Under the pieces are notes generated by a model, which was not told the DNA's origin, ran no database searches, and saw only the letters and a program-made list of their open reading frames with translations. A DNA stretch of 64,000 bases. Origin: Candidatus Limnocylindrales bacterium. GTDB lineage: Bacteria > Chloroflexota > Limnocylindria > Limnocylindrales > CSP1-4. The position numbers and the translations under genes were made by a program. Location: assembly GCA_038245845.1 (NCBI GenBank), contig JBBRRZ010000019.1:158-64157 (forward strand), in the 5' to 3' direction. Positions 1 through 64,000 of this stretch are shown here, in pieces; the first letter of the stretch is position 1; each line of letters begins with the position of its first letter.

Positions 1-73
1 GCGGACGCCGTGCATCGCTGCCACGCCCGATGAGTCTGCCGTGGCGAGGCCACGATGATCAGACAGCGATGCA

Positions 74-1333
74 TCAGGCGATCGCGGCGACATCCCGAAG
101 GGCGGCCTCGAGCACATCCGCAAGCTGGCCGATCTCGTCCTCCGTGATCACGAAGGCAGGCGATACCTGGATTGCCACGCCGCGGATCGACCGGGTCAGG
201 ACGCCGTGGCGGCGCGCGGCCGCGACGACCGCCTCGACAGCGCCTGGGTTCGCGGCCCGGGCCCCTGCCGAGAGCTCCACCGCGCCGGTCAGGCCAACCG
301 TGCGCACCTCGCCGACCAGCGGCGCCTCGGCCAGCCGGCCCAGCGCCGCCGCGAGGACGGGCTCCAGCGTCCGGACGCGGCCAACGAGGTCCTCACGCTC
401 GAGGATGTCGAGGTTGGCCATCGCCGCCGCACACGCTCCCGCGTGGCCCGAGTACGTGTAGCCGTGGCGGAAGATCGCGCCTGGGATCGGGTCGTCCCAG
501 AACGGGGCTCGGACGCGTTGCCCGACGATCACGCCACCCAGCGGCACGTACCCCGACGAGACGCCCTTCGCGAACGTGACGAGATCGGGCTCGATGGCAT
601 AGCGCTGGCTCCCCCACCACTGGCCGGTGCGGCCGAAGCCCGTGATGACCTCGTCGGCGATGAGCAGCACGTCGAACTGGCGGCACAGCTGCTGGAGCCC
701 GGCGAAGTAGCCGTCCTCGGGCGGGATGACCCCGCCTGCGCCGATCACCGGCTCGGCGACGAATGCCGCAATCTCCGGGGCGCGGGAGGCGAACAGCGAC
801 TCGACCGTATCGAGGTCGTGTGCTCCGACGTGCGCCACGCCCTCGACAAGCGTCCCGTAGCCCGCCATGTTGAGCGGGATCCCGGAGAGCGACGTCCCGA
901 ACGCCGCCATCCCGTGGTAGCCGTGCTCGCGGGACACGATGACCTGCTTCTCGGGCCGGCCGAGCACGTCCCAGTACCGGCGGGCCAGCTTCCCGGCCGT
1001 CTCGATGGACTCCGAGCCGCCCGAGGTGAAGATCACCGCTGCACCGGAGATCGGCGCCATGGCCGCGATGCGGGCGGCGAGCTCGACCGTTGGCTCTGTC
1101 GTGTAGGCCCCGAAGGACGAATAGGCCGGGATCCGCCGGAGCTGGTCGGCCACCGCGTCGGCGATCTCGTCGCGCCCGAAGCCCACGTTGCAGTACCACA
1201 GGGCTGCGGTCGCATCGAGGTAGCGGACGCCGTGGACATCCTTCACCCAGACGCCCTGACCCTCACGCAGGACGAGCTCGGCGTCCTTCACGGTGTGCAT
1301 GTCGGCGAAGCCGTGCCAGAACGCGGTGGTCAC
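74..1333 (-). CDS. Class-III PLP-dependent aminotransferase (omega-transaminase-like)
   Basis: Inside ORF 74..1825. Family motifs: FWHGFADM near the N-terminus, LWYCNVGFGR, SGGSESIETAGK, ADEVITGFGRTG, TFAKGVSSGY. GTG at 1333 chosen because the upstream ORF part is Arg/Asp-rich shadow sequence. Confidence 0.85.
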   Translation of the reverse strand: MTTAFWHGFADMHTVKDAELVLREGQGVWVKDVHGVRYLDATAALWYCNVGFGRDEIADAVADQLRRIPAYSSFGAYTTEPTVELAARIAAMAPISGAAVIFTSGGSESIETAGKLARRYWDVLGRPEKQVIVSREHGYHGMAAFGTSLSGIPLNMAGYGTLVEGVAHVGAHDLDTVESLFASRAPEIAAFVAEPVIGAGGVIPPEDGYFAGLQQLCRQFDVLLIADEVITGFGRTGQWWGSQRYAIEPDLVTFAKGVSSGYVPLGGVIVGQRVRAPFWDDPIPGAIFRHGYTYSGHAGACAAAMANLDILEREDLVGRVRTLEPVLAAALGRLAEAPLVGEVRTVGLTGAVELSAGARAANPGAVEAVVAAARRHGVLTRSIRGVAIQVSPAFVITEDEIGQLADVLEAALRDVAAIA

Positions 1334-1382
1334 GTGGCGGGTCCTCGGGTCGGGATCGGGCCAGGCCGGCGGGATCGATGGG

Positions 1383-1462
1383 TCGCGAAACGCAGTATCG
1401 CGAAACGCAACGTCGCGCAGCGCAGCGCAACGTCGCGAAACGCAGCGTCGCGAAACGAAGCG
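1383..1462. repeat. About five tandem copies of a 15-bp unit TCGCGAAACGCAGCG (one copy expanded to 20 bp)
   Basis: Read directly: tcgcgaaacgcagta / tcgcgaaacgcaacg / tcgcgcagcgcagcgcaacg / tcgcgaaacgcagcg / tcgcgaaacgaagcg. Lies in the divergent intergenic region between starts at 1333(-) and 1544(+). Confidence 0.8.
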
Positions 1463-1543
1463 TAGCCGGACGCGCAACGAATCGGACCCCGCCGACGCCA
1501 TACCCGGTAGACCGGCCGTCTGGCCGGCGATCGAGGAGATCCC

Positions 1544-1981
1544 ATGCGCACCAGGATCGCGTCTCTCATCCTCGGCACCGTCGCCGCCGCCGCACTCGTC
1601 GTCGCGCCGGTGGCGGCCACGGGAGGCAGCCGGGCGGTGACCATCACGCTCGACGTCAACTTCGGGACCGGCGACCAGGTCTTCACCGCGACCGGTGCGT
1701 TCTGCCCTGCCGGGACCGCGGAAGCATTCACGACGAAGGTCTCGGGTCGTGGCTCCCTGGTCTTCCACGTCACGAGGACATTCATCTGCACGGGCGGCGT
1801 CGACACCCTCACGATCGACCTGCACGCCGGGACGTCCGCACAGTTTGATGGGACGAGCGGTGGCTGGACGGTCACCGGGGGCACCGGCGCCTACGCGGGC
1901 GCATCCGGGGGTGGCCAGATCACCGGCGTGAATACCCCGACCGGCATCCTCGACACGTACGCGGGCACCGTGAACCGTTGA
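1544..1981 (+). CDS. Small secreted hypothetical protein (signal peptide, Gly/Thr-rich beta-type)
   Basis: ATG preceded by GAGGAG. N-terminus MRTRIASLILGTVAAAALVVAPVAATG is signal-like. High third-position GC. No family recognised. Confidence 0.6.
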   Translation: MRTRIASLILGTVAAAALVVAPVAATGGSRAVTITLDVNFGTGDQVFTATGAFCPAGTAEAFTTKVSGRGSLVFHVTRTFICTGGVDTLTIDLHAGTSAQFDGTSGGWTVTGGTGAYAGASGGGQITGVNTPTGILDTYAGTVNR

Positions 1982-2034
1982 CCCGGTGGCGGCCGGATCG
2001 AGACTGCCTCGAACCGGCCACCGCTCTCTCGGGC

Positions 2035-3033
2035 TCAGGCGCGGGGCACCCCGCCACGCCGAGCGCCGCGCCGGGGCGGCTGGGCGAACGTCCGCCGGTC
2101 GAGGCCGGCGGCGATCGCGTCCCCTGGCTCCATCGCCGCGAGCCGGGCCGCACGCGCCAGCGCCGCGATGGCCCCGAGCGCGTCATCGACATGCAGGTCC
2201 GCCAGCGATGACGCGTTCGCGAGCCCGACTCGCTCGACCCCGCGACCGTTCGACGAGGCCGCGTAGCGGGCCGCCCACACGAGCAGCGATGACTGGTCCT
2301 CGCGCGTTGGGGCCTTGAGCGCCGCGCACACCACGCCGCGATCGCCCGGGACGGCCCGCACCAGGTACCAATTGTCCGGCCCGGCCACGAGATCGAACAG
2401 GTACGAGCGATACGGCGCCGCGAGGATCGTCGCTGCGCCCGCCTCCCAGGCGGAGCCGCCCGTGATCGCGAGCATCGCGTGCAGGTCCGGCGCCGCAGCG
2501 AGCATCGCAACCTGTGCGTCGTGGAACGCCCTGCGCGCGACCGGGTCGGCGCCGATCCCCACCGCCGCCGGCTCGTCGACGATCACGAGCGAGCAGCCCG
2601 CGGCGGCCAGCGTGGCCAGCTCCTGGCCCAGCAGGCCTGCCAGGGACCCCGCGCGGCCCACGTCCCCCGTCCGGAGCGCGAGCGAGTACGGTCCCGTGAC
2701 CGTCGCCGCGGGCACGACCGATCGGGCGGTCGCCTCCCCTCCGGACGCCGATTCCCCTCCCGACGCCGCCTCCCCGCCAGACACCGCCTCTGCCGCCGCT
2801 CCGGCCGTCGCCTGCCACGCCCGGACGAGCATGCCGTCCGCGCCCGTGTCGCCGCGCTCGAGCGCCGCCGCCAGCGCCCCCGCCGGGTCCGCCCAGCGCA
2901 CGAGCCCGTCCGTCACCAGCTCCAGCCCCGCATCGACCTGCGCGCGGACACCCTCGGCCACGAGAGCGTCGAGGACGTCGTCCGATACGGCCGTTATCGG
3001 CCGAGGCCATCCACCGTGCACCATCGCGAACAT
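2035..3033 (-). CDS. Cobalamin-independent methionine synthase (MetE C-terminal)-like / UROD-superfamily protein
   Basis: 332-aa ORF with ATG at 3033. Segment VRAQVDAGLELVTDGLVRW resembles the MetE-like family. Contains an internal SGGEAASGGESASGGEA repeat insert. Confidence 0.5.
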   Translation of the reverse strand: MFAMVHGGWPRPITAVSDDVLDALVAEGVRAQVDAGLELVTDGLVRWADPAGALAAALERGDTGADGMLVRAWQATAGAAAEAVSGGEAASGGESASGGEATARSVVPAATVTGPYSLALRTGDVGRAGSLAGLLGQELATLAAAGCSLVIVDEPAAVGIGADPVARRAFHDAQVAMLAAAPDLHAMLAITGGSAWEAGAATILAAPYRSYLFDLVAGPDNWYLVRAVPGDRGVVCAALKAPTREDQSSLLVWAARYAASSNGRGVERVGLANASSLADLHVDDALGAIAALARAARLAAMEPGDAIAAGLDRRTFAQPPRRGARRGGVPRA

Positions 3034-3233
3034 CGGACCAATCTACCCGCGCACCCATCCGGCCGTCGTCCCGCCGCGAAAGGTGCGCGATGGACACGTT
3101 CGCCACGAACCCGACAATGACCTTTCCGCCCGCTCTCCGCGGAGTGGCGCGGGCCCCTGTCGCGACCGGCACGGTTGGGTATGATCGGCACGCCCGGACG
3201 GCCGAACCTGCGCGGCGTGTGACCACTCGCCCC

Positions 3234-3893
3234 ATGCTCATCTCGGACCGCCCGGTACAGTCGGAGGGACGGTTGCCGGAGCCCGAGGAGGCCAAGGCAT
3301 GGCGGCGCGCGGAGGATGCCGCGCTGATCGCTCGCATCGTCGCCAAGGACGAGCGTGCTGTCGAGGCCCTGTACGCCCGCTACTCGGGTCCCCTGTACTC
3401 GCTTGCCTACCAGGTCACGGGGGCCGAGCGATTCGCGCAGGACGTGGTGCAGGAGGTCTTCGTTGCACTGTGGCGCGACGCCTCGCGCTTCGACCCTGCG
3501 AAGGGCACCGTCGCACCCTGGCTCTTCTCGCTCGCCCGCCACAAGGCCATCGACTTCGTCCGCCGCGAGGCGAACATCCGCAAGCGGACCACGGACGCTG
3601 ACCTCGAGCTCGAGCAGGCGGCCGATGATGTGGACCACGAGACATGGGTCCGCTTCCGACGCGAGCGGGTCCGGGACGCGATCGAGGGGCTGACGCCGGT
3701 CCAGCGCGAGGCACTCGAGCTCGCGTTCTTCCACGGCCTGACCCACGTCGAGGTCTCGGACCGACTGGGGATCCCGCTGGGGACCGCGAAGACGCGCATT
3801 CGGAGCGCCCTGCTGCGGCTGCGCGACATCCTCGGCGACTCCGTGTCGGACATGGCCGATCCCAACGGGATGGCGCACGGGCTGGACGCGTGA
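3234..3893 (+). CDS. ECF (sigma-70 family) RNA polymerase sigma factor, SigK-like by partner
   Basis: Region 2: DVVQEVFVALWRDASRFDP...WLFSLARHKAIDFVRRE. Region 4: LTPVQREALELAFFHGLTHVEVSDRLGIPLGTAKTRIRSAL. ATG at 3234 chosen within ORF 3090..3893. Confidence 0.85.
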   Translation: MLISDRPVQSEGRLPEPEEAKAWRRAEDAALIARIVAKDERAVEALYARYSGPLYSLAYQVTGAERFAQDVVQEVFVALWRDASRFDPAKGTVAPWLFSLARHKAIDFVRREANIRKRTTDADLELEQAADDVDHETWVRFRRERVRDAIEGLTPVQREALELAFFHGLTHVEVSDRLGIPLGTAKTRIRSALLRLRDILGDSVSDMADPNGMAHGLDA

Positions 3894-4630
3894 TCCACGC
3901 GGCCGCGGACCTCCTCGTCGCCGGAGCGATGCTCGACGACCTCTCGCCCGACGAGCGAGCTGCGTACGACGAACATCGCCCGGCCTGCCGCGGCTGCGCG
4001 GTGCTCGAGGACGAGCTCGGGGTGCTCCTCACCGACCTCGCACTCGTCGTCCCCGAGCGCGTGCCACCGCCCGACCTGCTCGCGGGGATCCACCTCGCGA
4101 TCGCCGCCGAGAGCGCGCCGGTCCGCTTGTCGACACGTCCCCGGTACGCCGTCCTGGCGCTCGCCGCGGTCGTCGCCCTCGTCGCGGTCGGCATCGGCGC
4201 CCGGACCATCGGCCTCCAGGACCGGCTCGACCAGTCGACGGCCCTCGTGGCATCCCTGCGCGCCAAGATGGCGACCCAAGGTGGCGCGATCGCCGCCGCG
4301 ATGGACCCGGGCCACGTGACCGTGGCCCTCCACGCGGAGCCGCTGGCGCCGGACGCGACCGCGATGGTCGTCTTCATCCCGGGCACGACGAGCGCGTACC
4401 TTGTCGCCCAGCACCTGCCGGCCACGCCGAGCGGACACGCCTACCAGCTCTGGTACGCGGACGCGGCGGGCGTCCACCCGCTGCAGACCGTACGCCTGGA
4501 TGCCGACGGCGCGTTTGTCGCACCGCTGGGGGTCGCCCTCACCTCCGGCGCAGCCGTGATGGTCACCCTCGAACCGACGGGCGGATCGACCGGCGATCCC
4601 GGCCCGCAGGTCGTCTTCGGCGACCTCTGA
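3890..4630 (+). CDS. Anti-sigma factor: ZAS motif plus transmembrane segment plus RskA-like extracytoplasmic domain
   Basis: GTG at 3890 overlaps the sigma stop (GTGA). HRPACRGC matches HxxxCxxC. TM segment YAVLALAAVVALVAVGIGA. C-terminal AYQLWYADAAG is RskA-like. Confidence 0.7.
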   Translation: MIHAAADLLVAGAMLDDLSPDERAAYDEHRPACRGCAVLEDELGVLLTDLALVVPERVPPPDLLAGIHLAIAAESAPVRLSTRPRYAVLALAAVVALVAVGIGARTIGLQDRLDQSTALVASLRAKMATQGGAIAAAMDPGHVTVALHAEPLAPDATAMVVFIPGTTSAYLVAQHLPATPSGHAYQLWYADAAGVHPLQTVRLDADGAFVAPLGVALTSGAAVMVTLEPTGGSTGDPGPQVVFGDL

Positions 4631-4639
4631 CCAGGAGGG

Positions 4640-4683
4640 CAAACCCGTCCATCGCGTCGCAGTCGCCGCGCACTGCGGGTTTG
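4640..4683 (+). terminator. Imperfect long hairpin after the sigma/anti-sigma pair
   Basis: CAAACCCG...CGCAGT-cgccgcgc-ACTGCGGGTTTG followed by TT. Sits between convergent genes ending at 4630 and 4786. Confidence 0.35.
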
Positions 4684-4785
4684 TTCATGCTGGAGGGCTA
4701 GACTCGAGCCCCCATCCCCCGCCACCACAGCGGGCACACGCGCCGTCGCGCCGTGGCGGCGAGCCCGAGGGCCAGCCGCAGCGCG

Positions 4786-5994
4786 TCAGCTCCAGGCGCC
4801 CCCGCCGAGCGTCCAGAGGAACGCGTAGAACGCGAGCAGCAGCAGGATCCCGGCGATCCGGACCACCCGCGTGCCATCCGTGCCAAACGCCGGCTCGAGC
4901 GCACCCGTGGGGCCCGGGCGCTGCCACAGCGAGCGCAGCGTCTGGACCCGCGTCGGCATGAACAGGAAGCCCAGCCACGCGCCCGCGATGAGCCCGCCGA
5001 TGTGCGCCATGTTGTCGATCCCGGGAACGACGACGCCGAAGATCAGGTTGATCACCAGCAGGCCGCCGAGCTGGCCGAGGAATGCCCGGCTGTTGCGGTC
5101 GAGGACCGGCCGGTGAACCCGTTGGGCCACGAACAGCAGCCCGAACAGGCCGAAGATCGCCCCCGACGCGCCGACGCCGTAGCTCGCATCGCTGAACGCA
5201 AAGCTCATCAGGGTCCCGCCCGCCGCGAACACGAGGTAGAAGGCGAGGAACCGCCAGCGGCCGTACAGCCGTTCCACGAACGGGCCGGCCAGCCACAGGG
5301 CGTACATGTTGAACAGCAGGTGGAGCGGGTTCTGGGTGAGTGGCGCGTGGACGAGCGTCACCGTCCACAGGCGCCAGATCTCGCCGTTCGCCAGCGCGAC
5401 CTTGTCCAGCGCCAGGACGTGGAGGATGTCGTTGCCGATGGGACCCGTGAACTGGACGACGAGCGAGACGATCACCGTCACCGCGATCACGATGACCGCG
5501 AACGACAGCCCGGCGTCACCCCTGGCCTTCGCGAAGTACTTGCCGGCGGCACCCGTGTCGCCCAGCTCCTTTGACAGCCAGCCCAGGCGGTTCGCGATCT
5601 CGCCCCGGTCCTGCTCCGGGGCGCGTCGCTCGGCCTCGCGGTAGGCGTCCAGCGCACCGCGGAGATCCTGCGCCCGGACCCGGGCGGCCGCGACGTTCCG
5701 CCACGCGAGGTACGTGGACGGATTCTCGGGGAGCTTCGTCGCCTGCTCCCACGAGTGCAGGGCTGAGGCGTCCTCGTCCAGGCGGTAGAGCGCCTCGCCG
5801 AACCCGACGTACGCGGCCGCGGTAATCGTCGGATCGTCGAACCCGATGACGCGCTGGTACAGGCGGGCCGCGTCGCGGAACTCGGCCGCGGCCACCAGGG
5901 CAGCCGCCCGGTCCAGGGCGGCGAGCGCGGTCTCCCGGCTCAACGGGCCTTCTGACGCCAGGACCCGTTCGAGATCGAAGGTGGGATCGGTCAC
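4786..5994 (-). CDS. Rhomboid-family intramembrane serine protease with N-terminal TPR-like region
   Basis: GVGASGAIFGLFG (GxSG) and NMAHIGGLIAGAWLG (catalytic His). Multiple TM segments. GTG at 5994 chosen within ORF 4786..6081. Confidence 0.8.
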   Translation of the reverse strand: MTDPTFDLERVLASEGPLSRETALAALDRAAALVAAAEFRDAARLYQRVIGFDDPTITAAAYVGFGEALYRLDEDASALHSWEQATKLPENPSTYLAWRNVAAARVRAQDLRGALDAYREAERRAPEQDRGEIANRLGWLSKELGDTGAAGKYFAKARGDAGLSFAVIVIAVTVIVSLVVQFTGPIGNDILHVLALDKVALANGEIWRLWTVTLVHAPLTQNPLHLLFNMYALWLAGPFVERLYGRWRFLAFYLVFAAGGTLMSFAFSDASYGVGASGAIFGLFGLLFVAQRVHRPVLDRNSRAFLGQLGGLLVINLIFGVVVPGIDNMAHIGGLIAGAWLGFLFMPTRVQTLRSLWQRPGPTGALEPAFGTDGTRVVRIAGILLLLAFYAFLWTLGGGAWS

Positions 5995-6046
5995 GGCGGC
6001 GACTGTACATGAGCCTGCGGTTCGGGGCCCGGCTCGGCGGCGAGGG

Positions 6047-6052
6047 TAGACT
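6047..6052 (+). promoter_or_regulatory. Candidate -10 hexamer TAGACT (context GGGTAGACTC), 8 nt upstream of the SRAP ATG; possible leaderless mRNA
   Basis: TANNNT-type hexamer. The same GGGTAGACTC motif with the same 8-nt spacing precedes the CopC GTG at 16552. Confidence 0.35.
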
Positions 6053-6060
6053 CGGGGACG

Positions 6061-6759
6061 ATGTGCGGGCGATTCACGCAACAGCGGCCGACGAGCGAGA
6101 TCGCGGCAATCTTCGAGGCGGAGGACCTCGCCGACGACGCCGGCGGGTGGTTCAACGTCGCGCCCACGGACGAGGCCGCGGTGGTCGTCCAGCGCGCCGG
6201 GCGGCGGGCGGTCGTGCGCTACCGCTGGGGGCTGATCCCCGCCTGGGCTGACAGCCCGAAGATCGCCTCACGCGCCTTCAACGCCCGCGCCGAGACCATC
6301 GCGACGAGCCCGCTGTTCCGCGATGCGTTCCGGCGCAGGCGGTGCCTCGTGCCCGTCGACGGGTTCTACGAGTGGCTGCGCGACGGCTCGAAGCGGCAGC
6401 CGATGCGGATCCACGATCCGCAGGATCGGCCACTGGCGCTCGCCGGCCTGTGGACAGGACGCCAGGACGCGGAATCGGGCGAGTGGCTGCGGACGTTCAC
6501 GATCATCACGACGCGGCCAAACGAGCAGATGGCCGCGATCCACGACCGGATGCCAATGATCGTGTCGCCCGATGCGTGGGCGCGCTGGCTGGACCCGACC
6601 GCCGCAGAACCGGGCGAGCTGCGGGCGCTCCTGGAGCCTCGCGAGGACCTCGTGCTCGACGTGTACCCGGTGCCGCCACTCGTGAACAGCGTCCGCAACA
6701 ACGGCCCGGAACTGCTCGCCCGGTTTGAGCCGGAACTGCCCCCGCTCACGCTCCTGTGA
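6061..6759 (+). CDS. SOS response-associated peptidase (SRAP/YedK family, abasic-site processing)
   Basis: Begins MCGRF (Cys2 nucleophile hallmark). Length 232 aa. Also WGLIPAWA and PVDGFYEW motifs. Confidence 0.9.
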   Translation: MCGRFTQQRPTSEIAAIFEAEDLADDAGGWFNVAPTDEAAVVVQRAGRRAVVRYRWGLIPAWADSPKIASRAFNARAETIATSPLFRDAFRRRRCLVPVDGFYEWLRDGSKRQPMRIHDPQDRPLALAGLWTGRQDAESGEWLRTFTIITTRPNEQMAAIHDRMPMIVSPDAWARWLDPTAAEPGELRALLEPREDLVLDVYPVPPLVNSVRNNGPELLARFEPELPPLTLL

Positions 6760-6802
6760 CCCCGGTGACACCGGGTCCGCCGCGGCCCACCTACCGATCT
6801 TC

Positions 6803-8314
6803 CTATTCGACGAGTCCGACGGCCTCGATCTTGGCGTCAACACCCGTTTCACGAAGCACGTTCACGGTCCCGCCGCTGCCGTCGACCTTGAAGGTATTGG
6901 CAATGATCTGGTCTACCGAGAACACCGACGACGAACCGTTGACCTTCACGTCGCCCTGGGGTACATAGACGATCCCGCGCACGTCGCTCGCGATCGCCGA
7001 CGAGCCGTTGAGCGTGATGTCGTCTCCGGCGAGGGCGACGGTGCGGTCCTGGAAGATGACGAGGTTGATGGTCGTAGTGCCGAATGCGTACGAGATCGGC
7101 ATAAGGCTGAGCGTCGCCCCGCCGCCGCCGAGGGTGATCGGCCCCGCCGGACTGTTGGCGAGCTTCGAGTTGTAGATCAGGATCCCGCCCCCACCAGTGC
7201 ACACGTGCGGGGCCGTCGCCGCGCAGACCGCCTTGGTGCGGTCATTCTCGTCATCCACCGAGATCAGGGACGCGTCGTTGGACGTCGCCAGCCCGCCGCC
7301 GCCGATCCAGTAGATCCCTGGCGTCAGGTACAGGGTCACGCCACCCTTCGCGTTGATGCCACCCGGGTAGAGGCCCGGGTAGAGCACCCACACGCGGTTC
7401 GCCTGCGAGCCGCCCTGACCCAGTACACAGAGCTGCGGGTTGGCTGTAGACGGCGCCTTGGTGCCAAGGGCACCCGGACAGTAGTCCGGGACAATGGTCG
7501 GCGTGGCCGTCAGCGGTCCCGAATTGGGCCATTCCTTCATCGCGGGCGCAAGACCCGGCTGCGCCGGTGCCGGCAGATTCCGCAGCGGATCGGGCAGCGC
7601 GAACGAGTTCGGTGCCTTCGCGCAGGTCATGCTCCCGGCGCCCTGGTCCTGGATCGTGCCCGCGGATCGACACGTCGCCGAGGCTGCGGTCACCGTGAGC
7701 GTGCCGGACCCCGTGCGGCTGAAGCCGATGCCGCCGCAGCCCGCGGCACTGCCGTCCGAGTTCGCCTGGACGTTCCCCGCCGAGTTCACGACCCCTGTCC
7801 CGGAGATGAGGATCGCCTTGCACGCCGTTGGGTCGAGTGCGAGCATCCCGAACCCGTAGGACACGCCGTGCTGGTCAGCCGCCACCGCGTTGACACCGAC
7901 GGGCCACGCGGCCCTGCCGATGACGCCTCCGAACAGCGAACTGTGCCTGGTGTCGATGCGGACCTGGATCACGGCCGGGACGCCGCGGTAGTTGCCGTCC
8001 ACCGGCGGGATATTGATCCGGATGTCCGTGTTCGCAAGCGACGGGTTGTTCCGCGTTGCAACGTTGCATGCAGCGAGCACGGCCTTGTTGGTCCCGGGGC
8101 TCGCGCACGTGCTGGCGAAATTCGCGCTCGTCTGCACGTATCGCGCCCCGGCCAGCGCCGCCGCATCGGCAACATTCTGTTCGGTCCGCCGCTCGAGCAG
8201 CATTGAGCCGACGTCGAACGCAAACGCCGCGACGAGGCACAGTGCGACGAGCCCCCCGGCGAAAAGGATGAGGACTTGGCCCCGCTCGCCGGAGCGATCA
8301 GTTGTTGATGACAA
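6803..8314 (-). CDS. TadG-like Flp-pilus-assembly pseudopilin-related protein
   Basis: N-terminus ERGQVLILFAGGLVALCLVAAFAFDVGSMLLERRTEQNVADAAALAGA is typical of TadE/G-like N-termini. Large Gly/Thr-rich extracellular part. TTG start at 8314 is uncertain. Confidence 0.7.
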   Translation of the reverse strand: MSSTTDRSGERGQVLILFAGGLVALCLVAAFAFDVGSMLLERRTEQNVADAAALAGARYVQTSANFASTCASPGTNKAVLAACNVATRNNPSLANTDIRINIPPVDGNYRGVPAVIQVRIDTRHSSLFGGVIGRAAWPVGVNAVAADQHGVSYGFGMLALDPTACKAILISGTGVVNSAGNVQANSDGSAAGCGGIGFSRTGSGTLTVTAASATCRSAGTIQDQGAGSMTCAKAPNSFALPDPLRNLPAPAQPGLAPAMKEWPNSGPLTATPTIVPDYCPGALGTKAPSTANPQLCVLGQGGSQANRVWVLYPGLYPGGINAKGGVTLYLTPGIYWIGGGGLATSNDASLISVDDENDRTKAVCAATAPHVCTGGGGILIYNSKLANSPAGPITLGGGGATLSLMPISYAFGTTTINLVIFQDRTVALAGDDITLNGSSAIASDVRGIVYVPQGDVKVNGSSSVFSVDQIIANTFKVDGSGGTVNVLRETGVDAKIEAVGLVE

Positions 8315-8807
8315 GGCTTGACTCCGCTGACATCGTGATCGGTGGGAACGGCAAGGGGATGATCATCCGAAACACGTAGGTGGCCGAGACGTGGACCGTG
8401 TTATCCCGGCCGTTGTTGCCCGGGTTGACGCCGTCTGTTGCGATCCAGGTCGGTGTCACAGTGACGTCGTTGCCCATCAGCCCGAACCCGGAATCCTTCA
8501 CGCGCTGGCTGATGTTGTTGCCTGAGGCGTCATAGCAGCTGATCGGCGTCGGCTCACCGGGTGGCATCGGGCCACTGGGGCAGTACGACTTCCAGCCGTG
8601 GACGATCGCGTAGCGGGCTCCCTCGCGGGTGGAGTTGGCGAGCGTCTGGTAGTAGAGGATGAACCGCCCGCCCTCGATGACAGCGAACAGGAGCAGGAAG
8701 AACGCGGGTGCCACGAGGGCGAACTCGACCAGCGCCTGGCCCCTGGCGCCGATCGGCAGGCGGCGTACGGGGCGAACCAGATGCGGCCGACGACCAGCTC
8801 TTATCAC
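8298..8807 (-). CDS. TadE-like pseudopilin
   Basis: GQALVEFALVAPAFFLLLFAVIEGGR motif. GTG at 8807 overlaps the upstream stop (GTGA). Confidence 0.7.
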   Translation of the reverse strand: MIRAGRRPHLVRPVRRLPIGARGQALVEFALVAPAFFLLLFAVIEGGRFILYYQTLANSTREGARYAIVHGWKSYCPSGPMPPGEPTPISCYDASGNNISQRVKDSGFGLMGNDVTVTPTWIATDGVNPGNNGRDNTVHVSATYVFRMIIPLPFPPITMSAESSLVINN

Positions 8808-9349
8808 AGCGACAGATCCGTCATCGGAAAGATGCTCGACCGACTGAACGTCAGCGAGTTGGGCAAGCCGTACCGCACGCCGAAGACCTGGAAGTTCAGC
8901 GGTACCAGCAGGTTGAACTGGTAGGTCAAGGTCACGCGCACGTAGCACGGCTGCGTTCGCGCACTGTTGTTGCACGGGTCAACGGAGGCGGCGGTCGTCG
9001 CGTAGTCGACCCAGTTTGCGCCGCCGTCTGGCGACAGCTGGTAGGCAAACGACGGGTTTGCGCACGCGGTGGCCGGCCCTTGGTAGTCGGTCAGGTCGCT
9101 CGACGCGACGCACGCGCGACGGACCATCTCCGCCTCGGTGGTTGAGACGGCGGGCGGCGACCACTTCTGGGACCCGAAGCTCCCGTAATCGGCTGCCTCG
9201 CGTGCGGCGGACTCGACGCTGAGCATCGTGGTGTAGATCCGTCCGAGGTCGAGGATTCCGACCATCAGGAACAGGAGCAGCGGCAGCACGAGCGCGAACT
9301 CGACGACGCTCTGACCCTGAGCGCCGTTGGAGCCCTTCAAGAGCGACAA
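8804..9349 (-). CDS. TadE-like pseudopilin
   Basis: GQSVVEFALVLPLLLFLMVGILDLGR motif. TTG start at 9349. Confidence 0.75.
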   Translation of the reverse strand: MSLLKGSNGAQGQSVVEFALVLPLLLFLMVGILDLGRIYTTMLSVESAAREAADYGSFGSQKWSPPAVSTTEAEMVRRACVASSDLTDYQGPATACANPSFAYQLSPDGGANWVDYATTAASVDPCNNSARTQPCYVRVTLTYQFNLLVPLNFQVFGVRYGLPNSLTFSRSSIFPMTDLSL

Positions 9350-9467
9350 GGTACGAATTCCCCGAGTCCCCGGCGGTGAATTCCGTGACCCTACAGCGGA
9401 ACCCTTGCACGATTCCTTGCAGGACCATCAGTCCAGGACGATTGGTGTTGCACCCGAGCAACCGTCC

Positions 9468-10109
9468 TCAGGAGAGGTCCGGCGCCCAGCCTGTCCCCAA
9501 CGCGGCCGAGAAGGCCCGATCGGGCGGTTGACGAGCGTCGAGGCCCGCGGCATAGGCGCCAATGAGGTTCGCGAACGTGCCATCGCGATCATCGGAGGGC
9601 GCGGCCATGATCGTCGCCCCGGCCGGGATCGCGTCGGGCGGGTCGCTCCCCTCGCCCACGATCACCACCAACTGCGCGCCCGCGAATGCAGCGGCGTCGA
9701 CGGCGACGGCGAGCGCCGCGTCGAGAGCGTCGACCGTCACGATGAGCACGTTGAAGGCGGTCAGGTATCGGAGCCCGAGGTCGACGTCCAGCGTTTCGAG
9801 GAGCGGCCCACCCGCAACCGGGCTCCGCGCAGGCGCCTCGTCGTCGTGCGGAGCAGGGTCATCCGGCTCGGGCCCCGGATCCATGAGGACGGTCGGCCGC
9901 GCGGGGTCGCGGAGGAGCGCCACGTGCCCGATGCCGGCCCTGCCAAGCGCGATCACGAGCTCGTCACCCGCGCGATCATCGCCGGCCCGTCCCACGAGCT
10001 CGACGGCGGCGCCGGCTGCAGCCGCTGCCAACGCGATCCCGCATGCCAGGCCTGCCGGTCCGGACGGTTCGGCCGCCTGCCAGGCGGGATTCCCCACGAC
10101 GACGATCAT
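9468..10109 (-). CDS. Hypothetical protein, weakly PfkB/ribokinase-like (degenerate)
   Basis: ATG at 10109 gives MIVVVGNPAW. Ala/Gly-rich Rossmann-like segments. No clear catalytic motifs. Confidence 0.35.
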   Translation of the reverse strand: MIVVVGNPAWQAAEPSGPAGLACGIALAAAAAGAAVELVGRAGDDRAGDELVIALGRAGIGHVALLRDPARPTVLMDPGPEPDDPAPHDDEAPARSPVAGGPLLETLDVDLGLRYLTAFNVLIVTVDALDAALAVAVDAAAFAGAQLVVIVGEGSDPPDAIPAGATIMAAPSDDRDGTFANLIGAYAAGLDARQPPDRAFSAALGTGWAPDLS

Positions 10110-10246
10110 GACGCGGAGCGTACCCGGCCCGGCGCGACCCGGCAGGCTGCGCACGTCATGCGACGGCGCCGCCGATCGACGCGGCCGGTGATTACCCCCG
10201 CGACGATCGAGAGCAGGAGGATCGGCAGCGTGCCCGGCGCCGACAC
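10106..10246 (-). CDS. Possible 46-aa membrane peptide (single TM, basic stretch, CAAC)
   Basis: GTG at 10246. Product VSAPGTLPILLLSIVAGVITGRVDRRRRRMTCAACRV.... High third-position GC. Stop overlaps the next gene's ATG (ATGA). Confidence 0.3.
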   Translation of the reverse strand: MSAPGTLPILLLSIVAGVITGRVDRRRRRMTCAACRVAPGRVRSAS

Positions 10247-10313
10247 GAGCCCGAGCGCCGGCAGCCAGGTCGCGATGCGCCCCGGCCGGGGTGCTGGCGC
10301 GACGTCGCTGCGC

Positions 10314-11864
10314 TCAGGCGTCGCGCGTGCCCCCGTCGGCGTGTGCTCCGTCCGGACCGTCGCTGGTGCCCGGATCGGCCGGCGCATCGCCGTCCGGCAG
10401 GTCCGGCTCCTCGGCGCCCTCGGTCGGGCCGCCCTCGACCGCGTCGACGGGACCCGCCTCAACGCCCGGGGCCCCGGCGGCGGCCGACGACACCGGCTCC
10501 GGGTCCACGATCAGCTCGATCGGTCCCAGCTGCTCGGCCTCGAGCGCCGCGCCGAAGTGCTCGTGGTCGCCCACGAGGATGATCGCCACTGCATCGGGGT
10601 GGATGTGATCGTGGGCGACGCGCTGGACGTCGACGGCGGTCACCGCCTCGATCGCCCCGCGGTAGCGGGCCAGCTCGTCGTCGGGGAGGTCGTGGACGAA
10701 CAGGCCGGCCAGCGACCCTGCCACGGGACCCGGCGTCTCGAACCTTAGCGGGAAGACGCCGATCAGAAAGTCGCGGGCAGCACGCAGCTCGGCGTCCGTG
10801 ACCGGGTCGTGGCGGATCCGGTCAAGCTCCTTGAGGAACTCCTGGAGGGCCGGGATGGTGGCCTCGGTGTTGACGGCGGCCCGGGCAGTGAACGGTCCGC
10901 GGGCACGTCGCAGGTCGAAGCCGGCGCTCGCGCCGTAGGTATAGCCCTTGTCCTCGCGGAGGTTCATGTTCAGCCGGGAGTTGAACAGCCCGCCGAGGAT
11001 CGCGCTCATCACCGACACCGCGTGGAAGTCACGGGTGCTCCGGGCGAGGCCCGGGTGCCCGATGCGGATCTCCGTCTGGACGGCGCCCGGCCGATGGACG
11101 ACTCGCACGAATCGACCGTCGATCGCGGAGGTGTCGTCGATCGTGCCCGGGACGGTCCCCTCCCCCGCCCAATCGCCGAACAGGGCCTCCGCGTCACGGA
11201 TGACCTCGTCCGGGTCGATGTCTCCGGCGACGACCAGCGCCGCGCGCGACGGTGTGTACGCGCGGGCATGGACAGCTCGAAGCTCGCCAGGCGTGAGCGT
11301 GGCCACCGTCTCGGCCGTGCCGCCCGCCGGGCGGTGATACGGCGAGGAGGTCCGATAGATGGACGAGACGTACGCCTCGTCGGCACGCCGGCGCGGATCG
11401 GCCTTCGCCTGCAGCAGGTCGGTCAGGCGCTCGTCACGCAGGCGGTCCACCTCGGCCTCGGGAAACGAGGGGCGGCGGACGACCTCGGCCAGGAGCTCGA
11501 GCGCGGCGGCGAAGCGGCTGGCGGGCACATCCAGGCCCGCGGACGTCGCGTCCCAACCGGCCTCGGCGTGGAGCGATGCGCCAAGGCGCTCGCCAGCCTC
11601 GGTCAACGCGATCGCGTCACGGACCTCGGTTCCCTCGGTCAGGCCGCGCGCTGCGAGAACGGTCGCGCCGCCCACCGCATCGGGCTCGTCGGCGGCCCCG
11701 GAACGGAGCGCGAGCGTCGCCGCAATCAGCGCCCGGCCAGGCATCGGCGTGACCATGATCCGCAGGCCGTTCGGGAGAGTGGTCCGGACCGTGGCCGGGA
11801 ACTCGTAGCGGCGGGGCTCGCCCGGGACCGGACGCTCCGCGATCAGGTCGCCGGCGTGGCTCAT
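10314..11864 (-). CDS. M16-family peptidase, non-catalytic (beta-like) subunit with acidic C-terminal tail
   Basis: M16 fold-like sequence, but the HxxEH position reads GGATVLAARGLTEG. ATG at 11864 overlaps the upstream stop (ATGA). Asp/Glu/Pro/Gly-rich tail. Confidence 0.8.
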   Translation of the reverse strand: MSHAGDLIAERPVPGEPRRYEFPATVRTTLPNGLRIMVTPMPGRALIAATLALRSGAADEPDAVGGATVLAARGLTEGTEVRDAIALTEAGERLGASLHAEAGWDATSAGLDVPASRFAAALELLAEVVRRPSFPEAEVDRLRDERLTDLLQAKADPRRRADEAYVSSIYRTSSPYHRPAGGTAETVATLTPGELRAVHARAYTPSRAALVVAGDIDPDEVIRDAEALFGDWAGEGTVPGTIDDTSAIDGRFVRVVHRPGAVQTEIRIGHPGLARSTRDFHAVSVMSAILGGLFNSRLNMNLREDKGYTYGASAGFDLRRARGPFTARAAVNTEATIPALQEFLKELDRIRHDPVTDAELRAARDFLIGVFPLRFETPGPVAGSLAGLFVHDLPDDELARYRGAIEAVTAVDVQRVAHDHIHPDAVAIILVGDHEHFGAALEAEQLGPIELIVDPEPVSSAAAGAPGVEAGPVDAVEGGPTEGAEEPDLPDGDAPADPGTSDGPDGAHADGGTRDA

Positions 11865-13165
11865 GCCACCTCCTCCCCGGTCGCATCGCCGGCGGTCTTC
11901 GGGACGTACGTCAGCACGACGCGGTTGTCGGCGCGGAACACGGCGCGTGCCGCGTCCCGGATCTGGTCCGCGGTGACCGAGAGGTACCGGGGCAGCAGCG
12001 TGTTGACGAGGCCCGGGTCGTCGCACAGCGTTGCGTACATCGAGAGCCGGTCGGCGCGCTCCTCGACGCGCGCAAGCGAACCCAGCTCGTCGGCCTCGGT
12101 CAGGGCCTTCGCACGATCGAGCTCGTCGGCAGTCGGCGCCTCGGCGGCGAGCTTCTCGAGCTCCTCGAGATACGCGCGCTCGACGGTCTCCACGGCCACC
12201 CCGGGGCGAACCGTCGCCCAGCCGATGCACACCGACGCACCGCCGATGAACGGAAGGGTGAACACGGCGACGTCCTGCGCCAGGCGCTCATCTCGGACGA
12301 GGCGGCGGTGAAGGCGGCTCCCCTTCCCGCCCGCGAGGAGCTGGGACGCGAGGTCGAGCGCATCGAGCTTCGGGTCCCCGAAGGCGGGCGCCCGGAAGCC
12401 GATGTAGACGCGCGGCAGCGGGACGCGGTCCTCGACGGTCTCGCGGATCTCCTCGCCCAGGATCGGCGGCAGGGACATGTCGGGCAGCGGCGGGATGGCC
12501 GGGTTGGGCGCGATCGGCCCGAAGTACTTCTCGACCCAGGTTCGGACCTGTGCCCGATCGCAGTCGCCCACGACGCTCAGGACCGCGTTGTTCGGCGCGT
12601 AGTAGGTCGCAAAGAATGCCTTGACGTCATCGACGGTGGCGGCGTCTAGGTCCGCCATCGACCCGATCGTGGGGTGGTGGTACGGATGCCCCTCCGGGAA
12701 CAGGTGCCCGAGGAGCTTCTCGTTCCAGGTCCCATACGGCCGGTTGTCGTAGCTCGAGCGCTTCTCGTTCTTCACGACGTCGCGCTGGTTGTCGAGGTTC
12801 TCCTGGTTGAGCGCCTCGAGCAGCGTGCCCATCCGGTCCGCCTCGAGCCACAGTGCGAGCTCCAGCTGGTGGGACGGCATGGTCTCGAAGTAGTTCGTGC
12901 GGTCGAGCCATGTCGTGCCGTTGAGCGTCCCGCCCGCGCCCTGCACCAGCGCCATGTGCTCCGCCTTGCCGACGTGCGCGGACCCCTGGAACATGACGTG
13001 CTCGAACAGGTGCGCGAAGCCGGTCTTGCCCGTGACCTCGTGCTTGGAGCCGACGTTGTACCAGAGGTTCACGGCGACGACGGGCGCGAGGTGGTCCTCC
13101 GCGATGATGAGGCGCAGGCCGTTGGGCAGGCGCTCGTCGCTGAAGTCGACGACGGGAACGGGCAT
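11861..13165 (-). CDS. M16-family zinc peptidase, catalytic subunit
   Basis: GFAHLFEHVMFQGS (inverted zinc motif HxxEH). ATG at 13165 within ORF 11861..13651. Confidence 0.9.
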   Translation of the reverse strand: MPVPVVDFSDERLPNGLRLIIAEDHLAPVVAVNLWYNVGSKHEVTGKTGFAHLFEHVMFQGSAHVGKAEHMALVQGAGGTLNGTTWLDRTNYFETMPSHQLELALWLEADRMGTLLEALNQENLDNQRDVVKNEKRSSYDNRPYGTWNEKLLGHLFPEGHPYHHPTIGSMADLDAATVDDVKAFFATYYAPNNAVLSVVGDCDRAQVRTWVEKYFGPIAPNPAIPPLPDMSLPPILGEEIRETVEDRVPLPRVYIGFRAPAFGDPKLDALDLASQLLAGGKGSRLHRRLVRDERLAQDVAVFTLPFIGGASVCIGWATVRPGVAVETVERAYLEELEKLAAEAPTADELDRAKALTEADELGSLARVEERADRLSMYATLCDDPGLVNTLLPRYLSVTADQIRDAARAVFRADNRVVLTYVPKTAGDATGEEVA

Positions 13166-13323
13166 GCGGACGGAATCTCCGTGCGGGCGGGGCGTGGTGG
13201 GTGGGGCGCATTGTAGGGCGAGCGGCGCCGGGCCCCCGCTCGCTCGCGCCCTCGCCTGACTGGCCCCGGCCGCACCGGCGCCCGGTTCAGCCGCCCGGCT
13301 GGTGGCGCTCCGGGCTCGTCGGG

Positions 13324-13851
13324 TCAGCGGCTCCCGTACTTGGCCAGCCACTCCTGGTCGGACTGGACGAGCCACAGGATCCCTTCGATGAAGCCGACGA
13401 TCCCCGGGATGGCCGTCCAGAAGAAGACCAGGTAGACGATCCCCTTGGTGTTGTCGCCGAGGTAGAACTTGTGGACCCCGAACGACCCGAGGAAGATCGC
13501 CAGCAGCGAGGCGACGAGCTTGCTCTTGCCGGTGGCCGTCGTGACGTCGCCCACCGTGAGCCCGCCGCCGCCGGGCATCCCCGCCTGGAACGGCTGGCGG
13601 ACGCCGCACTTGGGGCAGATCTCGGCCCGGGCATCGATCGACGCGGCGCACGCGTGACAGAACTTCGTCGTGGGCGCCGGGGCGGGCGGCGGCGCTGCGG
13701 ACCAGCCCTGCTTCGGCGGCTCCCCTGACCCCGCGGCCGGCGCTTCATTCATCGGCTCGGGCTGCGTGGGGGCAGGCTCGGGCTGCGTGGGGGCGGGCTC
13801 GGGCGCGCTCGACATCGGCTCCTCGTCACCCGGCGTGGTTCCCTCGGTCAT
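13324..13851 (-). CDS. TM2-domain membrane protein with N-terminal Pro-rich region and zinc-ribbon
   Basis: FCHACAASIDARAEICPKCG zinc ribbon. The TM2-like part is LLAIFLGSFGVHKFYLGDNTKGIVYLVFFWTAIPGIVGFIEGI. EPAPTQP occurs twice. Confidence 0.75.
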   Translation of the reverse strand: MTEGTTPGDEEPMSSAPEPAPTQPEPAPTQPEPMNEAPAAGSGEPPKQGWSAAPPPAPAPTTKFCHACAASIDARAEICPKCGVRQPFQAGMPGGGGLTVGDVTTATGKSKLVASLLAIFLGSFGVHKFYLGDNTKGIVYLVFFWTAIPGIVGFIEGILWLVQSDQEWLAKYGSR

Positions 13852-13959
13852 GGTTGTCTCCCAGCCGAACGCGCCTGACGGCGCACTTGTTCAGCGACCC
13901 AACGATAGTCCTGTGCGTGGATCCGGGCCGTCGGCGCGCCGAAGGTGGTGACCTCCCCG

Positions 13960-14481
13960 TCAGGCGGGTCGCGCGACCCGGCGGCCCATCTGGCTCGCCG
14001 CGAGCCTCACGAGGACGATCGCGACGAGGGCACCGGCGAGGGCCGAGGCCGCGAGCGTCGCGGGCTCCATCGGGAGCGGGATCGACAGCCAAGTGCCGTC
14101 GTAGTCGGGCCCTTCCAGCGCGACCGGGCGGGTGAGCAGGTAGAGCGCCCCACCCGTGAGCGCGCCGACCGCCGCGGCGAGGATCGATGGCAGGAGAAGC
14201 CCGGGCCGGTGTGGGGCGACCACGAGGACCGACGCGGCGACCAGGGCGACGAGAAGCTGCCCCCAGTTGCCCTGCGTGGGCAGGAGGCCCGTGGCGGCCG
14301 CGCAGCGAACCGCCGTGACGTCCAGCGGCCCGAGGCACGCGGCGACCTGCCCACCGCCGAACAGGAGGAGCATCGCCGTGCCGATCCCGAGGACGGCCAC
14401 CGCCGCCATCCGCCTGATCGTGGTGGTTCCTGACATGACGCGATCCTGAACGGTGCCAAGACGCTCGCCAATGCGGGTCAT
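13960..14481 (-). CDS. Hypothetical polytopic membrane protein
   Basis: Four hydrophobic segments. Start ambiguous: ATG at 14481 or 14436. Divergent from the ArsR gene across the palindromic operator. Confidence 0.4.
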   Translation of the reverse strand: MTRIGERLGTVQDRVMSGTTTIRRMAAVAVLGIGTAMLLLFGGGQVAACLGPLDVTAVRCAAATGLLPTQGNWGQLLVALVAASVLVVAPHRPGLLLPSILAAAVGALTGGALYLLTRPVALEGPDYDGTWLSIPLPMEPATLAASALAGALVAIVLVRLAASQMGRRVARPA

Positions 14482-14527
14482 CCCGCAGTTCCGACGCGGC
14501 GGCCCCGGGGTTGACACTGCGTGGTCC

Positions 14528-14549
14528 GTGTTAGATGATCATCTAACAC
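14528..14549. promoter_or_regulatory. Perfect 22-bp palindrome GTGTTAGATGATCATCTAACAC (candidate ArsR operator 1)
   Basis: Self-complementarity checked base by base. Lies 22 nt upstream of the ArsR ATG at 14572, in the divergent promoter region. Confidence 0.7.
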
Positions 14550-14571
14550 AAGGAAGACCGGCAGGACATTG

Positions 14572-15648
14572 ATGAGCCACTCCACCCGCAGCACCGCCTC
14601 GAATGCCCCCAGCGGGCGCGCCATGCTCCGCGATGTCGGCGCCGGCGCGAGCCTGCCGGCGGCGTTCGACGTGCGCACCGCGTTCGACTTCGCGGTGAGC
14701 CTGGCCCACGAGGTCGGCGAGCACGAGGAGCTCCCGGCCGAGGACCGTCGCTGGCTGGAGCGGTCGCGCGCGGCGCTCCCCGAGCGCGTTCGCGGCGCAA
14801 TCGATGACGAGATGTGGACCTTCGGTGCCGGGCTTGCGGTCGACCGCCCGGATGTCACCGATGCCGCGGGCTTCGTGGACCTGCTCGCGCACACGACCGG
14901 CGCGGAGTTCACGGGAGCTGTCCTCGCCGACAGCCTGCGCGACCCGGCACGGCGCGCGGAGGTTACCGCCGCCCTCGACGGGGACGGGGCCGCCATCGCG
15001 ACGCTGCTCGCGGCCTGGCCGGACCACAAGCAGGGCTGGTTGCGCCGGCTGCTCGTCGACGCCGATTCGCTCATCGGCGAGGTCAGCGACCTCATGGCTG
15101 CCTGGCTGCCGCTCTACCAGGAGATCGAGCCGCGCGTGCGCGCGATCATCGAGCGCGACGTCCGCCTGCGCGCGGGCGACATCGCGAGCCTCTCCCCCGC
15201 CGAGCTGATCGAGCGCACGACGAACGGCATCCGCTGGCTGTCGGAGCCTGGGGTACGCCGCGTGGTGCTCGCGCCATCGTTCGTGGTCCGTCCCTACAAC
15301 TTCACCTTCGCGGGCGGCGACTGGCGGCTGTTCATCTACCCGGTGTCCGATGGTGCGCTCGAGCCGCTCGACCCGCTGGCGCCGCCACCCGGCGTCCTCC
15401 GCCTGCACCGCGCGCTCGGCGACGACTCGCGGCTGCGCATCCTGCGCCTGCTCAAGGATCGCGACTGGTACCTGACCGAGATCGCCGAGCGCCTGGAGCT
15501 GTCCAAACCGACGATCAAGCACCACCTCGCGCAGCTCCGGGCCGCCGGCCTCGTGACGCTGACCGAGGAAGGTGGTCTCTCCTACTACAGCCTCCGGCGT
15601 GACCGGCTCGACGACGCCTCGTCAGAGCTGATCCGCTTCCTCTCCTAG
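14572..15648 (+). CDS. ArsR-family transcriptional regulator with ~250-aa uncharacterised N-terminal domain
   Basis: C-terminus LHRALGDDSRLRILRLLKDRDWYLTEIAERLELSKPTIKHHLAQLRAAGLV is an ArsR/SmtB winged HTH. ATG at 14572. Confidence 0.8.
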   Translation: MSHSTRSTASNAPSGRAMLRDVGAGASLPAAFDVRTAFDFAVSLAHEVGEHEELPAEDRRWLERSRAALPERVRGAIDDEMWTFGAGLAVDRPDVTDAAGFVDLLAHTTGAEFTGAVLADSLRDPARRAEVTAALDGDGAAIATLLAAWPDHKQGWLRRLLVDADSLIGEVSDLMAAWLPLYQEIEPRVRAIIERDVRLRAGDIASLSPAELIERTTNGIRWLSEPGVRRVVLAPSFVVRPYNFTFAGGDWRLFIYPVSDGALEPLDPLAPPPGVLRLHRALGDDSRLRILRLLKDRDWYLTEIAERLELSKPTIKHHLAQLRAAGLVTLTEEGGLSYYSLRRDRLDDASSELIRFLS

Positions 15649-15690
15649 GCTCCCAATGTTCGCCCGTCCCGCGTCCCGCGCGACCCGCGA

Positions 15691-15713
15691 GTTAGATGAA
15701 GGACTAACACAAG
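15691..15713. promoter_or_regulatory. Second operator-like site GTTAGATGAAGGACTAACACAAG
   Basis: Shares GTTAG-N8-CTAAC plus the flanking ACAAG with site 1. Lies between the ArsR stop (15648) and the small ORF at 15773. Confidence 0.6.
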
Positions 15714-15772
15714 TGAGATCGCAGACAACCGGCTTCCCCACCCCGCACCGCTCCAACGAGGGAGATCACCCC

Positions 15773-15970
15773 ATGTACGACACGCTTCGCCAGAACGACA
15801 TCGACCACCTGGTCCAGGACCGGATCGGCGACCTGTACGCGACCGCGCGGGAGCTGCGGCCTGCACACCGCGACATCGACATCCATACGGGGCTCGTCAC
15901 GCGCACCCGCTGGTCGATCGGCCGGCGGCTCGTGTCCCTCGGGAATACCGTCGCGGGCCAGCACGCCTGA
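15773..15970 (+). CDS. Small hypothetical protein (65 aa)
   Basis: ATG preceded by GAGGGAG. Product MYDTLRQNDIDHLVQDRIGDLYATAREL.... No family recognised. Confidence 0.4.
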   Translation: MYDTLRQNDIDHLVQDRIGDLYATARELRPAHRDIDIHTGLVTRTRWSIGRRLVSLGNTVAGQHA

Positions 15971-15981
15971 CCCGGCATCGC

Positions 15982-16422
15982 CTAGAGCGGGAGCAGCACC
16001 GCGACGATCGTGATCGGCAGCGAGATGAGGAACGCGTCGCGGATCATCCGCGCCACTGCCGCCATGTCCGCCCGATGCGCGGCCTCGTCCTCGACGCTCC
16101 GCCGGGTCGAGTCGGCATCGCCGAAGTTCGTGATCCGCGCGAAGGCGAACCCCGCGCAGAAGTGTCGGCGTGCCTGGAGCCACGAGAACGTCCCGCCCAT
16201 CAGCGGCAGGATAAGGACCAGGCGGCTCAGCGCCGGGGCGTGCAGCGCGACAAGCGCCGCGAACACGATCGCAGCCGTCACGAAGCCCACGATCCCGATG
16301 GTCCGTCGCTTGCGGATCTCCCACGGCCCGATGTTGCACACGCCCGGCACGTAGCCGTCGCCAACAGGTGCCGGTGCGATGGTGATCGGGGTCAGGGGCG
16401 TCGAGGCGGAGAGACCGGACAT
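15982..16422 (-). CDS. Hypothetical membrane protein (146 aa)
   Basis: ATG at 16422 preceded by GGAGG. Several hydrophobic segments. Divergent from CopC. Confidence 0.55.
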   Translation of the reverse strand: MSGLSASTPLTPITIAPAPVGDGYVPGVCNIGPWEIRKRRTIGIVGFVTAAIVFAALVALHAPALSRLVLILPLMGGTFSWLQARRHFCAGFAFARITNFGDADSTRRSVEDEAAHRADMAAVARMIRDAFLISLPITIVAVLLPL

Positions 16423-16537
16423 GCAACCTCCAGGGACCCGCGCGGAGGGTGGCGGGCGTGGACCCGAGGGTCCTTCCCTATCTTCGCCCGGATCGGCTTC
16501 GTGGATGCTGCCGTCGGCAGCGAACCCAGCGCGCGGG

Positions 16538-16543
16538 TAGACT
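16538..16543 (+). promoter_or_regulatory. Candidate -10 hexamer TAGACT (GGGTAGACTC), 8 nt upstream of the CopC GTG
   Basis: Same motif and spacing as at 6047. Confidence 0.35.
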
Positions 16544-16551
16544 CCCCAGCC

Positions 16552-17223
16552 GTGGACACGATCGCCAACCGCCCGACTCCGGCCCGTGGCCCCCGCGTTT
16601 CCGCGTACCGCGTCCTCGCCGTCATCGGCGCGCTGGCGATCGGGCTTCTGACGGCGGTCCCCGCCCTCGGCCACGCCGAGCTCACCACGTCCGACCCTCC
16701 CGACAAGGCCGTCCTCGACACCCCGCCGACGACAATCACGCTCACCTTCAGCGAGGGCCTCGACGCGGGCAAGAGCTCCTTCAAGGTCATGGGGCCGGCC
16801 GGCGCCATCGGTACGGGCACGGCGGCGGCCGATGGCGCGGTCACGATGTCGCTGGACGGGCTGACGCTCGCACCGGGTGCCTACTCGATCGAGTGGACCT
16901 CCGCAGCCGCGGATGGCCACATCGACCGCGGCACGCTCAGCTTCTCCGTCACTGAACCCCAGGCGGCTTCGCCCGCGCCGACGGCGGCGCCCACGTCGAG
17001 CGCGGCGGCATCGGCGAGCGCGGCGGCATCGGCGAGCGCGGCGGCATCGGCGAGCGCGGCGGCATCGGCGATCGCGGCCCCGTCCGTCGCCGCCACCCCT
17101 GCGCCGAGCGGCGACGGTGCACCCGCGGCGTCCGGCGCTGACGTCCTGCTGCCGATCATCGCTGCCCTCGCGCTCGTAGCGATCGTCGGCGCATTCGTCC
17201 TTCGCCGCACCCGCACCGTCTGA
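16552..17223 (+). CDS. copC: CopC-domain copper-binding protein with Ala/Ser linker and C-terminal TM anchor
   Basis: Signal peptide ends ALG|HAELTTSDP, so the mature N-terminal residue is His, as in CopC. CopC-like beta-sandwich sequence (YSIEWTSAAADGH). C-terminal helix LLPIIAALALVAIVGAFVL. Confidence 0.8.
   Translation: MDTIANRPTPARGPRVSAYRVLAVIGALAIGLLTAVPALGHAELTTSDPPDKAVLDTPPTTITLTFSEGLDAGKSSFKVMGPAGAIGTGTAAADGAVTMSLDGLTLAPGAYSIEWTSAAADGHIDRGTLSFSVTEPQAASPAPTAAPTSSAAASASAAASASAAASASAAASAIAAPSVAATPAPSGDGAPAASGADVLLPIIAALALVAIVGAFVLRRTRTV
16999..17070 (+). repeat. Perfect 4 x 18-bp in-frame tandem repeat AGCGCGGCGGCATCGGCG, encoding (SAAASA)4
   Basis: Read directly from the sequence. 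Lies inside the CopC linker. Confidence 0.9.
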
Positions 17224-17225
17224 CG

Positions 17226-18743
17226 ATGGGCTCGCCCAAGCGGTCCGTCGGCCCGCGGCTCGCCCGCACGGGTGGCGCAGCGATCGCGACGGCGCTCGTC
17301 GCCGCGCTCCCGGGAGTCGCCGCCGCGCATGGTCTCACGCCCACGTACCAGAGCCCGCTCCCGCTCGCCGTGTACCTCGTCGGGGCGGCGATGACCGTCG
17401 CCCTGTCATTCGTGTTCGTCCTTGCACGTGACATGCGGGCGACGGAGCCACCGCCGGGCCGCATCGTCCGCGTCCCAGCCGCGGTGCGTGTCCTGCTGCG
17501 CATCGTCGGCCTGGTCGGCTGGGGATGGATCATGGCCCAGGGCATCGCCGGCGGGTCCTCGGACGCCGCCGTCGCGTCCCTGTTCCTGTGGGTCTTCGGC
17601 TGGGTCGGGATCGCGATGCTGTCCGCCCTGTTCGTCCCGGTCTGGGAGTGGGTCGACCCGTTCGCCACGCTCCACGACCTCCTTGCGTTGATCACGCGGC
17701 AGCTCGGCGTGCAGGGCTGGGCGGTGTCCGAGGTCCCGGTCGTGCTCCGGCTGTGGCCAGCGCCCGTTGGGCTCGCGTTCTTCGTCTGGCTGGAGCTGGT
17801 GCCCGCGGTGAGCAATGGAACGCTGACCGTGGTCCTCGCGGGCTACACCGTCCTCACGCTGGCGTTGATGGCCCAGTTCGGCCGCGACCAGTGGCGGGCG
17901 CAGGGCGAGACGTTCAGCGTCTGGTTCCGGCTGCTCAATCGACTGTCCGCGTTCGGCGTCGTGCCGGCCGAGGACACCGCGACCCCCGAGGAGCTCGAGG
18001 AGCTCGATCCCGACGCCGTCGACGCGCGCGTCCTCGTCCGCCGCCCGTTCGCAAGCGCGCTCCTGTGGGCCCCGTGGAGCCCGCCGCGAGTCGTGCTGGT
18101 GGCATTCGGCACGGGGTCGATCATCTTTGACGGGCTCTCGCAGACCGTCGCCTTCGCGTCCGTGTTCGGCGCGCCGGCGCTCCTGCCCAAGACGCTGCTG
18201 CTGTTCGCGTTCCTCGGGATCATCGCCCTGGCTGCGCTCGCCGTCGGCCGCCTCGTGAGCTGGGGCGCGATCGGCGCCGGGCTGCTGCCGATCGCAGTCG
18301 GCTACCTCGTGGCGCACTACCTCACCTACCTGCTGATCGACGGCCAGCGGATCGTCATCGCGATCTCGGACCCGCTCCAGCAGGGCTGGGACGTGTTCGG
18401 GACCGCGTTCTTCCAGCCGGTCTCGTTCCTGCCGGCGGGGCTCATCTGGACGGCGCAGCTCGCGGCCGTGGTTGGCGGGCACATGCTTGGCGCATGGTCC
18501 GGCCACGTCACCGCGCAACGCGACATGGAGGCGCGGGCAGTCGCGCGGCCGCCGCGCGACATGCGGCACCGCACGATCAAGGACGCCCCGCTGCCGACAC
18601 GACGCAACGTGCGCACGCGCGAGATCCCGCTCGCGGTCGTGATGGTCGCCCTCACGACGCTGACGCTGTGGTCGCTGGGCCAGGCGATCGTCGTGGAGCA
18701 GACGACCGGCAGCCGCGCATCGCAGGCCGCCGCGAGCCGGTAG
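17226..18743 (+). CDS. Large polytopic membrane protein of unknown function, coupled to CopC
   Basis: ATG starts 2 nt after the CopC stop. Signal-like N-terminus ends AAA|HGLTP. At least 10 hydrophobic segments. Does not look like canonical CopD. Confidence 0.6.
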   Translation: MGSPKRSVGPRLARTGGAAIATALVAALPGVAAAHGLTPTYQSPLPLAVYLVGAAMTVALSFVFVLARDMRATEPPPGRIVRVPAAVRVLLRIVGLVGWGWIMAQGIAGGSSDAAVASLFLWVFGWVGIAMLSALFVPVWEWVDPFATLHDLLALITRQLGVQGWAVSEVPVVLRLWPAPVGLAFFVWLELVPAVSNGTLTVVLAGYTVLTLALMAQFGRDQWRAQGETFSVWFRLLNRLSAFGVVPAEDTATPEELEELDPDAVDARVLVRRPFASALLWAPWSPPRVVLVAFGTGSIIFDGLSQTVAFASVFGAPALLPKTLLLFAFLGIIALAALAVGRLVSWGAIGAGLLPIAVGYLVAHYLTYLLIDGQRIVIAISDPLQQGWDVFGTAFFQPVSFLPAGLIWTAQLAAVVGGHMLGAWSGHVTAQRDMEARAVARPPRDMRHRTIKDAPLPTRRNVRTREIPLAVVMVALTTLTLWSLGQAIVVEQTTGSRASQAAASR

Positions 18744-18868
18744 GCCGTCGCCGGGGTGGGGCGGTCCCGTGTGCGGCGGTGCAGCGGCTGACCATCGCCG
18801 GTACCTCGTCCCGGTCCCGGTCATCGGCCCCGGTCCCGGCGATCGTCATCGCGGGAGCGGTTCCGGTC

Positions 18869-18948
18869 CCGGCCGCGGATTGCCCCGGCCGCGGATTGCC
18901 GCGGCCGCGGCCGCGACTTGCCCCGGCCGCGGATTGCCCCGGCCGCGG
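18869..18948. repeat. About five tandem copies of the 16-bp unit CCGGCCGCGGATTGCC (third copy degenerate)
   Basis: Read directly. Lies in the convergent intergenic region 18744..19260. Confidence 0.8.
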
Positions 18949-19089
18949 TCATGCATCACAGACTGAAATCGGAATGCTGCCCGCACGACGGCGCATCGAA
19001 ACCCGACATTGGCGACGCTGTCGTGCGAGGCCCGGTCCGATCCGAGTCGCTGCTGCATGGCTGGTGGCCCCGGGGTCACGACGGTCAGA

Positions 19090-19220
19090 GGCGGCCCGAG
19101 CGGGCACCGCGCACACCGCGGCCCCGGGGTCACGGCGGCTCGGGCCGGCCGCGGCGGCCCGAGCGGCACCGGCGGCCCGAGCGGGCACCGCGCACACCGC
19201 GGCCCCGGGGTCACGGCGGC
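19090..19220. repeat. Two identical 50-bp direct repeats (19090-19139 and 19171-19220) plus a partial copy at 19153-19170
   Basis: GGCGGCCCGAGCGGGCACCGCGCACACCGCGGCCCCGGGGTCACGGCGGC is identical in both copies. Contains CCCCGGGG and CCGCG/CGCGG self-complementary cores. Confidence 0.9.
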
Positions 19221-19260
19221 ACCGGCGGCCCCGGCCGGCAACCAGCCGCGCCAGCCCGCG

Positions 19261-22808
<3,548 letters not shown>

Positions 22809-22812
<4 letters not shown>

Positions 22813-23972
22813 GCGCGCTGCCGCATCGCGTCCACGAATCGATCGAACACGGCGAGCGCGTCGAGCGGGCCCGGGGCGCCCTCGGGGTGGTACTGGACGG
22901 TCTCGATCGGCTTCTCCGCGTGGCGGAGGCCCTCCACGGAACGGTCGTTGAGGTTGCGCTGGCTCACCCGGAAGCCGGACCGGGCGGGGATGCTGTCGCC
23001 CACGACCTGGACCTCGTGGTTCTGCGCAGTCACCTGGACGTAGCCCGTGTCGAGGTCCTGGACCGGGTGGTTCGCGCCGTGGTGGCCGAAGCGCAGCCGC
23101 GTCGTCTCGGCACCGGCGGCCCGGCCGATGATCTGGTGGCCGAGGCAGATGCCGAGCAGCGGCCGGCCGTCGTCGATGACGGCGCGTGCGAGCGCCACCG
23201 GGCCGTCGAGGCGCGCCGGGTCGCCGGGCCCAGGCGAGAAGACGATCCCCGCGATGTCCGAGTTGAGCACGTCCGAGGCGGTTGCCGTGTGTGGCAGCAC
23301 CCGGACCCGCACCCCACGCCGGCGGAGCGAGTTGACGATGTTCGCCTTGAGCCCGAAGTCCACGATCGCCACCAGCGGCGCCGTGGGATCGTCGCCCACC
23401 TCCCGGACCGCGGACGGCGAGACCTGGGCGACAAAGTCCTGGTCCTCCCAGCGCGGGACGGCCCTCGCCTGTGCCACCGCACGCTCCGGGTCTGTCCTCC
23501 CAGGCTCGGTGATGACCCCGCGCAGGCAGCCGTTCGCGCGCAGATGGCGGGCCAGCGCGCGGGTGTCGATCCCGGCGATCGCCGGGATGGCATTCGTGCG
23601 CAGGAGCGTCGCGAGCTGGCGCGCATCGTCAAGGACCGCGGCCGTGGCATGGGCGACGACGAGGCCCCGCAGCCATGGGCGAGCGGACTGGTCGTCCGCG
23701 CCGATGCGCCCGTAGTTCCCGATCAGCGGATAGGTCATGACGACGACCTGGCCCGCGTACGAGGGATCGGTGGCGATCTCCTGGTAGCCCGTTTGGGACG
23801 TGTTGACCACGAGGTCCCCGCCTGAAGCGACGGCCGCCCCGAACGCGATCCCGGGAAAGACCGTGCCATCCTCGAGCGCGAGGAGCGCCGGACCGGCGTG
23901 GCCCACCCTGGGATCGACGATCGCGTCGGCACGCGGCAGCGGCGGATGGCCGACGGACGGGGGGGCGATCAC
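22809..23972 (-). CDS. carA: Carbamoyl-phosphate synthase small (glutaminase) subunit
   Basis: LALEDGTVFPG...VVNTSQTGYQEIATDPSYAGQ. GATase LLGICLGHQ (Cys nucleophile). Start is GTG at 23972 or internal GTG at 23906. Confidence 0.9.
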
Positions 23973-24079
23973 GGGAACCCGGCATGCTGCGGCGTGGCGC
24001 CGCAGGCGGGCGTGCGCATGCGCATCTGTCTCCTCCTACCCGGCCTCACGGGACCGGTACGCCGGCCTCACGGGACCGG
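23969..24079 (-). promoter_or_regulatory. carA leader: GGAGGAG SD, an 18-codon uORF (24025..23969), and two copies of an 18-nt hairpin CCGGUCCCGUGAGGCCGG
   Basis: uORF is ATG CGC ATG CGC ACG ... CCG TGA (MRMRTPACGATPQHAGFP). Its TGA overlaps the carA GTG at 23972. Hairpin copies on the plus strand are at 24040-24057 and 24062-24079. Confidence 0.35.
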
Positions 24080-24196
24080 CCATCAGGATGGCCAGAGCGT
24101 ACCACGCAAGGGACGCCCCGGACGCCTTCGATCAGGCCGCCAAACGCGCGTTCCTGCCGTCGCCGGACGGTGAGCCCGGCCGTCGCTGGACGGTGG

Positions 24197-25606
24197 TCAG
24201 GCGGTCGCCGGCGCCGGCCCTGAGACGGTCGTCCGCGGTGCGGGGAGCTCCACGCGGAAGGCCGCGCCGCCCTCGGGGCGGTTCGCGACACCGATCCGCC
24301 CGCCGTGGCGCTCCACGATCCACTTCGCGATCGCGAGGCCCAGGCCCGTGCCGCCCGACGGCGCGCCCGGGGCGCGCCAGAAGCGGTCGAAGACGTGCGG
24401 CATGTCCTCCTCGCGGAGGCCCGGGCCGTCGTCGGCGACCTCGATCGTCGCCACCGGGCCGACCATGCGGACCCGCACCGTCACGGTCCCGTCCCTCGGG
24501 CTGTGCCGGACCGCGTTGTCAACCAGGATCATCACGAGCTGGCGCAGCCGCGCCGCGTCGCCCTCGATCATCACGGGTTCCGGGTCAACGACGACGCTGA
24601 CGCCGCGGCCCTCCGCGGCCCGCCCGAGCGCGGACGCCGCCTCGAACGCCACGTCGCCGAGGTCGAGCGGCATCGCCTCCAGCGCGACGGCACCGGAATC
24701 CGACCGGGCGAGCAGCAGCAGGTCATCGACGAGGGCCGTGAGGTTCATCACCTCGGCGTCGATGTCCTCGATCGCCTCAGCAGAGGCGCTCACGGGCCGG
24801 TCCTGGTGGCGCTGGAGGTGCTCCACCGACGACCGGATGACGGTCAGGGGCGTGCGCAGCTCGTGGCTGGCGTCCGCGGCGAACTCGCGCTGTCGCCGGA
24901 GCGCCGTCCGCTGCGTGGCCAATGACTCGCGGATCGGCACCAGTGCGCGCCGCGCGTAGAGCGTCCCGAACCCGAACGCCACGACGACGACGAGCAGCCC
25001 GCCCACGACGAGCACGAGCAACAGCGCGTTGAGCGTCCCGACCTCGGTCGTGCGGTCCTGGAGCGCCTGGAAGTAGTACGTGTTGCCATCCTGCAGGGCC
25101 ACGAGCTGGCGGGTCAGGAGCCGGATCGGCACGACCACCGAGCCAGCGCGGGACGAGATCTCGAGCGTGGAGGTGCGGATGTCCGGGCCGGTGCCTGCCT
25201 TCGCAGCCGCGATGCCGGCAGCGTTGGGCAACCCGTCGGGAATCACGATCGGCCGCCCGTCGGTCGGGACCGGCTGGCCGTCCGCGTCGAAGAAGTACAG
25301 GAGCGTGTTGCCCCCGCCGAACACGAAGCCGAGCTCCGGGCCGACATCGGGGCTCGTGATGGGCCCCTCCAGGCGACGGACCCAGGGATCCATGCGGGCC
25401 TGGAGCTGGTTGACCGACGCTGCGGCGAGGGTGCTGGCAACGACGCCGTACAACGCCGCCCCAAGGACCACGAGGACGACCAGCGTGGAGATCCCGCTCC
25501 ACGCGACAAGGCGCCAGCGGACACGGCGAAGCAGCCGTACCTCACCGGCGAGGGCGGCCTGCTCGGCGTCGTCGTCCCGGAGCTCCGGGCGGGCGCCGTC
25601 AGCCAT
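24197..25606 (-). CDS. Sensor histidine kinase (two TM, HAMP-like, HisKA, HATPase)
   Basis: H-box ASHELRTPLTVI, N-box LVDNAVRHS, then DDGPGL and GGTGLGLAIA. ATG at 25606 overlaps the RR gene end by 8 nt. Confidence 0.85.
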   Translation of the reverse strand: MADGARPELRDDDAEQAALAGEVRLLRRVRWRLVAWSGISTLVVLVVLGAALYGVVASTLAAASVNQLQARMDPWVRRLEGPITSPDVGPELGFVFGGGNTLLYFFDADGQPVPTDGRPIVIPDGLPNAAGIAAAKAGTGPDIRTSTLEISSRAGSVVVPIRLLTRQLVALQDGNTYYFQALQDRTTEVGTLNALLLVLVVGGLLVVVVAFGFGTLYARRALVPIRESLATQRTALRRQREFAADASHELRTPLTVIRSSVEHLQRHQDRPVSASAEAIEDIDAEVMNLTALVDDLLLLARSDSGAVALEAMPLDLGDVAFEAASALGRAAEGRGVSVVVDPEPVMIEGDAARLRQLVMILVDNAVRHSPRDGTVTVRVRMVGPVATIEVADDGPGLREEDMPHVFDRFWRAPGAPSGGTGLGLAIAKWIVERHGGRIGVANRPEGGAAFRVELPAPRTTVSGPAPATA

Positions 25607-26276
25607 CGGCCAGCCGGTAGCCCACGCCGCGCACCGTCTCCAGCTGCGACCCGGCGTCGCCGAGCTTGGCGCGCAGGTAGTGGACGTATGCATCGACCGC
25701 GTTGGGCGTCACCGCGACGCTGAACGGCCATGCGTGGTCCAGGAGCTGGTCCCGGGTCAGCGTGCGGCCGGCGTGGCGCAGCAGCGCCTCGAGCAGGGAG
25801 AACTCTCGCGGGCTGAGGTCCACGGTCCGTCCGTGCACGGTCACCCGTCGCGCTGCCTCGTCGAGGGCGATCGCGCCCGCCCGGAGAATGGGTTCCGCCC
25901 GTCGTGGCCCGGGCTCCGCGCGTCGGGCCAACGCCCGCAGGCGCGCGGACACCTCCTGGTACGAGAACGGCTTGACGACGTAGTCATCGGCGCCCGCGTC
26001 CAGGCCGGCCACCCGGTCGTTGACGGTGTCGCGGGCGGTGAGCATGAGGATGCTCACGTCGAGGCCGTCCTTGCGGATCCGGCGCGCGACCTCGATCCCC
26101 GAGATGTCCGGGAGTCCGATGTCGAGGATGATCGCGTCCAGCCCGTCGATCGCCTGCGCGAGCTCGATGGCAGTCCGGCCGTCGGGGGCGTGCTCCACGA
26201 CGTGGCGATCCTCCTCGAGGAGGCGGGTCAGGCTGCGGGCGAGGCGCTCGTCGTCCTCGACGAGAAGGAGATGCAT
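25599..26276 (-). CDS. OmpR-family response regulator
   Basis: MHLLLVEDDERL, ILDIGLPDISG, DDYVVKPF, and winged helix LSPREFSLLEALL...VRGVGYRL. Confidence 0.9.
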   Translation of the reverse strand: MHLLLVEDDERLARSLTRLLEEDRHVVEHAPDGRTAIELAQAIDGLDAIILDIGLPDISGIEVARRIRKDGLDVSILMLTARDTVNDRVAGLDAGADDYVVKPFSYQEVSARLRALARRAEPGPRRAEPILRAGAIALDEAARRVTVHGRTVDLSPREFSLLEALLRHAGRTLTRDQLLDHAWPFSVAVTPNAVDAYVHYLRAKLGDAGSQLETVRGVGYRLADG

Positions 26277-26296
26277 CGGGCTGTCACGATCCTTCG

Positions 26297-26908
26297 TCAG
26301 GGCACCACGGTGATCGAGCCCGCGGAACCGAGCGTGACCGACCCGTTGCCATTCGCCGCGCCGTTCGCGCCCGGCCGGAAGCCACCGGACAGCTGCACGA
26401 TGACAGTCTTGCCAGCCTGAACGTCCGACGAGCTCGCCGCGGCCTGCTGATGGTACGCAGTCGAGGACTCCATGCCGATGGTGATCGTTTGCCCGGACTC
26501 GGTCCCGATCGTGACCGAATCGGCAGTCACGGAGTCGACGGTCCCGCTGATCGAGAGCCCGCCGCCCGGGCCGAAGCCGCCGCGACCGCCGTCGCCGGGG
26601 ACGCCGTCGCCGCGACCGAAGTAGCCGTTCGCACCCGGGAGCGCGCCGTCGCCGGCCACGTTACCCAGGCCGCCGTTGCCGGCTCCCGCCGTGGCGTTCG
26701 CGGGTGCGGTCGCCCGTCCGACGGCGAACGCGACGCCCGCCGCCGCGACGAGCACGGCGACCGCGAGGGCGAGGTTGAGGACGCGTGACGAGCCGCCCGA
26801 CGCCGTTCGCACCAGCTGCGCGATGACGGGGGCGACTCCGGGAGCGGGCTCCGGAGCAACCGGCACGTACGGCTCGGTGCTCGCGGGGTCGACGGGCTGG
26901 TTGGTCAT
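26297..26908 (-). CDS. Membrane-anchored Gly-rich secreted protein (DUF5666-like C-terminus?)
   Basis: One TM (LNLALAVAVLVAAAGVAFAV). Gly/Asn-rich low-complexity region. C-terminal beta-type domain with DSVTADSVTIGTESGQTITIG. Confidence 0.5.
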   Translation of the reverse strand: MTNQPVDPASTEPYVPVAPEPAPGVAPVIAQLVRTASGGSSRVLNLALAVAVLVAAAGVAFAVGRATAPANATAGAGNGGLGNVAGDGALPGANGYFGRGDGVPGDGGRGGFGPGGGLSISGTVDSVTADSVTIGTESGQTITIGMESSTAYHQQAAASSSDVQAGKTVIVQLSGGFRPGANGAANGNGSVTLGSAGSITVVP

Positions 26909-27004
26909 CGCGGTGGCTCCCGATCGTGTGTCAACGCAGTGACCCGGGTCGAGGCGTGCCGCCTGCCTCGGGCGCGGTGGTGGGGGGGATCACTGGCACC
27001 GGCG

Positions 27005-27970
27005 TCAGGCGCCGACGCCGGCGGTCGCCAGCTCGATGAGTGCAGCGGCGTCGCCGATCGGGATCGCGAAGCCCAGCCCCTGGGCGCTGCTCGCCACGGC
27101 CGTGTTGATGCCCAGGACGGCGCCAGTAGCGTCGAGCAGCGGGCCACCCGAGTTGCCCGGGTTGATCGCGGCGTCCGTCTGCATGAGGTTCGACAGCTTG
27201 GCCGGGCGGCCGGTCTGCTCGTCCCGGACCGTGACCTCGCGGCCGAGGCCGGACAGGATGCCGCGGGTGACGGTCTCCGTGTATGTACCCAGCGGGCTGC
27301 CGATCGCGAGCAGCGTCTCACCGACCTTCACGCTGGAGGAGTCACCGATCCGGGCGGCCGCCAGGCCGGTCGCGTCGACCTTGATCAGGGCGAGGTCGTT
27401 GTCCGTGAGCTGCTTCACGAGCGTGGCGTCGTATGTCGTGCCGTCCTGGAGCTCGACGCTCAGGGTCCTGGCGCCTTCCACGACGTGGCGGTTGGTGAGG
27501 ATGTAGCCGTTCGAGGTCAGGACAATCCCGGACCCGATGCCGCCTGTCGGCTGGCCGAAGGGCGAGAACTGGTCGGTCGTCAAGCCGTTCGAGGTGATCG
27601 TGACGACAGACTTCTGCGCCTGGGCGACGATGGCCGTGAGGTCGGTGGACTGAACCGTCGTGGCGCTCGTCGTGCGCGCGGTGCCGGTGCTCTCCGTGAC
27701 GACCGTGCGGACGGGGAGCAGCTGCGTCACGACGATGGCCGTGCCACCGGCCGCGAGCGAGGCGCTCAGCACCGCCGCGGCGATGACGGTCCCGATGCCG
27801 CGCCCACGGCGCTCCCGGGTCATCGTCGGCTCGGACGCCCCGGGGTTCGCGGGCGGCTCGGGCGTCGCCCAGAGGGGCGCGGGCGGGACGGGCGGCCCGG
27901 CGGGCGCATCCGGCATCGGAGCCGCATACGGCTGCGTGGGAGGCTCGGAAGGGTCGTACGGGAAGGTCAT
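27005..27970 (-). CDS. Trypsin-like S1C serine protease (HtrA/PepD-like catalytic domain, no PDZ seen)
   Basis: Catalytic triad contexts TNRHVV, DNDLALIKV, NPGNSGGPL. Pro-rich N-terminus plus TM. ATG at 27970 within ORF 27005..28096. Confidence 0.85.
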   Translation of the reverse strand: MTFPYDPSEPPTQPYAAPMPDAPAGPPVPPAPLWATPEPPANPGASEPTMTRERRGRGIGTVIAAAVLSASLAAGGTAIVVTQLLPVRTVVTESTGTARTTSATTVQSTDLTAIVAQAQKSVVTITSNGLTTDQFSPFGQPTGGIGSGIVLTSNGYILTNRHVVEGARTLSVELQDGTTYDATLVKQLTDNDLALIKVDATGLAAARIGDSSSVKVGETLLAIGSPLGTYTETVTRGILSGLGREVTVRDEQTGRPAKLSNLMQTDAAINPGNSGGPLLDATGAVLGINTAVASSAQGLGFAIPIGDAAALIELATAGVGA

Positions 27971-28100
27971 CGGGGTCGCTCCGTGGTGGGAGGCTTCGGG
28001 TCCATTGACGCCAGTACACGCCCGTCCCCTGAGAGCGGCGTGAGAGGTCAACCCGTGGCGGCGATCCGCAGCCGTCGACGCCCCGGCCCGGGACATTGTG

Positions 28101-30056
28101 TCAGCCCGCTGCCCCGGCGCAGTCGTAGAGGGTGGTGGACGCCCCGGGCACGCTCACCGGCGTGCACGCCTGGGTCACCCACTGGCTCCGCTCCCCGGCG
28201 ACGTCGCCCGTGCCATCACCACCGAAGAACCCGCCTGGCCCACCGCCCGGACCCCCCAGGAGCACGAAGCGGAGACGGCCGTCCCGGACGTCAGCCTGGA
28301 GCTGCGCGAGCGTCGGGGCGGGATCGGAGCCAATGAAGCCGCCCATCGCCATGACCGGGATGCCGGCCGCAATCTGGATCGGCCCCGCCTGGTTGGCGGA
28401 CGAGACCGCGACGAGCCAGGTCGCGTCGCCCCGGTTCGCGACGAGGTAGTCGATCAGCGCCTGGTTCGTCCCGCCCGTATCGCCCGGGAAGCCGCTTGCG
28501 CCGAAGCCACCGAACGCGCCGCTCACCGGCCCCGCCGCCGGGTCGCCACCGGCGATTGCCTTGCCGGTGGTCTCGATGGTGTAGAGCATCGGGCCCGCGA
28601 GCGATGCCGCGATCCCGATCGCGAAGGCCGTTCTCGCGATCTGCGCGGCCCGTCCGTCGTCGGCGATCCGTGGGACCGCGAGCACCACCGCGGCCGCCAG
28701 GACGATGAACAAGGCACCGATCCCGACCCCCGGGAAGAACGCGGGTGTCCGGTCGAGGACGCTCATGCCCCACCAGGCGGTCATGACCAGCATGGCCGCC
28801 AGCACGAGGCCGACCCACGGGACCCGCGCCCGCAACCGCCACAGCTCCATCACACCCGCCCCGACCAGGGCAGCGATGGCCGGCGCAAGGGCGACGGCGT
28901 AGTACGGGTGCGCGATGCCGCCCATGAGGGAGAACACCAGGACGTGGACGGCCACCCACGTGCCCCACAGGAGGTACCCGGCGCGGCGCGGGTCGGTGCG
29001 GCCGGCGCGCAGCCGCGCCAGCAGCCCGATGGCGAGCGCCATCGCGGCCGCCGGGAGCAGCCAGCTGACCTCGCCCGCCCACTGTTCGTTGAACATCCGG
29101 AGGAGCCCGGGCTGGCCGCCGAACGCACCACCCGGGCCACCCCCGGGGCCGCCGCCCGGGCCGCCCTCGCCGCGGAAGAGGCGCCCGAGGCCGTCATAGC
29201 CCAGGAGCAGCTGGACGGCGGAGTTCGTGGGGCTGCCACCGATGAACGGCCGCGAGCCCGCGGGGATCAGCTCCATCAGGCCGACCCACCACAACGACGA
29301 CACGGCGACGGCGATCAGCGACGCGAGGAGCCCGGTCGCGCGATGGCGCACGGAGCCGCGCGCCGCCACCAGGTAGGTCAGCGCGAACGCTGGCAGCACG
29401 AGGTAGGCCTGCATGTACTTCGTGAGGAACGCGAACCCCACGAGGATGGCCGCGAGGATCGGCCAGCGCAGCCGTTCGCTCTCGAGGCCCCGGATGAGCG
29501 CCCATGCGGCGCCGACGAGCAGCAACACGAGGACGGCGTCCGGGTTGTTGTAGCGGAACATGAGCGCCGCGACCGGCGTGACTGCGAACGCGATCCCGGC
29601 GATCACGCCCGCTTCTGGGCCGAACTGGCGCTTGACCGCGTGGTACAGCAGGACCACCGACGCGACGCCGGCCAGCGCCTGCGGCAGCAGGATGTCGAAC
29701 GGGCTGAGCCCGAACAGCCGGACCGACAGGCCCATCACCCACAGCGCCACCGGCGGCTTGTCCACGGTGATGAAGTTGGCGGCGTCGATGGAGCCGAAGA
29801 ACCAGGCGCTGATGCTCTGCGATGCAGCCTGCGCGGCCGCCGAGTAGTAGGTGTTGGCATAGCCGCTGACGGCGATGTTCCACAGGTAGAGGACCGCGGC
29901 GAGACCGGCCAGGGCGAACGGCGCGACGCGGATCCATGACGCCTGCCGATCCGTCGCCTCGGCCCCGTCCGCCACCCACGTCCCGGCACGTGCATCCAGG
30001 ACACTCGTGGCACCGTCTGGGGGGAGCGTGGTGTCAGGAGTGGTCACGGCCGGCAC
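28101..30056 (-). CDS. GT39/ArnT-PMT-type membrane glycosyltransferase with C-terminal extracytoplasmic domain
   Basis: YSAAAQAASQSISAWFFGSIDAANFITVDKPPVALWVMGLSVRLFG is typical of the family. At least 10 TM segments. GTG start at 30056. Confidence 0.8.
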   Translation of the reverse strand: MPAVTTPDTTLPPDGATSVLDARAGTWVADGAEATDRQASWIRVAPFALAGLAAVLYLWNIAVSGYANTYYSAAAQAASQSISAWFFGSIDAANFITVDKPPVALWVMGLSVRLFGLSPFDILLPQALAGVASVVLLYHAVKRQFGPEAGVIAGIAFAVTPVAALMFRYNNPDAVLVLLLVGAAWALIRGLESERLRWPILAAILVGFAFLTKYMQAYLVLPAFALTYLVAARGSVRHRATGLLASLIAVAVSSLWWVGLMELIPAGSRPFIGGSPTNSAVQLLLGYDGLGRLFRGEGGPGGGPGGGPGGAFGGQPGLLRMFNEQWAGEVSWLLPAAAMALAIGLLARLRAGRTDPRRAGYLLWGTWVAVHVLVFSLMGGIAHPYYAVALAPAIAALVGAGVMELWRLRARVPWVGLVLAAMLVMTAWWGMSVLDRTPAFFPGVGIGALFIVLAAAVVLAVPRIADDGRAAQIARTAFAIGIAASLAGPMLYTIETTGKAIAGGDPAAGPVSGAFGGFGASGFPGDTGGTNQALIDYLVANRGDATWLVAVSSANQAGPIQIAAGIPVMAMGGFIGSDPAPTLAQLQADVRDGRLRFVLLGGPGGGPGGFFGGDGTGDVAGERSQWVTQACTPVSVPGASTTLYDCAGAAG

Positions 30057-30167
30057 GATCCTTGGCGGGACATGGAAGCGCGACGCTCTCGGCGGGGAGG
30101 AGAGGCCACCGGGAGCGTCGCGTCGATCACCACTTCAGCAGCAAACTCTGAGAGGACGCTGAGACGA

Positions 30168-30517
30168 TCACCCGTTGGAGAGCTGGAGCTGGAGCTGCAT
30201 CGTCCCCGTGGTCCGCGACCGACAGGACGACGATCGCCCGGGGGCGGCTCGATCCCGTAGTCGGCGAACATGATCGGCAGTGAGCCGACCACCGTCATGA
30301 CGCCGCCCTGAAACTTCGCCTGGAGCGCGATGTCCACCGCCTTCGTTACGCCGTGGAGCGTCAGGTCACCGGTGGCCGTGACCGCGACACTGAGCGAGCC
30401 CGTGATGTCCGGCGCCCGGCCGACGGCATCGGTGGCTCCGATCGTGGCCAGCTGCTCCTGGACGCGATCGCCCACGAACGAGCTTGAGAAGTCGCTGAAG
30501 GAGCCGCCCCCCGACAT
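30168..30517 (-). pseudogene. YceI-like (polyisoprenoid-binding) gene remnant: N-terminally truncated, with two frameshifts
   Basis: GDLTLHGVTKAVDIALQAKFQGGVMTVVGSLPIMFADYGIEPP in one frame, AIVVLSVADHG in a second, TMQLQLQLSNG* in a third. Shifts occur at C5/G3 and G4 runs. An in-frame TGA lies directly upstream of the first ATG. Confidence 0.55.
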
Positions 30518-30533
30518 TCATCGCGCCCGTGCG

Positions 30534-30989
30534 TCAGCCGCCCGCCTTGTACGGGTACGTCACCCAGTCCTCGACCGTTGCCGCGTAGACGTCCGGTGCG
30601 CCGGCGACCTGCGACCGGCCCGGCTTGTAGTGGATGACCGCGCTCACGGGGATGGCACCCGCGGCGCGCAGGCGCGCGACGACAGCCGTCATCGTCTCGC
30701 CCGTCTCCCAGACTTCGTCCACGACGAGCACGCGCCGCCCGACGAGCAGCTCGTCCGCCGGGAAGTACCCGATCCGCGGCCGGTCGTGGGTGCCGCCCGC
30801 GGTGCGGTAGAACTCGACGCCCGCCACGAGGATCTCGCGCAGGTCCAGTCGGTAGGCCAGCATCCCGGCCGGGACGAGCCCACCCCGCGTGATCGCGAGG
30901 ACCAGGTCGAAGTCGCGGCCGACGGACGCCGCGAGGCGCGCGACGAGGTCGTCGAGGGACTCCCAGGTGAGGACGAGGGTCTCGGGCAT
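30534..30989 (-). CDS. Type-I phosphoribosyltransferase (purine/xanthine-guanine PRTase-like)
   Basis: VLVVDEVWETGETM is a PRPP-binding motif. About 151 aa. Alternative ATG at 30998. Confidence 0.75.
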   Translation of the reverse strand: MPETLVLTWESLDDLVARLAASVGRDFDLVLAITRGGLVPAGMLAYRLDLREILVAGVEFYRTAGGTHDRPRIGYFPADELLVGRRVLVVDEVWETGETMTAVVARLRAAGAIPVSAVIHYKPGRSQVAGAPDVYAATVEDWVTYPYKAGG

Positions 30990-31035
30990 GCGGCCCATTC
31001 TCGCGGATGTGGCCGCGCAGGGCGTCACACCAGGG

Positions 31036-31761
31036 CTACCTGCTCGGGCTGGCAACCGGCGTGGCGCGGGGGTCGGGCGAGACCGGCAGCTTCGGGCGCA
31101 CGTCGTGGCACAGCACGCACGTCGAGTCGGCGCGCAGCGCGTGGTCGATCGGCAGCGCACCCACGTCGGTGGACTGGTGGCATGCCCGGCACGTGCGGTC
31201 CTGCGGGTCCGGGTGCGGCTTGATCGGCGGCGGCGACGGGTTCGGCTTGTGGCACAGCCAACACTCGTCCTCGTTGCGGCCGACCATGCTCGTCGGCAGG
31301 TGGGCGATCTTGCCGTGGCAGTCCAGGCACGCCTCGTTGAGGTCGGCGTGGGCCTGGGTGATCGTCGGCCCGTCGGGCGCCGTCTTGTGGCAGTTGAGGC
31401 ACTCCGACTGGGCGATGCCGTCGTGGCCGGGCGCGTTGCGGCCCAGCTTCTCGCCGGTGTGGCAGGTCAGACACGCGGTCCAGCCCTTGACGGGGTGGCC
31501 CAGGGCCGGGATCGGCTTGATCCCGGCCGCGCCGCCTTCCGTGTGGCACAGGACGCAGCTGTCCGAGGTGGGGATATGCGCGAGGCCCATCTCCATCAAC
31601 TCGATGGACGCGGCCGGCGACCCCGACGGATCAGCCCCGGGACCCCCGACCGACGGGAGGATGCGCAACCAGTCGGCGACCATCGTGCCGGCGAGCATCG
31701 CGACGACGATGAGGTTGAGCACGATGAGGAGCCGCAGCGTCCGGCTGACCCTGCGCTTCAT
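31036..31761 (-). CDS. Membrane-anchored heptaheme c-type cytochrome
   Basis: Seven CxxCH: CVLCH, CLTCH, CLNCH, CLDCH, CWLCH, CRACH, CVLCH. Each is preceded by a His 6-13 residues upstream. N-terminal TM LRLLIVLNLIVVAMLAGTMV. ATG at 31761 overlaps the protease stop (ATGA). Confidence 0.85.
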   Translation of the reverse strand: MKRRVSRTLRLLIVLNLIVVAMLAGTMVADWLRILPSVGGPGADPSGSPAASIELMEMGLAHIPTSDSCVLCHTEGGAAGIKPIPALGHPVKGWTACLTCHTGEKLGRNAPGHDGIAQSECLNCHKTAPDGPTITQAHADLNEACLDCHGKIAHLPTSMVGRNEDECWLCHKPNPSPPPIKPHPDPQDRTCRACHQSTDVGALPIDHALRADSTCVLCHDVRPKLPVSPDPRATPVASPSR

Positions 31762-32306
31762 GCGGTCGCCGCTGTCAGCGTGGGAGTGGCGCTCCCGTGG
31801 TGTGCAGAAACGGTGGTGCCGCGTGCCTCGTCCGCGAGCGCCCATGCCGTACGCCGGACGGTGGCGATCGCGAGCGGGAGCGCCGCCTCGACGCGTGGCG
31901 AGAGCCCGAGTTCGAAGGTGATCTCCCCTGCCTCGACGCCGACGAGGGCGACGGGCCGGGTCATGCTGGCCAGGAGCCGCGCGACGGCCAGGAGCTCGGC
32001 GATCCCGCCCGCGGCCGACCCGGACCGCCCGGGGGCCGCGCCGATGGCGTCGTCCCTCAACACGCGCACGGTGCCCGGCTCGCCCCCCGTGTCGAGCGCG
32101 TCCACGACGAGGACCGCGCATGCGCCGTTGATCTCGTCGAGCAGGTCCATGCCCAGCGTGCCGCCGTCGACGAGGCGGGTCTGCGCCGGCAGCAGCGACG
32201 CATCGTCGTTCGCCAGCCAGCCGAGCGCCTCCACGATCCTCGGGCCGATGCCATCGTCGCGCAGCAGCACATTGCCCACACCGATCACGACGAGGGGGCC
32301 GCTCAT
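31758..32306 (-). CDS. [NiFe]-hydrogenase maturation endopeptidase (HyaD/HybD family)
   Basis: LVVIGVGNVLLRDDGIGPRIVEAL...VLVVDALD. ATG at 32306 overlaps the cytochrome b stop (ATGA). Confidence 0.85.
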   Translation of the reverse strand: MSGPLVVIGVGNVLLRDDGIGPRIVEALGWLANDDASLLPAQTRLVDGGTLGMDLLDEINGACAVLVVDALDTGGEPGTVRVLRDDAIGAAPGRSGSAAGGIAELLAVARLLASMTRPVALVGVEAGEITFELGLSPRVEAALPLAIATVRRTAWALADEARGTTVSAHHGSATPTLTAATA

Positions 32307-33160
32307 GCCTCGGTCCGATCGAGGAGCTCGACGCCGCCATCGCGCGACTCGACGATCTCCTCGCGGGTCGGGAACTTGAACCCCGACACGATGCTGGAGA
32401 TCAGGCCGTTGTGCTCGAGATGGTCCACGAGGATGCAGCTGTAGATGTGGAACAGCGCGATCGCGAGGATCCCCCACATCGCGAGGTGGTGGACGAGGCG
32501 GAGCAGCTGCGGGCCGAGGAGCTCGCGCAGCCATGCGAACAGCGTCGCCCCGGGCTCGGCGCCCGTCAGCCCGTCGAGCGCGAAGCCCGTCACGACCTCG
32601 ACGAGCAACAGGGCGAACAGCACCACGTAGGCGGTCGCGGCCAGCTGGTTGTGGCCGAGGACCTTGGGGATCTCCTTGCGGATGAAGCCATAGAACCCTG
32701 CTTGCCGGAACAGCTCGGTCGCCTGGAACATCGACGTGGGGATGAATGCCGACCAGCGTGCGAACCGGTTGCCCGCCAGGAGCCAGTACGTCCGCACGAG
32801 CCCGGACAGCAGGAACGCCAGCGCCGTCACGATGTGGATGAAGCGGACGACGCCAAGCAGGTTGGCGCCATTCGGGAGCAGGAACGGGTCCGCGATGTAC
32901 AGGCCGGTGGCGCTGAGCACGACGATGCAACCGGCGGTCACCCAGTGGGTCGCCCGGACCGGGACCTGCCAGATGTACAGCCGGACACGCTCGTCGGGGC
33001 GGTCGATCTCGTGTGCGTGGCCGACCACTGCATCGTGCATTGCGGCGGGGACGGCGAATGCGGCCGGCGTGGCCTCCACGGGCACCGCCGACGGCTCGGG
33101 GATGGCCGACGGCTCCGGCACCGGGGCGACGGCCGGCGGGGCGTCGTGGACGGCGGTCAT
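32303..33160 (-). CDS. Ni/Fe-hydrogenase b-type cytochrome subunit (HyaC-like)
   Basis: VRATHWVTAGCIVVLSATGLYI, RFIHIVTALAF, HHLAMWGILAIALFHIY. Four TM segments with conserved His. ATG at 33160 overlaps the large-subunit stop (ATGA). Confidence 0.8.
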   Translation of the reverse strand: MTAVHDAPPAVAPVPEPSAIPEPSAVPVEATPAAFAVPAAMHDAVVGHAHEIDRPDERVRLYIWQVPVRATHWVTAGCIVVLSATGLYIADPFLLPNGANLLGVVRFIHIVTALAFLLSGLVRTYWLLAGNRFARWSAFIPTSMFQATELFRQAGFYGFIRKEIPKVLGHNQLAATAYVVLFALLLVEVVTGFALDGLTGAEPGATLFAWLRELLGPQLLRLVHHLAMWGILAIALFHIYSCILVDHLEHNGLISSIVSGFKFPTREEIVESRDGGVELLDRTEA

Positions 33161-34929
33161 CGACTCGCCTCCGTGGCGTGGATGCGGATGTCGAACGGGC
33201 CGGCGCCGCGTGGGTCGAACGCGTGGACGGCACATGCAGGGCAGGGGTTGAAGCTGTGGACCACACGCAGCACCTCGAGCGGTCGCGTGGGATCCGCGAC
33301 CGGCGTCCGCAGGAGCGCGTCCTCGATCGGGCCCCGCCTGCCGAACGTGTCGCGCGGCGACAGGTTCCACGTGGACCCGTCCACGACCTGGTAGTGGTCG
33401 ATGGCCTTGTCGCGGATGCTCACCCAGTGCGCAACCGCGCCGCGCGGCCCCTCCCCGGTCGACCAGCCATCGGCCTCGTCGGGCCACGATCCCGGGTCCC
33501 AGGTGGACAGATCCACGACCGCCACGTCGCCCGTGGCGAGGTTCGTCCGCAGCTCCCAGACCCAGCTGTCGGCGCGCTTCGCGATCGCGGCTGCCTCGAC
33601 GGCCCGGGCCATGAGCCTGCCGAGCACGCTGGGCATCGCCTCCGCGCCCAGGCCGGTCGCCGTGAGGAGCGCCCCGAGCGGAGATGTGATCGCGTCACGG
33701 CCCTGCGCGTACGCCACGAGGACGCGCGCGAGTGGCCCGGTCTCCATCGGCTCACCGTCGTAGCGCGGTGCCTTGACCCAGCTGTAGCGACCCTCGGTGT
33801 CGAGCGCGCCCAGTGGCAGCACGGCATCGAACGCCGCGTCCGTGATGCCGTCCACCGGCGCGCGCAGGGCTGCTGGACCGCGATCCTCCGCGTACCACGC
33901 GTGGGCGACGGACTCCCCTACGCCGTCCTGGTCAGCGGCCTTGATGCTCGCGAGGTTCCCGTTGACGAGCCGTCCCGCCGGCAGGTAGAGCGGCGGCTCG
34001 CGCTCGTCGGTCTCGGCCAGATCGCCCCACGAGAGGTAGTTGCCCGACCCGCCGCCGATCTGCGTCCAGTCCGGGTACGCAGCGACGAGCAGCCGCATGT
34101 CCGGCAGGAACACGCGATTGACGAAGGCGCCCGCGCGCCCGATGAGGTCGTCGAGCATCGTCAGGCCGGCGTCGCTCAGCGGATGCGGGGCGTTGCGATC
34201 CGGCACGTCCGGGTGACCGCGCTGCTGACTCGGAGCGGGGCCACCCCACGGCGGCGCGAGCGCCATCCCGCCGACGAGGTATGTCTGGGGGTGGGGGTCC
34301 TTGCCACCCAGGAGCGCATGGATGCGCATCACGTCGCGCTGCCAGTCGAGGGCCTCGAGGGCATGGGCGAGGAGGAGGAGGCTCTGCTCGGGCGATAGGG
34401 CGAACCCCGGGTGTCCGGACCACGGGCTGCTGAACGGCCCGGGCTGGTCCGACTCCAGGACAGGGGCAAGCCGCGCCTGGACCGCGCGCAGGCTGTCGGC
34501 GGTCGAGGAGGGCCAGTCGGCCATCGAGCGGCCGAGCGTCGCGGTCGCCACCGGATCGGCGCGCAGAGAGGCCGAGGCGTCCACCCAGTCGGGCAGCTGT
34601 GCCTGGTAGAAGGTGAGCACGTGGTCGCGCACCAGCTGCGTGGACGCGAGGAGGTTGCGCAGAATCCGGGCGTTCGTCGGAATGCGGACGTTGAGCGCGC
34701 GTTCGACGGCACGCACGGAGGCGAGCGCATGGACACTGCTGCAGGTGCCGCAGATGCGGGACGCCAGGAGCCAGACCTCGCGCGGGTCGCGGCCGTGGAT
34801 GACGTTCTCGAGGCCGCGGAACATCGTCCCGGCGCTCCATGCGTCGCTGACCGCCCCGGCCGTCACGTCGACGTCGACGCGCAGCTGGCCGTTGAGGCGC
34901 GTGACGGGATCGATGCTGAGGCGGGTCAT
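33157..34929 (-). CDS. [NiFe]-hydrogenase large subunit (divergent)
   Basis: N-terminal IDPVTRLNGQL, RICGTCSSVH (RxCGxCxxxH), C-terminal HSFNPCPACAVH followed by a 21-aa extension. ATG at 34929. Confidence 0.9.
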   Translation of the reverse strand: MTRLSIDPVTRLNGQLRVDVDVTAGAVSDAWSAGTMFRGLENVIHGRDPREVWLLASRICGTCSSVHALASVRAVERALNVRIPTNARILRNLLASTQLVRDHVLTFYQAQLPDWVDASASLRADPVATATLGRSMADWPSSTADSLRAVQARLAPVLESDQPGPFSSPWSGHPGFALSPEQSLLLLAHALEALDWQRDVMRIHALLGGKDPHPQTYLVGGMALAPPWGGPAPSQQRGHPDVPDRNAPHPLSDAGLTMLDDLIGRAGAFVNRVFLPDMRLLVAAYPDWTQIGGGSGNYLSWGDLAETDEREPPLYLPAGRLVNGNLASIKAADQDGVGESVAHAWYAEDRGPAALRAPVDGITDAAFDAVLPLGALDTEGRYSWVKAPRYDGEPMETGPLARVLVAYAQGRDAITSPLGALLTATGLGAEAMPSVLGRLMARAVEAAAIAKRADSWVWELRTNLATGDVAVVDLSTWDPGSWPDEADGWSTGEGPRGAVAHWVSIRDKAIDHYQVVDGSTWNLSPRDTFGRRGPIEDALLRTPVADPTRPLEVLRVVHSFNPCPACAVHAFDPRGAGPFDIRIHATEASR

Positions 34930-34930
34930 G

Positions 34931-36163
34931 TCAGCCCTCCCCGCTGGTCTCTCGCGTGTCTGCGTCATCGGGGATCGCCAGCGGTATACCAACGGCGAGC
35001 GCCACATCCCCGGCCGCGGTGTCGCCCTCGGCCGCGGCGACACTCCCGGCCGGCGTGCCGTCCGCGGCCGCGGCGAGCTGGACCGCGCGGCGTGCCTTCC
35101 GCGCCCGGTACTTCGAGCGGCTGGCCATGCCCGTCCCGTGGGCGACCGCCACCCCGGCGATCCCACCGACCGCCAGCAGTCCGACCTGGTCCACGGTCAA
35201 CGTTGGCATGAACGGGACGGGCGACCCGAGCCGTCGATAGGCGGGCGCATAGCCATCCCAGAAGTTCGGCATGAAGCAGCCGATGCAGCCATGACCGGCG
35301 CGGATGTTCCAGCTCACACCGCCGCCGTAGCGCGCGGTCGGGCAGTTGCCCATCGTCTCGGGACCCTTGCAGCCGAGCTTGTACAGGCACCAGCCCTTCT
35401 GTGCGCCCTCGTCGCCCCAGCTGAGCGCGAACTCGCCGAACTCGAAGTGGGGCCGTCGCTCGCACTTGTTGTGGATCAGCTCGCCGTACCCGAACAGCGG
35501 CCGGCCGGCGAGGTCCGTCGGCGGGAGCTCCTTGAAGGTGGCGTAGTGGACGATCAGCGCGGCGAGGTTCTCGGCGTTGGCCGGACAGCCCGGCAGGGCG
35601 ATGACCGGACTGTTGCCGCTCACCGATCGGATGCCCTCGGCCTCGGTCGTGCCGCCATTCGCGCCCGGCGCCCCGCCATCGAAGGCACAGGACCCGAGGG
35701 CGATCGTGGCAATGGCGCCGTCACACACCTCCCGGGCGACGTCGGCGAATGGCCGACCCCCGATGAGGCACATCGCGCCGCCTGCCGCCTTGGGCACGGC
35801 ACCCTCGATGACCGCGAGGTAGCCGTTCGGGTAGCGCTCCATCGCCGAGGTGCGCACGAGCTCGGCGTCCGCACCGGCGGCGCCCATCAGGCTCTCGTCG
35901 TAGTCCACGGCGAGGACCTGGAGGAGGAGGTTGGCAGTCGTGGGATTGCCGACCCGCAGCAGCGCCTCGGAGTTGCCGCCGCACGCCTGGCCGCGGAGCC
36001 AGATCACCGGGATTCTGGGGGCTGCCTCGACGGCAGCGGCGATTCGTGGTCCGTAGGCCAGGGGCATCGCGAGCGCCGCGGCCATGGCTGACGAGAACTG
36101 GAGGAAGGTTCGGCGGGACATCCCGCGCGCCACGAGCGCGGCGTAGAGCCCGTCCTCACCCAT
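34931..36163 (-). CDS. [NiFe]-hydrogenase small subunit, Tat-exported, C-terminal TM anchor
   Basis: Twin-arginine signal SRRTFLQF. FeS motifs GSCAFDGG, LPGCPAN, IHNKCERRPHF, GWCLYKLGCKGP, GHGCIGC. Hydrophobic C-terminus VGLLAVGGIAGVAVA. Confidence 0.9.
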   Translation of the reverse strand: MGEDGLYAALVARGMSRRTFLQFSSAMAAALAMPLAYGPRIAAAVEAAPRIPVIWLRGQACGGNSEALLRVGNPTTANLLLQVLAVDYDESLMGAAGADAELVRTSAMERYPNGYLAVIEGAVPKAAGGAMCLIGGRPFADVAREVCDGAIATIALGSCAFDGGAPGANGGTTEAEGIRSVSGNSPVIALPGCPANAENLAALIVHYATFKELPPTDLAGRPLFGYGELIHNKCERRPHFEFGEFALSWGDEGAQKGWCLYKLGCKGPETMGNCPTARYGGGVSWNIRAGHGCIGCFMPNFWDGYAPAYRRLGSPVPFMPTLTVDQVGLLAVGGIAGVAVAHGTGMASRSKYRARKARRAVQLAAAADGTPAGSVAAAEGDTAAGDVALAVGIPLAIPDDADTRETSGEG

Positions 36164-36451
36164 CGTTGCACCAAGCGCGGCGTGTCACGGTGGGCGGGTG
36201 CCGGAAGGCCCCACATCGGCCGTGACGAGATCAGGGGGACGCTGGTACCGATGATGGCCGACGCGTGCCCGGCTGGCCACGGGCCACTCGTCGCCGCCAT
36301 GGGTGCCCCCGGGCACCGTCCGGGGGTCCGCTTGGGACTCCGCGCGCCTGCCCCGGGTCACCGTCAGGCAGGACCCATGGCCCCCGGGGTCGTGCCCGAG
36401 GTCGGGGCTGACGCTCGCCGGCAGTCGATCTCGCCATCCGCGCAGACGGGC

Positions 36452-36514
36452 GCGGACCGGCGGCGGACCTGCGCGCGGACCGGCGCGGACCGGCTCGCGG
36501 ACCGCCGGCGGACC
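36452..36514. repeat. Six copies of GCGGACC phased at 10-12 bp
   Basis: Copies start at 36452, 36463, 36475, 36485, 36497 and 36508. Located about 290-350 bp upstream of the hydrogenase small-subunit start. Confidence 0.8.
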
Positions 36515-36668
36515 TGCGCATCCGCTCCCCGGGCGGTCGCAATCCGACGCGTCCGGGCTACACCTGCGCATCTGCTCTCCCGGTGAGCGCCAATGGGCCC
36601 CGAGCGCCGCATACGCCCCCCCGATGCGCGCAACGCAGTTGATCGCCAGATAGCGACCACCCGGAGAG

Positions 36669-36757
36669 CATTCGCAGCGGCCCGCCAGCCATCGCCGCGA
36701 CATTCGCGGTGCCGCCGCCCGCCAGGCATTCGCGGTGCCTCGCCAGCATTCGCGGTG
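36669..36757. repeat. Four copies of CATTCGC(G/A)G(T/C)G, the last two within 20-bp tandem units GCCAG(G)CATTCGCGGTG
   Basis: Copies start at 36669, 36701, 36727 and 36747. Lies between the hydrogenase operon and tRNA-Lys. Confidence 0.75.
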
Positions 36758-36831
36758 TCCGGAACGACCGGCCGCAGGACAGACGAACGCCCCTCCAGGC
36801 GGACCCGAGGGGCGTTTTCGCGTGCAGATCT

Positions 36832-36906
36832 TGGTGAGCCGGGAGGGATTCGAACCCTCAACCTAATGATTAAGAGTCATTTGCTCTGCCGTTGAGCTAC
36901 CGGCCC
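36832..36906 (-). tRNA. tRNA-Lys (anticodon CUU), CCA encoded
   Basis: Hand-folded: acceptor GGGCCGG/CCGGCTC (one G-U), D arm GCTC/GAGC, anticodon stem AATGA/TCATT with loop CTCTTAA, T arm GAGGG-TTCGAAT-CCCTC, discriminator A, CCA. 75 nt. Confidence 0.9.
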
Positions 36907-37064
36907 GCCGCGGATTGTAGCGAACGGCACCCGATCGTGCGGGTGGGGCGACGCTGGTAGGGTCGGGCCGTCGAACGCCGGATCTCCGGGGCCGCGGATC
37001 TCCGGGGCCGCCGGGCCGGGAGTGGAACCGAGGGCCAGCGACCGCCTGGCAGCCGGCCCGGCCC

Positions 37065-37952
37065 TCAGCCCGCGAACGTGTCGCAGGCCGCGGGATCGCC
37101 CGAGGTGAAGCCCGTGTTGAACCACTGCGACCGCTGGGCCGCGGAGCCATGCGTCCAGGTCTCCGGGTTGACGGCCATGCCCGCGCCCGCCTGGATCCGG
37201 TCGTCGCCAACCGCCTGTGCGGCCTTTAGGCCCTCCTCGATGTCGCCCGGGTCGAGGTCGCCCGCCTTGTACACCGACTGCGCCCACACGCCGGCGAGAC
37301 AGTCCGCCTGGAGCTCCAGCTTGATCGACAGCTCGTTCTCGCGGCTCGGATCCTGCTGCTGGAGCTGGCGGACCTGGGCCTCGATGCCGGTCTGGTTCTG
37401 GACGTGGTGGCCGATCTCGTGCGCGATGACGTAGGCCTGCGCGAAATCCCCCGGCGCGCCGAAGCGGTCGCGCAGCTCCTGGAAGAAGTCGGTATCGAGA
37501 TAGACCTTCTGGTCCGCTGGGCAGTAGAACGGCCCCGTCGCCGAGCTCGCTTGGCCGCAGCCAGAGACCGTGCTGCCCGTGAACAGGACTACGGGCGCAC
37601 GTTCGAATGGCTTGCCCGAGCGCTGGAACGTCTCCTGCCACAGGTCGTTGGCATCGGTCTGCACTGCGCCGATGAACTCCACCATATCGCCGTTGTTCGT
37701 GAGGTCCACGGAGGCGCCCGGGTCCACCGCCTGCTGGCCGCCCACTCCGTTGAGGCCGGACGCCAGCGATCCACCGCCACCGAAGAACTGGATCGCGAGG
37801 AAGATCAGGACGATGACGATCGCACCGCCGCCACCGACGCCCGCAGGGATCGGGATCCCCATCCCGCCACCGCCCATGCCCAGCCCGCCGCCGGTCGATC
37901 CCTGGGCACGCCGGTCCTCGATCCCCCCGGTCTGTCCTCGCTGCCATCGCAT
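37065..37952 (-). CDS. YpfJ-family neutral zinc metallopeptidase (membrane-anchored)
   Basis: Starts MRWQRGQTGGIEDRR, typical for the family. HEIGHHVQ zinc motif. Gly-rich TM region. Confidence 0.85.
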   Translation of the reverse strand: MRWQRGQTGGIEDRRAQGSTGGGLGMGGGGMGIPIPAGVGGGGAIVIVLIFLAIQFFGGGGSLASGLNGVGGQQAVDPGASVDLTNNGDMVEFIGAVQTDANDLWQETFQRSGKPFERAPVVLFTGSTVSGCGQASSATGPFYCPADQKVYLDTDFFQELRDRFGAPGDFAQAYVIAHEIGHHVQNQTGIEAQVRQLQQQDPSRENELSIKLELQADCLAGVWAQSVYKAGDLDPGDIEEGLKAAQAVGDDRIQAGAGMAVNPETWTHGSAAQRSQWFNTGFTSGDPAACDTFAG

Positions 37953-38044
37953 GGAACGATCATGCCCGGAAATGGGTTGCAGGAACATGCCGTCTCGGGG
38001 GCTGGGCCTACGAGCGTGCTCGCGGGCCTCTAGACTCCGCCGTC

Positions 38045-38630
38045 ATGGCGTTCCCGACCGAGCCCACTGAACCCGCCGTGACCACCGCCAACGACGGTCT
38101 GGCCCACATCATCGTCAGCGGCCTGACAACCTCGGGCGGCGCACGCTCGAAGAGCTGCGGCTGGGCGACGAGCCGGTCGTGGCCATCGCGGCGGACGCCG
38201 ACGAGACGGAGGGGCTCGTCCGCCCGGACGTCCTCGTGATCACCGGGGACCACCGGCGCGAGCGGGTGCTCCGCGAGGCCGGCGTGACCGAGGCCGAATC
38301 GCTCGTCCTCACCCGTGACGACGACCTGGGCAACCTCCACGCGGCGCTCGTCGCCCGGGAGCTCAACCCCTCCATCCGCCTGGTGATCCGGGTGTTCGAC
38401 GCCCAGATCGCGGAGCAGCTGCCGGACCTCATCGACAACGCCGTTGCGCTCTCGTCGTCGTCGCTCGCGGCACCCGGATTCGTCGCAGCCGCGCTCGAGG
38501 GCGAGGGTGGCGAGCGCTTCGCGGAGGCCGGCCGACAGCGATGACCGCCGGCACCGGCGAGGCCGAGGACCTGCTGGTCGCGGCGAGCCGCAAGGGCCTC
38601 GCGACGCTGCTCGACCTGTCCCGGCCCCGC
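38045..38630 (+). pseudogene. TrkA-N (NAD-binding) domain gene, apparently frameshifted and truncated
   Basis: AHIIVSGL in frame 1 continues as DNLGRRTLEELRLGDEPVVAIAADADE...VLVITGDHRRERVLREAGV...DDDLGNLHAALVARELNP in another frame; the shift is at 38121-38127. A further ATGA-linked fragment (38541 onward) loses coding-like codon bias by about 38630. Confidence 0.45.
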
Positions 38631-38708
38631 CGACGACCTGAAATCCCGGGGTCAGGCAGAGGCGCCGCGCGCGATTCCGGGCCCGCCCGACGCCCTGCAC
38701 GACCGATG

Positions 38709-39263
38709 TCAGGCGGAGGCGCCGCCGTTGCGACCCTCGATCGGGCGCGTGCGCAGCGGCTTCGTCATCGTCTCGCTCACCGGCTGGTAGGCGAGCTTCG
38801 CATACAGGCGCCGGGCACCGTCGTTCTCCGCCGCAACGTCCAGCACCAGCCCATCGAGCCCCTGCTCCCGCGCCCAGTCCTCGATCGTGTCCATCAGCAG
38901 CGTGCCAAGCCCGCGTCCGCGCCACTCGTCGAGGATCGCGATCCCGATCTGGGCGGTGCGCTTCGGGATCCGCATCGAGCTCCGGCCAGCGGTCGCACCC
39001 AGCCAGGCGTCCGCGTGCCCGACCACGCGCCCATCCACGACGGCGACGAGGTGGAGGTCCTCCTCGTCCGCCTCCGCCATCGCATGCCCGAACCGCTCGC
39101 GCACCGCGTCCGCGGCGGGCACGTGATATGCGTCGGGAGCGAGCGCCGCATGGTGGCGGGCGCTGCTGAGATAGACCTCGACCATCCCCTCCACGTCATC
39201 GGGCGTTGCGTGGCGGACGAGCGGCGGCGGGGCCTCGCTGCGGGCGTCGTCCGAGCCGGTCAT
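38709..39263 (-). CDS. GNAT-family N-acetyltransferase
   Basis: IAILDEWRGRGLGTLLMDTIEDWAREQG is the acetyl-CoA binding motif (R/Q-x-x-G-x-G/A). ATG at 39263 overlaps the ALDH stop (ATGA). Confidence 0.8.
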   Translation of the reverse strand: MTGSDDARSEAPPPLVRHATPDDVEGMVEVYLSSARHHAALAPDAYHVPAADAVRERFGHAMAEADEEDLHLVAVVDGRVVGHADAWLGATAGRSSMRIPKRTAQIGIAILDEWRGRGLGTLLMDTIEDWAREQGLDGLVLDVAAENDGARRLYAKLAYQPVSETMTKPLRTRPIEGRNGGASA

Positions 39264-40768
39264 GCGGGCTGGTTGTCGATCTGCGCGCGCTGGAGCTTGC
39301 CCGAGAAGTCGACGTAGATCGCCTTCCATTCGGTGAACGTGTCGAGCGCGACGTGGCCCGCCTCGCGGTGGCCGTTGCCGGTGTCCTTCCAGCCGCCGAA
39401 CGGCAGGTGCGTCTCCGCGCCGGTCGTGCCCGCGTTGACATACACGATGCCCGTCTCGAAGTCGCGCATCGCGCGGAACGCCTGGTTCACGTCCTGCGTG
39501 TAGACCGATGCCGAGAGCCCGTAGCGGACCTGGTTGGCGGCGGTCATCGCCTCCGCATACCCGTCCACCGGGATCACCGAGAGGACCGGGCCGAAGATCT
39601 CCTCCTGGGCGATCGTCGCCATCGGCTTCACGCCGTGGAAGATCGTCGGGGCGAAGAAGTGGCCGTGGACGAGGTCGCCGTCGGTCACCCGGTCGCCACC
39701 GGTGACGAGCTCGCCCTCCGTCCGGCCGATGTCGACGTAGCGGGAGACCTTGTCCGCGGCCGCCGCGTTGACGAGCGGGCCGACATCGACGCTCTCGTCG
39801 AGGCCGGAGCCGAGCCGGAGGGTGCGGGTGCGTGCCTCGAGCCGGGCGACGAGGTCGTCCGCGACGGCGCGGTCAACGATGACGCGGGAGCAGGCCGTGC
39901 AGCGCTGGCCGGTAGTGCCGAACGCGGACCACAGGATGCCGTCCGTCGCGAGGTCGAGGTCCGCGTCCTTGAGCACGACGACCGCGTTCTTGCCCCCGAG
40001 CTCCAGGCTGACGCGCTTGAGCCGGCGCGCCGCCCGCTCGGCGATCGAGCGACCGGTCGCGGACGAGCCCGTGAACGAGATGACCCGGACATCCGGGTTC
40101 TCGACGATCGCGTCGCCGACGTCCGCGCCCGACCCGGTCACGAGGTTCACGACCCCGGCCGGGAAGCCCGCCTCCGCCATCAGCTCCACGAGGAGCGTGG
40201 CACACAGCGGCGAGTCCGAGCTCGGCTTGAACACGACGCTGTTCCCGGCGACGAGCGCGGGCATCATCTTCCAGCACGGGATCGCCATCGGGAAGTTCCA
40301 GGGCGTGACGATCCCCGCGATGCCGAGCGGCTGGCGGATGCTCATCGCCCACTTGTCCGGGAGCTCGCTGGGGACCGTGTCGCCGAACATCCGGCGGCCC
40401 TCGCCGGCCATGAGGAAGGCGATGTCGATGCCCTCCTGGACGTCGCCGCGCGCCTCCGCCAGGACCTTGCCCATCTCGCGGGTCATGGCGCGGGCGAGGC
40501 GCTCCTTGTGGTCCGCCATGAGCGCGCCGAACCGGTACAGGATCTCGCCGCGCTTGGGGGCCGGCGTCGCCTTCCACGCGGGGCTTGCCATGTCGGCGGC
40601 GCGGACGGCCATCGCGACGTCCGCCGGGCTGCCGGCCTGGAACCGCCCGACGACGTCCCGGGTGTCGGCCGGGTTCACGCTCTCGAAGATCTCGCCGCCC
40701 ACGGCATCCACCCAGCGCCCGGCGATGAACAGCTGGTACGTGGTCGGATCGGCGGCGACCTCGGTCAT
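39260..40768 (-). CDS. NAD(P)-dependent aldehyde dehydrogenase
   Basis: VTPWNFP, FTGSSATG, LELGGKNA, FGTTGQRCTACSR (catalytic Cys), EEIFGPV. ATG at 40768 within ORF 39260..41272. Confidence 0.9.
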   Translation of the reverse strand: MTEVAADPTTYQLFIAGRWVDAVGGEIFESVNPADTRDVVGRFQAGSPADVAMAVRAADMASPAWKATPAPKRGEILYRFGALMADHKERLARAMTREMGKVLAEARGDVQEGIDIAFLMAGEGRRMFGDTVPSELPDKWAMSIRQPLGIAGIVTPWNFPMAIPCWKMMPALVAGNSVVFKPSSDSPLCATLLVELMAEAGFPAGVVNLVTGSGADVGDAIVENPDVRVISFTGSSATGRSIAERAARRLKRVSLELGGKNAVVVLKDADLDLATDGILWSAFGTTGQRCTACSRVIVDRAVADDLVARLEARTRTLRLGSGLDESVDVGPLVNAAAADKVSRYVDIGRTEGELVTGGDRVTDGDLVHGHFFAPTIFHGVKPMATIAQEEIFGPVLSVIPVDGYAEAMTAANQVRYGLSASVYTQDVNQAFRAMRDFETGIVYVNAGTTGAETHLPFGGWKDTGNGHREAGHVALDTFTEWKAIYVDFSGKLQRAQIDNQPA

Positions 40769-41290
40769 TCGGGTGGCTCCTCGGGTGGGCGTCTCGTGAC
40801 GGCCGTGGGCGTGTGCGGCCCGCGGATCGAGGCCATACTCCGGGCACCGCGCCGGGCCGTCAAACCGGCGGCGCGACCGTGTGTGACATGCCCGAGCCCG
40901 TCGTCCCCGCCCCCATCCAGTTCGTCGAACCTGACGCCCCGTCGACGGGTGGCGTCGCTGCCTCCGAGCCCCTGCGGGAAGCGGCCCGCCGCGTCCTCGC
41001 CGCCGATGGGCGCGAGCACGTCCTCCAGCAGTGGCCAGGTCGCCTCGCTCGTCGCGACGAGCGAGGGCCGCGAGGGGTTCGTGCCGCAGGGTTGCGGCAT
41101 CGGCAAGAGCTGGCTCCAGGCCCGCCTCGACAAGGCGCTCGGCGAAGGCTGAGGTCGTCCTGACACGATCGCCGCAGTCGCGAGGCGGCCGACGCATCAG
41201 CGCGATTGACTTTGGCGCGGACCACGCGATGCTGGACATTCGTGGCTCCCATGAAGCCGCCCGACGCACCATGTGGAGAGAACCTGAGCC

Positions 41291-42046
41291 TTGGAGATCG
41301 AACCCACGGGCCTGCCGCAGACACGAGCTGCATCACTATTGCTGCTCGTCGTGAGCATTGCCCTTGGCGGCTGTAGCCTCTCGGCGGGCGTGGTCAACGC
41401 TAGACCGCATGGGGACCCTGTGCCCATGCCGGAGCGCCCGTCGCCGGACGTGTGCGCCGACCTGCTCCGCGCCGACACGATGACCGCCATACAGGTACGG
41501 CTCGCGCTTGGCGTCGATGGCATCGAGGGCACCCTGGACGCAGCCAACCAAGCGGCAGCCGACCCCGCTTCGACGCTCACGGATTACGGCATCCCCCTAA
41601 CGGCAGCCGAGAGGGCCCTCGCCCATGATGCACTCGGCGTCCCTGAGACATTTACGGGGCTCTCCGGGCTGGTAGCCGCATATCCGACGGATCTCGCCAG
41701 CCTGTGGCTCGAAGGAGGGTCGCCCGTGCTCAGCGTGCTCCGGCCCGACCCGGCGGTCCTGTTGCTCGCTCGCTGCCTTGAGCGCGACCGAATCGTAGGC
41801 ACCGTGCGCTACGTCACCGCCGGCATCCCACCCGCGACGCTGGACGCGCTTACAGACCGGATCAGTGCGGATCTGCCTGCGCTTGCGCGTGATGGCATCG
41901 AGGTCACGATTGTGTCGAGCGATCCGACCACGGAGACCGTGGAAATCGGGGTCCGCGCGCTCACACCGGCCATCCGTGCGACTCTCGTGGCCCGGTACGG
42001 CACCGTCGTGCGCGTCATTGAGTCACCCGGTGCCCACCCGCTCTAG
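41291..42046 (+). CDS. Hypothetical lipoprotein
   Basis: Lipobox [17 protein letters not shown] start uncertain. The 5' part is locally less GC-rich than neighbouring sequence. Confidence 0.55.
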
Positions 42047-42178
42047 CCTGTCGGTCGCCCTTCGAACAGGCGCCCCCAGCACGTCCGCTCTCCCGGCGCG
42101 GGGCCCTGACTGGCCACGGCTGTCCCAGGGCCAAGCCCCTCCAGGCAAGCCGAGTTGTCAGCCTCCGACCAACACGTC

Positions 42179-43423
42179 CTACCGAACGCGGACTCGCTCG
42201 AACGCCATCGCCACGGACCCGCCGCCGCCCAGGCACAGCGTCGCGAGGCCGTATCGCCCGTTGCGCCGCGCGAGCTCGTGGAGGAGCGTCGCGACGATTC
42301 GCGCCCCGCTCGCCCCGATCGGGTGGCCGAGCGCGATCGCCCCGCCGTTGACGTTGACCTTCGACCAGTCGAACCCGAGCTCCCGCCCGTCAGCGAGCGT
42401 CTGGGCGGCGAACGCCTCGTTGATCTCGATGAGATCGTAGGCGTCGGGCGCGAGGCCGGTCTTCGCCTCCAGCGCGCGGACGCCCGTGATCGGCGCGAGG
42501 AACAGCCACTTCGGGGCGACCTCGGCCTGCGCGTAGCCGACGATCCGCGCCATCGGCGTCAGCCCGTGCCGTTCCACGGCCCGCTCCGACACGACGACCG
42601 TGGCCGCCGCGCCATCGGTGATCCCGGGCGCGTTGCCCGCCGTGACCGTCCCGGTCGTCGCGGCCCCGCGATCCTCGCCCGTCGGCAGCTCGAACACCGG
42701 CGCCAGACGGGCCAGCGCCTCGGGCGTCGTGTCGCGGCGCGGACTCTCGTCGACCGTCACGACGGTCTCGCGGCCCTTGGCATCCCGGACCGTCACGGGG
42801 GCAATCTCGGCGTCGAAGCGGCCCTCGTCGATCGCCGCGACGGCCTTGCGGTGACTCTCGACCGCCAGGTGGTCCTGGTCCTCGCGGCTCACCGCGGAGT
42901 GGATCGCCACGCGTTCGGCGTGCGTGCCCATGTGGCAGTCCTCGATCGCGCACCACAGCCCGTCGAGCACGGCCGCGTCCTCGAGCGTCCCGTTGCCGAG
43001 CCGGTAGCCGAAGCGCGCTTTGCGCAGGAGGAAGGGCGCCTGGTTCATCGACTCCATGCCGCCCGCCACGTATACGTCCCCGTCGCCCGCCCGGATCGAG
43101 GCCGCGGACAGCATGATCGCCTTGAGCCCCGAGCCGCAGACCCGGTTGATCGTCGTTGCGGACGTGGTGTCCGCGAGCCCCGCGCTCAACAGCGCCTGCC
43201 GGGCGGGCGCCTGGCCGGCACCCGCCTGCAGCACCTGGCCCATGATCACCTCGTCGATGGGCGTCCCCGGCGGCAGGCCCGACCGCTCCACCGCGGCGCG
43301 GATGGCGGTTCCGCCGAGTGCCGTCGCGGGGATCGTGGCGAGCGCCCCACCGAACTTCCCGATCGGCGTCCGTGCCGCGCTGACAATGTAGACATTCCCG
43401 TTCGGACCGCTCGCGTACTCCAT
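42179..43423 (-). CDS. Acetyl-CoA C-acetyltransferase (thiolase II)
   Basis: [11 protein letters not shown] (Cys nucleophile), [32 protein letters not shown] at 43423. Confidence 0.9.
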
Positions 43424-43516
43424 GTTGCCGAATCTACACCTCGGTACGTAGCCGTCCGAAAGCGGGACCGCTACAGTTCGTGGTCGAGAACGCCTGACAC
43501 GCTTGGGGGGAGCCGC

Positions 43517-44683
43517 GTGCCCAAGCCCGAAGTCCGCGAAGCCGCCGTCCAGCCGCCCGCGACCAGCGCCCGCGACTTGTTCGACGTGTACCGGACCGAC
43601 GCGCTCTCGTTTCTTGCCGCCGGCATCGCCCACGACCTCGCCAACCCGCTCGGCGCGATGCTCGCATTCGCGTCCTACCTCGCGTCCGATCCCCGCCTGC
43701 CCGCGGACCTGCGCGATGACGCACGCCTCCTGCGCGTCGAGGCGGCCCGGACGCATCGCATGGTGCGGACGCTGCTCGAGTTCGCGCGCAACCGGCCACC
43801 CTCGACCTCGGCGGTCGCAGTTGGACGCGTTGTCTCCGAGGTCCTGGAGCTCGAGGCATACCTCCTCGCCGAGGTCAGCGTGGAGGTGGACATCCCCGAG
43901 GATTTGCCGGCGGTCACCACTGATGCGTCCCGACTACGGCACCTCATCCTCGTGCTCAGCGTGGAGGCCATCAGACGGCTTGGCGAACGGCCGGCCCGCG
44001 GGCGACTGGACATCTCGGCGGATGTCGTCCCGGACCGGACGCGTGTCCGACTGGCGATGGCCTTCGAGCTCGATCCTGACGACGGGCCCGTGGCCGACAA
44101 CCGGCCCGCACGGTTCGACGCGGACGCCCTGGCCGCGGTCGCGGCCCTCGTACAGGAGCTCGGTGGCGACCTCCGGATCGAGCCCGCTGCCGCGGGCAGC
44201 CGATTCGTCCTGGAGCTGCCGATCGCGGCCGAGGTCACGCAGGACCCCGCGACCGCCGGAGACCCTGGCCGCCTACCGGCTCCGTCGTCCGGGCGCCCGG
44301 CTACGCCGGTGGACGCTCGGCCGGTCGTGCTCGTGTGTGACGACGAGCCAGCCATCCGCACGCTGGTGGCCAGGCTGCTCGGCCGCGCCCGCTTCCGGAC
44401 GCTGGAGGCTGCCGACGCGAGCGAGGCCCTCCGCCTCCTCGACACGAACGACGTCGACGTGGTGCTGACCGATCACCACATGCGCGAGATGAGCGGGATC
44501 GAGCTGTACGAACGCGCAATCGAGAAGCGCATGCCACTTTCCCCACGGTTCGTGCTCATGTCCGGCGATCCCGGTGGCGAGGAGCTGGTCCAGTTCGCGA
44601 GCGAGCACCACATCACGATCCTCGCCAAGCCCTTCGACCTCAAGACCATCACGGCGATCATCGACGACGTCGCGCGCCACTGA
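43517..44683 (+). CDS. Hybrid HisKA-(degenerate HATPase)-receiver protein
   Basis: GTG at 43517 preceded by GGGGGGAG. H-box LAAGIAHDLANPLGAML. C-terminal REC domain: VVLVCDDEP, VVLTDHHMREMSG, ILAKPF. N/G1/G2 boxes not recognisable. Confidence 0.75.
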   Translation: MPKPEVREAAVQPPATSARDLFDVYRTDALSFLAAGIAHDLANPLGAMLAFASYLASDPRLPADLRDDARLLRVEAARTHRMVRTLLEFARNRPPSTSAVAVGRVVSEVLELEAYLLAEVSVEVDIPEDLPAVTTDASRLRHLILVLSVEAIRRLGERPARGRLDISADVVPDRTRVRLAMAFELDPDDGPVADNRPARFDADALAAVAALVQELGGDLRIEPAAAGSRFVLELPIAAEVTQDPATAGDPGRLPAPSSGRPATPVDARPVVLVCDDEPAIRTLVARLLGRARFRTLEAADASEALRLLDTNDVDVVLTDHHMREMSGIELYERAIEKRMPLSPRFVLMSGDPGGEELVQFASEHHITILAKPFDLKTITAIIDDVARH

Positions 44684-44724
44684 CGCCCGATGGCCGCCGG
44701 GGCGTCTTCAGCGCCGGGTCGCGC

Positions 44725-45585
44725 TCAGCGCGGGTAGGCGTGGAACCCGCGGCCCGTCTTCTGGCCCAGGTGCCCGGCCGCCACGAGCTCGACCAGCACG
44801 GCCGGCGGGACGAACTGCGGCTGGCCGAAGCCATCCTCGAGCACGCTCATGATGCCGAGGCACACGTCGAGGCCGATGAAGTCCGCGAGCGCCAAGGGAC
44901 CCATCGGGTGATTCAGGCCGACCCGTGCACCCGTGTCGATGTCCTCGGCCGTGCCCAGGCCCTCCTCGTATGCCCGCATCGCCTCCGCGAGGAAAGGCAT
45001 CAGGATGCGATTGACGATGAACCCCGGCCGGTCCGCGGACACGATGACCTGCTTGCCGAGCTCGGCTGCGAGCGTCCGAATCGAGGCCTCCGTCTCGTCG
45101 CTCGTCGCGCTGCCGCGGATCAGCTCGATGAGCGGCATCACCGGCACGGGGCTGAAGAAATGCATCCCGACGAAGCGCGCCCGCCGACCCTCCCCGACCG
45201 CGTCCGCGAGCGTGTCGATCGCGATGGACGACGTGTTCGAGGCGAGGAGCGCGCCGGCGGGCGCGATGGCGTCGAGCGACCCCCACAGCCGCGTCTTGAC
45301 ATCGACGTCCTCGAACACGGCCTCGACCACGAGGTCGGCATCGCCGGCCGCAGCGAGCGTGTCGACCGCGACGAGTCTCGCGAGGATGGCGGCGCGCTCG
45401 TCCGCCGTGAGCTTGCCCTTCGCGATCGCGCGCTCGAGGTTGCCGGCGATCCGGTCCCACCCCGCCTGCGCTCGCGCAAGGTCAGGCTCGTAGAGGACCA
45501 CGTGCTTGCCAATGGCCGCGTGGACCTGCGCGATGCCGTGGCCCATCAGCCCGGCACCCGCGACGAAGACTCGTTCGACCGTCAT
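44725..45585 (-). CDS. hbd: 3-hydroxybutyryl-CoA dehydrogenase
   Basis: VFVAGAGLMGHGIAQV Rossmann motif, ASNTSS, HFFSPVPVMPLIE, PGFIVNRIL. ATG at 45585 overlaps the meaB stop (ATGA). Confidence 0.9.
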   Translation of the reverse strand: MTVERVFVAGAGLMGHGIAQVHAAIGKHVVLYEPDLARAQAGWDRIAGNLERAIAKGKLTADERAAILARLVAVDTLAAAGDADLVVEAVFEDVDVKTRLWGSLDAIAPAGALLASNTSSIAIDTLADAVGEGRRARFVGMHFFSPVPVMPLIELIRGSATSDETEASIRTLAAELGKQVIVSADRPGFIVNRILMPFLAEAMRAYEEGLGTAEDIDTGARVGLNHPMGPLALADFIGLDVCLGIMSVLEDGFGQPQFVPPAVLVELVAAGHLGQKTGRGFHAYPR

Positions 45586-46580
45586 CGGGCCTCCTCCGTG
45601 CGCAGGGCGGCCAGCAGCCGGTCCGCGGCCATGTACGGGTCCGTCTCGTGCGCGGCGACGGCGTCGATCGCGGCCGCGGTCTGGGCCTCGAGGGGCGGCG
45701 CGGCGAGCCGGTCCCACAGGCGCTCCACGAGAACCGCACGCACCTGGGCGGTTGCGCGGGCGCGACGCGCGGCGCGGGTCGTCCCCTGGGCGCCCGTCGC
45801 CCGATGCCGGTCGAGCGCCGCGAGGAGCTCCGGGATGCCCTGCCCGGTCATCGCCGTCGTGACCAGAACCTCGGGTCGCTTCGGGGTCGGGCGGTCCGGG
45901 TCTGCGTCTCCGCGGGCCACGCTGGGTACGAGCATCGCGCGCAGCTGCGCGGCTGTGCGCTGGGCGCCCGGGCGATCGCCCTTGTTCACGACCACGAGAT
46001 CGGCGACCTCCAGCAGGCCGGCCTTGATCGCCTGGACCTCGTCGCCCATCTCGGGCGCCTCGAGCACGACCGTCGTGTCTGCGGCGGCCGCGACCTCGAC
46101 CTCGCTCTGGCCCGTGCCCACCGTCTCGAGCAGCACGATGTCGAAGCCCGAGGCGGCGAGGACCGTCGCCGCGGCGGTCGAGGTCGCCGCGAGCCCGCCC
46201 GCGTGCCCACGCGACGCCATCGAGCGGATGAACACGGCGTCGTCGGACGCGTACGACTGCATGCGCACCCGGTCTCCGAGCAGCGCGCCCCCGGTGATCG
46301 GCGAGGACGGGTCCACGGCCACGACCGCGACCGTCCGGCCGGCGGCCCGCAGCTCCGCGATGAGCGCCGCCACCAGCGTAGATTTGCCGGCACCGGGCGG
46401 CCCGGTGATGCCCACCAGGTGCGCGGCCCCGGCCAGCGGGTAGAGGCGCCGCAGGGCCTGCTCCGCGACGGGGGTGTGGTTCTCGACGGCGGTCAGCAGC
46501 CGCGCGAGCGCCCGGCGATCGCCCGCACGGGCGGCATCGGCAAGGGTGGCGGCTCGGTCCGCAGCAGTCTCGTCGGCCAT
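45582..46580 (-). CDS. meaB: MeaB/ArgK-type G-protein chaperone of B12-dependent acyl-CoA mutases
   Basis: GITGPPGAGKSTL P-loop, AVDPSSPITGGALLGDRVRM, VVNKGD. Confidence 0.9.
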   Translation of the reverse strand: MADETAADRAATLADAARAGDRRALARLLTAVENHTPVAEQALRRLYPLAGAAHLVGITGPPGAGKSTLVAALIAELRAAGRTVAVVAVDPSSPITGGALLGDRVRMQSYASDDAVFIRSMASRGHAGGLAATSTAAATVLAASGFDIVLLETVGTGQSEVEVAAAADTTVVLEAPEMGDEVQAIKAGLLEVADLVVVNKGDRPGAQRTAAQLRAMLVPSVARGDADPDRPTPKRPEVLVTTAMTGQGIPELLAALDRHRATGAQGTTRAARRARATAQVRAVLVERLWDRLAAPPLEAQTAAAIDAVAAHETDPYMAADRLLAALRTEEAR

Positions 46581-46590
46581 CGGGCGGCCG

Positions 46591-46995
46591 TCAGTCGCGC
46601 GGCGTCGCGTTGGCGCGGATGAAGTCGGCGACCTCGCGGATCGTCGTGCCGGGCCCGAAGACCTCCGAGACCCCCGCGGCCTTGAGCTGCGGGATGTCGT
46701 CGTCGGGGATGATGCCGCCGACCGTCACCAGGACGTTGTCCAGGCCACGCTCGCGCAGCTGGGCGCAGACACGCGGCACGAGCGTCATGTGGGCGCCGGA
46801 CAGGATCGAGAGGCCGACGACGTCCACGTCCTCCTGGAGCGCGGCGGTCACGATCATCTCGGGGGTCTGGCGGAGGCCCGTGTAGACGACCTCGAAGCCC
46901 TCGTCGCGCAGGCCGCGCGCGAGGACCTTCGCCCCGCGGTCGTGGCCGTCGAGGCCGGGCTTCGCGATCAGCACCTTGAGCGGTCGATCGGTCAT
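46591..46995 (-). CDS. Acyl-CoA mutase small subunit (cobalamin-binding domain)
   Basis: [17 protein letters not shown] (DxHxxG), [17 protein letters not shown]. 134 aa. Confidence 0.9.
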
Positions 46996-47016
46996 GGCGC
47001 GATTGTACGGGCACGG

Positions 47017-47706
47017 CTACGTGCCCGGGGCGGGCCTGCCGAGATGGGCGAAGAACTCCGACCGGGTCTTGTCGTTGCGACGGAAGAGGCCCAGGACGGC
47101 GGCCGTCTGCATCGTCGTGCCCGGCTTGCGGACGCCACGCATGGCCGCGCACAGGTGGGTCGCCTCGAGGACGACGCCGACGCCCTTCGGCGCCAGGCGG
47201 TCCATGAGGAAGTCCGCGATCTCCTTCGTCATCCGCTCCTGGACCTGCAGGCGACGGGCGTACATCTCCACGACCCGCGGGATCTTCGAGAGCCCGATGA
47301 CGCGTCCGTCGGGCACGTACGCGACGTGGGCGGCGCCGAAGAACGGCAGCAGGTGGTGCTCGCACAGCGAGTAGAACGGGATGTCCTTCACGACAACCAT
47401 CTCGCTGTAGTCGACGTCGAAGATCGCCTTGTTGATCAGGCGCTCCGGGTCCACGTGATAGCCGGCGGTGAGCTCGTGATACATCCGGTGGACGCGCTCC
47501 GGCGTCGCGGCAAGGCCTTCGCGGGTGGGGTCCTCCCCGATCTCGGTGAGGATCTGGCGAACCGCAGTCTCGATACCGCCCGTCGACGGCGCCGCATCGG
47601 CGGGCCGCACCACGTCGTCGCCGATCTCGTTCTCCATCTCGTCGACGAGACGCCGGACGTGGCCGGGAATGTCGCGGGTCTTCGCCTGGTCGGGTCGGTC
47701 GCTCAT
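47017..47706 (-). CDS. folE: GTP cyclohydrolase I
   Basis: [38 protein letters not shown] at 47706. Confidence 0.9.
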
Positions 47707-47813
47707 TGCGGTCGATGGTAGCGCCCGTGCCGTGGACCATCGCGGCAGGCGATGCGTGACGTTCCGTCGACTGACGCAACCGTGGGTCGGATCGCAGCGC
47801 CGCGTGCATGATG

Positions 47814-48068
47814 GCGCGTCGAAACCCGGGTTTGACCACGTGGCCGCGCGTGTGGTGCTGCGCGTGTGGTTCTGCGCGTGTGGTTCTGCGATTCCAGTCA
47901 CTGCTGCCTGGCGCCGCCCGGAGGAGCAGCGCGGTCATGTGGCCATGCGTCGCTGACTGATCCTGCGCCGGCGCCCGCACGATCGCGCGTCGAAACCCGG
48001 GTTTGATCACGTGGCCGCGCGTGTGGCGTTGCGAATCCAGTCACTGCTGCCTGACGGCGCCGCCCGGA
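47814..48068. repeat. Two copies of an 85-110-bp element (47814-47922 and 47985-48068) with core CGAAACCCGGGTTTGA-CACGTGGCC; copy 1 also carries 3 x 14-bp GCGCGTGTGGT(G/T)CT (47846-47887)
   Basis: Aligned by eye. Shared sequence is GCGCGTCGAAACCCGGGTTTGAyCACGTGGCCGCGCGTGTGG...TGCGAwTCCAGTCACTGCTGCCTG.CG.GCCGCCCGGA. Contains palindromes AAACCCGGGTTT and CACGTG. Confidence 0.85.
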
Positions 48069-48181
48069 CTCGTCGCCCTCAGCGTGCCGGTCGCCCCCCC
48101 GGTTCCGCGTCGGCATGCGTGAAACGTCGAGTTACGCGTCCTGGTCGTGCTGGGCGACCGGTCATCTGACGCAGCTGCGAG

Positions 48182-49261
48182 TCAGTGAAGCTTCACCCGC
48201 GACGACGGGTAGGTCCGCCCCTCCGCGCCACGCAGCCACGCCCGCGCGTTCTCCCCGATGTCGCCCACGTGGTAGCCGCCTTCCTGGAGGATCACCAGCC
48301 GCTTGCCGAGCCCGGCGATCCGGCGTCCACACTCGTGGTACACGGGCGTCGTCAGAGCGAAGTCACCGATCGGGTCCTTGCCATACGTGTCGAAGCCGAG
48401 CGACACGACGACGATCTCCCCAGGCTCCCGCGCGATCCGCGCCAGCGCCCCGTCGAGCGCGTCGAGATACTCCTCGTCGCCCGTCCCGGCCGCAAGCGGG
48501 AGGTTGAGCGTTGCGCCCTCGCCCTCGCCCTCGCCGATCTCGTCCTCCCACCCGAGCAGATACGGGTACTGGCGGTCCGGGTCCGCGTGGAGGCTCACGT
48601 AGAGGACGTCGCCGCGGCGCCAGAAGATCTGCTCGGTGCCGTTGCCGTGGTGGAAGTCCACGTCCAGGATCGAGACGTGCTCGCCGGTCGTTCGGGCGAT
48701 GGCCTCGGCGGCGATCGCGGCGTTGTTGAAGTAGCAGAAGCCGCCATACATCGCACGCGCGGCATGGTGGCCCGGCGGGCGGCAGAGCCCGTACGCGGCC
48801 TGCTCGCCGGCGAGCACGAGGTCCGCCGTCGTGAGGGCGACGTCCACGGCGGCGCGCGCCGCCGCATACGTCCCGTCGAGGATGTACGTGGACGTGTCGA
48901 ACGCCCAGTGGCCCGCGCGCCCGTCGATCTTCGACGCCTCGTGGCGCGGCCCGGACATCCCGTCCGTCGCGGCGGCGTTCTGGATCGTCTCGGGCGCCAC
49001 AAAGTCATACGGATGGCCCTGGCGCACCGCCTCGTCCCATGCCTCGGAAAGGAAGCGCAGGAGCCCCGGGTCGTGGACCGCCGTGATCGGGCCGGGGCCG
49101 TGCGTCTTCGGCACCTGCGCCTCGAAGCCGCCGTCAGCGAGGAGCGTGGACCGGATCGTCTCGGCGCGCTCCGCCACCTCGTTCGCCGCCACCTGGACAC
49201 CAAGGATCGTCTGGGTCCGGATGTCATGGCCGAGGTGCAGGGGCGAGTAGACGAAGCGCAT
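48182..49261 (-). CDS. Histone-deacetylase-superfamily amidohydrolase (AcuC / acetylpolyamine deacetylase-like)
   Basis: CRPPGHHA, ILDVDFHHGNGTE, SLGFDTY, QEGGY. Confidence 0.85.
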   Translation of the reverse strand: MRFVYSPLHLGHDIRTQTILGVQVAANEVAERAETIRSTLLADGGFEAQVPKTHGPGPITAVHDPGLLRFLSEAWDEAVRQGHPYDFVAPETIQNAAATDGMSGPRHEASKIDGRAGHWAFDTSTYILDGTYAAARAAVDVALTTADLVLAGEQAAYGLCRPPGHHAARAMYGGFCYFNNAAIAAEAIARTTGEHVSILDVDFHHGNGTEQIFWRRGDVLYVSLHADPDRQYPYLLGWEDEIGEGEGEGATLNLPLAAGTGDEEYLDALDGALARIAREPGEIVVVSLGFDTYGKDPIGDFALTTPVYHECGRRIAGLGKRLVILQEGGYHVGDIGENARAWLRGAEGRTYPSSRVKLH

Positions 49262-49293
49262 CGCCGGATGCTAGCGAGCGCCGAGGCCGCGCG

Positions 49294-50244
49294 TCAGCCG
49301 ACTCCGAGGATCGCGGCTGCAACGTCGACGGGGCGGTAGCGCATCAGGTTGTGGGCAATGCCCGGAAACCCCGTGATCCGGATCGGGCCGTGACCGGCCG
49401 ATGCACGGGCCTGCGCGCTGCGCCGGAGCTCCGCGAGTCGCGCGTCGGGGTTGCCGGTCCCGAGCGCAACGAGCGCGCTGACCGGTGCCGCCATCGCGGC
49501 GAGCCCGTCCGCCGGCTCCCAGGCGAACATCGAGCGCACGATCGCCTCCACGACGTGCGGGCGGACGGCGCGCACCACGTGACCGGCGGCCGTCTCGACC
49601 ACTGCATCCCGCGCCACGCGCTCCTGGTCCGCGTCCCATGTGGCGGGGTCGAACCCACGCCGGTCCGCGAGGTATGCGTCGAGCGTGCGCATGACCTCCG
49701 GGGGCTCATCGAGGCCGCGCAGGAACTCGTCCACGTCAACGTCCGTGGCCACCTCGAGTCGCTCCCAGCCGCCGTCCACCAGCACGAGGCCGGCACACCG
49801 CTCCCCGAGCGCCGCGGCGGCCCCAGCCGCGACGGCCCCACCGAACCCGTGACCCGCGACGACGATCGGCCCGACCCCGAGCAGCCCCGATCCCTCGGCG
49901 ACGGCGACGGCATCGGCGGCCAGCGTCGCGATGTCATATCCATGGACCGGCGCGTCCGAGAGGCCCTGCCCGCGGAGGTCGGCCGCGACGACGCGCGTCG
50001 CCGACGCGAGGCGTCGTGCCACCGGCGCCCACGACGAGACCGGCTGGAGCAGGCCCGGGAGCAGGAGGACGGGTGTCGCGGCATCGCCGACGGCCGCCGG
50101 GAGGCCCCAGTCGAGGAAGTGCAGGCGCGTGCCGTCGTCAGCCGCAACCACGAAGCCCTCGGGCGCGAGGGCCGCGTCCGGCGGCGGGACAAGCGTGACG
50201 TCAGGCGCCCACGGGACGAGGGCGATCGCAGGGTCGGCGGTCAT
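49294..50244 (-). CDS. Alpha/beta-hydrolase-fold protein with Gly at the nucleophile position
   Basis: PVLLLPGLLQP, ADLRGQGLSD, and nucleophile elbow VVAGHGFGG (GxGxG instead of GxSxG). ATG at 50244. Confidence 0.7.
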   Translation of the reverse strand: MTADPAIALVPWAPDVTLVPPPDAALAPEGFVVAADDGTRLHFLDWGLPAAVGDAATPVLLLPGLLQPVSSWAPVARRLASATRVVAADLRGQGLSDAPVHGYDIATLAADAVAVAEGSGLLGVGPIVVAGHGFGGAVAAGAAAALGERCAGLVLVDGGWERLEVATDVDVDEFLRGLDEPPEVMRTLDAYLADRRGFDPATWDADQERVARDAVVETAAGHVVRAVRPHVVEAIVRSMFAWEPADGLAAMAAPVSALVALGTGNPDARLAELRRSAQARASAGHGPIRITGFPGIAHNLMRYRPVDVAAAILGVG

Positions 50245-50250
50245 CGCGGC

Positions 50251-50256
50251 TAGGAT
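50251..50256 (+). promoter_or_regulatory. Candidate -10 hexamer TAGGAT, 9 nt upstream of the ATG at 50266 (possible leaderless start)
   Basis: TANNNT-type hexamer in the 21-bp divergent gap. Confidence 0.3.
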
Positions 50257-50265
50257 ACGGGCGAG

Positions 50266-50685
50266 ATGGTCAAGCACCGACGAGGATCCAGGGCCGCGGG
50301 CCGGCCGCAGCGCGCCGTCCGCCACGAACGCTTCGAACGGCTGGTGGATCGCGCAGTGGCGGGGATCCCGATGCCCTTCCGGGCGGCCCTCGACGAGATC
50401 GCGCTCGTGATCGCGGACGAGCCCTCACCCGACCAGCGGCGCGAGAACGAGCTCGGTCCGGACGACACCCTGTACGGCCTGTACGAGGGCATCCCGCTCG
50501 ACGAGTGGGGCGGCGACTCCATCCCGATCCCCACCCGGATCACCGTCTTCCGCCTCCCGCTGGAGCAGGACTTCCCCCATCCCGACGACCTCGCGGACGA
50601 GGTCCGGATCACCATCCTCCACGAGCTCGCCCATCACCTGGGCATCGACGACGAGGACCGCCTCGCCAGCCTCGGCATCGACTGA
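50266..50685 (+). CDS. Small zincin-like metallopeptidase-family protein (DUF1025-like)
   Basis: ITILHELAHHLG (HExxH). 139 aa. Confidence 0.7.
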   Translation: MVKHRRGSRAAGRPQRAVRHERFERLVDRAVAGIPMPFRAALDEIALVIADEPSPDQRRENELGPDDTLYGLYEGIPLDEWGGDSIPIPTRITVFRLPLEQDFPHPDDLADEVRITILHELAHHLGIDDEDRLASLGID

Positions 50686-50724
50686 GCGGCCCGACCGCCG
50701 CGGAAACAGCGCGCTGCAGCGCGT

Positions 50725-51840
50725 CTAGGCGACGCCGGCGAACCCGGCGACGAGACACACGAGCCCCAGTGCCGTCGCCGCGAGCAGACCGCGAGTGAAC
50801 CACGGGTTCCACGGCCAGCGGCCACCCGCGGGGCGCTCGCGACCCGCCTCGAGCCCGTGCGTGTAGTGCGTGAGCGCCTCGAACGCGTAGACCGCGGGCG
50901 CGGTCGTGATCGCCTCGACGAGGAACAGCAGCGTCCCGAACGCAAACGTCAGCGCAGCCGCGACGAGGATCGCGAGGACCGCCGGCACCTCCGTGATCCC
51001 CGTGCCATCGTAGATCCGGACCACGACGTCGCCGCCGATCGAGATCCCGAACAGCACGATGAACTGGGACACGATGCTGAACATCGCCACGACGAGCGCC
51101 AGGCGGAGGCGCGCCCTTGCCAGGCGAATCGAGCGCCGGATGGCCTCCATCGGGCCGACCTCACCCAGGATGATCGCCGGCGGCACGTACACGAACGGGA
51201 CGGCGACCAGCGTCCCGATCACCAGGCCCAGCCCGTAGTTGATGGCCTCCACGTTGCCCAGGAGCAGGCCGATCGGCAGCTGGACGGCGAGGCTCACGAG
51301 GCCCGCCACGAGCCCCACCAGGACGTTGGCGCCGAACACGACCCAGAAGCGACGGCGGGCGATCGCGACCGACTCGCGCAGCCGCATCGGCCGCCCCTCC
51401 GCCCGTCCCCCGATGACCGCGACCGCGAGCGCCCGGCTCTCGATCCCGGCCACCACGTAGCCAGCCAGCGCGAGGAACGACGTGACGAAGATCGGGCCGT
51501 CGAGCGATGAGGGCTCGAACGGGTCGAAGAGCTGCACGCCGAGGGTCGCCGCGACCGCGACCAGCAGGACAAGGGGCCCGATCGTGACGAGGACGATCAG
51601 CCCGATGTAGAACGACGCCGAGCGGAGCCCCGAGTCCTGGCGGGTCAGGAGGTCGAGCGCCATCGCGACGAGCTTGCGCGTCCCGAGCGGGATCGCCAGG
51701 ACGGCGTCGGTGGCGGGGTCGCGAGGCGGCGGAGGCGACGGGGGCGGGGCCAGCGGGCCAGTGAACGATCCATCGAACGCTGCCCGATGGACGCCGGGCG
51801 GCGGGGGCGGCGGGGGCGGCGACGCGGGCGCCCCGGTCAT
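50725..51840 (-). CDS. Hypothetical polytopic membrane protein with Pro-rich N-terminus
   Basis: ATG at 51840 overlaps the upstream stop (ATGA). N-terminal PPPPPPPP tract. At least 6 TM segments. Confidence 0.55.
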   Translation of the reverse strand: MTGAPASPPPPPPPPGVHRAAFDGSFTGPLAPPPSPPPPRDPATDAVLAIPLGTRKLVAMALDLLTRQDSGLRSASFYIGLIVLVTIGPLVLLVAVAATLGVQLFDPFEPSSLDGPIFVTSFLALAGYVVAGIESRALAVAVIGGRAEGRPMRLRESVAIARRRFWVVFGANVLVGLVAGLVSLAVQLPIGLLLGNVEAINYGLGLVIGTLVAVPFVYVPPAIILGEVGPMEAIRRSIRLARARLRLALVVAMFSIVSQFIVLFGISIGGDVVVRIYDGTGITEVPAVLAILVAAALTFAFGTLLFLVEAITTAPAVYAFEALTHYTHGLEAGRERPAGGRWPWNPWFTRGLLAATALGLVCLVAGFAGVA

Positions 51841-52853
51841 GTCCCGGCTGGGATCGGCCGGGCCATCGAGAGCAGCTCCCCCATCCGGTCGATCGCCACG
51901 TTCCCGCCGGAGAGCACGACGCAGACGCGGTCGCCATCGCGGATCGGGATCGCGCCCGTGAGCACCGCGGCGAGCGCTGCGGCACCGGCGGGCTCGAGCA
52001 CCTGTTTGAGCCGCTCGAGCGCGAAGCGCAGGCCACCGAGGATGGTGGTGTCGTCGATCAGGACGGCTCCGTCGAGGTAGCGCTGTGCGATGTCGAACGC
52101 AAGCGACCCGAGGATCGGGGCGCCGAGGCCATCGGCCACGCTCACCGGGTCGACGCGGACCGGCTTGCCGGCCTCGAGGGCGAGGTGGAGCGCCTCGGAG
52201 CCCGTCGGCTCCACGCCGAACACGCGCACGTGGGGCCGTCGCTCCTTGAGCGCGACGGTGACGCCGCCCAGGAGCCCGCCACCACCCACGCTCATCACGA
52301 CGACATCGACGTCCGGCAGGTCGTCCAGGATCTCGAGGCCACAGGACCCGTTGCCCAGCAGGACCTCCGGCTGATCGTAGGGATGGACGAGCGTGAGGCC
52401 GTGCTCGACGCGCAGCTCCTCGAGACGCTCCAGGGACTCCCCGACGTGCGCTCCGTGGAGCACGACCGTCGCGCCGTACTCCCGGCACGCGGCGACCTTC
52501 GAGGCGACGGCGGCTGCCGGCATCACGACGGTCACCGGCACGCCCGCCTCGCGGCCCGCCCAGGCATAGGCCTGGCCCGCATTGCCCGCGGAGATCGTGA
52601 TGGCGCCCCGGCGCCGTTCGTCGGCGGTCAGCGAGTGGATCCGCGCGAGCGCCGCCCGCGGCTTGAACGACCCGGTCTTCTGGAGGTGCTCCGCCTTGAG
52701 GAACAGCCGCCCACCGCCAAGGCTCGTGCCGGCCGCGTCCCCGGCGATGCGTGCGGCCGTCACCGACGAGAGCATCGGCGTGTGGTGGATACGCCCGCGG
52801 AGGGTCGCCCGTGTCTCCACGATCCCGGCGAGCGTCACGGGTGTCTGGCTCAT
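51837..52853 (-). CDS. PLP-dependent threonine/serine dehydratase (threonine ammonia-lyase-like, no ACT domain)
   Basis: LQKTGSFKPRAA (PLP-Lys), SAGNAGQAYA, SVGGGGLLGG. ATG at 52853. Confidence 0.85.
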   Translation of the reverse strand: MSQTPVTLAGIVETRATLRGRIHHTPMLSSVTAARIAGDAAGTSLGGGRLFLKAEHLQKTGSFKPRAALARIHSLTADERRRGAITISAGNAGQAYAWAGREAGVPVTVVMPAAAVASKVAACREYGATVVLHGAHVGESLERLEELRVEHGLTLVHPYDQPEVLLGNGSCGLEILDDLPDVDVVVMSVGGGGLLGGVTVALKERRPHVRVFGVEPTGSEALHLALEAGKPVRVDPVSVADGLGAPILGSLAFDIAQRYLDGAVLIDDTTILGGLRFALERLKQVLEPAGAAALAAVLTGAIPIRDGDRVCVVLSGGNVAIDRMGELLSMARPIPAGT

Positions 52854-52928
52854 GGGCCCGAGGATACGCGTCCCGCTCAGCCGCGATTCGGACTTGCGTC
52901 TTTGCGCAACCAGTGACAGACTGGGGAC

Positions 52929-53225
52929 GTGATCGACATCACCGCAACCACCGAGGACGCGCGCCAGCGGTCTGCCGCTGTCGCCCGGGCCCTCGGCGAC
53001 CCGAAGCGCCTGTGCGTCCTCGAATCCCTCGCCGGTGGCGAGGCCTCGGTGGGCGAGCTCGCGATGCGGGTGAGCTGCCAGGTGCCGAACATGAGCCAGC
53101 ACCTCTCGGTGCTTCGCTCGGCTGGGCTCGTCACCGCTCGTCGCGACGGCAGCACGGTCTATTACCGCCTCTCGGATCCGCGGATCCTCGAGGCGTGCCA
53201 GCTTCTTCAATCACTCGCCCGCTGA
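52929..53225 (+). CDS. ArsR/SmtB-family transcriptional regulator
   Basis: LGDPKRLCVLESLAGGEASVGELAMRVSCQVPNMSQHLSVLRSAGLV. GTG start. Confidence 0.85.
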   Translation: MIDITATTEDARQRSAAVARALGDPKRLCVLESLAGGEASVGELAMRVSCQVPNMSQHLSVLRSAGLVTARRDGSTVYYRLSDPRILEACQLLQSLAR

Positions 53226-53272
53226 CCGGGCTGGGAGGTCCTGCCGCGTCGGCAGGAGAAAGGATCTGCCTC

Positions 53273-53614
53273 GTGGCGGAGATCAAGGCAGCAACGGACG
53301 ACACCTTCGAGGCGCTCGTGCTGAACAACGACAAGCCGGTGGTCGTCGACTTCTGGGCCGCCTGGTGCGGGCCTTGCAAGATGGTCGCCCCGGAGATGGA
53401 GAAGCTCGCGGCCAAGTACGACGGCGTCGTGGACGTCGTCAAGGTGGACGTGGACGCCAACCCGCGCCTGTCCCAGGCGTTCGGGATCATGAGCATCCCG
53501 ACCATCGCGTACTTCAAGCCGGGCGCGCAGCCCCAGGGCGTCGTGGGCTTCCGGCCGCTCGAGCAGCTCGAGACCGCGTTCGATCTCACGGGTCTGGCCG
53601 CCGCGAAAGCCTGA
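53273..53614 (+). CDS. trxA: Thioredoxin
   Basis: VVDFWAAWCGPCKMVAP, IMSIPT. GTG at 53273 preceded by GGAGAAAGG. Confidence 0.9.
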   Translation: MAEIKAATDDTFEALVLNNDKPVVVDFWAAWCGPCKMVAPEMEKLAAKYDGVVDVVKVDVDANPRLSQAFGIMSIPTIAYFKPGAQPQGVVGFRPLEQLETAFDLTGLAAAKA

Positions 53615-53619
53615 TCCGG

Positions 53620-53635
53620 GGCCCGCCTGCGGGCC
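53620..53635 (+). terminator. GC hairpin GGCCCG-cctg-CGGGCC, 5 nt after the trxA stop (no U-tract)
   Basis: Read directly. Confidence 0.35.
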
Positions 53636-53736
53636 ACCTTCGCACCCATCGACCCCCGGTCATCGACTGGGGGTCTTCTGCGTCCCGGGCCCGGTGCCTG
53701 GGCGCGCCCGAGCGCGACCGCCCGCTGGCGATGCCG

Positions 53737-54195
53737 TCAGCGGCGGGCGACCCGCCTGTGCGCGGACCGGACCCAGGCCTCCGCGCGATCAAGCGCAAAC
53801 CGGTCCATCGCTCCCGGCGTGAACTCGATCCAGCCCGCGCCCCGCGACGACGCCCTGGTGTCGGCGGTCCGCAGCGCGGCTTTCGCGACCGCGGGATCGA
53901 GGGCCGTCTCCAGCCGATCGTCGCCGAGGACGGCGAACACGCGGCCGCCGACGGCGTACGCGACCCCGTCCGACGCCCGCCGGCGCTCCACGGACCCGAG
54001 GTCTGCCACCACCGCCTCGATCCGCTCGTCGAGCGACTCATCGACGGCCTCGTCCGCGACAGCCGCGCCGGCGGCAGCCTCGGACGGATCCAGGGGCTCC
54101 TCGTCGAGGGCGTCGAGCGCCGCCTCGTCGGCCGCCGTGTCGGGACTCGGCACGTGGCCGTTGGTGCGGGTGCCGTCGGTGCCGGGCGTGCTCAC
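53737..54195 (-). CDS. Hypothetical protein (acidic disordered N-terminus, small C-terminal domain)
   Basis: GTG at 54195 overlaps the upstream stop (GTGA). High third-position GC. No family recognised. Confidence 0.4.
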   Translation of the reverse strand: MSTPGTDGTRTNGHVPSPDTAADEAALDALDEEPLDPSEAAAGAAVADEAVDESLDERIEAVVADLGSVERRRASDGVAYAVGGRVFAVLGDDRLETALDPAVAKAALRTADTRASSRGAGWIEFTPGAMDRFALDRAEAWVRSAHRRVARR

Positions 54196-54677
54196 GAGGC
54201 CGCCTCGAGGATCGCGCGCAGCTCCTTCGCATGCTCCTCGTAGTGCTCGGTCGTCTCGCCGAAGAACCATTCCTGGTGCTTGGCGTGCTTGATCCAGCGC
54301 GACTCGGGCACGACCGTGAGATAGCCGCGCAGCTCTCCCGAGACAGTGCGGAACTGTGTCCTCACCTCGTCGATCGGCAGGGCGCGGTAGCGCTCGATGG
54401 CCGCGGCGTTCATCAGGTCGCCAGCCCCGGGCGCCGCGTCCCACTCGGCTTCGAGTCGCGTCATCGTGGGGCTCTGCTCGCCCAGGGCGAGCTCCCTGGC
54501 GGTCGCCAGGGCTGTCTCCTGCCAGACGAGCATGTGGCCCATGAGGTCGCGGCCGGACCAGCCGCCGGCAGCCTCCACCGGCCTGTCGAGCTGCTCGTCG
54601 GTCAGGCCGTCGAGCGCCTCGTAGGGACGGAAGGCGTCGCGTTCGTCTTCGAGAAAGGAGAGTGCATCGAGATACAT
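54192..54677 (-). CDS. DinB/ClbS-like four-helix-bundle protein
   Basis: 161 aa with His-containing helices (DLMGHMLVWQE, TEHYEEHAKEL). Family assignment tentative. Confidence 0.5.
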   Translation of the reverse strand: MYLDALSFLEDERDAFRPYEALDGLTDEQLDRPVEAAGGWSGRDLMGHMLVWQETALATARELALGEQSPTMTRLEAEWDAAPGAGDLMNAAAIERYRALPIDEVRTQFRTVSGELRGYLTVVPESRWIKHAKHQEWFFGETTEHYEEHAKELRAILEAAS

Positions 54678-54759
54678 GCCGTCATCGTAGTCTCCCCGTG
54701 CGTGCGGGCGCAGCCACCTGGCCGGGCATCGTCCCGCCCGGTGCGCTATCGTCCCGCCC

Positions 54760-55467
54760 GTGAGAGACGACCTCCCGTTCAAGTTGCCGCCGGTCGATCC
54801 TGTCGCGGCCGAGGGCGTTTCCGCGTCCTCGCTGTCGCCTGAGCTCCTCGCGGGCCTGCTCGCCGACGGCGACGACGAGCTTGCCGCGTGGACGCTGCGC
54901 CACGCCCTCGCGGAGGCAACTCGAGTCGAAGTCTTCGACGGCCTCCTGCGCGACGCCATGACGCTCGTCGGGGAGCGCTGGCAGAGCGGCCAGTGGACCA
55001 TCGCCGAAGAGCACCTCGCGTCGCGAACCCTCCTCCGTGCCCTGGAGCGAATCCGCCCCGCCCTTGGTCCCGAGCATCGGGTCGGGCCGGTCGCCGTGCT
55101 CGCAGGCATCGCGGGTGAGCAGCACATGATCGGGCTGGTGTGCCTGGAGCAGGTGCTCGCCGAGGCGGGTTGGACTGTCCAGAACCTCGGGGCAGACCTG
55201 CCGGCGGCGGACCTCGGTGCGTTCGTCGCGCGCAACGAGGTGGCGTTCGTGGGGCTGTCCGCGATCGATCCCGGGCGGGTCACCACGATCGCCGATGCCG
55301 TCCGGGCCGTCCGGGCCGCGGCTGATGGTCGTTCCGTCCCGATCCTCGTGGGCGGCCAGGTCGCCGTTCACCCCGGCCTGCTGGCCGCCACCGGCGCTGA
55401 CGGCACCGCACGCTCCACCGCGGACGCGCTGGCCTTCGCTGAGGCTCACCGCCCGCGACCTGCCTAG
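54760..55467 (+). CDS. Stand-alone CarH-like cobalamin-binding module (helix bundle plus B12-binding Rossmann), no DNA-binding domain
   Basis: [12 protein letters not shown] fits Wx9EH. EQHMIGL fits ExHxxG. Also GLSAI and ILVGG. The first ~55 aa show no HTH. GTG start. Confidence 0.7.
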
Positions 55468-57242
55468 ACCGCGACCGGCTCCCGATACTCCCCGAAGACC
55501 TCGCGCAGCACCCGGCACTGCTCGCCGAGGGTCGCGTAGCGCTCCGCGCAGCGGATGAAGTGCGGCATCAGGTTCGTCTCGCTGGTCCCGGGGCGCGACG
55601 CCGCCTCCCGCAGCCCCTCGAGCGCCGCCGCCACCGCCTCGTTGTCCCGCTCCGCCCGGACCCGCGCCAGCCGGGCGAGATGGCGCTCCTCCGACCCCTC
55701 GGGCACGTGGAGGACTGGGACCCGGATCCGGTCCGCGTTGGTGTAGCCGTTGACGCCCACGATCACCCGCTCGCCCGCGTCGAACTCGCGCTGGAAGCGA
55801 TATGCCGAGTCCGCGATCTCACGCTGCGGGTAGCCCTCGGCGATCGCCTTGACCATGCCGCCGCGGCGGTCGATCTCGTCGAGGTAGCGCCAGACATCGC
55901 GCTCGACGCGGTTCGTCAGCGACTCCACGAACCACGACCCGCCCAGTGGGTCGACGGTGTTCGCGACACCCGTCTCCTCGGCCATGATCTGCTGCTGGCG
56001 CAGCGCCAGGAGCGCGGCCTCGGCGGTCGGCACGGCGAGCGCCTCGTCGTACGCGTCCGTGTGCAGCGACTGCGTCCCGCCGAGGATCGCCGCCAGCGCC
56101 TGGGTCGCGACCCGGGTCAGGTTGTTGAGCGGCTGCTGCGGAGTGAGGCTCACCCCGGCGGTCTGGGTGTGGAAGCGCATCCACGTCGAGCGCTCGTTCT
56201 CGGCGCGATAGCGCTCGCTCATCAGCTTCCACCAGATCCGGCGCGAGGCCCGGAACTTGGCGATCTCCTCGAAGAAGTCGCTGTGCGAGTTGAAGAAGAA
56301 CGAGAGCCGCGGGGCGAACTCGTCGACCCGCAGGCCGCGCTCCATTGCCGCCTCGACGTATGCCATGCCGTCGGCGATCGTGAACGCCAGCTCCTGCACG
56401 GCCGTCGAGCCCGCCTCGCGGATGTGGTAGCCGCTGATCGAGACCGTGTTCCACCTGGGCAGCTCCCGCGTGCCGAACTCGATCGTGTCGACGACGAGGC
56501 GCATCGACGGGTCCGGCGGGTAGAGGAACTCCTTCTGGGCGACGTACTCCTTGAGGATGTCGTTCTGGGTCGTGCCCTCGAGCGATGCCCGCGGCACCCC
56601 GGTCTTCTCCGCCGCGACGATGTACATCGCCCAGATCGGCGCCGCTGGGGCGTTGATCGTCATCGACGTGGACACGCGATCGAGCGGCAGGCCCGACACC
56701 AGCAGCTCCATGTCAGCGAGGCTGCTCACGGCGACGCCGCACGTCCCGAACTCGCCCTCGGCCTCCGCGTCGTCCGAGTCGTAGCCGTACAGCGTGGGCA
56801 TGTCGTACGCGATCGACAGCCCCGTCTGGCCGGCGTCGAGTAGCTGGCGGAACCGGGCGTTCGTGTCCTCGGCGGCGCCGAAGCCCGCGAACATCCGCAT
56901 CGTCCACGGGCGGCTGCGATAGCCGGTCGGGTGGATGCCGCGGGTGTACGGCGGCTCACCCGGCAGGCCGATGTCCCGCAGGTCGTCGGTGTCGGCATAG
57001 CGGCCCGCGCCGTCACGCAGCGCCTCCCCGTGGTGGTCGGTGGCCGTCGGGCCGCCGGGACCCGGCAGCTCGCCCTCGGGCGTCGCGTCAGCGTCCCACG
57101 GCCCGTACAGGCCCTCGATGGGCAGGTCGCCCAGGGTGCTGAACCTGGGGCGGCGTTCGGGCAACCGATCGAGCGAGGGCGCGAGACGCTCGGTCCGCCA
57201 GGCGCGCCGTCGCTGATCCCACCCGTCGGGACGATCGCTCAT
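55464..57242 (-). CDS. B12-dependent acyl-CoA mutase large (catalytic TIM-barrel) subunit, isobutyryl-CoA-mutase-type signature
   Basis: [12 protein letters not shown] (Phe where MCM has the Tyr of RQYAGF) and [15 protein letters not shown] (Gln where MCM has the Arg of MVRNTYIYPP). 592 aa with no B12 domain. Confidence 0.9.
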
Positions 57243-57291
57243 GCGGCCGACTCTAGCACGCGACTATTGGGGCTTCGGCGCAGCCGTCGGG

Positions 57292-57891
57292 CTAGGGCGC
57301 GGCGAAGGCGTCCAGCGCCTCGAGGACCTTCGCGTCGCCAAGGTCGGCGGCCAGCAGGACGTTGACGCGGCCCGGCTCGGATGCGGGCCAGGTGACGACG
57401 GTCTGGCCCGTCCCATCAGAGCCCAGGACGTCGAGGCGCTTGGCGGGGTTGCCGCCGACCGTCGTGTCGCTGACCACGAGCTTCTCGGTCCGGCGGGCCT
57501 TGCGCGCCCCGTTCTCGTAGAACGTGCGCAGCGTCGCCGCGTCGAGGCCGTCACCTTCGAACACCGCGACCGTCACGCCGGTCGTCCCGCCCAAGGCCCA
57601 CGTCGCGCCCGCAAAGCGCACTCCATCCACGCCGTCCTGGGCCAGCGTCCCGAGCGCGGTCGGCGTGCAGTTACGCCCCGAGTCCACGCTCGTCGGCGCC
57701 TTGCCCTCGAACGTCGTCGGGAGCAGCGCCTCGAGCTCGGGGAACGCCCCCGGGAAGCGACCGTCGGTGGTGCACGCGGACGCCGGGTCGAAGCTCGCCT
57801 GCGGGATCGGCGTGGCACACGCACCGACGACGAACGCGGCGGCCAGCGCCGCGACGAGGAGGGAGCCGCCGGGGGCGGCGATGCGACGCAT
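57292..57891 (-). CDS. Hypothetical lipoprotein
   Basis: MRRIAAPGGSLLVAALAAAFVVGAC lipobox. ATG at 57891. Confidence 0.6.
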   Translation of the reverse strand: MRRIAAPGGSLLVAALAAAFVVGACATPIPQASFDPASACTTDGRFPGAFPELEALLPTTFEGKAPTSVDSGRNCTPTALGTLAQDGVDGVRFAGATWALGGTTGVTVAVFEGDGLDAATLRTFYENGARKARRTEKLVVSDTTVGGNPAKRLDVLGSDGTGQTVVTWPASEPGRVNVLLAADLGDAKVLEALDAFAAP

Positions 57892-58314
57892 GCCCTGAGC
57901 GTACCGGCGCCGTCCGGATCCCGCCGCGGGCACGGGATGGGGCGGATTCCCTGGTGCGGCGATGGTCTCGGGGGCACCGGGGCCTGATGGTCCCGGCGGT
58001 GCCAGCGTGCGCCAGACCATCGCCCACCACTCCCCCCTGACCCGCGACCCATTGCCTTCCACGGCGGCTACCCGTACGTTGAGCCTCGCGTTCGCACGCA
58101 CCGATCCCGCGACACACCGGGGGCAACCTGGGGCGTCGGCCACGGATCACAGGACCGGACGACCCGGCCGTCGGGGACGCTTGACGAGCCCGGGGGAACC
58201 GAAGCCCTCGATCACGAGCCGAGTAACCACGGCGATCCGGCCAGCAGGCCCGAGTCGCGGGTCGGTAGCACTGATCCGTCGTCATCCGTGCCTCCGGCGT
58301 TCTTGCCGGGGGCA

Positions 58315-58382
58315 CGTTCGTGTCCGAGCCGCGTTCGTGTCCGAGCCGCGTTCGTGTCCGCGGCGCGCTCGTGTTCGGGACC
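58315..58382. repeat. Four tandem 17-bp units CGTTCGTGTCCGAGCCG (last two degenerate)
   Basis: Units at 58315-58331, 58332-58348, 58349-58365 and 58366-58382. Abuts the stop codon of the J-domain gene. Confidence 0.85.
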
Positions 58383-59180
58383 CTACCGGAACGGGTTCGA
58401 CTGCCAGCCCGGCCGTGGTGGCCGCTGGGTCCGGACGATCCCCCGCCGGTCGAGCTCGTCGCGGATGACCCGTGCGGCCAGCGTCAGCTCCGGGTCCCGG
58501 GTGACGGTGCCGGCCAGCCAGTCGATGTACGAGGGCTCGAAGGCCGCGATCTCACCCAGCGTGTGGCCGTGGAACTTGCCGAAGTCGACCTCGATCGCCA
58601 CGGCCCCGTCGAGCGACGGCGTCGCGGGCGCCACGTAGCGCGGGTCGCGCCGGATCTCCATGGGACCCGATGGCTGCGAGGCGCGGAGCTCGCGCTCGGA
58701 CCGGCCCCAGCGCCTCGGTGGCTGCCCGGTGAGGGGAATCCTGGTCCCGGGCGGCGTGATGGTCTGGTTGTGCGGATGGACGTTCCCCGACAGGTCGAGG
58801 CGACCGGTGACGGGGCGCGTGCGCGGCGGGGGCGGCGGGCCACCTTCGGGGCGCGTGCCCGGACCCGCGGCCGTGCCATTGCGTCGCCCCGCCTTCGTGG
58901 AGCTGCCGGGGCCGCCCGGGCCCTGCCACGTCCCCCCGTCCGAGTCGGCATCGTTTGCCCGCGTACGCCGACCCTCGTGGGTCACCCCTGCGCGCGTGAG
59001 CGCCGCGTAGGCGGTGTTGATCTCGGCCATCCGGCGCGTCGCCCGGCGTGCGGTCTCCGGGTCGTCGCCGATCAGGTCCGGGTGATGACGCCGCGCCAGG
59101 CCACGCCAGGCGGTCTTGATGTCGTCAGGGCTTGCGCCGGGCTCGATGCCGAGCACGAGGTACGGGTCCTTGGAAGGCAC
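58383..59180 (-). CDS. J-domain (DnaJ-like) protein with Pro/Gly-rich linker and uncharacterised C-terminal domain
   Basis: DPYLVLGIEPGASPDDIKTAWRGLARRHHPDL (HPD motif). Confidence 0.8.
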   Translation of the reverse strand: MPSKDPYLVLGIEPGASPDDIKTAWRGLARRHHPDLIGDDPETARRATRRMAEINTAYAALTRAGVTHEGRRTRANDADSDGGTWQGPGGPGSSTKAGRRNGTAAGPGTRPEGGPPPPPRTRPVTGRLDLSGNVHPHNQTITPPGTRIPLTGQPPRRWGRSERELRASQPSGPMEIRRDPRYVAPATPSLDGAVAIEVDFGKFHGHTLGEIAAFEPSYIDWLAGTVTRDPELTLAARVIRDELDRRGIVRTQRPPRPGWQSNPFR

Positions 59181-59291
59181 GCGTCGAGTGTAGCCCGCAC
59201 CACGACGCGCTCCGACCCGCAGACAGTGCGCGACCTGTGAGTGTCGCCGATGGTGCTTGACAACCCGGGCCGCGCACGGTCACCTGTGGTC

Positions 59292-60383
59292 ATGACCCCG
59301 CTCCGCCGGGTCCGCCGTGCGGGCCTCATCGCCGCCCTGACCGCGCTGCCGCTCGCGGCGGCCTACCGGTTCGCGCTGGTGTACCGCGTCCGCGCCGGGT
59401 ATCCGCGCCGGCACCCGCCGACCCAGGCGCCCGACGCCCTCGGGCTGCCGTTCGAGACCCTCGAGATCCCTTCGAGCGACGGCGTCTCGCTGCAGGCCTG
59501 GTACATCCCCGCGGGGTCCGAGCCAGCGCCGGGCGTGGTCCTGGTGCACGGCTGGGAGTCCTCGCGTGACCGGACGCTGCCGCACGCCCAGGTCCTCCGT
59601 GCAATCGGGATGCATGTGCTCACGATCGACGTGCGGGGCCACGGCGCCAACGCTCGCGAGGAGCTGCCGATGTCCGTCGGCGAGTACGCTGCCGACACCC
59701 GGGCCGCGGTCGCCGCGCTGCGCCGCCGGCCGGAGGTCACGACGATCGGCGTCCTCGGCCACTCGATGGGTGCCGCTGGCTCGCTCGTGGCAACCGCGGC
59801 CGACCCCACCATCGATGCCGTGATCGCGGTCGCGACGCCGGCCGATCCCGCGCGCCTCACCCGCCAGACCTTCCGGCTCGCCAGGCTGCCGATCCCCGAC
59901 CCGATCGCGTGGCCCCTCGCGTGGTTGACGACGCGCGTCTACCTGCGGCCTCGCGGGCATACGATGCGCTCGATCAGCGCGACCGAGGCGGTGCGCGCCA
60001 TCGAGCAGCCGGTGATGCTCGTCCACGGGACGGATGATGGGGTCGTGCCCGTGACCGACCTCGCCCGGCTCGCTGCCGCCCGCCGCGCGGCACGGCCCGC
60101 CGCGCTGACCGAGACCCTGGTCGTCGAGGGCGGGCGGCACTCGTGGCTGTACGAGTTCCCGGCGTACCGGGCGGCCATCGCGCGGTTCCTGGCCCGGACG
60201 CTGGGCGGCAGCCTGACGCCGGATGCGGCGGCAGCCATCGCCCGCGCGGTGCCCGCCATCCGCCCGCCGGACCCGGAGCGGCTCACCACGCTCGACGAGG
60301 AGCCCGGCGGTTTGCGCTCCCTCTCTCGCGTTGCGCGCCGCAGCGAGAGCGCCGCCACGCCGCCGGATTCGACCGCTGCCTGA
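59292..60383 (+). CDS. Alpha/beta hydrolase (membrane-anchored, S9/BAAT-like)
   Basis: VVLVHGWES, VLGHSMGAAGS (GxSxG), HGTDDGVVP. Start ambiguous among 59241, 59250 and 59292. Confidence 0.75.
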   Translation: MTPLRRVRRAGLIAALTALPLAAAYRFALVYRVRAGYPRRHPPTQAPDALGLPFETLEIPSSDGVSLQAWYIPAGSEPAPGVVLVHGWESSRDRTLPHAQVLRAIGMHVLTIDVRGHGANAREELPMSVGEYAADTRAAVAALRRRPEVTTIGVLGHSMGAAGSLVATAADPTIDAVIAVATPADPARLTRQTFRLARLPIPDPIAWPLAWLTTRVYLRPRGHTMRSISATEAVRAIEQPVMLVHGTDDGVVPVTDLARLAAARRAARPAALTETLVVEGGRHSWLYEFPAYRAAIARFLARTLGGSLTPDAAAAIARAVPAIRPPDPERLTTLDEEPGGLRSLSRVARRSESAATPPDSTAA

Positions 60384-60426
60384 CCACCACCGCGTACCTG
60401 GCACTGCCCGAGGAGCGACACGCCCG

Positions 60427-60954
60427 ATGAACGCCTGGGACATCATCCGCACCAAGCGCGCCGTACGTTCGTTCGAGGACCGGCCGCTCGCGCCCGAGCA
60501 CCTCGACCGGATCATCGCGGCTGGTCGGCGCGCGCACAGCTCGAAGAACCTGCAGCGTTGGGGCTTCGTGATCGTCGAGGACCGTGATCGGCTGCGGGCG
60601 ATGTCGACCCTCGGGCCGTACGCCGGGCACGTCGCCGGGGCGGCCGCAGCGATCGCACTCGTCACCCCGGACCCGCGGGCACCGGACGCTCCGCTGAGCG
60701 TCGTCTGGGACCTCGGTGGTGCCGCCGCGCAGATGATGATCGTCGCGTGGGAGCTGGGCGTCGGCAGCTGTCCGGCGACGGTCTACGAGCACGCCACGGC
60801 CCGCGACATCCTCGGCTACCCCGCGGACATGGAGTGCGAGTACATCCTCTCGTTCGGCTACCCCGCGGATCCGTCGGTCATGACGAACCCGCCGCGGGCC
60901 GGCGGCCGGCGGGCCCAGGACGAGGTCCTGCATCGGGAGCGCTGGGACAGCTGA
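60427..60954 (+). CDS. Nitroreductase-family protein
   Basis: IIRTKRAVRSFEDRPL, AGRRAHSSKNLQRW. About 175 aa. Confidence 0.85.
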   Translation: MNAWDIIRTKRAVRSFEDRPLAPEHLDRIIAAGRRAHSSKNLQRWGFVIVEDRDRLRAMSTLGPYAGHVAGAAAAIALVTPDPRAPDAPLSVVWDLGGAAAQMMIVAWELGVGSCPATVYEHATARDILGYPADMECEYILSFGYPADPSVMTNPPRAGGRRAQDEVLHRERWDS

Positions 60955-61104
60955 TCGGCGGCCGCGCTCTCCGCGGGCCGACCCGCCTCGCCTTGCGCCG
61001 CCCAGCGGCGACAGGGTTCCGCGCAGCAACGAATCCGCCGCCCAGCGACCGGAACCGTAGCGCCTCGCAGCGACCGAACGCCGTCCAGCGACCGGGCACC
61101 GTCG

Positions 61105-62388
61105 TCAGCTCGGCGCGTCGCCCGCCCAGTCCAGGTCGTCCGCCTCGACGTCCAGGGTGTCCAGCACGATGTCGAGCCCGACGCCCGTCCGCTCGGGCGC
61201 GGGTGCCCCCTCGACCAGGTACGACTCGATTGCCGCCTGCAGCCCGACGTCGTAGTCGGCCTGCTCCGAGAGCAGCCACTTGTGCTCCAGGACGTCGCAG
61301 TACGCCTGGACGAGGTCCCGGTCCTGACCCACGAGGCCCGAGATCTGCGCCAGCGTCGGCCGGTAGACGTCCCGCAGCCAGCGTTCAGCGGCCTCCTCGG
61401 CATCGATTGGCACCGCCCGCCGCTCGAAGTACTCGAGCCAGGCGGTGTACTCCGCGAGGTCGTTGAGCAGGATCCACGCCTGCCCCTCCAATGTCCGCAG
61501 CCGGGTCCGGCGCTCCAGCTCGTTCGCGTGGTAGCGCCGGGTCGTGACCGACGTCCGCAGCAGCACCGAGCCCGCGGGACCAACCGGGTCCACCTCGAGG
61601 TCCACGGAGAACCCGAGGTCGTTGAGCCGGCGCAGCCGGGCACGGATCGTCTGGCGGTCGCCCGGGATGAGGTCCGGCTGCTCGTAGAGCTCGGCCCACA
61701 CCGCCTCGTAGCGCGAGCGAACCCACTCGGCCCCTTCGATCGCGCTCTCGACCTCGTCCTCGCGACCCTGGAATGCCGCGAGGTCCGCGAGGCCGAAGGC
61801 AACGTTCTCCACGAGGATGTCGAGGTCGAACCGCCGCTGCCCATCGGAAAGGCTGGGATACACCGCGGACGTCTCGGCATCGACGAGATAGGCCTGGATC
61901 CGGTCCCCGTCCCGCCGGAACAGCGTGTTGGCGAGCGAGCAGTCGCCCCAGTACACGCCGCCGCGGTGGAGGTCGACGAGCAGCAGCGCCATCGCGTCCA
62001 GCAGGCGGTCGCGATACGCCGGCGACACGGCCCGGAAGCGCATCAGCAGCCGCCGGTACTGCATCGAGTGGCGCAGGTACTCGGTCACCAGCACGGCGTC
62101 GCCAAGGTCCTCCCGGACCGAGAGCCCGAGGGCGCGCACGGCGGGCAAGCCCGCGTCCTCGAGGTGGCGGAGGACCCGGAACTCCGTCTCCGCGACCCCG
62201 ACCGGAAGCTCCTTGAGCGCGTAGACGCGGCCATCCGCGACGAGGAACCGGACGAGATGCCGCGACGGCCCGACCGGCAGCTCCCGGAACACGAGGGTCG
62301 ACGCGTCCCAGGTGCGCAGCGGCAGCTCCCACGGCAGGTCCAGCAGGCCCGCGACCTCGTCGCGCAGGCGGAGACGCGGGAGGGTCAT
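61105..62388 (-). CDS. DUF4032-domain protein with N-terminal Kdo/RIO-like kinase fold
   Basis: YALKELP, LVTEYL, DLHRGGVYWGDCSLANTLF. Long C-terminal DUF4032-like region. ATG at 62388. Confidence 0.75.
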   Translation of the reverse strand: MTLPRLRLRDEVAGLLDLPWELPLRTWDASTLVFRELPVGPSRHLVRFLVADGRVYALKELPVGVAETEFRVLRHLEDAGLPAVRALGLSVREDLGDAVLVTEYLRHSMQYRRLLMRFRAVSPAYRDRLLDAMALLLVDLHRGGVYWGDCSLANTLFRRDGDRIQAYLVDAETSAVYPSLSDGQRRFDLDILVENVAFGLADLAAFQGREDEVESAIEGAEWVRSRYEAVWAELYEQPDLIPGDRQTIRARLRRLNDLGFSVDLEVDPVGPAGSVLLRTSVTTRRYHANELERRTRLRTLEGQAWILLNDLAEYTAWLEYFERRAVPIDAEEAAERWLRDVYRPTLAQISGLVGQDRDLVQAYCDVLEHKWLLSEQADYDVGLQAAIESYLVEGAPAPERTGVGLDIVLDTLDVEADDLDWAGDAPS

Positions 62389-62419
62389 CGCGGGCGATCC
62401 CGGGTCCGGAAGAGCTGGC

Positions 62420-62860
62420 TCAGGGGCGCTTGCGCAGGTACGTCGTGACCGTCGCGTCGTAGCCCACGGCCTCGAACAGCTGGCGCGCATCGGGCCGGTG
62501 ATGGCCGGCCGTCACTTCGAGGAAGGCAATCCCCTCCTCGCGCCCCACGCGCTCGACATCGGCGAGCAGCGCCTTCGCGATCCCGCGCTCGCGGGCACCC
62601 GGGTCCACGACCACGGTGATGAGGCGGATGAACCAGTCCTCCGTCTCGAAGCGGGGCACGAGATGGAAGGCAACGAAGCCCAGCACCTCCCCGGCCTGCT
62701 CCGCAACGAGCACGCGGGAGTCCGCGCTCCCGAAGCGGGCGATGCGGCGCGCGAGGTCGCTCGGACCGGCCGGGTAGCCCTCGTCGGTCAGGAGGGCGGC
62801 GAGGCGGTCCGCGTCCTCCTCGGTGGCCGGGCGGATCTGGAGCGTGGCGACGTCGTTCAT
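62420..62860 (-). CDS. GNAT-family N-acetyltransferase
   Basis: VVVDPGARERGIAKALLADVERVGREEG. ATG at 62860 overlaps the upstream stop (ATGA). Confidence 0.8.
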   Translation of the reverse strand: MNDVATLQIRPATEEDADRLAALLTDEGYPAGPSDLARRIARFGSADSRVLVAEQAGEVLGFVAFHLVPRFETEDWFIRLITVVVDPGARERGIAKALLADVERVGREEGIAFLEVTAGHHRPDARQLFEAVGYDATVTTYLRKRP

Positions 62861-63591
62861 GGCGCGATGGTATCCCCGTCGGCCGCACGGTTCGAGGAGC
62901 GACTGATGTCGACGACGAGGATGTGCGGCCCCGCGACCGGCCCGCCGACCACCAGCCGCGCGGCGCCCAGCGGCCCGATCCGGCGGGCGCTCAGCCGCAC
63001 GCCACGTTCCCGGGCCCGGCGCGCCCACGCCTCGAGCCCGTCAGCGGGTCGCAGGTACAACGCACACGGTCCCTCGGCGTCGCGCACGAGCGAGGCCGCG
63101 AGCCGACCCTCCGTGCTCGGCTCGAGGAGCACGATGGACTCGCCCGGCAGGCCACCACCGGCGAAGACGCGGCCGCGTGCGCCGAGCGGCGCGTCAACGG
63201 AATCGGCGGCCGAACCCCCGACCCCGGGCCGGCTGCGGATGCAAGGCCCGAGCCACGGAGCGAGCTCCATCTCGGCCCGGTCAAGCTCCACGGTCGCCCA
63301 GCCGACGGCGGCGAGCGTCAGGGTCGACGACGGCAAACCCGCGCCCGCGCCGGGCGGCTCTTCCCCACCGGGTACCGGCTCGAGCACGAGGCGGCCACCG
63401 GCCAACGGATCGTCGGCCGGCGACTCCCGCACCCAGGGCCGGATCTCGAGCACGGCGGACACGAGGTCGATCGAGATGGCCCCGGGCGCTCCACCACCCT
63501 CACGCGCGACGACGCCCAGGCGTGCCGCAAGCGAGGCGGCGATCTCAGTCGGGTCCGCTGCCTGCCAGGTCAGGCGTGCCCAGAGGGTCAT
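62857..63591 (-). CDS. Hypothetical protein (possibly glyoxalase/VOC-like)
   Basis: 244-aa ORF with ATGA overlaps at both ends. No clear motifs. Confidence 0.4.
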   Translation of the reverse strand: MTLWARLTWQAADPTEIAASLAARLGVVAREGGGAPGAISIDLVSAVLEIRPWVRESPADDPLAGGRLVLEPVPGGEEPPGAGAGLPSSTLTLAAVGWATVELDRAEMELAPWLGPCIRSRPGVGGSAADSVDAPLGARGRVFAGGGLPGESIVLLEPSTEGRLAASLVRDAEGPCALYLRPADGLEAWARRARERGVRLSARRIGPLGAARLVVGGPVAGPHILVVDISRSSNRAADGDTIAP

Positions 63592-64000
63592 TCGAGCAGG
63601 AGGTCCGGCGCCTCGCCGATCGAGCGGAACCCCAGCCGGTCGTACAGGCGGATCGCGGGCCCATTGCCACTGAACACGCCGAGGTAGGCCATCCGCGACG
63701 CCCGGCCGCCGCCGGCGACGATGGCGTGCCGCGTCACCAGCCCGCCGAGGCCGCGACCGCGGTACGCGTCGCGCGTGCCGATCGACGACACGTACGTCAG
63801 TCCGTCAAAGGTCGTCGCCTTCGCCGCCGCCGCCGGCTCGCCGTCGACCCGCGCCAACACGAGGGCGATGCGCGGGTCGTCCAGCGTGCGGTGCATGTCG
63901 GCCGCCAGCTCCGCAGCTCGCCCGGGCGCTGCCGCGAAGGACTCGGCGAGGACGAGCGCCACGTCCTCGATGTCACCGGCGGCGGCGTCGGAAGCACGGG
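63588..64000 (-). CDS. GNAT-family N-acetyltransferase, 5' end beyond the window
   Basis: IGTRDAYRGRGLGGLVTRHAI...RLYDRLGF. The reading frame stays open to the window edge. Confidence 0.6.
   Translation of the reverse strand, partial: RASDAAAGDIEDVALVLAESFAAAPGRAAELAADMHRTLDDPRIALVLARVDGEPAAAAKATTFDGLTYVSSIGTRDAYRGRGLGGLVTRHAIVAGGGRASRMAYLGVFSGNGPAIRLYDRLGFRSIGEAPDLLLE

Follow-up and report, generated by a model that had tools for sequence, protein, structure and literature searches.

An operon for a membrane-bound [NiFe]-hydrogenase that ends in the gene for an anchored heptahaem cytochrome c (MHC7) was found in a metagenome-assembled genome of Limnocylindria (Ellin6529; Chloroflexota), an uncultured lineage of soil and freshwater. 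The design of small subunit, large subunit, cytochrome b and protease is known; what appears to be new is the anchored heptahaem cytochrome c added to this otherwise classical operon, and it suggests that electrons from H2 reach the outside of the cell membrane by a path not described so far. With little better than even confidence, MHC7 is read here as a dedicated outward redox subunit of the uptake hydrogenase, forming a second exit besides menaquinone.

Organization of the operon

The five coupled genes HydS-HydL-CytB-endopeptidase-MHC7 occupy positions 31036-36163 on the minus strand of the window (the whole 64-kb stretch of DNA that was analyzed). Genes were assigned by Pfam and NCBIfam profiles judged against curated cut-offs:

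34931-36163, minus strand: HydS, [NiFe]-hydrogenase small subunit, 410 aa (TIGR00391, PF01058, PF14720)
35972-35983, minus strand: HydS codons C61-G-G-N64 (alignment to wild-type Hyd-1 'ECTCCTES')
33157-34929, minus strand: HydL, [NiFe]-hydrogenase large subunit, 590 aa (PF00374, E 3e-166)
32303-33160, minus strand: CytB, HyaC/HydC-type dihaem cytochrome b, 285 aa (PF01292, TIGR02125)
31758-32306, minus strand: HyaD/HybD-type large-subunit maturation endopeptidase, 182 aa (PF01750 (HycI), TIGR00072)
31036-31761, minus strand: MHC7, membrane-anchored heptahaem cytochrome c, 241 aa (seven CxxCH, PF14522, PF09699)
31660-31758, minus strand: MHC7 residues 2-34, predicted N-terminal signal-anchor helix (AF2)
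31099-31596, minus strand: MHC7 residues 56-221, predicted extracytoplasmic haem domain with seven H-x6-12-CxxCH modules (column identity, octahaem collinearity)

HydL starts 1 nt past the HydS stop and is preceded by the Shine-Dalgarno-like run GGGGAGGG, while the HydL/CytB, CytB/endopeptidase and endopeptidase/MHC7 junctions are ATGA overlaps. The gene order, coordinates and junctions given in an earlier note on this DNA agree with these results, each gene being confirmed by Pfam/NCBIfam; its description of seven CxxCH motifs, distal-His modules and an N-terminal TM anchor is likewise borne out by the residue positions, the 14 invariant His and the AlphaFold2 helix reported below. Neither hyaEF nor hyp genes were found in the operon or elsewhere in the 64-kb window, nor were haem c maturation genes found in that window. 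In nine related loci, a PF01578 cytochrome c assembly gene (CcsA/ResC-like) is located about 0.6 kb downstream of MHC7. The MHC7 gene follows that of the maturation protease, where classical operons carry accessory genes, a position that speaks against an outward subunit.

The hydrogenase and its cytochrome b

Its sequence places the enzyme among the group 1 [NiFe] uptake hydrogenases, membrane-bound, exported by Tat and built on the HyaABCD/HydABC plan. HydL has both Cys pairs, RICGTC (L1) and NPCPACAVH (L2), which are conserved across the clade, and a 21-residue C-terminal extension past the His. Its best PDB matches were Hyd-5/Hyd-1 (452-447 bits), A. vinosum (447), Desulfovibrio (416) and Hyd-2 (405), and the similar scores to the solved 1d, 1e, 1b and 1c enzymes (392-452) suggest that none of these represents its own clade. 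Assignment to group 1h/1l (HhyLS, PDB 5AA5) was rejected, the matches to the 5AA5 chains reaching no more than 104 bits (partial, HydL) and an E of 1e-15. The hallmark of group 1l is five interposed HylTM genes and the Rieske protein HylE; the 1 nt spacing of the small and large subunit genes and the presence of a Tat signal and a cytochrome b also speak against the 1h/1l assignment.

CytB has four TM helices and a variable Pro/Ala-rich N-terminal extension. It scored 86.6 bits with PF01292 (Ni_hydr_CYTB) and 131 bits with TIGR02125 (cut-off 121.5), aligns to E. coli HyaC (4GD3) at E 3.5e-21, and none of its His72, 109, 170, 224/225 and 238 varies among about 115 relatives. The endopeptidase matched TIGR00072 at 115.6 bits. 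In a nested subclade there is no peptidase gene between cytB and the MHC7 gene, the two being directly adjacent; at least some of the surveyed HydL sequences stop at or just past the C-terminal His.

HydS carries the Tat signal SRRTFLQ, recognized by TIGR01409 (17.6 bits, cut-off 16.7) and slightly below the cut-off by PF10518 (TAT_signal; 21.2 versus 22.7 bits), followed by three regions for FeS clusters, a TM helix at the C-terminus whose His is invariant (present in 73 of 73 relatives) and a variable cytoplasmic tail. It matches Oxidored_q6 (PF01058), NiFe_hyd_SSU_C (PF14720) and TIGR00391 (350 bits), and aligns to the small subunits of E. coli Hyd-1 and C. necator MBH at E 2e-78. The four-Cys set of the proximal [4Fe-4S] cluster (Cys17, 20, 115 and 149 in E. 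coli Hyd-1 numbering) is incomplete: three are kept, and Asn64 occupies the site of the canonical ligand Cys20. Every relative, also in the sister clade lacking MHC7, has N, D, E or S here. The O2-tolerant group 1d type was rejected, with Gly at both supernumerary positions, Cys19 and Cys120; a control locus (L131) displayed the 6-Cys motif (CTCC...GC).

The heptahaem cytochrome c

Exactly seven CxxCH motifs are present in MHC7; their Cys are residues 69/72, 97/100, 121/124, 145/148, 167/170, 191/194 and 215/218. Upstream of them stand H62, H89, H113, H138, H154, H183 and H207, located 6, 7, 7, 6, 12, 7 and 7 residues before the respective motifs. All 14 His (seven of CxxCH and seven further) are 100% invariant in 67 distinct homologues, which is consistent with seven bis-His haems. 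The reading frame is not a chance one, since it bears the GC3 signature of coding DNA and belongs to a family of more than 480 members at E<=1e-3. PF14522 (Cytochrome_C7, 34.8 bits) and PF09699 (Paired_CXXCH_1, 28.2 bits) matched above their cut-offs, and PF14537 matched as well, a resemblance to the c3/c7-type cytochromes. Class III cytochrome c3 (PF02085; 20.4 bits versus a cut-off of 22.9) was rejected, the protein having seven haems and a TM anchor. The NapC/NirT/NrfH tetrahaem quinol dehydrogenases were also rejected (seven haems; 22 bits with TIGR03153 NrfH versus a cut-off of 134).

In the AlphaFold2 model, residues 2-34 form a single helix of high confidence (pLDDT 91-98). The positively charged K2, R3, R4, R7 and R10 are N-terminal to the anchor helix, on the inside, so that it is a signal anchor and the haem domain lies outside. 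The helix contains an invariant polar Asn16 and no His. Mean column identity was highest in the haem domain (0.81), compared to 0.63 in the anchor helix and 0.44 in the following linker, the haem domain being flanked by a variable Pro/Ser/Ala-rich linker and tail. The AlphaFold2 model of the MHC7 monomer was only moderate overall (pLDDT 75), and its comparison with PDB folds gave no match.

Distant homologues with 34-47% identity are TM-anchored octahaem proteins (MHC8), collinear with MHC7 over all seven modules. They occur in conserved modules of a small MHC, a 4Fe-4S (NrfC-like) protein, NrfD and MHC8, and in several cases MHC8 and NrfD form one fusion protein. In looser relatives, the fusion partner is a PF01292 cytochrome b; their identity to MHC7 of 31%, with many gaps, is partly driven by the haem motifs, and their b domain is not close to CytB. 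These neighbors and fusions point to a family that habitually partners quinone-interacting membrane subunits.

Conserved linkage and origin of MHC7

The gene neighborhoods, a survey of which had been proposed in the earlier note, were seeded from both ends, with 73 genome loci collected by MHC7 and 52 metagenome contigs by CytB, and the linkage proved to be conserved both ways. Wherever the upstream DNA of a genome locus is long enough, MHC7 is preceded by HydS-HydL-CytB, except in a deletion remnant (L064) and a frameshift-damaged locus (L074). On the metagenome contigs, MHC7 was present wherever CytB was at least 59% identical and there was room downstream. In none of the 125 loci was cytB detached from hydSL. 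Of 74 loci, 65 retain the start-stop overlap (ATGA/GTGA) at the MHC7 gene, and the flanking genes vary among relatives while the five-gene unit does not. Across the clade, HydL diverges to about 50% identity and MHC7 stays at 50-82%. These sequence comparisons support the view that MHC7 truly belongs to the hydrogenase operon and is conserved in it. None of the three outcomes that the earlier note named as refuting its reading was encountered. Of the earlier description as a "stoichiometric operon member", conserved membership stands on the two-way linkage, whereas the stoichiometry does not, because overlapping codons cannot show it.

In a rough HydL NJ tree the MHC7-bearing operons are monophyletic, and in their sister clade the operon ends after S-L-CytB-peptidase, without MHC7. 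By this tree, the cytochrome was gained once, in one Limnocylindria lineage, and then retained. MHC7 is dispensable for the basic hydrogenase function, given that the sister clade manages without it, and MHC7 may have a role of its own, as the deletion remnant keeps an intact MHC7 with the hydrogenase genes, and cytB too, gone. Clade-specific substitutions of CytB form a stripe on TM3 (172, 175, 177, 181, 185 and E188, the last being Gln in the sister clade). This stripe and Asn16 of MHC7 are compatible with helix-helix packing, a weak hint of contact.

Possible routes of the electrons

The analysis shows the gene content, the cofactor-binding residues, the topology, the two-way linkage, the single gain with later retention and the association of MHC7 relatives with quinone subunits; we infer, as follows, a contact between MHC7 and either CytB or HydS, the direction in which the electrons flow and what accepts them. 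The [NiFe] site of HydL would split H2, and the electrons would run through HydS and its three FeS clusters and reach CytB at the outer haem. On the classical route, the inner haem b across the membrane would receive them next, followed by menaquinone. Alternatively, they could move sideways from CytB into the seven-haem wire of MHC7, which its single N-terminal helix presumably fixes to the outer side of the cytoplasmic membrane and which would take up H2-derived electrons at CytB or the distal cluster. CytB and MHC7 would thus form a CbcBA-like b/c module added to the hydrogenase, from which electrons might go on to further cytochromes of the c type, to a cytochrome c oxidase or reductase, or to an oxidant outside the cell. 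The domain assignments and intact cofactor ligands in all five proteins speak for an outward subunit, and a branched or extended outward path, as the earlier note had suggested, is plausible from anatomy and analogy. A point against such a path is that bis-His multihaem cytochromes are usually low-potential; onward transfer from MHC7 to a high-potential oxidase chain may still be possible.

A bolder reading, less likely than not, is that the hydrogenase is hard-wired via MHC7 to acceptors outside the membrane in these predicted-monoderm, mostly aerobic Chloroflexota of soil and freshwater. If true, H2 oxidation could reduce a cytochrome c oxidase or reductase independently of quinone or, alternatively, drive extracellular electron transfer to minerals or humics, and the enzyme would belong to a class of respiratory hydrogenases that has two exits built in and no cysteine at one proximal-cluster position.

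It seems unlikely that the path is linear, with MHC7 as the sole physiological acceptor and CytB serving only as an anchor and haem-b relay without quinone reduction, which would make the enzyme the monoderm equivalent of the Desulfovibrio pair of hydrogenase and cytochrome c3. Limnocylindria have been predicted to be monoderm (bioRxiv 10.1101/2021.08.23.457424). One would expect such cells to anchor a cytochrome c; moreover, the MHC7 modules resemble c3/c7 types (PF14522 and PF14537 matches) and MHC7 is retained throughout the clade. However, CytB keeps all His expected for two membrane-spanning haems and the HydS anchor keeps its His, PF02085 stays below its cut-off, and the sister clade, with a near-identical CytB architecture and no cytochrome c, presumably reduces quinone.

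Distinctly unlikely is a quinol outlet, in which CytB and MHC7 act mainly like CbcBA, as a menaquinol:cytochrome c oxidoreductase drawing electrons out of the quinone pool, with the hydrogenase as one of several inputs and the module working without H2 too. The analogy with CbcBA/CbcL, the MHC7 relatives in NrfCD-type quinone modules without hydrogenase structural genes and the retention of MHC7 without hydrogenase in the deletion remnant would fit this. Yet the remnant also lost cytB, leaving MHC7 without a b partner, and cytB is otherwise never separated from hydSL; HyaC-type cytochromes b normally reduce rather than oxidize quinone.

A role of the MHC7 haems as an electron reservoir, storing H2-derived electrons and returning them via the FeS relay to reduce O2 at the [NiFe] site, is improbable. 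Such a reservoir would make up for the missing 6-Cys [4Fe-3S] proximal cluster in an aerobe, and the clade indeed lacks both supernumerary Cys and even the canonical Cys20. This idea is wholly inferential; we know of no precedent for a cytochrome c acting as an O2-tolerance reservoir, and the same small-subunit motif in the sister clade without MHC7 makes the two separable. In its favor, an unusual Asp-ligated proximal cluster in group 1h is linked to O2 insensitivity (PMC11023054), and cytochrome c terminal oxidases are encoded in nearly all genomes of the lineage (bioRxiv 10.1101/2021.08.23.457424), which are therefore at least facultative aerobes.

That MHC7 is a functionally unrelated passenger, merely co-transcribed with the hydrogenase, is highly improbable: it is placed at the 3' end after the protease and the hydrogenase type exists without it, but the single gain was retained down to about 50% HydL identity, the overlap is mostly kept, MHC7 stands directly beside cytB where the protease is lost, and the flanks vary around a constant unit.

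Comparison with known systems

Full-text literature searches gave no paper describing a hydrogenase operon of this composition, in line with the earlier note, which had not recognized it as a described type. E. coli Hyd-1 HyaABCD, W. succinogenes HydABC and C. necator MBH HoxKGZ share the order S-L-b-protease, a Tat small subunit with a C-terminal TM His, a large-subunit C-terminal extension, a HyaD-type protease and a four-helix dihaem cytochrome b (PF01292/TIGR02125). The present operon differs from them by the fifth gene, MHC7, and by lacking Cys20, the two extra group 1d Cys and hyaEF/hyp.

In Desulfovibrio HynAB with type I cytochrome c3, a multihaem bis-His c is likewise the extracytoplasmic partner of a group 1 hydrogenase, and MHC7 matches the c3/c7 families weakly. 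The Desulfovibrio c3 is a soluble tetrahaem protein whose gene usually lies elsewhere, and the enzymes have no cytochrome b, whereas MHC7 has seven haems, a TM anchor and a place in the same operon as the hydrogenase, together with a cytochrome b. This contrast, drawn in the earlier note, is less striking than implied because Limnocylindria are predicted monoderms. MmcA of Methanosarcina acetivorans is a heptahaem c encoded with Rnf and is described as a conduit for intracellular and extracellular electron transport (PMC10153276); both it and MHC7 are heptahaem c of a respiratory system, with a different partner complex and domain of life. The MHC8 proteins (L077, L078, L080, L081) share with MHC7 the N-terminal anchor and Pro/Ser-rich linker, but have an eighth, C-terminal haem module and an NrfD-type rather than PF01292 partner, and their modules, unlike the MHC7 operon, include no hydrogenase structural genes.

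The closest functional analogue of CytB and MHC7, which the earlier note did not name, is Geobacter CbcBA, a hydrogenase-related dihaem b and an outward-facing, TM-anchored 7-haem c, both needed for function; CbcB-CbcA fusions have been noted in Chloroflexi (bioRxiv 10.1101/2021.04.15.440034). Compared by this published description, the architecture recurs here as a hydrogenase-type dihaem b gene near that of a TM-anchored 7-haem c, and the direct cytB-MHC7 adjacency in the peptidase-less subclade is the cbcBA arrangement itself. In G. sulfurreducens CbcL, a nine-haem c domain is fused to a b domain. The likeness is one of architecture. CbcA is anchored by a C-terminal helix, and a mark of the CbcBA type is that this anchor provides a ligand for haem b, whereas the MHC7 anchor is N-terminal and has no His; CbcBA, in contrast to the present operon, comes without a hydrogenase and oxidizes menaquinol for extracellular electron transfer.

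Operon organization and genomic setting

The hydrogenase operon consists of five minus-strand genes, the boundaries of which were set from the sequence:

36163-34931, minus strand, HydS, hydrogenase small subunit
34929-33157, minus strand, HydL, hydrogenase large subunit; its ATG lies 1 base past the HydS stop and is preceded by GGGGAGGG
33160-32303, minus strand, CytB, cytochrome b
32306-31758, minus strand, HyaD-type maturation endopeptidase
31761-31036, minus strand, MHC7, 241-aa cytochrome c

At each of the other three junctions, the start and stop codons overlap as ATGA. The first four products fell into the expected families with scores above the curated cut-offs (Pfam, NCBIfam), and MHC7 matched the Pfam families Cytochrome_C7 and Paired_CXXCH_1. 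It carries seven CxxCH motifs with a histidine 6, 7, 7, 6, 12, 7 and 7 residues ahead of the successive motifs, while its N-terminus has a Lys/Arg cluster followed by a single long hydrophobic helix (AlphaFold2 pLDDT above 90 for the helix). Coordinates, families and motifs thus agree exactly with the earlier note, which had described five genes with these junctions, seven H-CxxCH modules and an N-terminal anchor.

The G+C content is about 72% all along the window, and the genes flanking the operon are housekeeping genes unrelated to hydrogenase. The flanks are syntenic in two complete chromosomes of 3.6 and 4.15 Mb (aldehyde dehydrogenase ... phosphoribosyltransferase, PMT_2 glycosyltransferase, trypsin-like protease, two-component system, carbamoyl-phosphate synthase). 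A tRNA-Lys(CTT) gene is located on the operon's strand at 36832-36906, 670 nt upstream of hydS, but a horizontal-transfer island beside it is ruled out by the flat GC profile and the syntenic flanks. Since the flanks are the same in both complete chromosomes (OY970218.1 and OY969796.1), the operon is a chromosomal feature inherited vertically. In one complete chromosome (locus L075, 14196-16994), an insertion a few genes downstream of the operon encodes a NOX/FRE-type protein resembling a ferric reductase (domains Ferric_reduct, FAD_binding_8 and NAD_binding_1) together with an FMN_bind protein and a flavin transferase of the ApbE type. This gene set is reminiscent of flavin-based extracellular electron transfer.

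The leader upstream of hydS (36164-36906; 670 nt) contains short direct repeats, namely three copies of a CGCGGACCGGC-like repeat at 36439-36516 and three copies of CATTCGCGGTGCC at 36701-36759. Consensus scans detected no sigma-70-like promoter and no intrinsic terminator above shuffled sequences. Elsewhere in the window, and with no connection to the operon, are Tad/Flp pilus assembly genes (TadE/TadG-like, 6803-9340) and two B12-related clusters (44725-47000 and 54760-57242) with methylmalonyl-CoA mutase, MeaB and B12-binding proteins, adjoining 3-hydroxyacyl-CoA dehydrogenase and thiolase.

The earlier note had stated that a genome without a haem c maturation system would speak against its reading. 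Within the 64-kb window no hyp, ccm or ccs genes were found. For the clade as a whole such an absence does not hold, because a gene of the cytochrome c assembly family PF01578 (CcsA/ResC-like, with the motif WSRYWGWD) is located on the same strand about 0.6 kb downstream of MHC7 in nine related loci (L037, L042, L046 at 11337-12293, L047, L050, L052, L053, L054 and L055). The ORF separating the two genes has no Pfam match.

Hydrogenase type and proximal cluster

HydL has both Cys pairs and is about equally similar to solved enzymes of groups 1d, 1e, 1b and 1c (392-452 bits). A group 1h or 1l identity was rejected: HydL is distant from group 1h, and the gene organization is at odds with group 1l, whose five interposed transmembrane genes and Rieske protein are absent from this operon. 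CytB aligns to E. coli HyaC with invariant histidines at 72, 109, 170, 224/225 and 238, and the histidine of the HydS C-terminal helix is invariant as well.

The proximal cluster of the small subunit departs from the canonical pattern. In HydS C61-N64 (35972-35983), an Asn occupies the position of E. coli Hyd-1 Cys20, a canonical proximal-cluster ligand, and the motif C-x-G-N/D/E/S is found in all of the about 70 relatives (L002-L074, L085-L128), including the sister clade whose operons end without MHC7. The two supernumerary cysteines of the O2-tolerant group 1d are absent from the clade; the same scan recognized the 6-Cys group 1d control locus L131 correctly. This motif suggests a proximal cluster that is either [3Fe-4S] or O/N-ligated. 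The clade that bears it is Tat-exported and linked to a cytochrome b, and differs from groups 1h and 2a. A non-cysteine ligand position is known from group 1h, where three Cys and an Asp hold the proximal cluster, and Huc has an all-[3Fe-4S] relay; the group 1h enzyme and Huc are both O2-insensitive uptake enzymes (PMC11023054). The loss of the canonical proximal-cluster Cys outside groups 1h and 2a bears on the evolution of oxygen tolerance and catalytic bias.

Conservation and history of the MHC7-hydrogenase linkage

The linkage was surveyed in both directions, using short conserved peptide patterns, which divergent members may escape. Searches seeded with MHC7 recovered 73 genome loci. No cultured strain is among them; all are MAGs, which come from soils, aquifer sediment and lakes. 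Wherever upstream DNA sufficed, HydS, HydL and CytB, with or without the peptidase, were directly upstream of MHC7 in all except two loci. One of these, L074, is frameshift-damaged. In the other, L064 from a lake MAG (9853-10765), a HydS Tat-leader fragment ending in a stop is followed by an intact MHC7, while the rest of the hydrogenase, the cytochrome b and the peptidase genes are gone, so that this locus is either a deletion remnant or an assembly artefact. In the opposite direction, every CytB-seeded metagenome contig carried MHC7 if its CytB was at least 59% identical and the sequence continued far enough downstream. Six contigs with a CytB about 55% identical (L115-L120) carry a small subunit-large subunit-cytochrome b-peptidase operon which ends without MHC7; in L115, the sole sister contig inspected, it is followed by a convergent nitrilase-family gene (CN_hydrolase).

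In a neighbour-joining tree of HydL, a quick distance tree without bootstraps rooted on the 6-Cys group 1d enzyme from the same scan, all MHC7-bearing operons form one clade and the MHC7-less operons are its sister. The MHC7-bearing clade is widespread, comprising more than 480 protein clusters from soils, aquifer sediments and lakes, the exact and near matches being named 'Candidatus Limnocylindrales bacterium' or 'Chloroflexota bacterium'. Among the best 120 clusters (75-100% identical) of more than 8000 proteins at E ≤ 1e-50, the sister clade bears the names Limnocylindrales, Chloroflexi or Dormibacteraeota. Exactly seven CxxCH motifs occur in 68 of the 73 gene copies of the MHC7-bearing clade, the remainder being truncated or frameshifted, and the 14 histidines of MHC7 are invariant across 67 distinct sequences. 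Of 74 loci, 65 retain the ATGA/GTGA start overlap at the MHC7 gene. In a nested subclade (L056, L057, L061, L067, L068; L089, L091-L097, L100, L101, L104, L109, L110, L112, L113, L123), the peptidase gene is absent from between cytB and MHC7, which places both genes side by side. Across the survey as a whole, some HydL sequences stop at the C-terminal His or just beyond it.

The two-way survey, the conserved start overlap and the monophyly in the HydL tree bear out the earlier proposal that MHC7 belongs to the hydrogenase operon, of which it is a conserved member. That MHC7 was gained once and then kept, even as HydL identity fell to about 50%, argues strongly that its function is tied to the hydrogenase. 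The record shows a cytochrome b hydrogenase design extended once by what would be a dedicated multihaem wire and kept thereafter.

Relatives and predicted structure of MHC7

When 1.84 billion representatives were searched exhaustively with a profile, the MHC7 family formed one 50% cluster, with three kinds of distant relatives. The first (MHC8, about 250-310 aa, 34-47% identical to MHC7) shares the N-terminal anchor and the linker of MHC7, has all seven of its haem modules in register and adds an eighth at the C-terminus. In the second, the MHC7-like domain forms the C-terminal part of a fusion with an NrfD-family membrane protein. The third is looser and includes fusions to a PF01292 cytochrome b as well as giant module-repeat proteins of up to 3274 aa. 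Six of these giants (P0124, P0141, P0147, P0155, P0167 and P0187; 1800-3274 aa) have up to 24 separate matches each to the heptahaem profile and seem to consist of repeated copies of the MHC7-type haem module. The PF01292 fusions were downgraded as 'Rosetta-stone' evidence: the c domain aligns at only 31% identity and with many gaps, and the b domain has no close similarity to CytB. P0122, an apparent 841-aa fusion, was set aside as a frameshifted or mis-called ORF.

The MHC8 neighbourhoods (L077, L078, L080 and L081) share a conserved four-gene module in which NrfD and MHC8 are preceded by a small multihaem c and an NrfC-like 4Fe-4S protein; several members are NrfD::octahaem fusions. The module appears to be an uncharacterised quinone:cytochrome c system. 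A LuxR/GerE-type regulator gene is located just upstream of it in L077, L078 and L081, with a second one downstream in L078, and HypA with a ParA/Mrp-like gene is found upstream in L077 and L078. MHC7 is thus a family member shortened at its C-terminus, and the family habitually partners quinone-interacting integral membrane subunits, its octahaem members sitting in NrfC-like/NrfD modules or NrfD fusions.

AlphaFold2 gave an unusable model of MHC7 with an 18-sequence alignment (pLDDT 46.8) and a pLDDT of 75 with 118 sequences. The latter model, of the apoprotein monomer, had no fold match in the PDB by Foldseek, and a PDB sequence search returned a marginal MtrC match (E 0.004) driven by the haem motifs.

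Proposed electron path

The operon has the anatomy of HydABC/HyaABC with an outward-facing seven-haem chain added. Electrons from H2 would reach the outer haem b of CytB or the distal cluster, from where they could either move inward to menaquinone or turn aside into the MHC7 wire, which would deliver them to an extracytoplasmic acceptor. The MHC7 branch is proposed because of this anatomy and by analogy with CbcBA (see below). The anchor helix of MHC7 contains an invariant Asn, and CytB of the MHC7 clade differs from that of the sister clade by a stripe of substitutions along TM3, including a Glu where the sister has Gln; these features are loosely compatible with packing of the MHC7 helix against CytB. 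No loop insertion marking a docking site was found in the same CytB comparison. Limnocylindria are predicted to be monoderm, and cytochrome c oxidases are encoded by nearly all of them (bioRxiv 10.1101/2021.08.23.457424). In a monoderm, anchoring of a cytochrome c is, per se, expected.

Of the other readings of the same anatomy, a purely linear path, with all electrons ending at MHC7, is improbable though the best placed. The membrane partners of the octahaem relatives bring to mind a quinol outlet operating without H2, which we regard as slightly less probable still, and a role of MHC7 as an electron reservoir guarding against O2 appears the most doubtful of these three. A passenger gene is an unlikely reading of a cytochrome retained with its hydrogenase throughout the clade.

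If MHC7 does take H2-derived electrons outward, models of how H2 consumption by these uncultured bacteria is coupled to O2, nitrogen oxides, metals or humics would change, and the operon would offer bioelectrochemistry a compact natural hydrogenase-to-cytochrome interface.

Comparison with known systems

Limnocylindria are a class abundant in oligotrophic soils. Membrane-bound uptake hydrogenases follow a fixed design, in which electrons pass either through a cytochrome b to quinone or to a soluble c3. Full-text searches of open-access papers and bioRxiv, including surveys of Chloroflexota or Ellin6529 hydrogenases, turned up no account of a hydrogenase operon that combines a cytochrome b with a multihaem cytochrome c; an earlier account elsewhere is possible. 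The nearest described analogue of the CytB and MHC7 pair is CbcBA of Geobacter, where electron export needs both a dihaem cytochrome b related to those of hydrogenases and a seven-haem c anchored in the membrane; cbcB-cbcA fusions are noted in Chloroflexi (bioRxiv 10.1101/2021.04.15.440034). Overall, the parts of the operon all come from known families and CbcBA is a close functional analogue.

Follow-up and report, generated by a model that had tools for sequence, protein, structure and literature searches.

A Limnocylindrales lineage of [NiFe]-hydrogenase homologues lacking the proton-gate glutamate

Results

An operon from a soil Chloroflexota bacterium belongs to a lineage of [NiFe]-hydrogenase homologues in which the canonical proton-exit residues were lost in one ancestral step, Glu28 giving way to Gly and later to Asn (as in the window, the whole 64-kb stretch of DNA analysed), Ser or Asp. 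A co-varying package of changes, including exchange of Leu126 and a variable Asp574, was fixed together with this loss. Position numbers used for comparison are those of E. coli Hyd-1 unless given as residues of the window proteins. The favoured reading, at roughly even confidence, is that the product is still matured and takes up H2, its protons following another route and its FeS relay being modified. No description of this clade was found in the literature searched and, with the proton gate gone and many features changed alongside it, the lineage offers a natural test of how [NiFe]-hydrogenases really work.

Judged from sequence, the best explanation of the region is that its genes would specify the small (SSU) and large (LSU) subunits of a group-1 [NiFe]-hydrogenase exported by the Tat system and bound to the membrane (Table 1). 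Both reading frames are intact; the LSU starts at MTRLSID, with a GGGAGGG Shine-Dalgarno sequence ahead, and a longer ORF call begins upstream. The AF2 model of the LSU gave a TM of 0.86 to both 4C3O and 3UQY; its residues 9-14, 210-244 and 564-590 (pLDDT<50) are not reliably placed.

Table 1. Features of the operon in the window, listed by gene.
Feature	Position	Strand	Basis
Hydrogenase small subunit (SSU), 410 aa, C-terminal TM anchor	34931..36163	-	PF01058, PF14720, TIGR00391; Hyd-1 small chain alignment E=2e-78
SSU twin-arginine signal motif MSRRTFLQ	36098..36121	-	TIGR01409 above cut-off; PF10518 just under cut-off
SSU Arg57, for canonical Glu13, just upstream of the proximal-cluster motif	35993-35995	-	
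SSU first proximal-cluster motif QACGGNSE: Cys17 kept, Cys20 position is Asn64 (35972-35974)	35966..35989	-	
SSU CAFDGG: Cys115 kept, Asp162 at the Hyd-1 Trp118 position	35672..35689	-	
SSU medial/distal motifs CLYKLGC…NC…GVSWN…GHGCIGC	35276..35389	-	
SSU Asn286 near the medial [3Fe-4S] site, at its 'fourth-ligand' position (Pro242; D. fructosovorans Pro238)	35306-35308	-	
Hydrogenase large subunit (LSU), 590 aa	33157..34929	-	PF00374 E=3.5e-166; Hyd-5/Hyd-1 E ~1e-133; AF2 model
LSU L1 motif RLNGQ: Glu28->Asn13, His30->Gln15	34885..34899	-	phmmer alignment and homologue counts
LSU L2 motif RICGTCSSVH: both Cys and His kept, gas-channel Val78 is Thr62	34729..34758	-	
LSU L3 region RDHVLTFYQAQLPDW: canopy Asp118 kept, canonical H..HLHAL histidines and Leu126 replaced	34585..34629	-	
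LSU clade-specific insertion region APPWGGP…GHP…NAP.PLS, right after the HPQTYLVGG motif with the His229 equivalent	34174..34257	-	
LSU L4 motif EGPRGAVAH: pendant Arg509 kept (Arg496), Ala507->Gly, Leu512->Val	33427..33453	-	
LSU QVVDGSTWN: Asp517 for Val530 of the VP(S/T)TWN motif, Pro531->Gly	33364..33390	-	
LSU L5 motif NPCPACAVH: Asp574->Asn561, both Cys and terminal His kept	33223..33249	-	
LSU 21-residue C-terminal extension AFDPRGAGPFDIRIHATEASR with clade-specific terminal E-x-x-R	33160..33222	-	
Cytochrome b membrane subunit, 285 aa	32303..33160	-	PF01292 E=2e-24; syntenic in related loci
HybD/HycI-family endopeptidase homologue, 182 aa	31758..32306	-	PF01750; alignment to 1CFZ E=7e-19
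Endopeptidase loop GSAAGG for SPHQ loop: His93 ligand missing	32004-32021	-	
Membrane-anchored heptahaem cytochrome c, 241 aa, 7 CxxCH, final operon gene	31036..31761	-	Pfam c7, c3, NrfB-like matches

The large subunit and its lineage

The motifs were aligned with phmmer against PDB chains, in near-full-length alignments with no gaps at the three motifs concerned, so that LSU R11-L-N13-G-Q15 pairs with Hyd-1 R26-I-E28-G-H30, LSU N561-PCPAC-AVH569 with D574-PCLAC-STH582, and SSU C61-G-G-N64 with C17-T-C19-C20. The first-pass annotation had read, by eye, RLNGQ for RIEGH, NPCPACAVH for DPCxxCxxH and Asn for the second Cys ligand in CGGN. All three readings are real, Asn standing at Glu28, Asp574 and Cys20, and an error of eye alignment is ruled out, as no shift of the alignment puts Glu or Cys at these positions. 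The LSU deviations are not due to chance, since position 28 is never Glu in the 162 close LSU homologues (131 Gly, 23 Asn, 4 Ser, 4 Asp) and is Glu in 37/37 of the next relatives; His30 is replaced by Gln in about half of the clade. These homologues, in which the substitutions are fixed, come from dozens of species-level genomes and form a single monophyletic clade of Limnocylindrales (Chloroflexota) in the tree, sister to canonical Chloroflexi group-1f-like enzymes. The E->G change has one origin there, and the radiation reaches ~50% identity. Given that the window and a relative with 57% identity share their gene order, flanks included, inheritance appears to be vertical.

Retained across the clade are the Ni/Fe cysteines (Cys76 162/162, Cys79 159/162, Cys576 159/162, Cys579 160/162), the Mg ligands (Glu57 162/162, His582 158/162), Arg509 (153/162), Asp118 (156/162), His83 (159/162) and Ser/Thr532 (156/162), and in some sub-lineages Arg509 (9/162) or a Ni/Fe Cys (L035, L061, P0053) is gone. 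Position 78 is Thr in 138/162 clade homologues, Leu126 is exchanged for small or polar residues (Ala among them) and the canopy position Asp574 is variable. At position 530, all 162 clade members have Asp and all 37 canonical relatives have Val; in the set of 50%-identity cluster representatives, Asp occurs here only in this lineage's own. By comparison with structures from Desulfovibrio (D. vulgaris MF Val500/Leu482), Val530 presumably lies in the Fe-CO pocket. The 17-residue insertion (PPWGGP…HP), with W228, G230, P231 and H239 in 162/162 clade members, occurs in 0/37 canonical relatives, and the C-terminal extension is mostly 21 aa long in the clade (102/162) and 15 aa long in canonical relatives (33/37).

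Comparison of 44 clade with 37 canonical species representatives defined the package that co-varies with loss of the Glu: in the LSU, Val530->Asp, Val78->Thr, the insertion and the longer E-x-x-R tail; in the other genes, SSU Glu13->Arg, an endopeptidase that lacks His93, and a heptahaem cytochrome c gene gained by the operon. Most of these traits split clade from canonical fully, the SSU Arg13 (38/40) and the cytochrome c gene (41/44) being near-complete. The strongest clade signatures, which the first-pass annotation had passed over, are these same traits, with SSU Pro242->Asn at the medial cluster in place of the endopeptidase change.

The FeS relay of the small subunit

Ten of the 11 usual FeS ligands of the SSU are kept under purifying selection: proximal C17, C115 and C149, medial C230, C249 and C252, and distal H187, C190, C215 and C221 all align to Hyd-1, bearing out the earlier reading that the other ligands are present. 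C19 and C120 are Gly, like in standard O2-sensitive enzymes. Position 20 is N/D/E in 120/120 of the top SSU homologues, which rules out chance for this deviation too, and Cys20->N/D is also found in 30/36 canonical RIEGH group-1f-like relatives, e.g. Geobacter hydrogenophilus and Geomobilimonas luticola. Co-variation of CxxN with loss of the Glu, a check proposed in the first-pass annotation, is thus not seen, and the substitution is an older trait of the wider lineage. The Asp162 position is Asp in 160/160 clade SSUs (40 locus-derived, 120 database matches) versus 12/36 canonical, and this invariance makes it a candidate for a replacement ligand of the proximal cluster or for a residue of its second sphere. 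Position 242 is Pro in 37/37 canonical relatives and Asn in 116/160 clade members, Glu13 is Arg in 38/40 clade SSUs and the acid at position 16 is mostly lost.

Associated genes and selection

His93, a metal ligand of HybD, is Ala in the window endopeptidase and is absent in 35/35 clade members, being present in 33/33 canonical relatives. With a dN/dS of 0.26-0.61 this gene is under the weakest constraint in the operon, and loci L023, L043, L044, L055 and L061 lack it. Given the clade-wide lack of a proposed Ni-binding ligand and the fast evolution, normal Ni-dependent processing is not assured. The heptahaem cytochrome c gene is carried by 41/44 clade loci and by none of the 37 canonical ones, and 39/41 homologues have 7 CxxCH motifs; the protein has no close solved relative, the best match being an MtrC domain (E=0.004). 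No hyp genes are present in the 64-kb window, nor in the 8 kb on either side of any clade locus, and hypF-hypC-hypD-hypE lie on the same 3.62-Mb chromosome as one clade member. The operon holds no extra enzyme genes hinting at another substrate. Both in the window and in locus L081, histidine kinase genes of generic type lie several genes away from the operon.

Within the clade, all five operon genes show dN/dS values well under 1 (LSU 0.11-0.27, SSU 0.07-0.10, cytochrome b 0.05-0.36, cytochrome c 0.09-0.24), with LSU constraint 3-5 times weaker than in canonical relatives (0.02-0.06). The earlier argument that the enzyme is matured rather than decayed therefore stands as far as dN/dS (0.07-0.27), the Tat signal and the C-terminal extension are concerned, and its appeal to the endopeptidase is weakened by the loss of His93.

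Discussion

The nearest known type is group 1f (HydDB: Geobacter Hya, Roseiflexus, Acidobacterium ailaaui, Frankia synton-3), and the best explanation from sequence is that the lineage split off from uptake enzymes of a group-1f-like type. Outside the clade, the nearest relatives (44-51% LSU identity; Geobacter, Ktedonobacterales, Thermomicrobiaceae, Anaerolineae, Bryobacterales), whose group-1f label rests on taxa and literature and not on HydDB classification, share the SSU-LSU-cytochrome b-protease order of the window and, for the most part, Cys20->Asn/Asp. Unlike the clade, canonical relatives carry RIEGH, CGVC, DHxxHFYHLHAL, VP(S/T)TWN, DPC, a 15-aa tail and protease His93, and lack the heptahaem cytochrome c and the LSU insertion. 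The group 1f SSU is ~410 aa long, matching that of the window (PMC11879354).

If H2 uptake is retained, the enzyme would still receive a NiFe(CN)2CO-type centre and oxidise H2, probably slowly. With no Glu gate, its protons would leave by a water-filled cavity that Glu28->Gly/Asn opens and that Thr62 and Asp517 render polar. The proximal cluster, held by three Cys and Asn64/Asp162, would be a [3Fe-4S] or O-ligated [4Fe-4S] cluster, inherited as a group-1f-like trait; electrons would then be carried by a medial three-Cys cluster with Asn286 nearby and a His/three-Cys distal cluster, to be delivered to cytochrome b (quinone), to the extracytoplasmic heptahaem cytochrome c, or to both. In favour of this reading are the retained metal-site residues, the purifying selection and the hypFCDE genes on a relative's chromosome. 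Hyd-1 E28Q/E28D and D574N (PDB 5LMM, 5LRY, 5A4I) and SH1 E17Q are substituted at the two deviating LSU positions of the window, and in such engineered variants the metal site assembles without the Glu and water partly rescues proton transfer. As precedents for Glu-less catalysis, Pyrococcus furiosus SH1 E17Q retains 20-30% activity (PMC8163435) and Hyd-1 E28Q is rescued once H2O/OH- enters beside the active site (PMC8020662). Against this, Glu28 has been called the universal proton gate and E->Q severely impairs Hyd-1 (PMC8163435, PMC8020662). The altered endopeptidase, the weaker constraint on the LSU, the losses in some sub-lineages and the lack of hyp genes near the clade loci also count against it. 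The engineered variants are single laboratory mutations in a canonical background, whereas the clade changes are natural, ancient and fixed, and come with many others that co-vary.

A non-standard FeS relay, like that of the window SSU, is found in C. necator AH (group 1h, PDB 5AA5), with a proximal [4Fe-4S] held by three Cys and one Asp, and in M. smegmatis Huc (group 2a; PDB 7UTD, 8DQV), with three [3Fe-4S] clusters (PMC11023054). By analogy, the three-Cys proximal site, with Asn/Asp/Glu nearby, could be compatible with an AH-type or Huc-type cluster. Both enzymes are only distantly similar (E=9e-29 for 5AA5_C, in the C-terminal part; E ~1e-44 for Huc) and are not known to be Tat-exported cytochrome b complexes. 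The periplasmic Desulfovibrio [NiFe]-hydrogenase with cytochrome c3 is likewise an exported group-1 enzyme with a small bis-His multihaem cytochrome c, and the window cytochrome has weak Pfam matches to the c3, c7 and NrfB families; it differs from c3 in having seven haems, an N-terminal membrane anchor and a gene within the operon beside cytochrome b.

It is possible, though unlikely, that the complex mainly conducts electrons through the SSU FeS clusters, linking the quinone pool (cytochrome b) to the extracytoplasmic heptahaem cytochrome c, with a catalytically silent LSU retained as a scaffold for assembly and Tat export. Hydrogenase modules were kept for electron transfer after loss of H2 chemistry in complex I NuoD/NuoB, Ehr and the MBS sulfane reductase, and L035, L055 and L061, with a metal Cys or Arg509 lost, resemble such non-hydrogenases. 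Selection is strongest on the SSU and both cytochromes and relaxed on the LSU and protease; the proton gate, neighbouring acids and protease His93 are lost; and the gain of cytochrome c coincides precisely with loss of the Glu. Given that sub-lineages without Arg509, a metal Cys or the protease still hold the SSU and both cytochromes, H2 catalysis is dispensable in at least part of the clade. However, NuoD/NuoB, Ehr and MBS derive from group 4 and lost the metal cysteines outright, whereas the window LSU and ~95% of the clade keep them. Each of the metal cysteines, Arg509, Asp118, His83, Ser/Thr532 (which binds CN) and the Mg ligands is kept in 94-100% of the 162 homologues, where residues of a scaffold would be expected to drift, as in L035, L055 and L061; the gained Asp530, being invariant, speaks for a role under selection at the metal site, and hypFCDE are retained in a clade genome.

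Asp530 also bears on a second alternative, considered rather improbable, that the thiolate bimetallic centre is kept in a wider, more polar pocket and now handles another substrate or bears another Fe ligand set. Its restriction to this lineage is consistent with such a change, as are Glu28->Gly/Asn, Val78->Thr, Leu126->Ala, Leu512->Val, Pro531->Gly and the variable Asp574, and the maturation protease and tail co-evolved with the metal site. All second-sphere residues highlighted for standard enzymes (V74/L122/E25, D. fructosovorans numbering; PMC11023054) are changed while the first-sphere cysteines are conserved. Nevertheless, an alternative substrate lacks positive evidence, the operon has no further enzyme genes to suggest one, and Arg509, Asp118 and the CN-binding Ser are kept, as for ordinary H2 chemistry.

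That the protein is an H2 sensor, a regulatory hydrogenase in which slow proton transfer would be tolerable, is very improbable: other Glu-less lineages among the 50%-identity cluster representatives are sensor-like (~450-507 aa, CGIC, Asn at 118) and kinase genes lie near the operon, but these are distant and generic, and the Tat signal, membrane anchor, cytochrome b, heptahaem cytochrome c and LSU extension are features that mark respiratory enzymes, not group 2b sensors. Sporadic mutation in a decaying operon, or misalignment, is scarcely tenable and decay is ruled out, the mild relaxation of LSU selection being the only point in favour, against ungapped profile alignments, fixation in 162 homologues, dN/dS far below 1 and intact frames.

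Reality of the non-canonical residues

A phmmer search of all PDB chains aligned residues 3-569 of the window large subunit (LSU) to Hyd-5 of Salmonella and Hyd-1 of E. coli, at E about 1e-133, and the small subunit (SSU) to the Hyd-1 small chain (E=2e-78). The RLNGQ motif pairs without gaps with R26-I-E28-G-H30 of Hyd-1, placing Asn13 at Glu28 and Gln15 at His30; NPCPACAVH pairs in the same manner with D574-PC-xx-C-xx-H582, placing Asn561 at Asp574; and C-G-G-N of the SSU pairs, also gap-free, with C17-T-C19-C20, placing Asn64 at Cys20. The three non-canonical residues claimed in the first-pass annotation, in the LSU L1 motif, the LSU Ni-binding motif and at a proximal-cluster cysteine of the SSU, are therefore real, and gap-free profile alignments to solved structures rule out an error of alignment by eye. 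The remaining ligands are in place: Cys60, Cys63, Cys563 and Cys566 of the LSU correspond to Hyd-1 C76, C79, C576 and C579, and two of the three canopy residues are kept, Arg496 (Arg509 in Hyd-1 numbering) and Asp102 (Asp118), the third being the Asp574 position. The proximal site of the SSU has three cysteines, with C115 and C149 present, and Asn64 in place of Cys20, and all medial (C230/C249/C252) and distal (H187/C190/C215/C221) ligands are found.

The two subunits belong to a five-gene operon on the minus strand of the window, which has a G+C content of 72%. Database proteins at 99-100% identity carry the label Candidatus Limnocylindrales (Chloroflexota).

Features of the hydrogenase operon and its surroundings; positions are those of the window unless a genome-scan locus (L) is named
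Feature	Position	Strand	Description
SSU	36163..34931	-	410 aa; Tat motif SRRTFLQ; PF01058 and PF14720; TIGR00391
LSU	34929..33157	-	590 aa; full-length PF00374, E=3.5e-166
Cytochrome b	33160..32303	-	PF01292, E=2e-24; directly downstream of LSU
HybD/HycI-type endopeptidase	32306..31758	-	PF01750
GSAAGG loop of endopeptidase	32004-32021	-	replaces SPHQ loop
Cytochrome c	31761..31036	-	241 aa; seven CxxCH; N-terminal membrane anchor; last gene of operon
PMT_2 glycosyltransferase	28101-30056		
Trypsin-like protease	27005-28153		
Aldehyde dehydrogenase	39260-41272		
Thiolase	42179-43933		
MeaB GTPase	45582-46724	-	
B12-binding protein	54691-55467	+	
Methylmalonyl-CoA mutase	55464-57263	-	
Flp pilus assembly proteins	6803-9427	-	TadE/TadG-like
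ORF	2035-3042	-	no Pfam match at E≤1e-4
ORF	3407-4684	-	no Pfam match at E≤1e-4
ORF	17142-18743	+	no Pfam match at E≤1e-4
Flavinylation set, L081	17364-20162		Ferric_reduct/FAD/NAD protein, FMN_bind protein, ApbE
Orphan hyp cluster, L082	10001-14990		chromosome OY970218.1 / contig_17905, 1.98 Mb

A clade without the proton-gate glutamate

Among the top 120 homologues of the LSU (54-99% identity), nearly every L1 motif is RxGGH, RxGGQ or RxNGQ; in the top 120 of the SSU, position 20 is always N, D or E and the Asp of CAxDGG is invariant. When each GTDB species was searched through a single genome, 80 loci were recovered. In a neighbour-joining tree the Glu-less sequences form one clade, whose MAGs are mostly of soil origin and without exception labelled Limnocylindrales or unclassified Chloroflexota. 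Its sister is a group of three canonical Chloroflexi sequences, and both are nested among enzymes of Geobacter, Ktedonobacterales, Thermomicrobiaceae, Anaerolineae and Bryobacterales, to which the window LSU is only 44-51% identical; the literature places such enzymes in HydDB group 1f. Position 28 reads G131/N23/S4/D4 in the clade. The ancestral change was E→G, and Ser, Asp and the Asn seen in the window arose later.

The fold is that of group 1: PF00374 is full-length, both CxxC pairs are present, and an AF2 model of the LSU (pTM 0.83) has the hydrogenase fold, with a TM score of 0.86 to the solved group-1 large subunits 4C3O and 3UQY. Because its pLDDT falls below 50 in the L1 loop, the C-terminus and the insertion, the model is uninformative on active-site geometry. 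A cytochrome b gene is present in the operon, as in group 1, and the RxEGH motif is missing, Glu occurring in 0/162 clade members. The Glu-less clade is thus a member of a known superfamily that fails one defining motif. There is no close similarity to group 1h (HofG/HofK, Hhy), whose structure 5AA5_C matches only the C-terminal 90 residues of the LSU (E=9e-29), whereas group 1d and 1e structures match at E about 1e-133. Group 1h enzymes are not known to have a Tat signal or a cytochrome b, and the window operon has both.

A HMMER search of 1.84 billion cluster representatives (50% identity) recovered the clade as one representative (P0002), a second full-length protein (P0241) and fragments. 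Regular-expression matches in the database proteins P0244, P0257, P0308 and P0356 had pointed to an Asp at position 530, discussed below, in other hydrogenases; PDB alignments placed the matches in P0257 and P0308 elsewhere in the protein, and in the full alignment Asp530 is confined, among the representatives, to the clade. Full-text searches found no description of the Glu-less group-1 clade or its signature, nor of group 1f proximal-cluster ligands or the residues lining the Fe-CO pocket, and a survey of Chloroflexi-supergroup hydrogenases does not mention the clade. Unrelated lineages without the Glu also exist; their proteins have about 450-507 aa, a CGIC motif and an Asn at position 118, and look sensor-like. 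These [NiFe] large subunits (P0277, P0312, P0318, P0324, P0326, P0360, P0371, P0376, P0382 and P0387) have L1 motifs such as RIHGY, RVNGP or RISGF and Thr at position 530, and are possibly sensor-type group 2 enzymes.

Changes that accompany loss of the glutamate

Comparison of 162 Glu-less with 37 canonical LSUs, and of the paired SSUs, identified a set of further changes in the clade. V530→D is found in 162/162 LSUs and is followed by P531→G/A. We take Val530 to adjoin the Fe-bound CO, as presumably do Val500/Leu482 in D. vulgaris MF and Val484/Leu466 in D. gigas, and the motif register Val-Pro-Ser/Thr, in which the Ser/Thr binds CN, agrees with this position. Elsewhere in the LSU, V78→T occurs in 138/162 sequences and about half carry H30→Q; A507 is changed to G and L512 to V, other residues take the place of L126 and the L3 histidines, and the Asp574 position reads A75/D38/N30/S13/G3. 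The SSU carries E→R at position 13 (158/160) and D188→N (160/160), and has lost the acid at position 16 in about 80% of the clade; P242→N (116/160) falls at the position where a Cys substitution reportedly turns the medial [3Fe-4S] cluster of D. fructosovorans into [4Fe-4S]. In addition, the clade LSU has a specific 17-residue insertion after HPQTYLVGG (the His229 equivalent), in which W228, G230, P231 and H239 are invariant, and a C-terminal tail of 21 residues, against 15 in canonical enzymes, with a conserved terminal E-x-x-R.

The replacement of Cys20, whose co-variation with loss of the glutamate the first-pass annotation had proposed to check, does not belong with these changes: N or D also occupies this position in 30/36 canonical relatives, including the cultured Geobacter hydrogenophilus and Geomobilimonas luticola. 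Cys20→N/D/E is a trait inherited in the wider lineage, outside the Glu-less package. In both cultured species and in most Ktedonobacterales and Thermomicrobiaceae relatives an Asp or Asn at the second proximal Cys, in motifs such as QSCTGDTE and QDCAGNTE, accompanies a fully canonical LSU; in the canonical loci, L074 and L078 among them, the SSU gene immediately precedes that of the LSU, at about 6950-7965 of the locus. These canonical enzymes, those of cultured Geobacter included, thereby offer an experimentally accessible system for non-Cys ligation of the proximal cluster.

The heptahaem cytochrome c gene follows the clade closely, being present at 41/44 clade loci vs 0/37 canonical loci, the three exceptions being contig ends. 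All seven CxxCH motifs are kept in 39/41 homologues and seven distal histidines are conserved. No close solved relative was found for this protein, the best matches being an MtrC domain (E=0.004) and ActA of ACIII (E=0.27).

Selection and retention of the metal ligands

The four Ni/Fe cysteines are kept in 98-100% of the clade (n=162), as are, in most members, Arg509 (153/162), Asp118 (156/162), His83 (159/162), the CN-binding Ser/Thr532 (156/162) and the Mg ligands Glu57 (162/162) and His582 (158/162). The operon is clearly under purifying selection, but the constraint on the catalytic subunit and its protease has loosened several-fold.

dN/dS (Nei-Gojobori, close pairs) of the operon genes
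Gene	Glu-less clade	Canonical relatives
LSU	0.11-0.27	0.02-0.06
SSU	0.07-0.10	0.01-0.06
Cytochrome b	0.05-0.36	0.06-0.07
Cytochrome c	0.09-0.24	gene absent
Protease	0.26-0.61	0.06-0.16

A minority of the clade departs further. Arg509 is G, Q or K in 9/162, and L035, L061 and the database protein P0053 lack a metal Cys. The further-changed sub-lineages are the loci L025, L032, L033, L034, L035, L055 and L061, with LSU genes at about 8001-9750 of the locus in most; L035 and L061 have CGAA for CGxC, L055 ends CCQ, and L055 and L061 are also without a protease gene. These sub-lineages resemble complexes descended from a hydrogenase in which the Ni site has been abandoned.

Maturation

The first-pass annotation took the dedicated endopeptidase as evidence of maturation, and both a protease homologue, aligning to E. 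coli HybD (1CFZ, E=7e-19), and a C-terminal extension of 21 residues are indeed present. In HybD the metal is proposed to be bound by Glu16, Asp62 and His93 (PMC2670836). Positions 16 and 62 are kept in 35/35 clade proteases, as an Asp16 equivalent and Asp62 in the window, whereas His93, present in 33/33 canonical proteases, is found in 0/35 of the clade. Furthermore, five clade members have no protease gene, the cytochrome c gene following directly after cytochrome b. Given the loss of His93 across the clade and the absence of the gene in these five, the argument from the endopeptidase for normal maturation is weakened.

Neither the 64-kb window nor the flanks of any clade locus contain hyp genes; in canonical relatives hypF and hypD adjoin the hydrogenase genes. 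On one complete chromosome of 3,624,741 bp, a HypF homologue (P0498) occurs together with a clade hydrogenase (P0080) that is 57% identical to that of the window. P0498 belongs to an orphan hypF-hypC-hypD-hypE cluster, about 0.7 Mb away from the Glu-less operon; the 10 kb around the cluster contain neither hypA nor hypB nor any structural hydrogenase gene.

Interpretation

Glu28 is described as a universal proton gate, <4 Å from the terminal Cys, and Arg509 as strictly conserved, and both are considered indispensable to catalysis by [NiFe]-hydrogenases in general (PMC8020662, PMC10430524). Nevertheless, the E17Q variant of P. furiosus SH1 retains 20-30% activity (PMC8163435) and Hyd-1 E28Q is rescued on water entry (PMC8020662). 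The clade has lost Glu28 along with neighbouring SSU acids and has gained an invariant Asp and a Thr, presumably close to the metals, with the first-sphere ligands and Arg509 kept. This combination is best read as a rerouted pathway by which protons may leave the active site of a still-functional, probably slow, uptake hydrogenase. The FeS relay, with three Cys and Asn/Asp at the proximal cluster and Asn at the medial fourth position, would be altered in its redox tuning, and the extra cytochrome c would provide an additional extracytoplasmic electron route. To this reading as a whole we give roughly even chances.

It is possible, though unlikely, that the complex instead serves to conduct electrons, its large subunit being silent, and a neofunctionalised metal site is more doubtful still. 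Both are kept alive by the relaxation of selection, by the crippled protease and by sub-lineages without Arg509 or a Cys; retention of the metal ligands in most of the clade is part of the case for the rerouted proton pathway. A more radical proposal, which we put forward tentatively and consider improbable, is that the clade is no longer an ordinary hydrogenase and that its Cys-ligated bimetallic site has been rebuilt for other chemistry or with another iron ligand set. The invariant Asp would then lie in the presumed Fe-CO pocket, the proton gate and neighbouring acids would be gone and the channel end would be polar and widened. Maturation would be modified, with a protease lacking the Ni-binding His and a longer E-x-x-R tail that may stay uncleaved, and the site would be coupled to the heptahaem cytochrome c for extracytoplasmic electron exchange. 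If true, a neofunctionalised group-1 [NiFe]-hydrogenase would be known for the first time. A role in H2 sensing is very improbable, since group 2b sensors are cytoplasmic, without a Tat signal or LSU extension, and have a partner kinase, whereas the window enzyme has a Tat signal, a membrane anchor, the 21-aa extension and cytochromes b and c. Decay or artefact is scarcely credible, as pseudogenisation is ruled out by intact frames, conservation across the clade and dN/dS of 0.07-0.27, in agreement with the initial view that the operon is not decayed.

The lineage is large, conserved and common in soil MAGs, and has kept its metal ligands while discarding the Glu, the nearby acids, Val530 and a protease metal ligand. 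It is therefore a natural experiment on proton exit from the active site, on the contribution of the second coordination sphere and on substrate recognition in Ni-dependent C-terminal processing. Limnocylindria (Ellin6529) are abundant soil bacteria, and metagenomic surveys routinely count hydrogenase genes as capacity for H2 oxidation; if the clade is slow, unidirectional or no hydrogenase, these counts would need revisiting for Limnocylindria.

Genomic neighbourhood

The flanks of the operon in the chromosome of the 57%-identical relative (L081) match the window gene for gene, which argues for vertical inheritance of the operon. An extracytoplasmic flavinylation set lies 3.5 kb downstream of the operon in L081; in the window the counterparts of its neighbours, the PMT_2 glycosyltransferase and the trypsin-like protease, adjoin without those genes. 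In L081, too, the operon is flanked by the thiolase and aldehyde dehydrogenase, which, together with the MeaB, B12-binding and mutase genes of the window, suggest a propionate or branched-chain acyl-CoA pathway neighbourhood. The window also encodes Flp pilus assembly proteins, and its three ORFs without a Pfam match have a coding-like third-codon-position G+C of 0.84-0.91.
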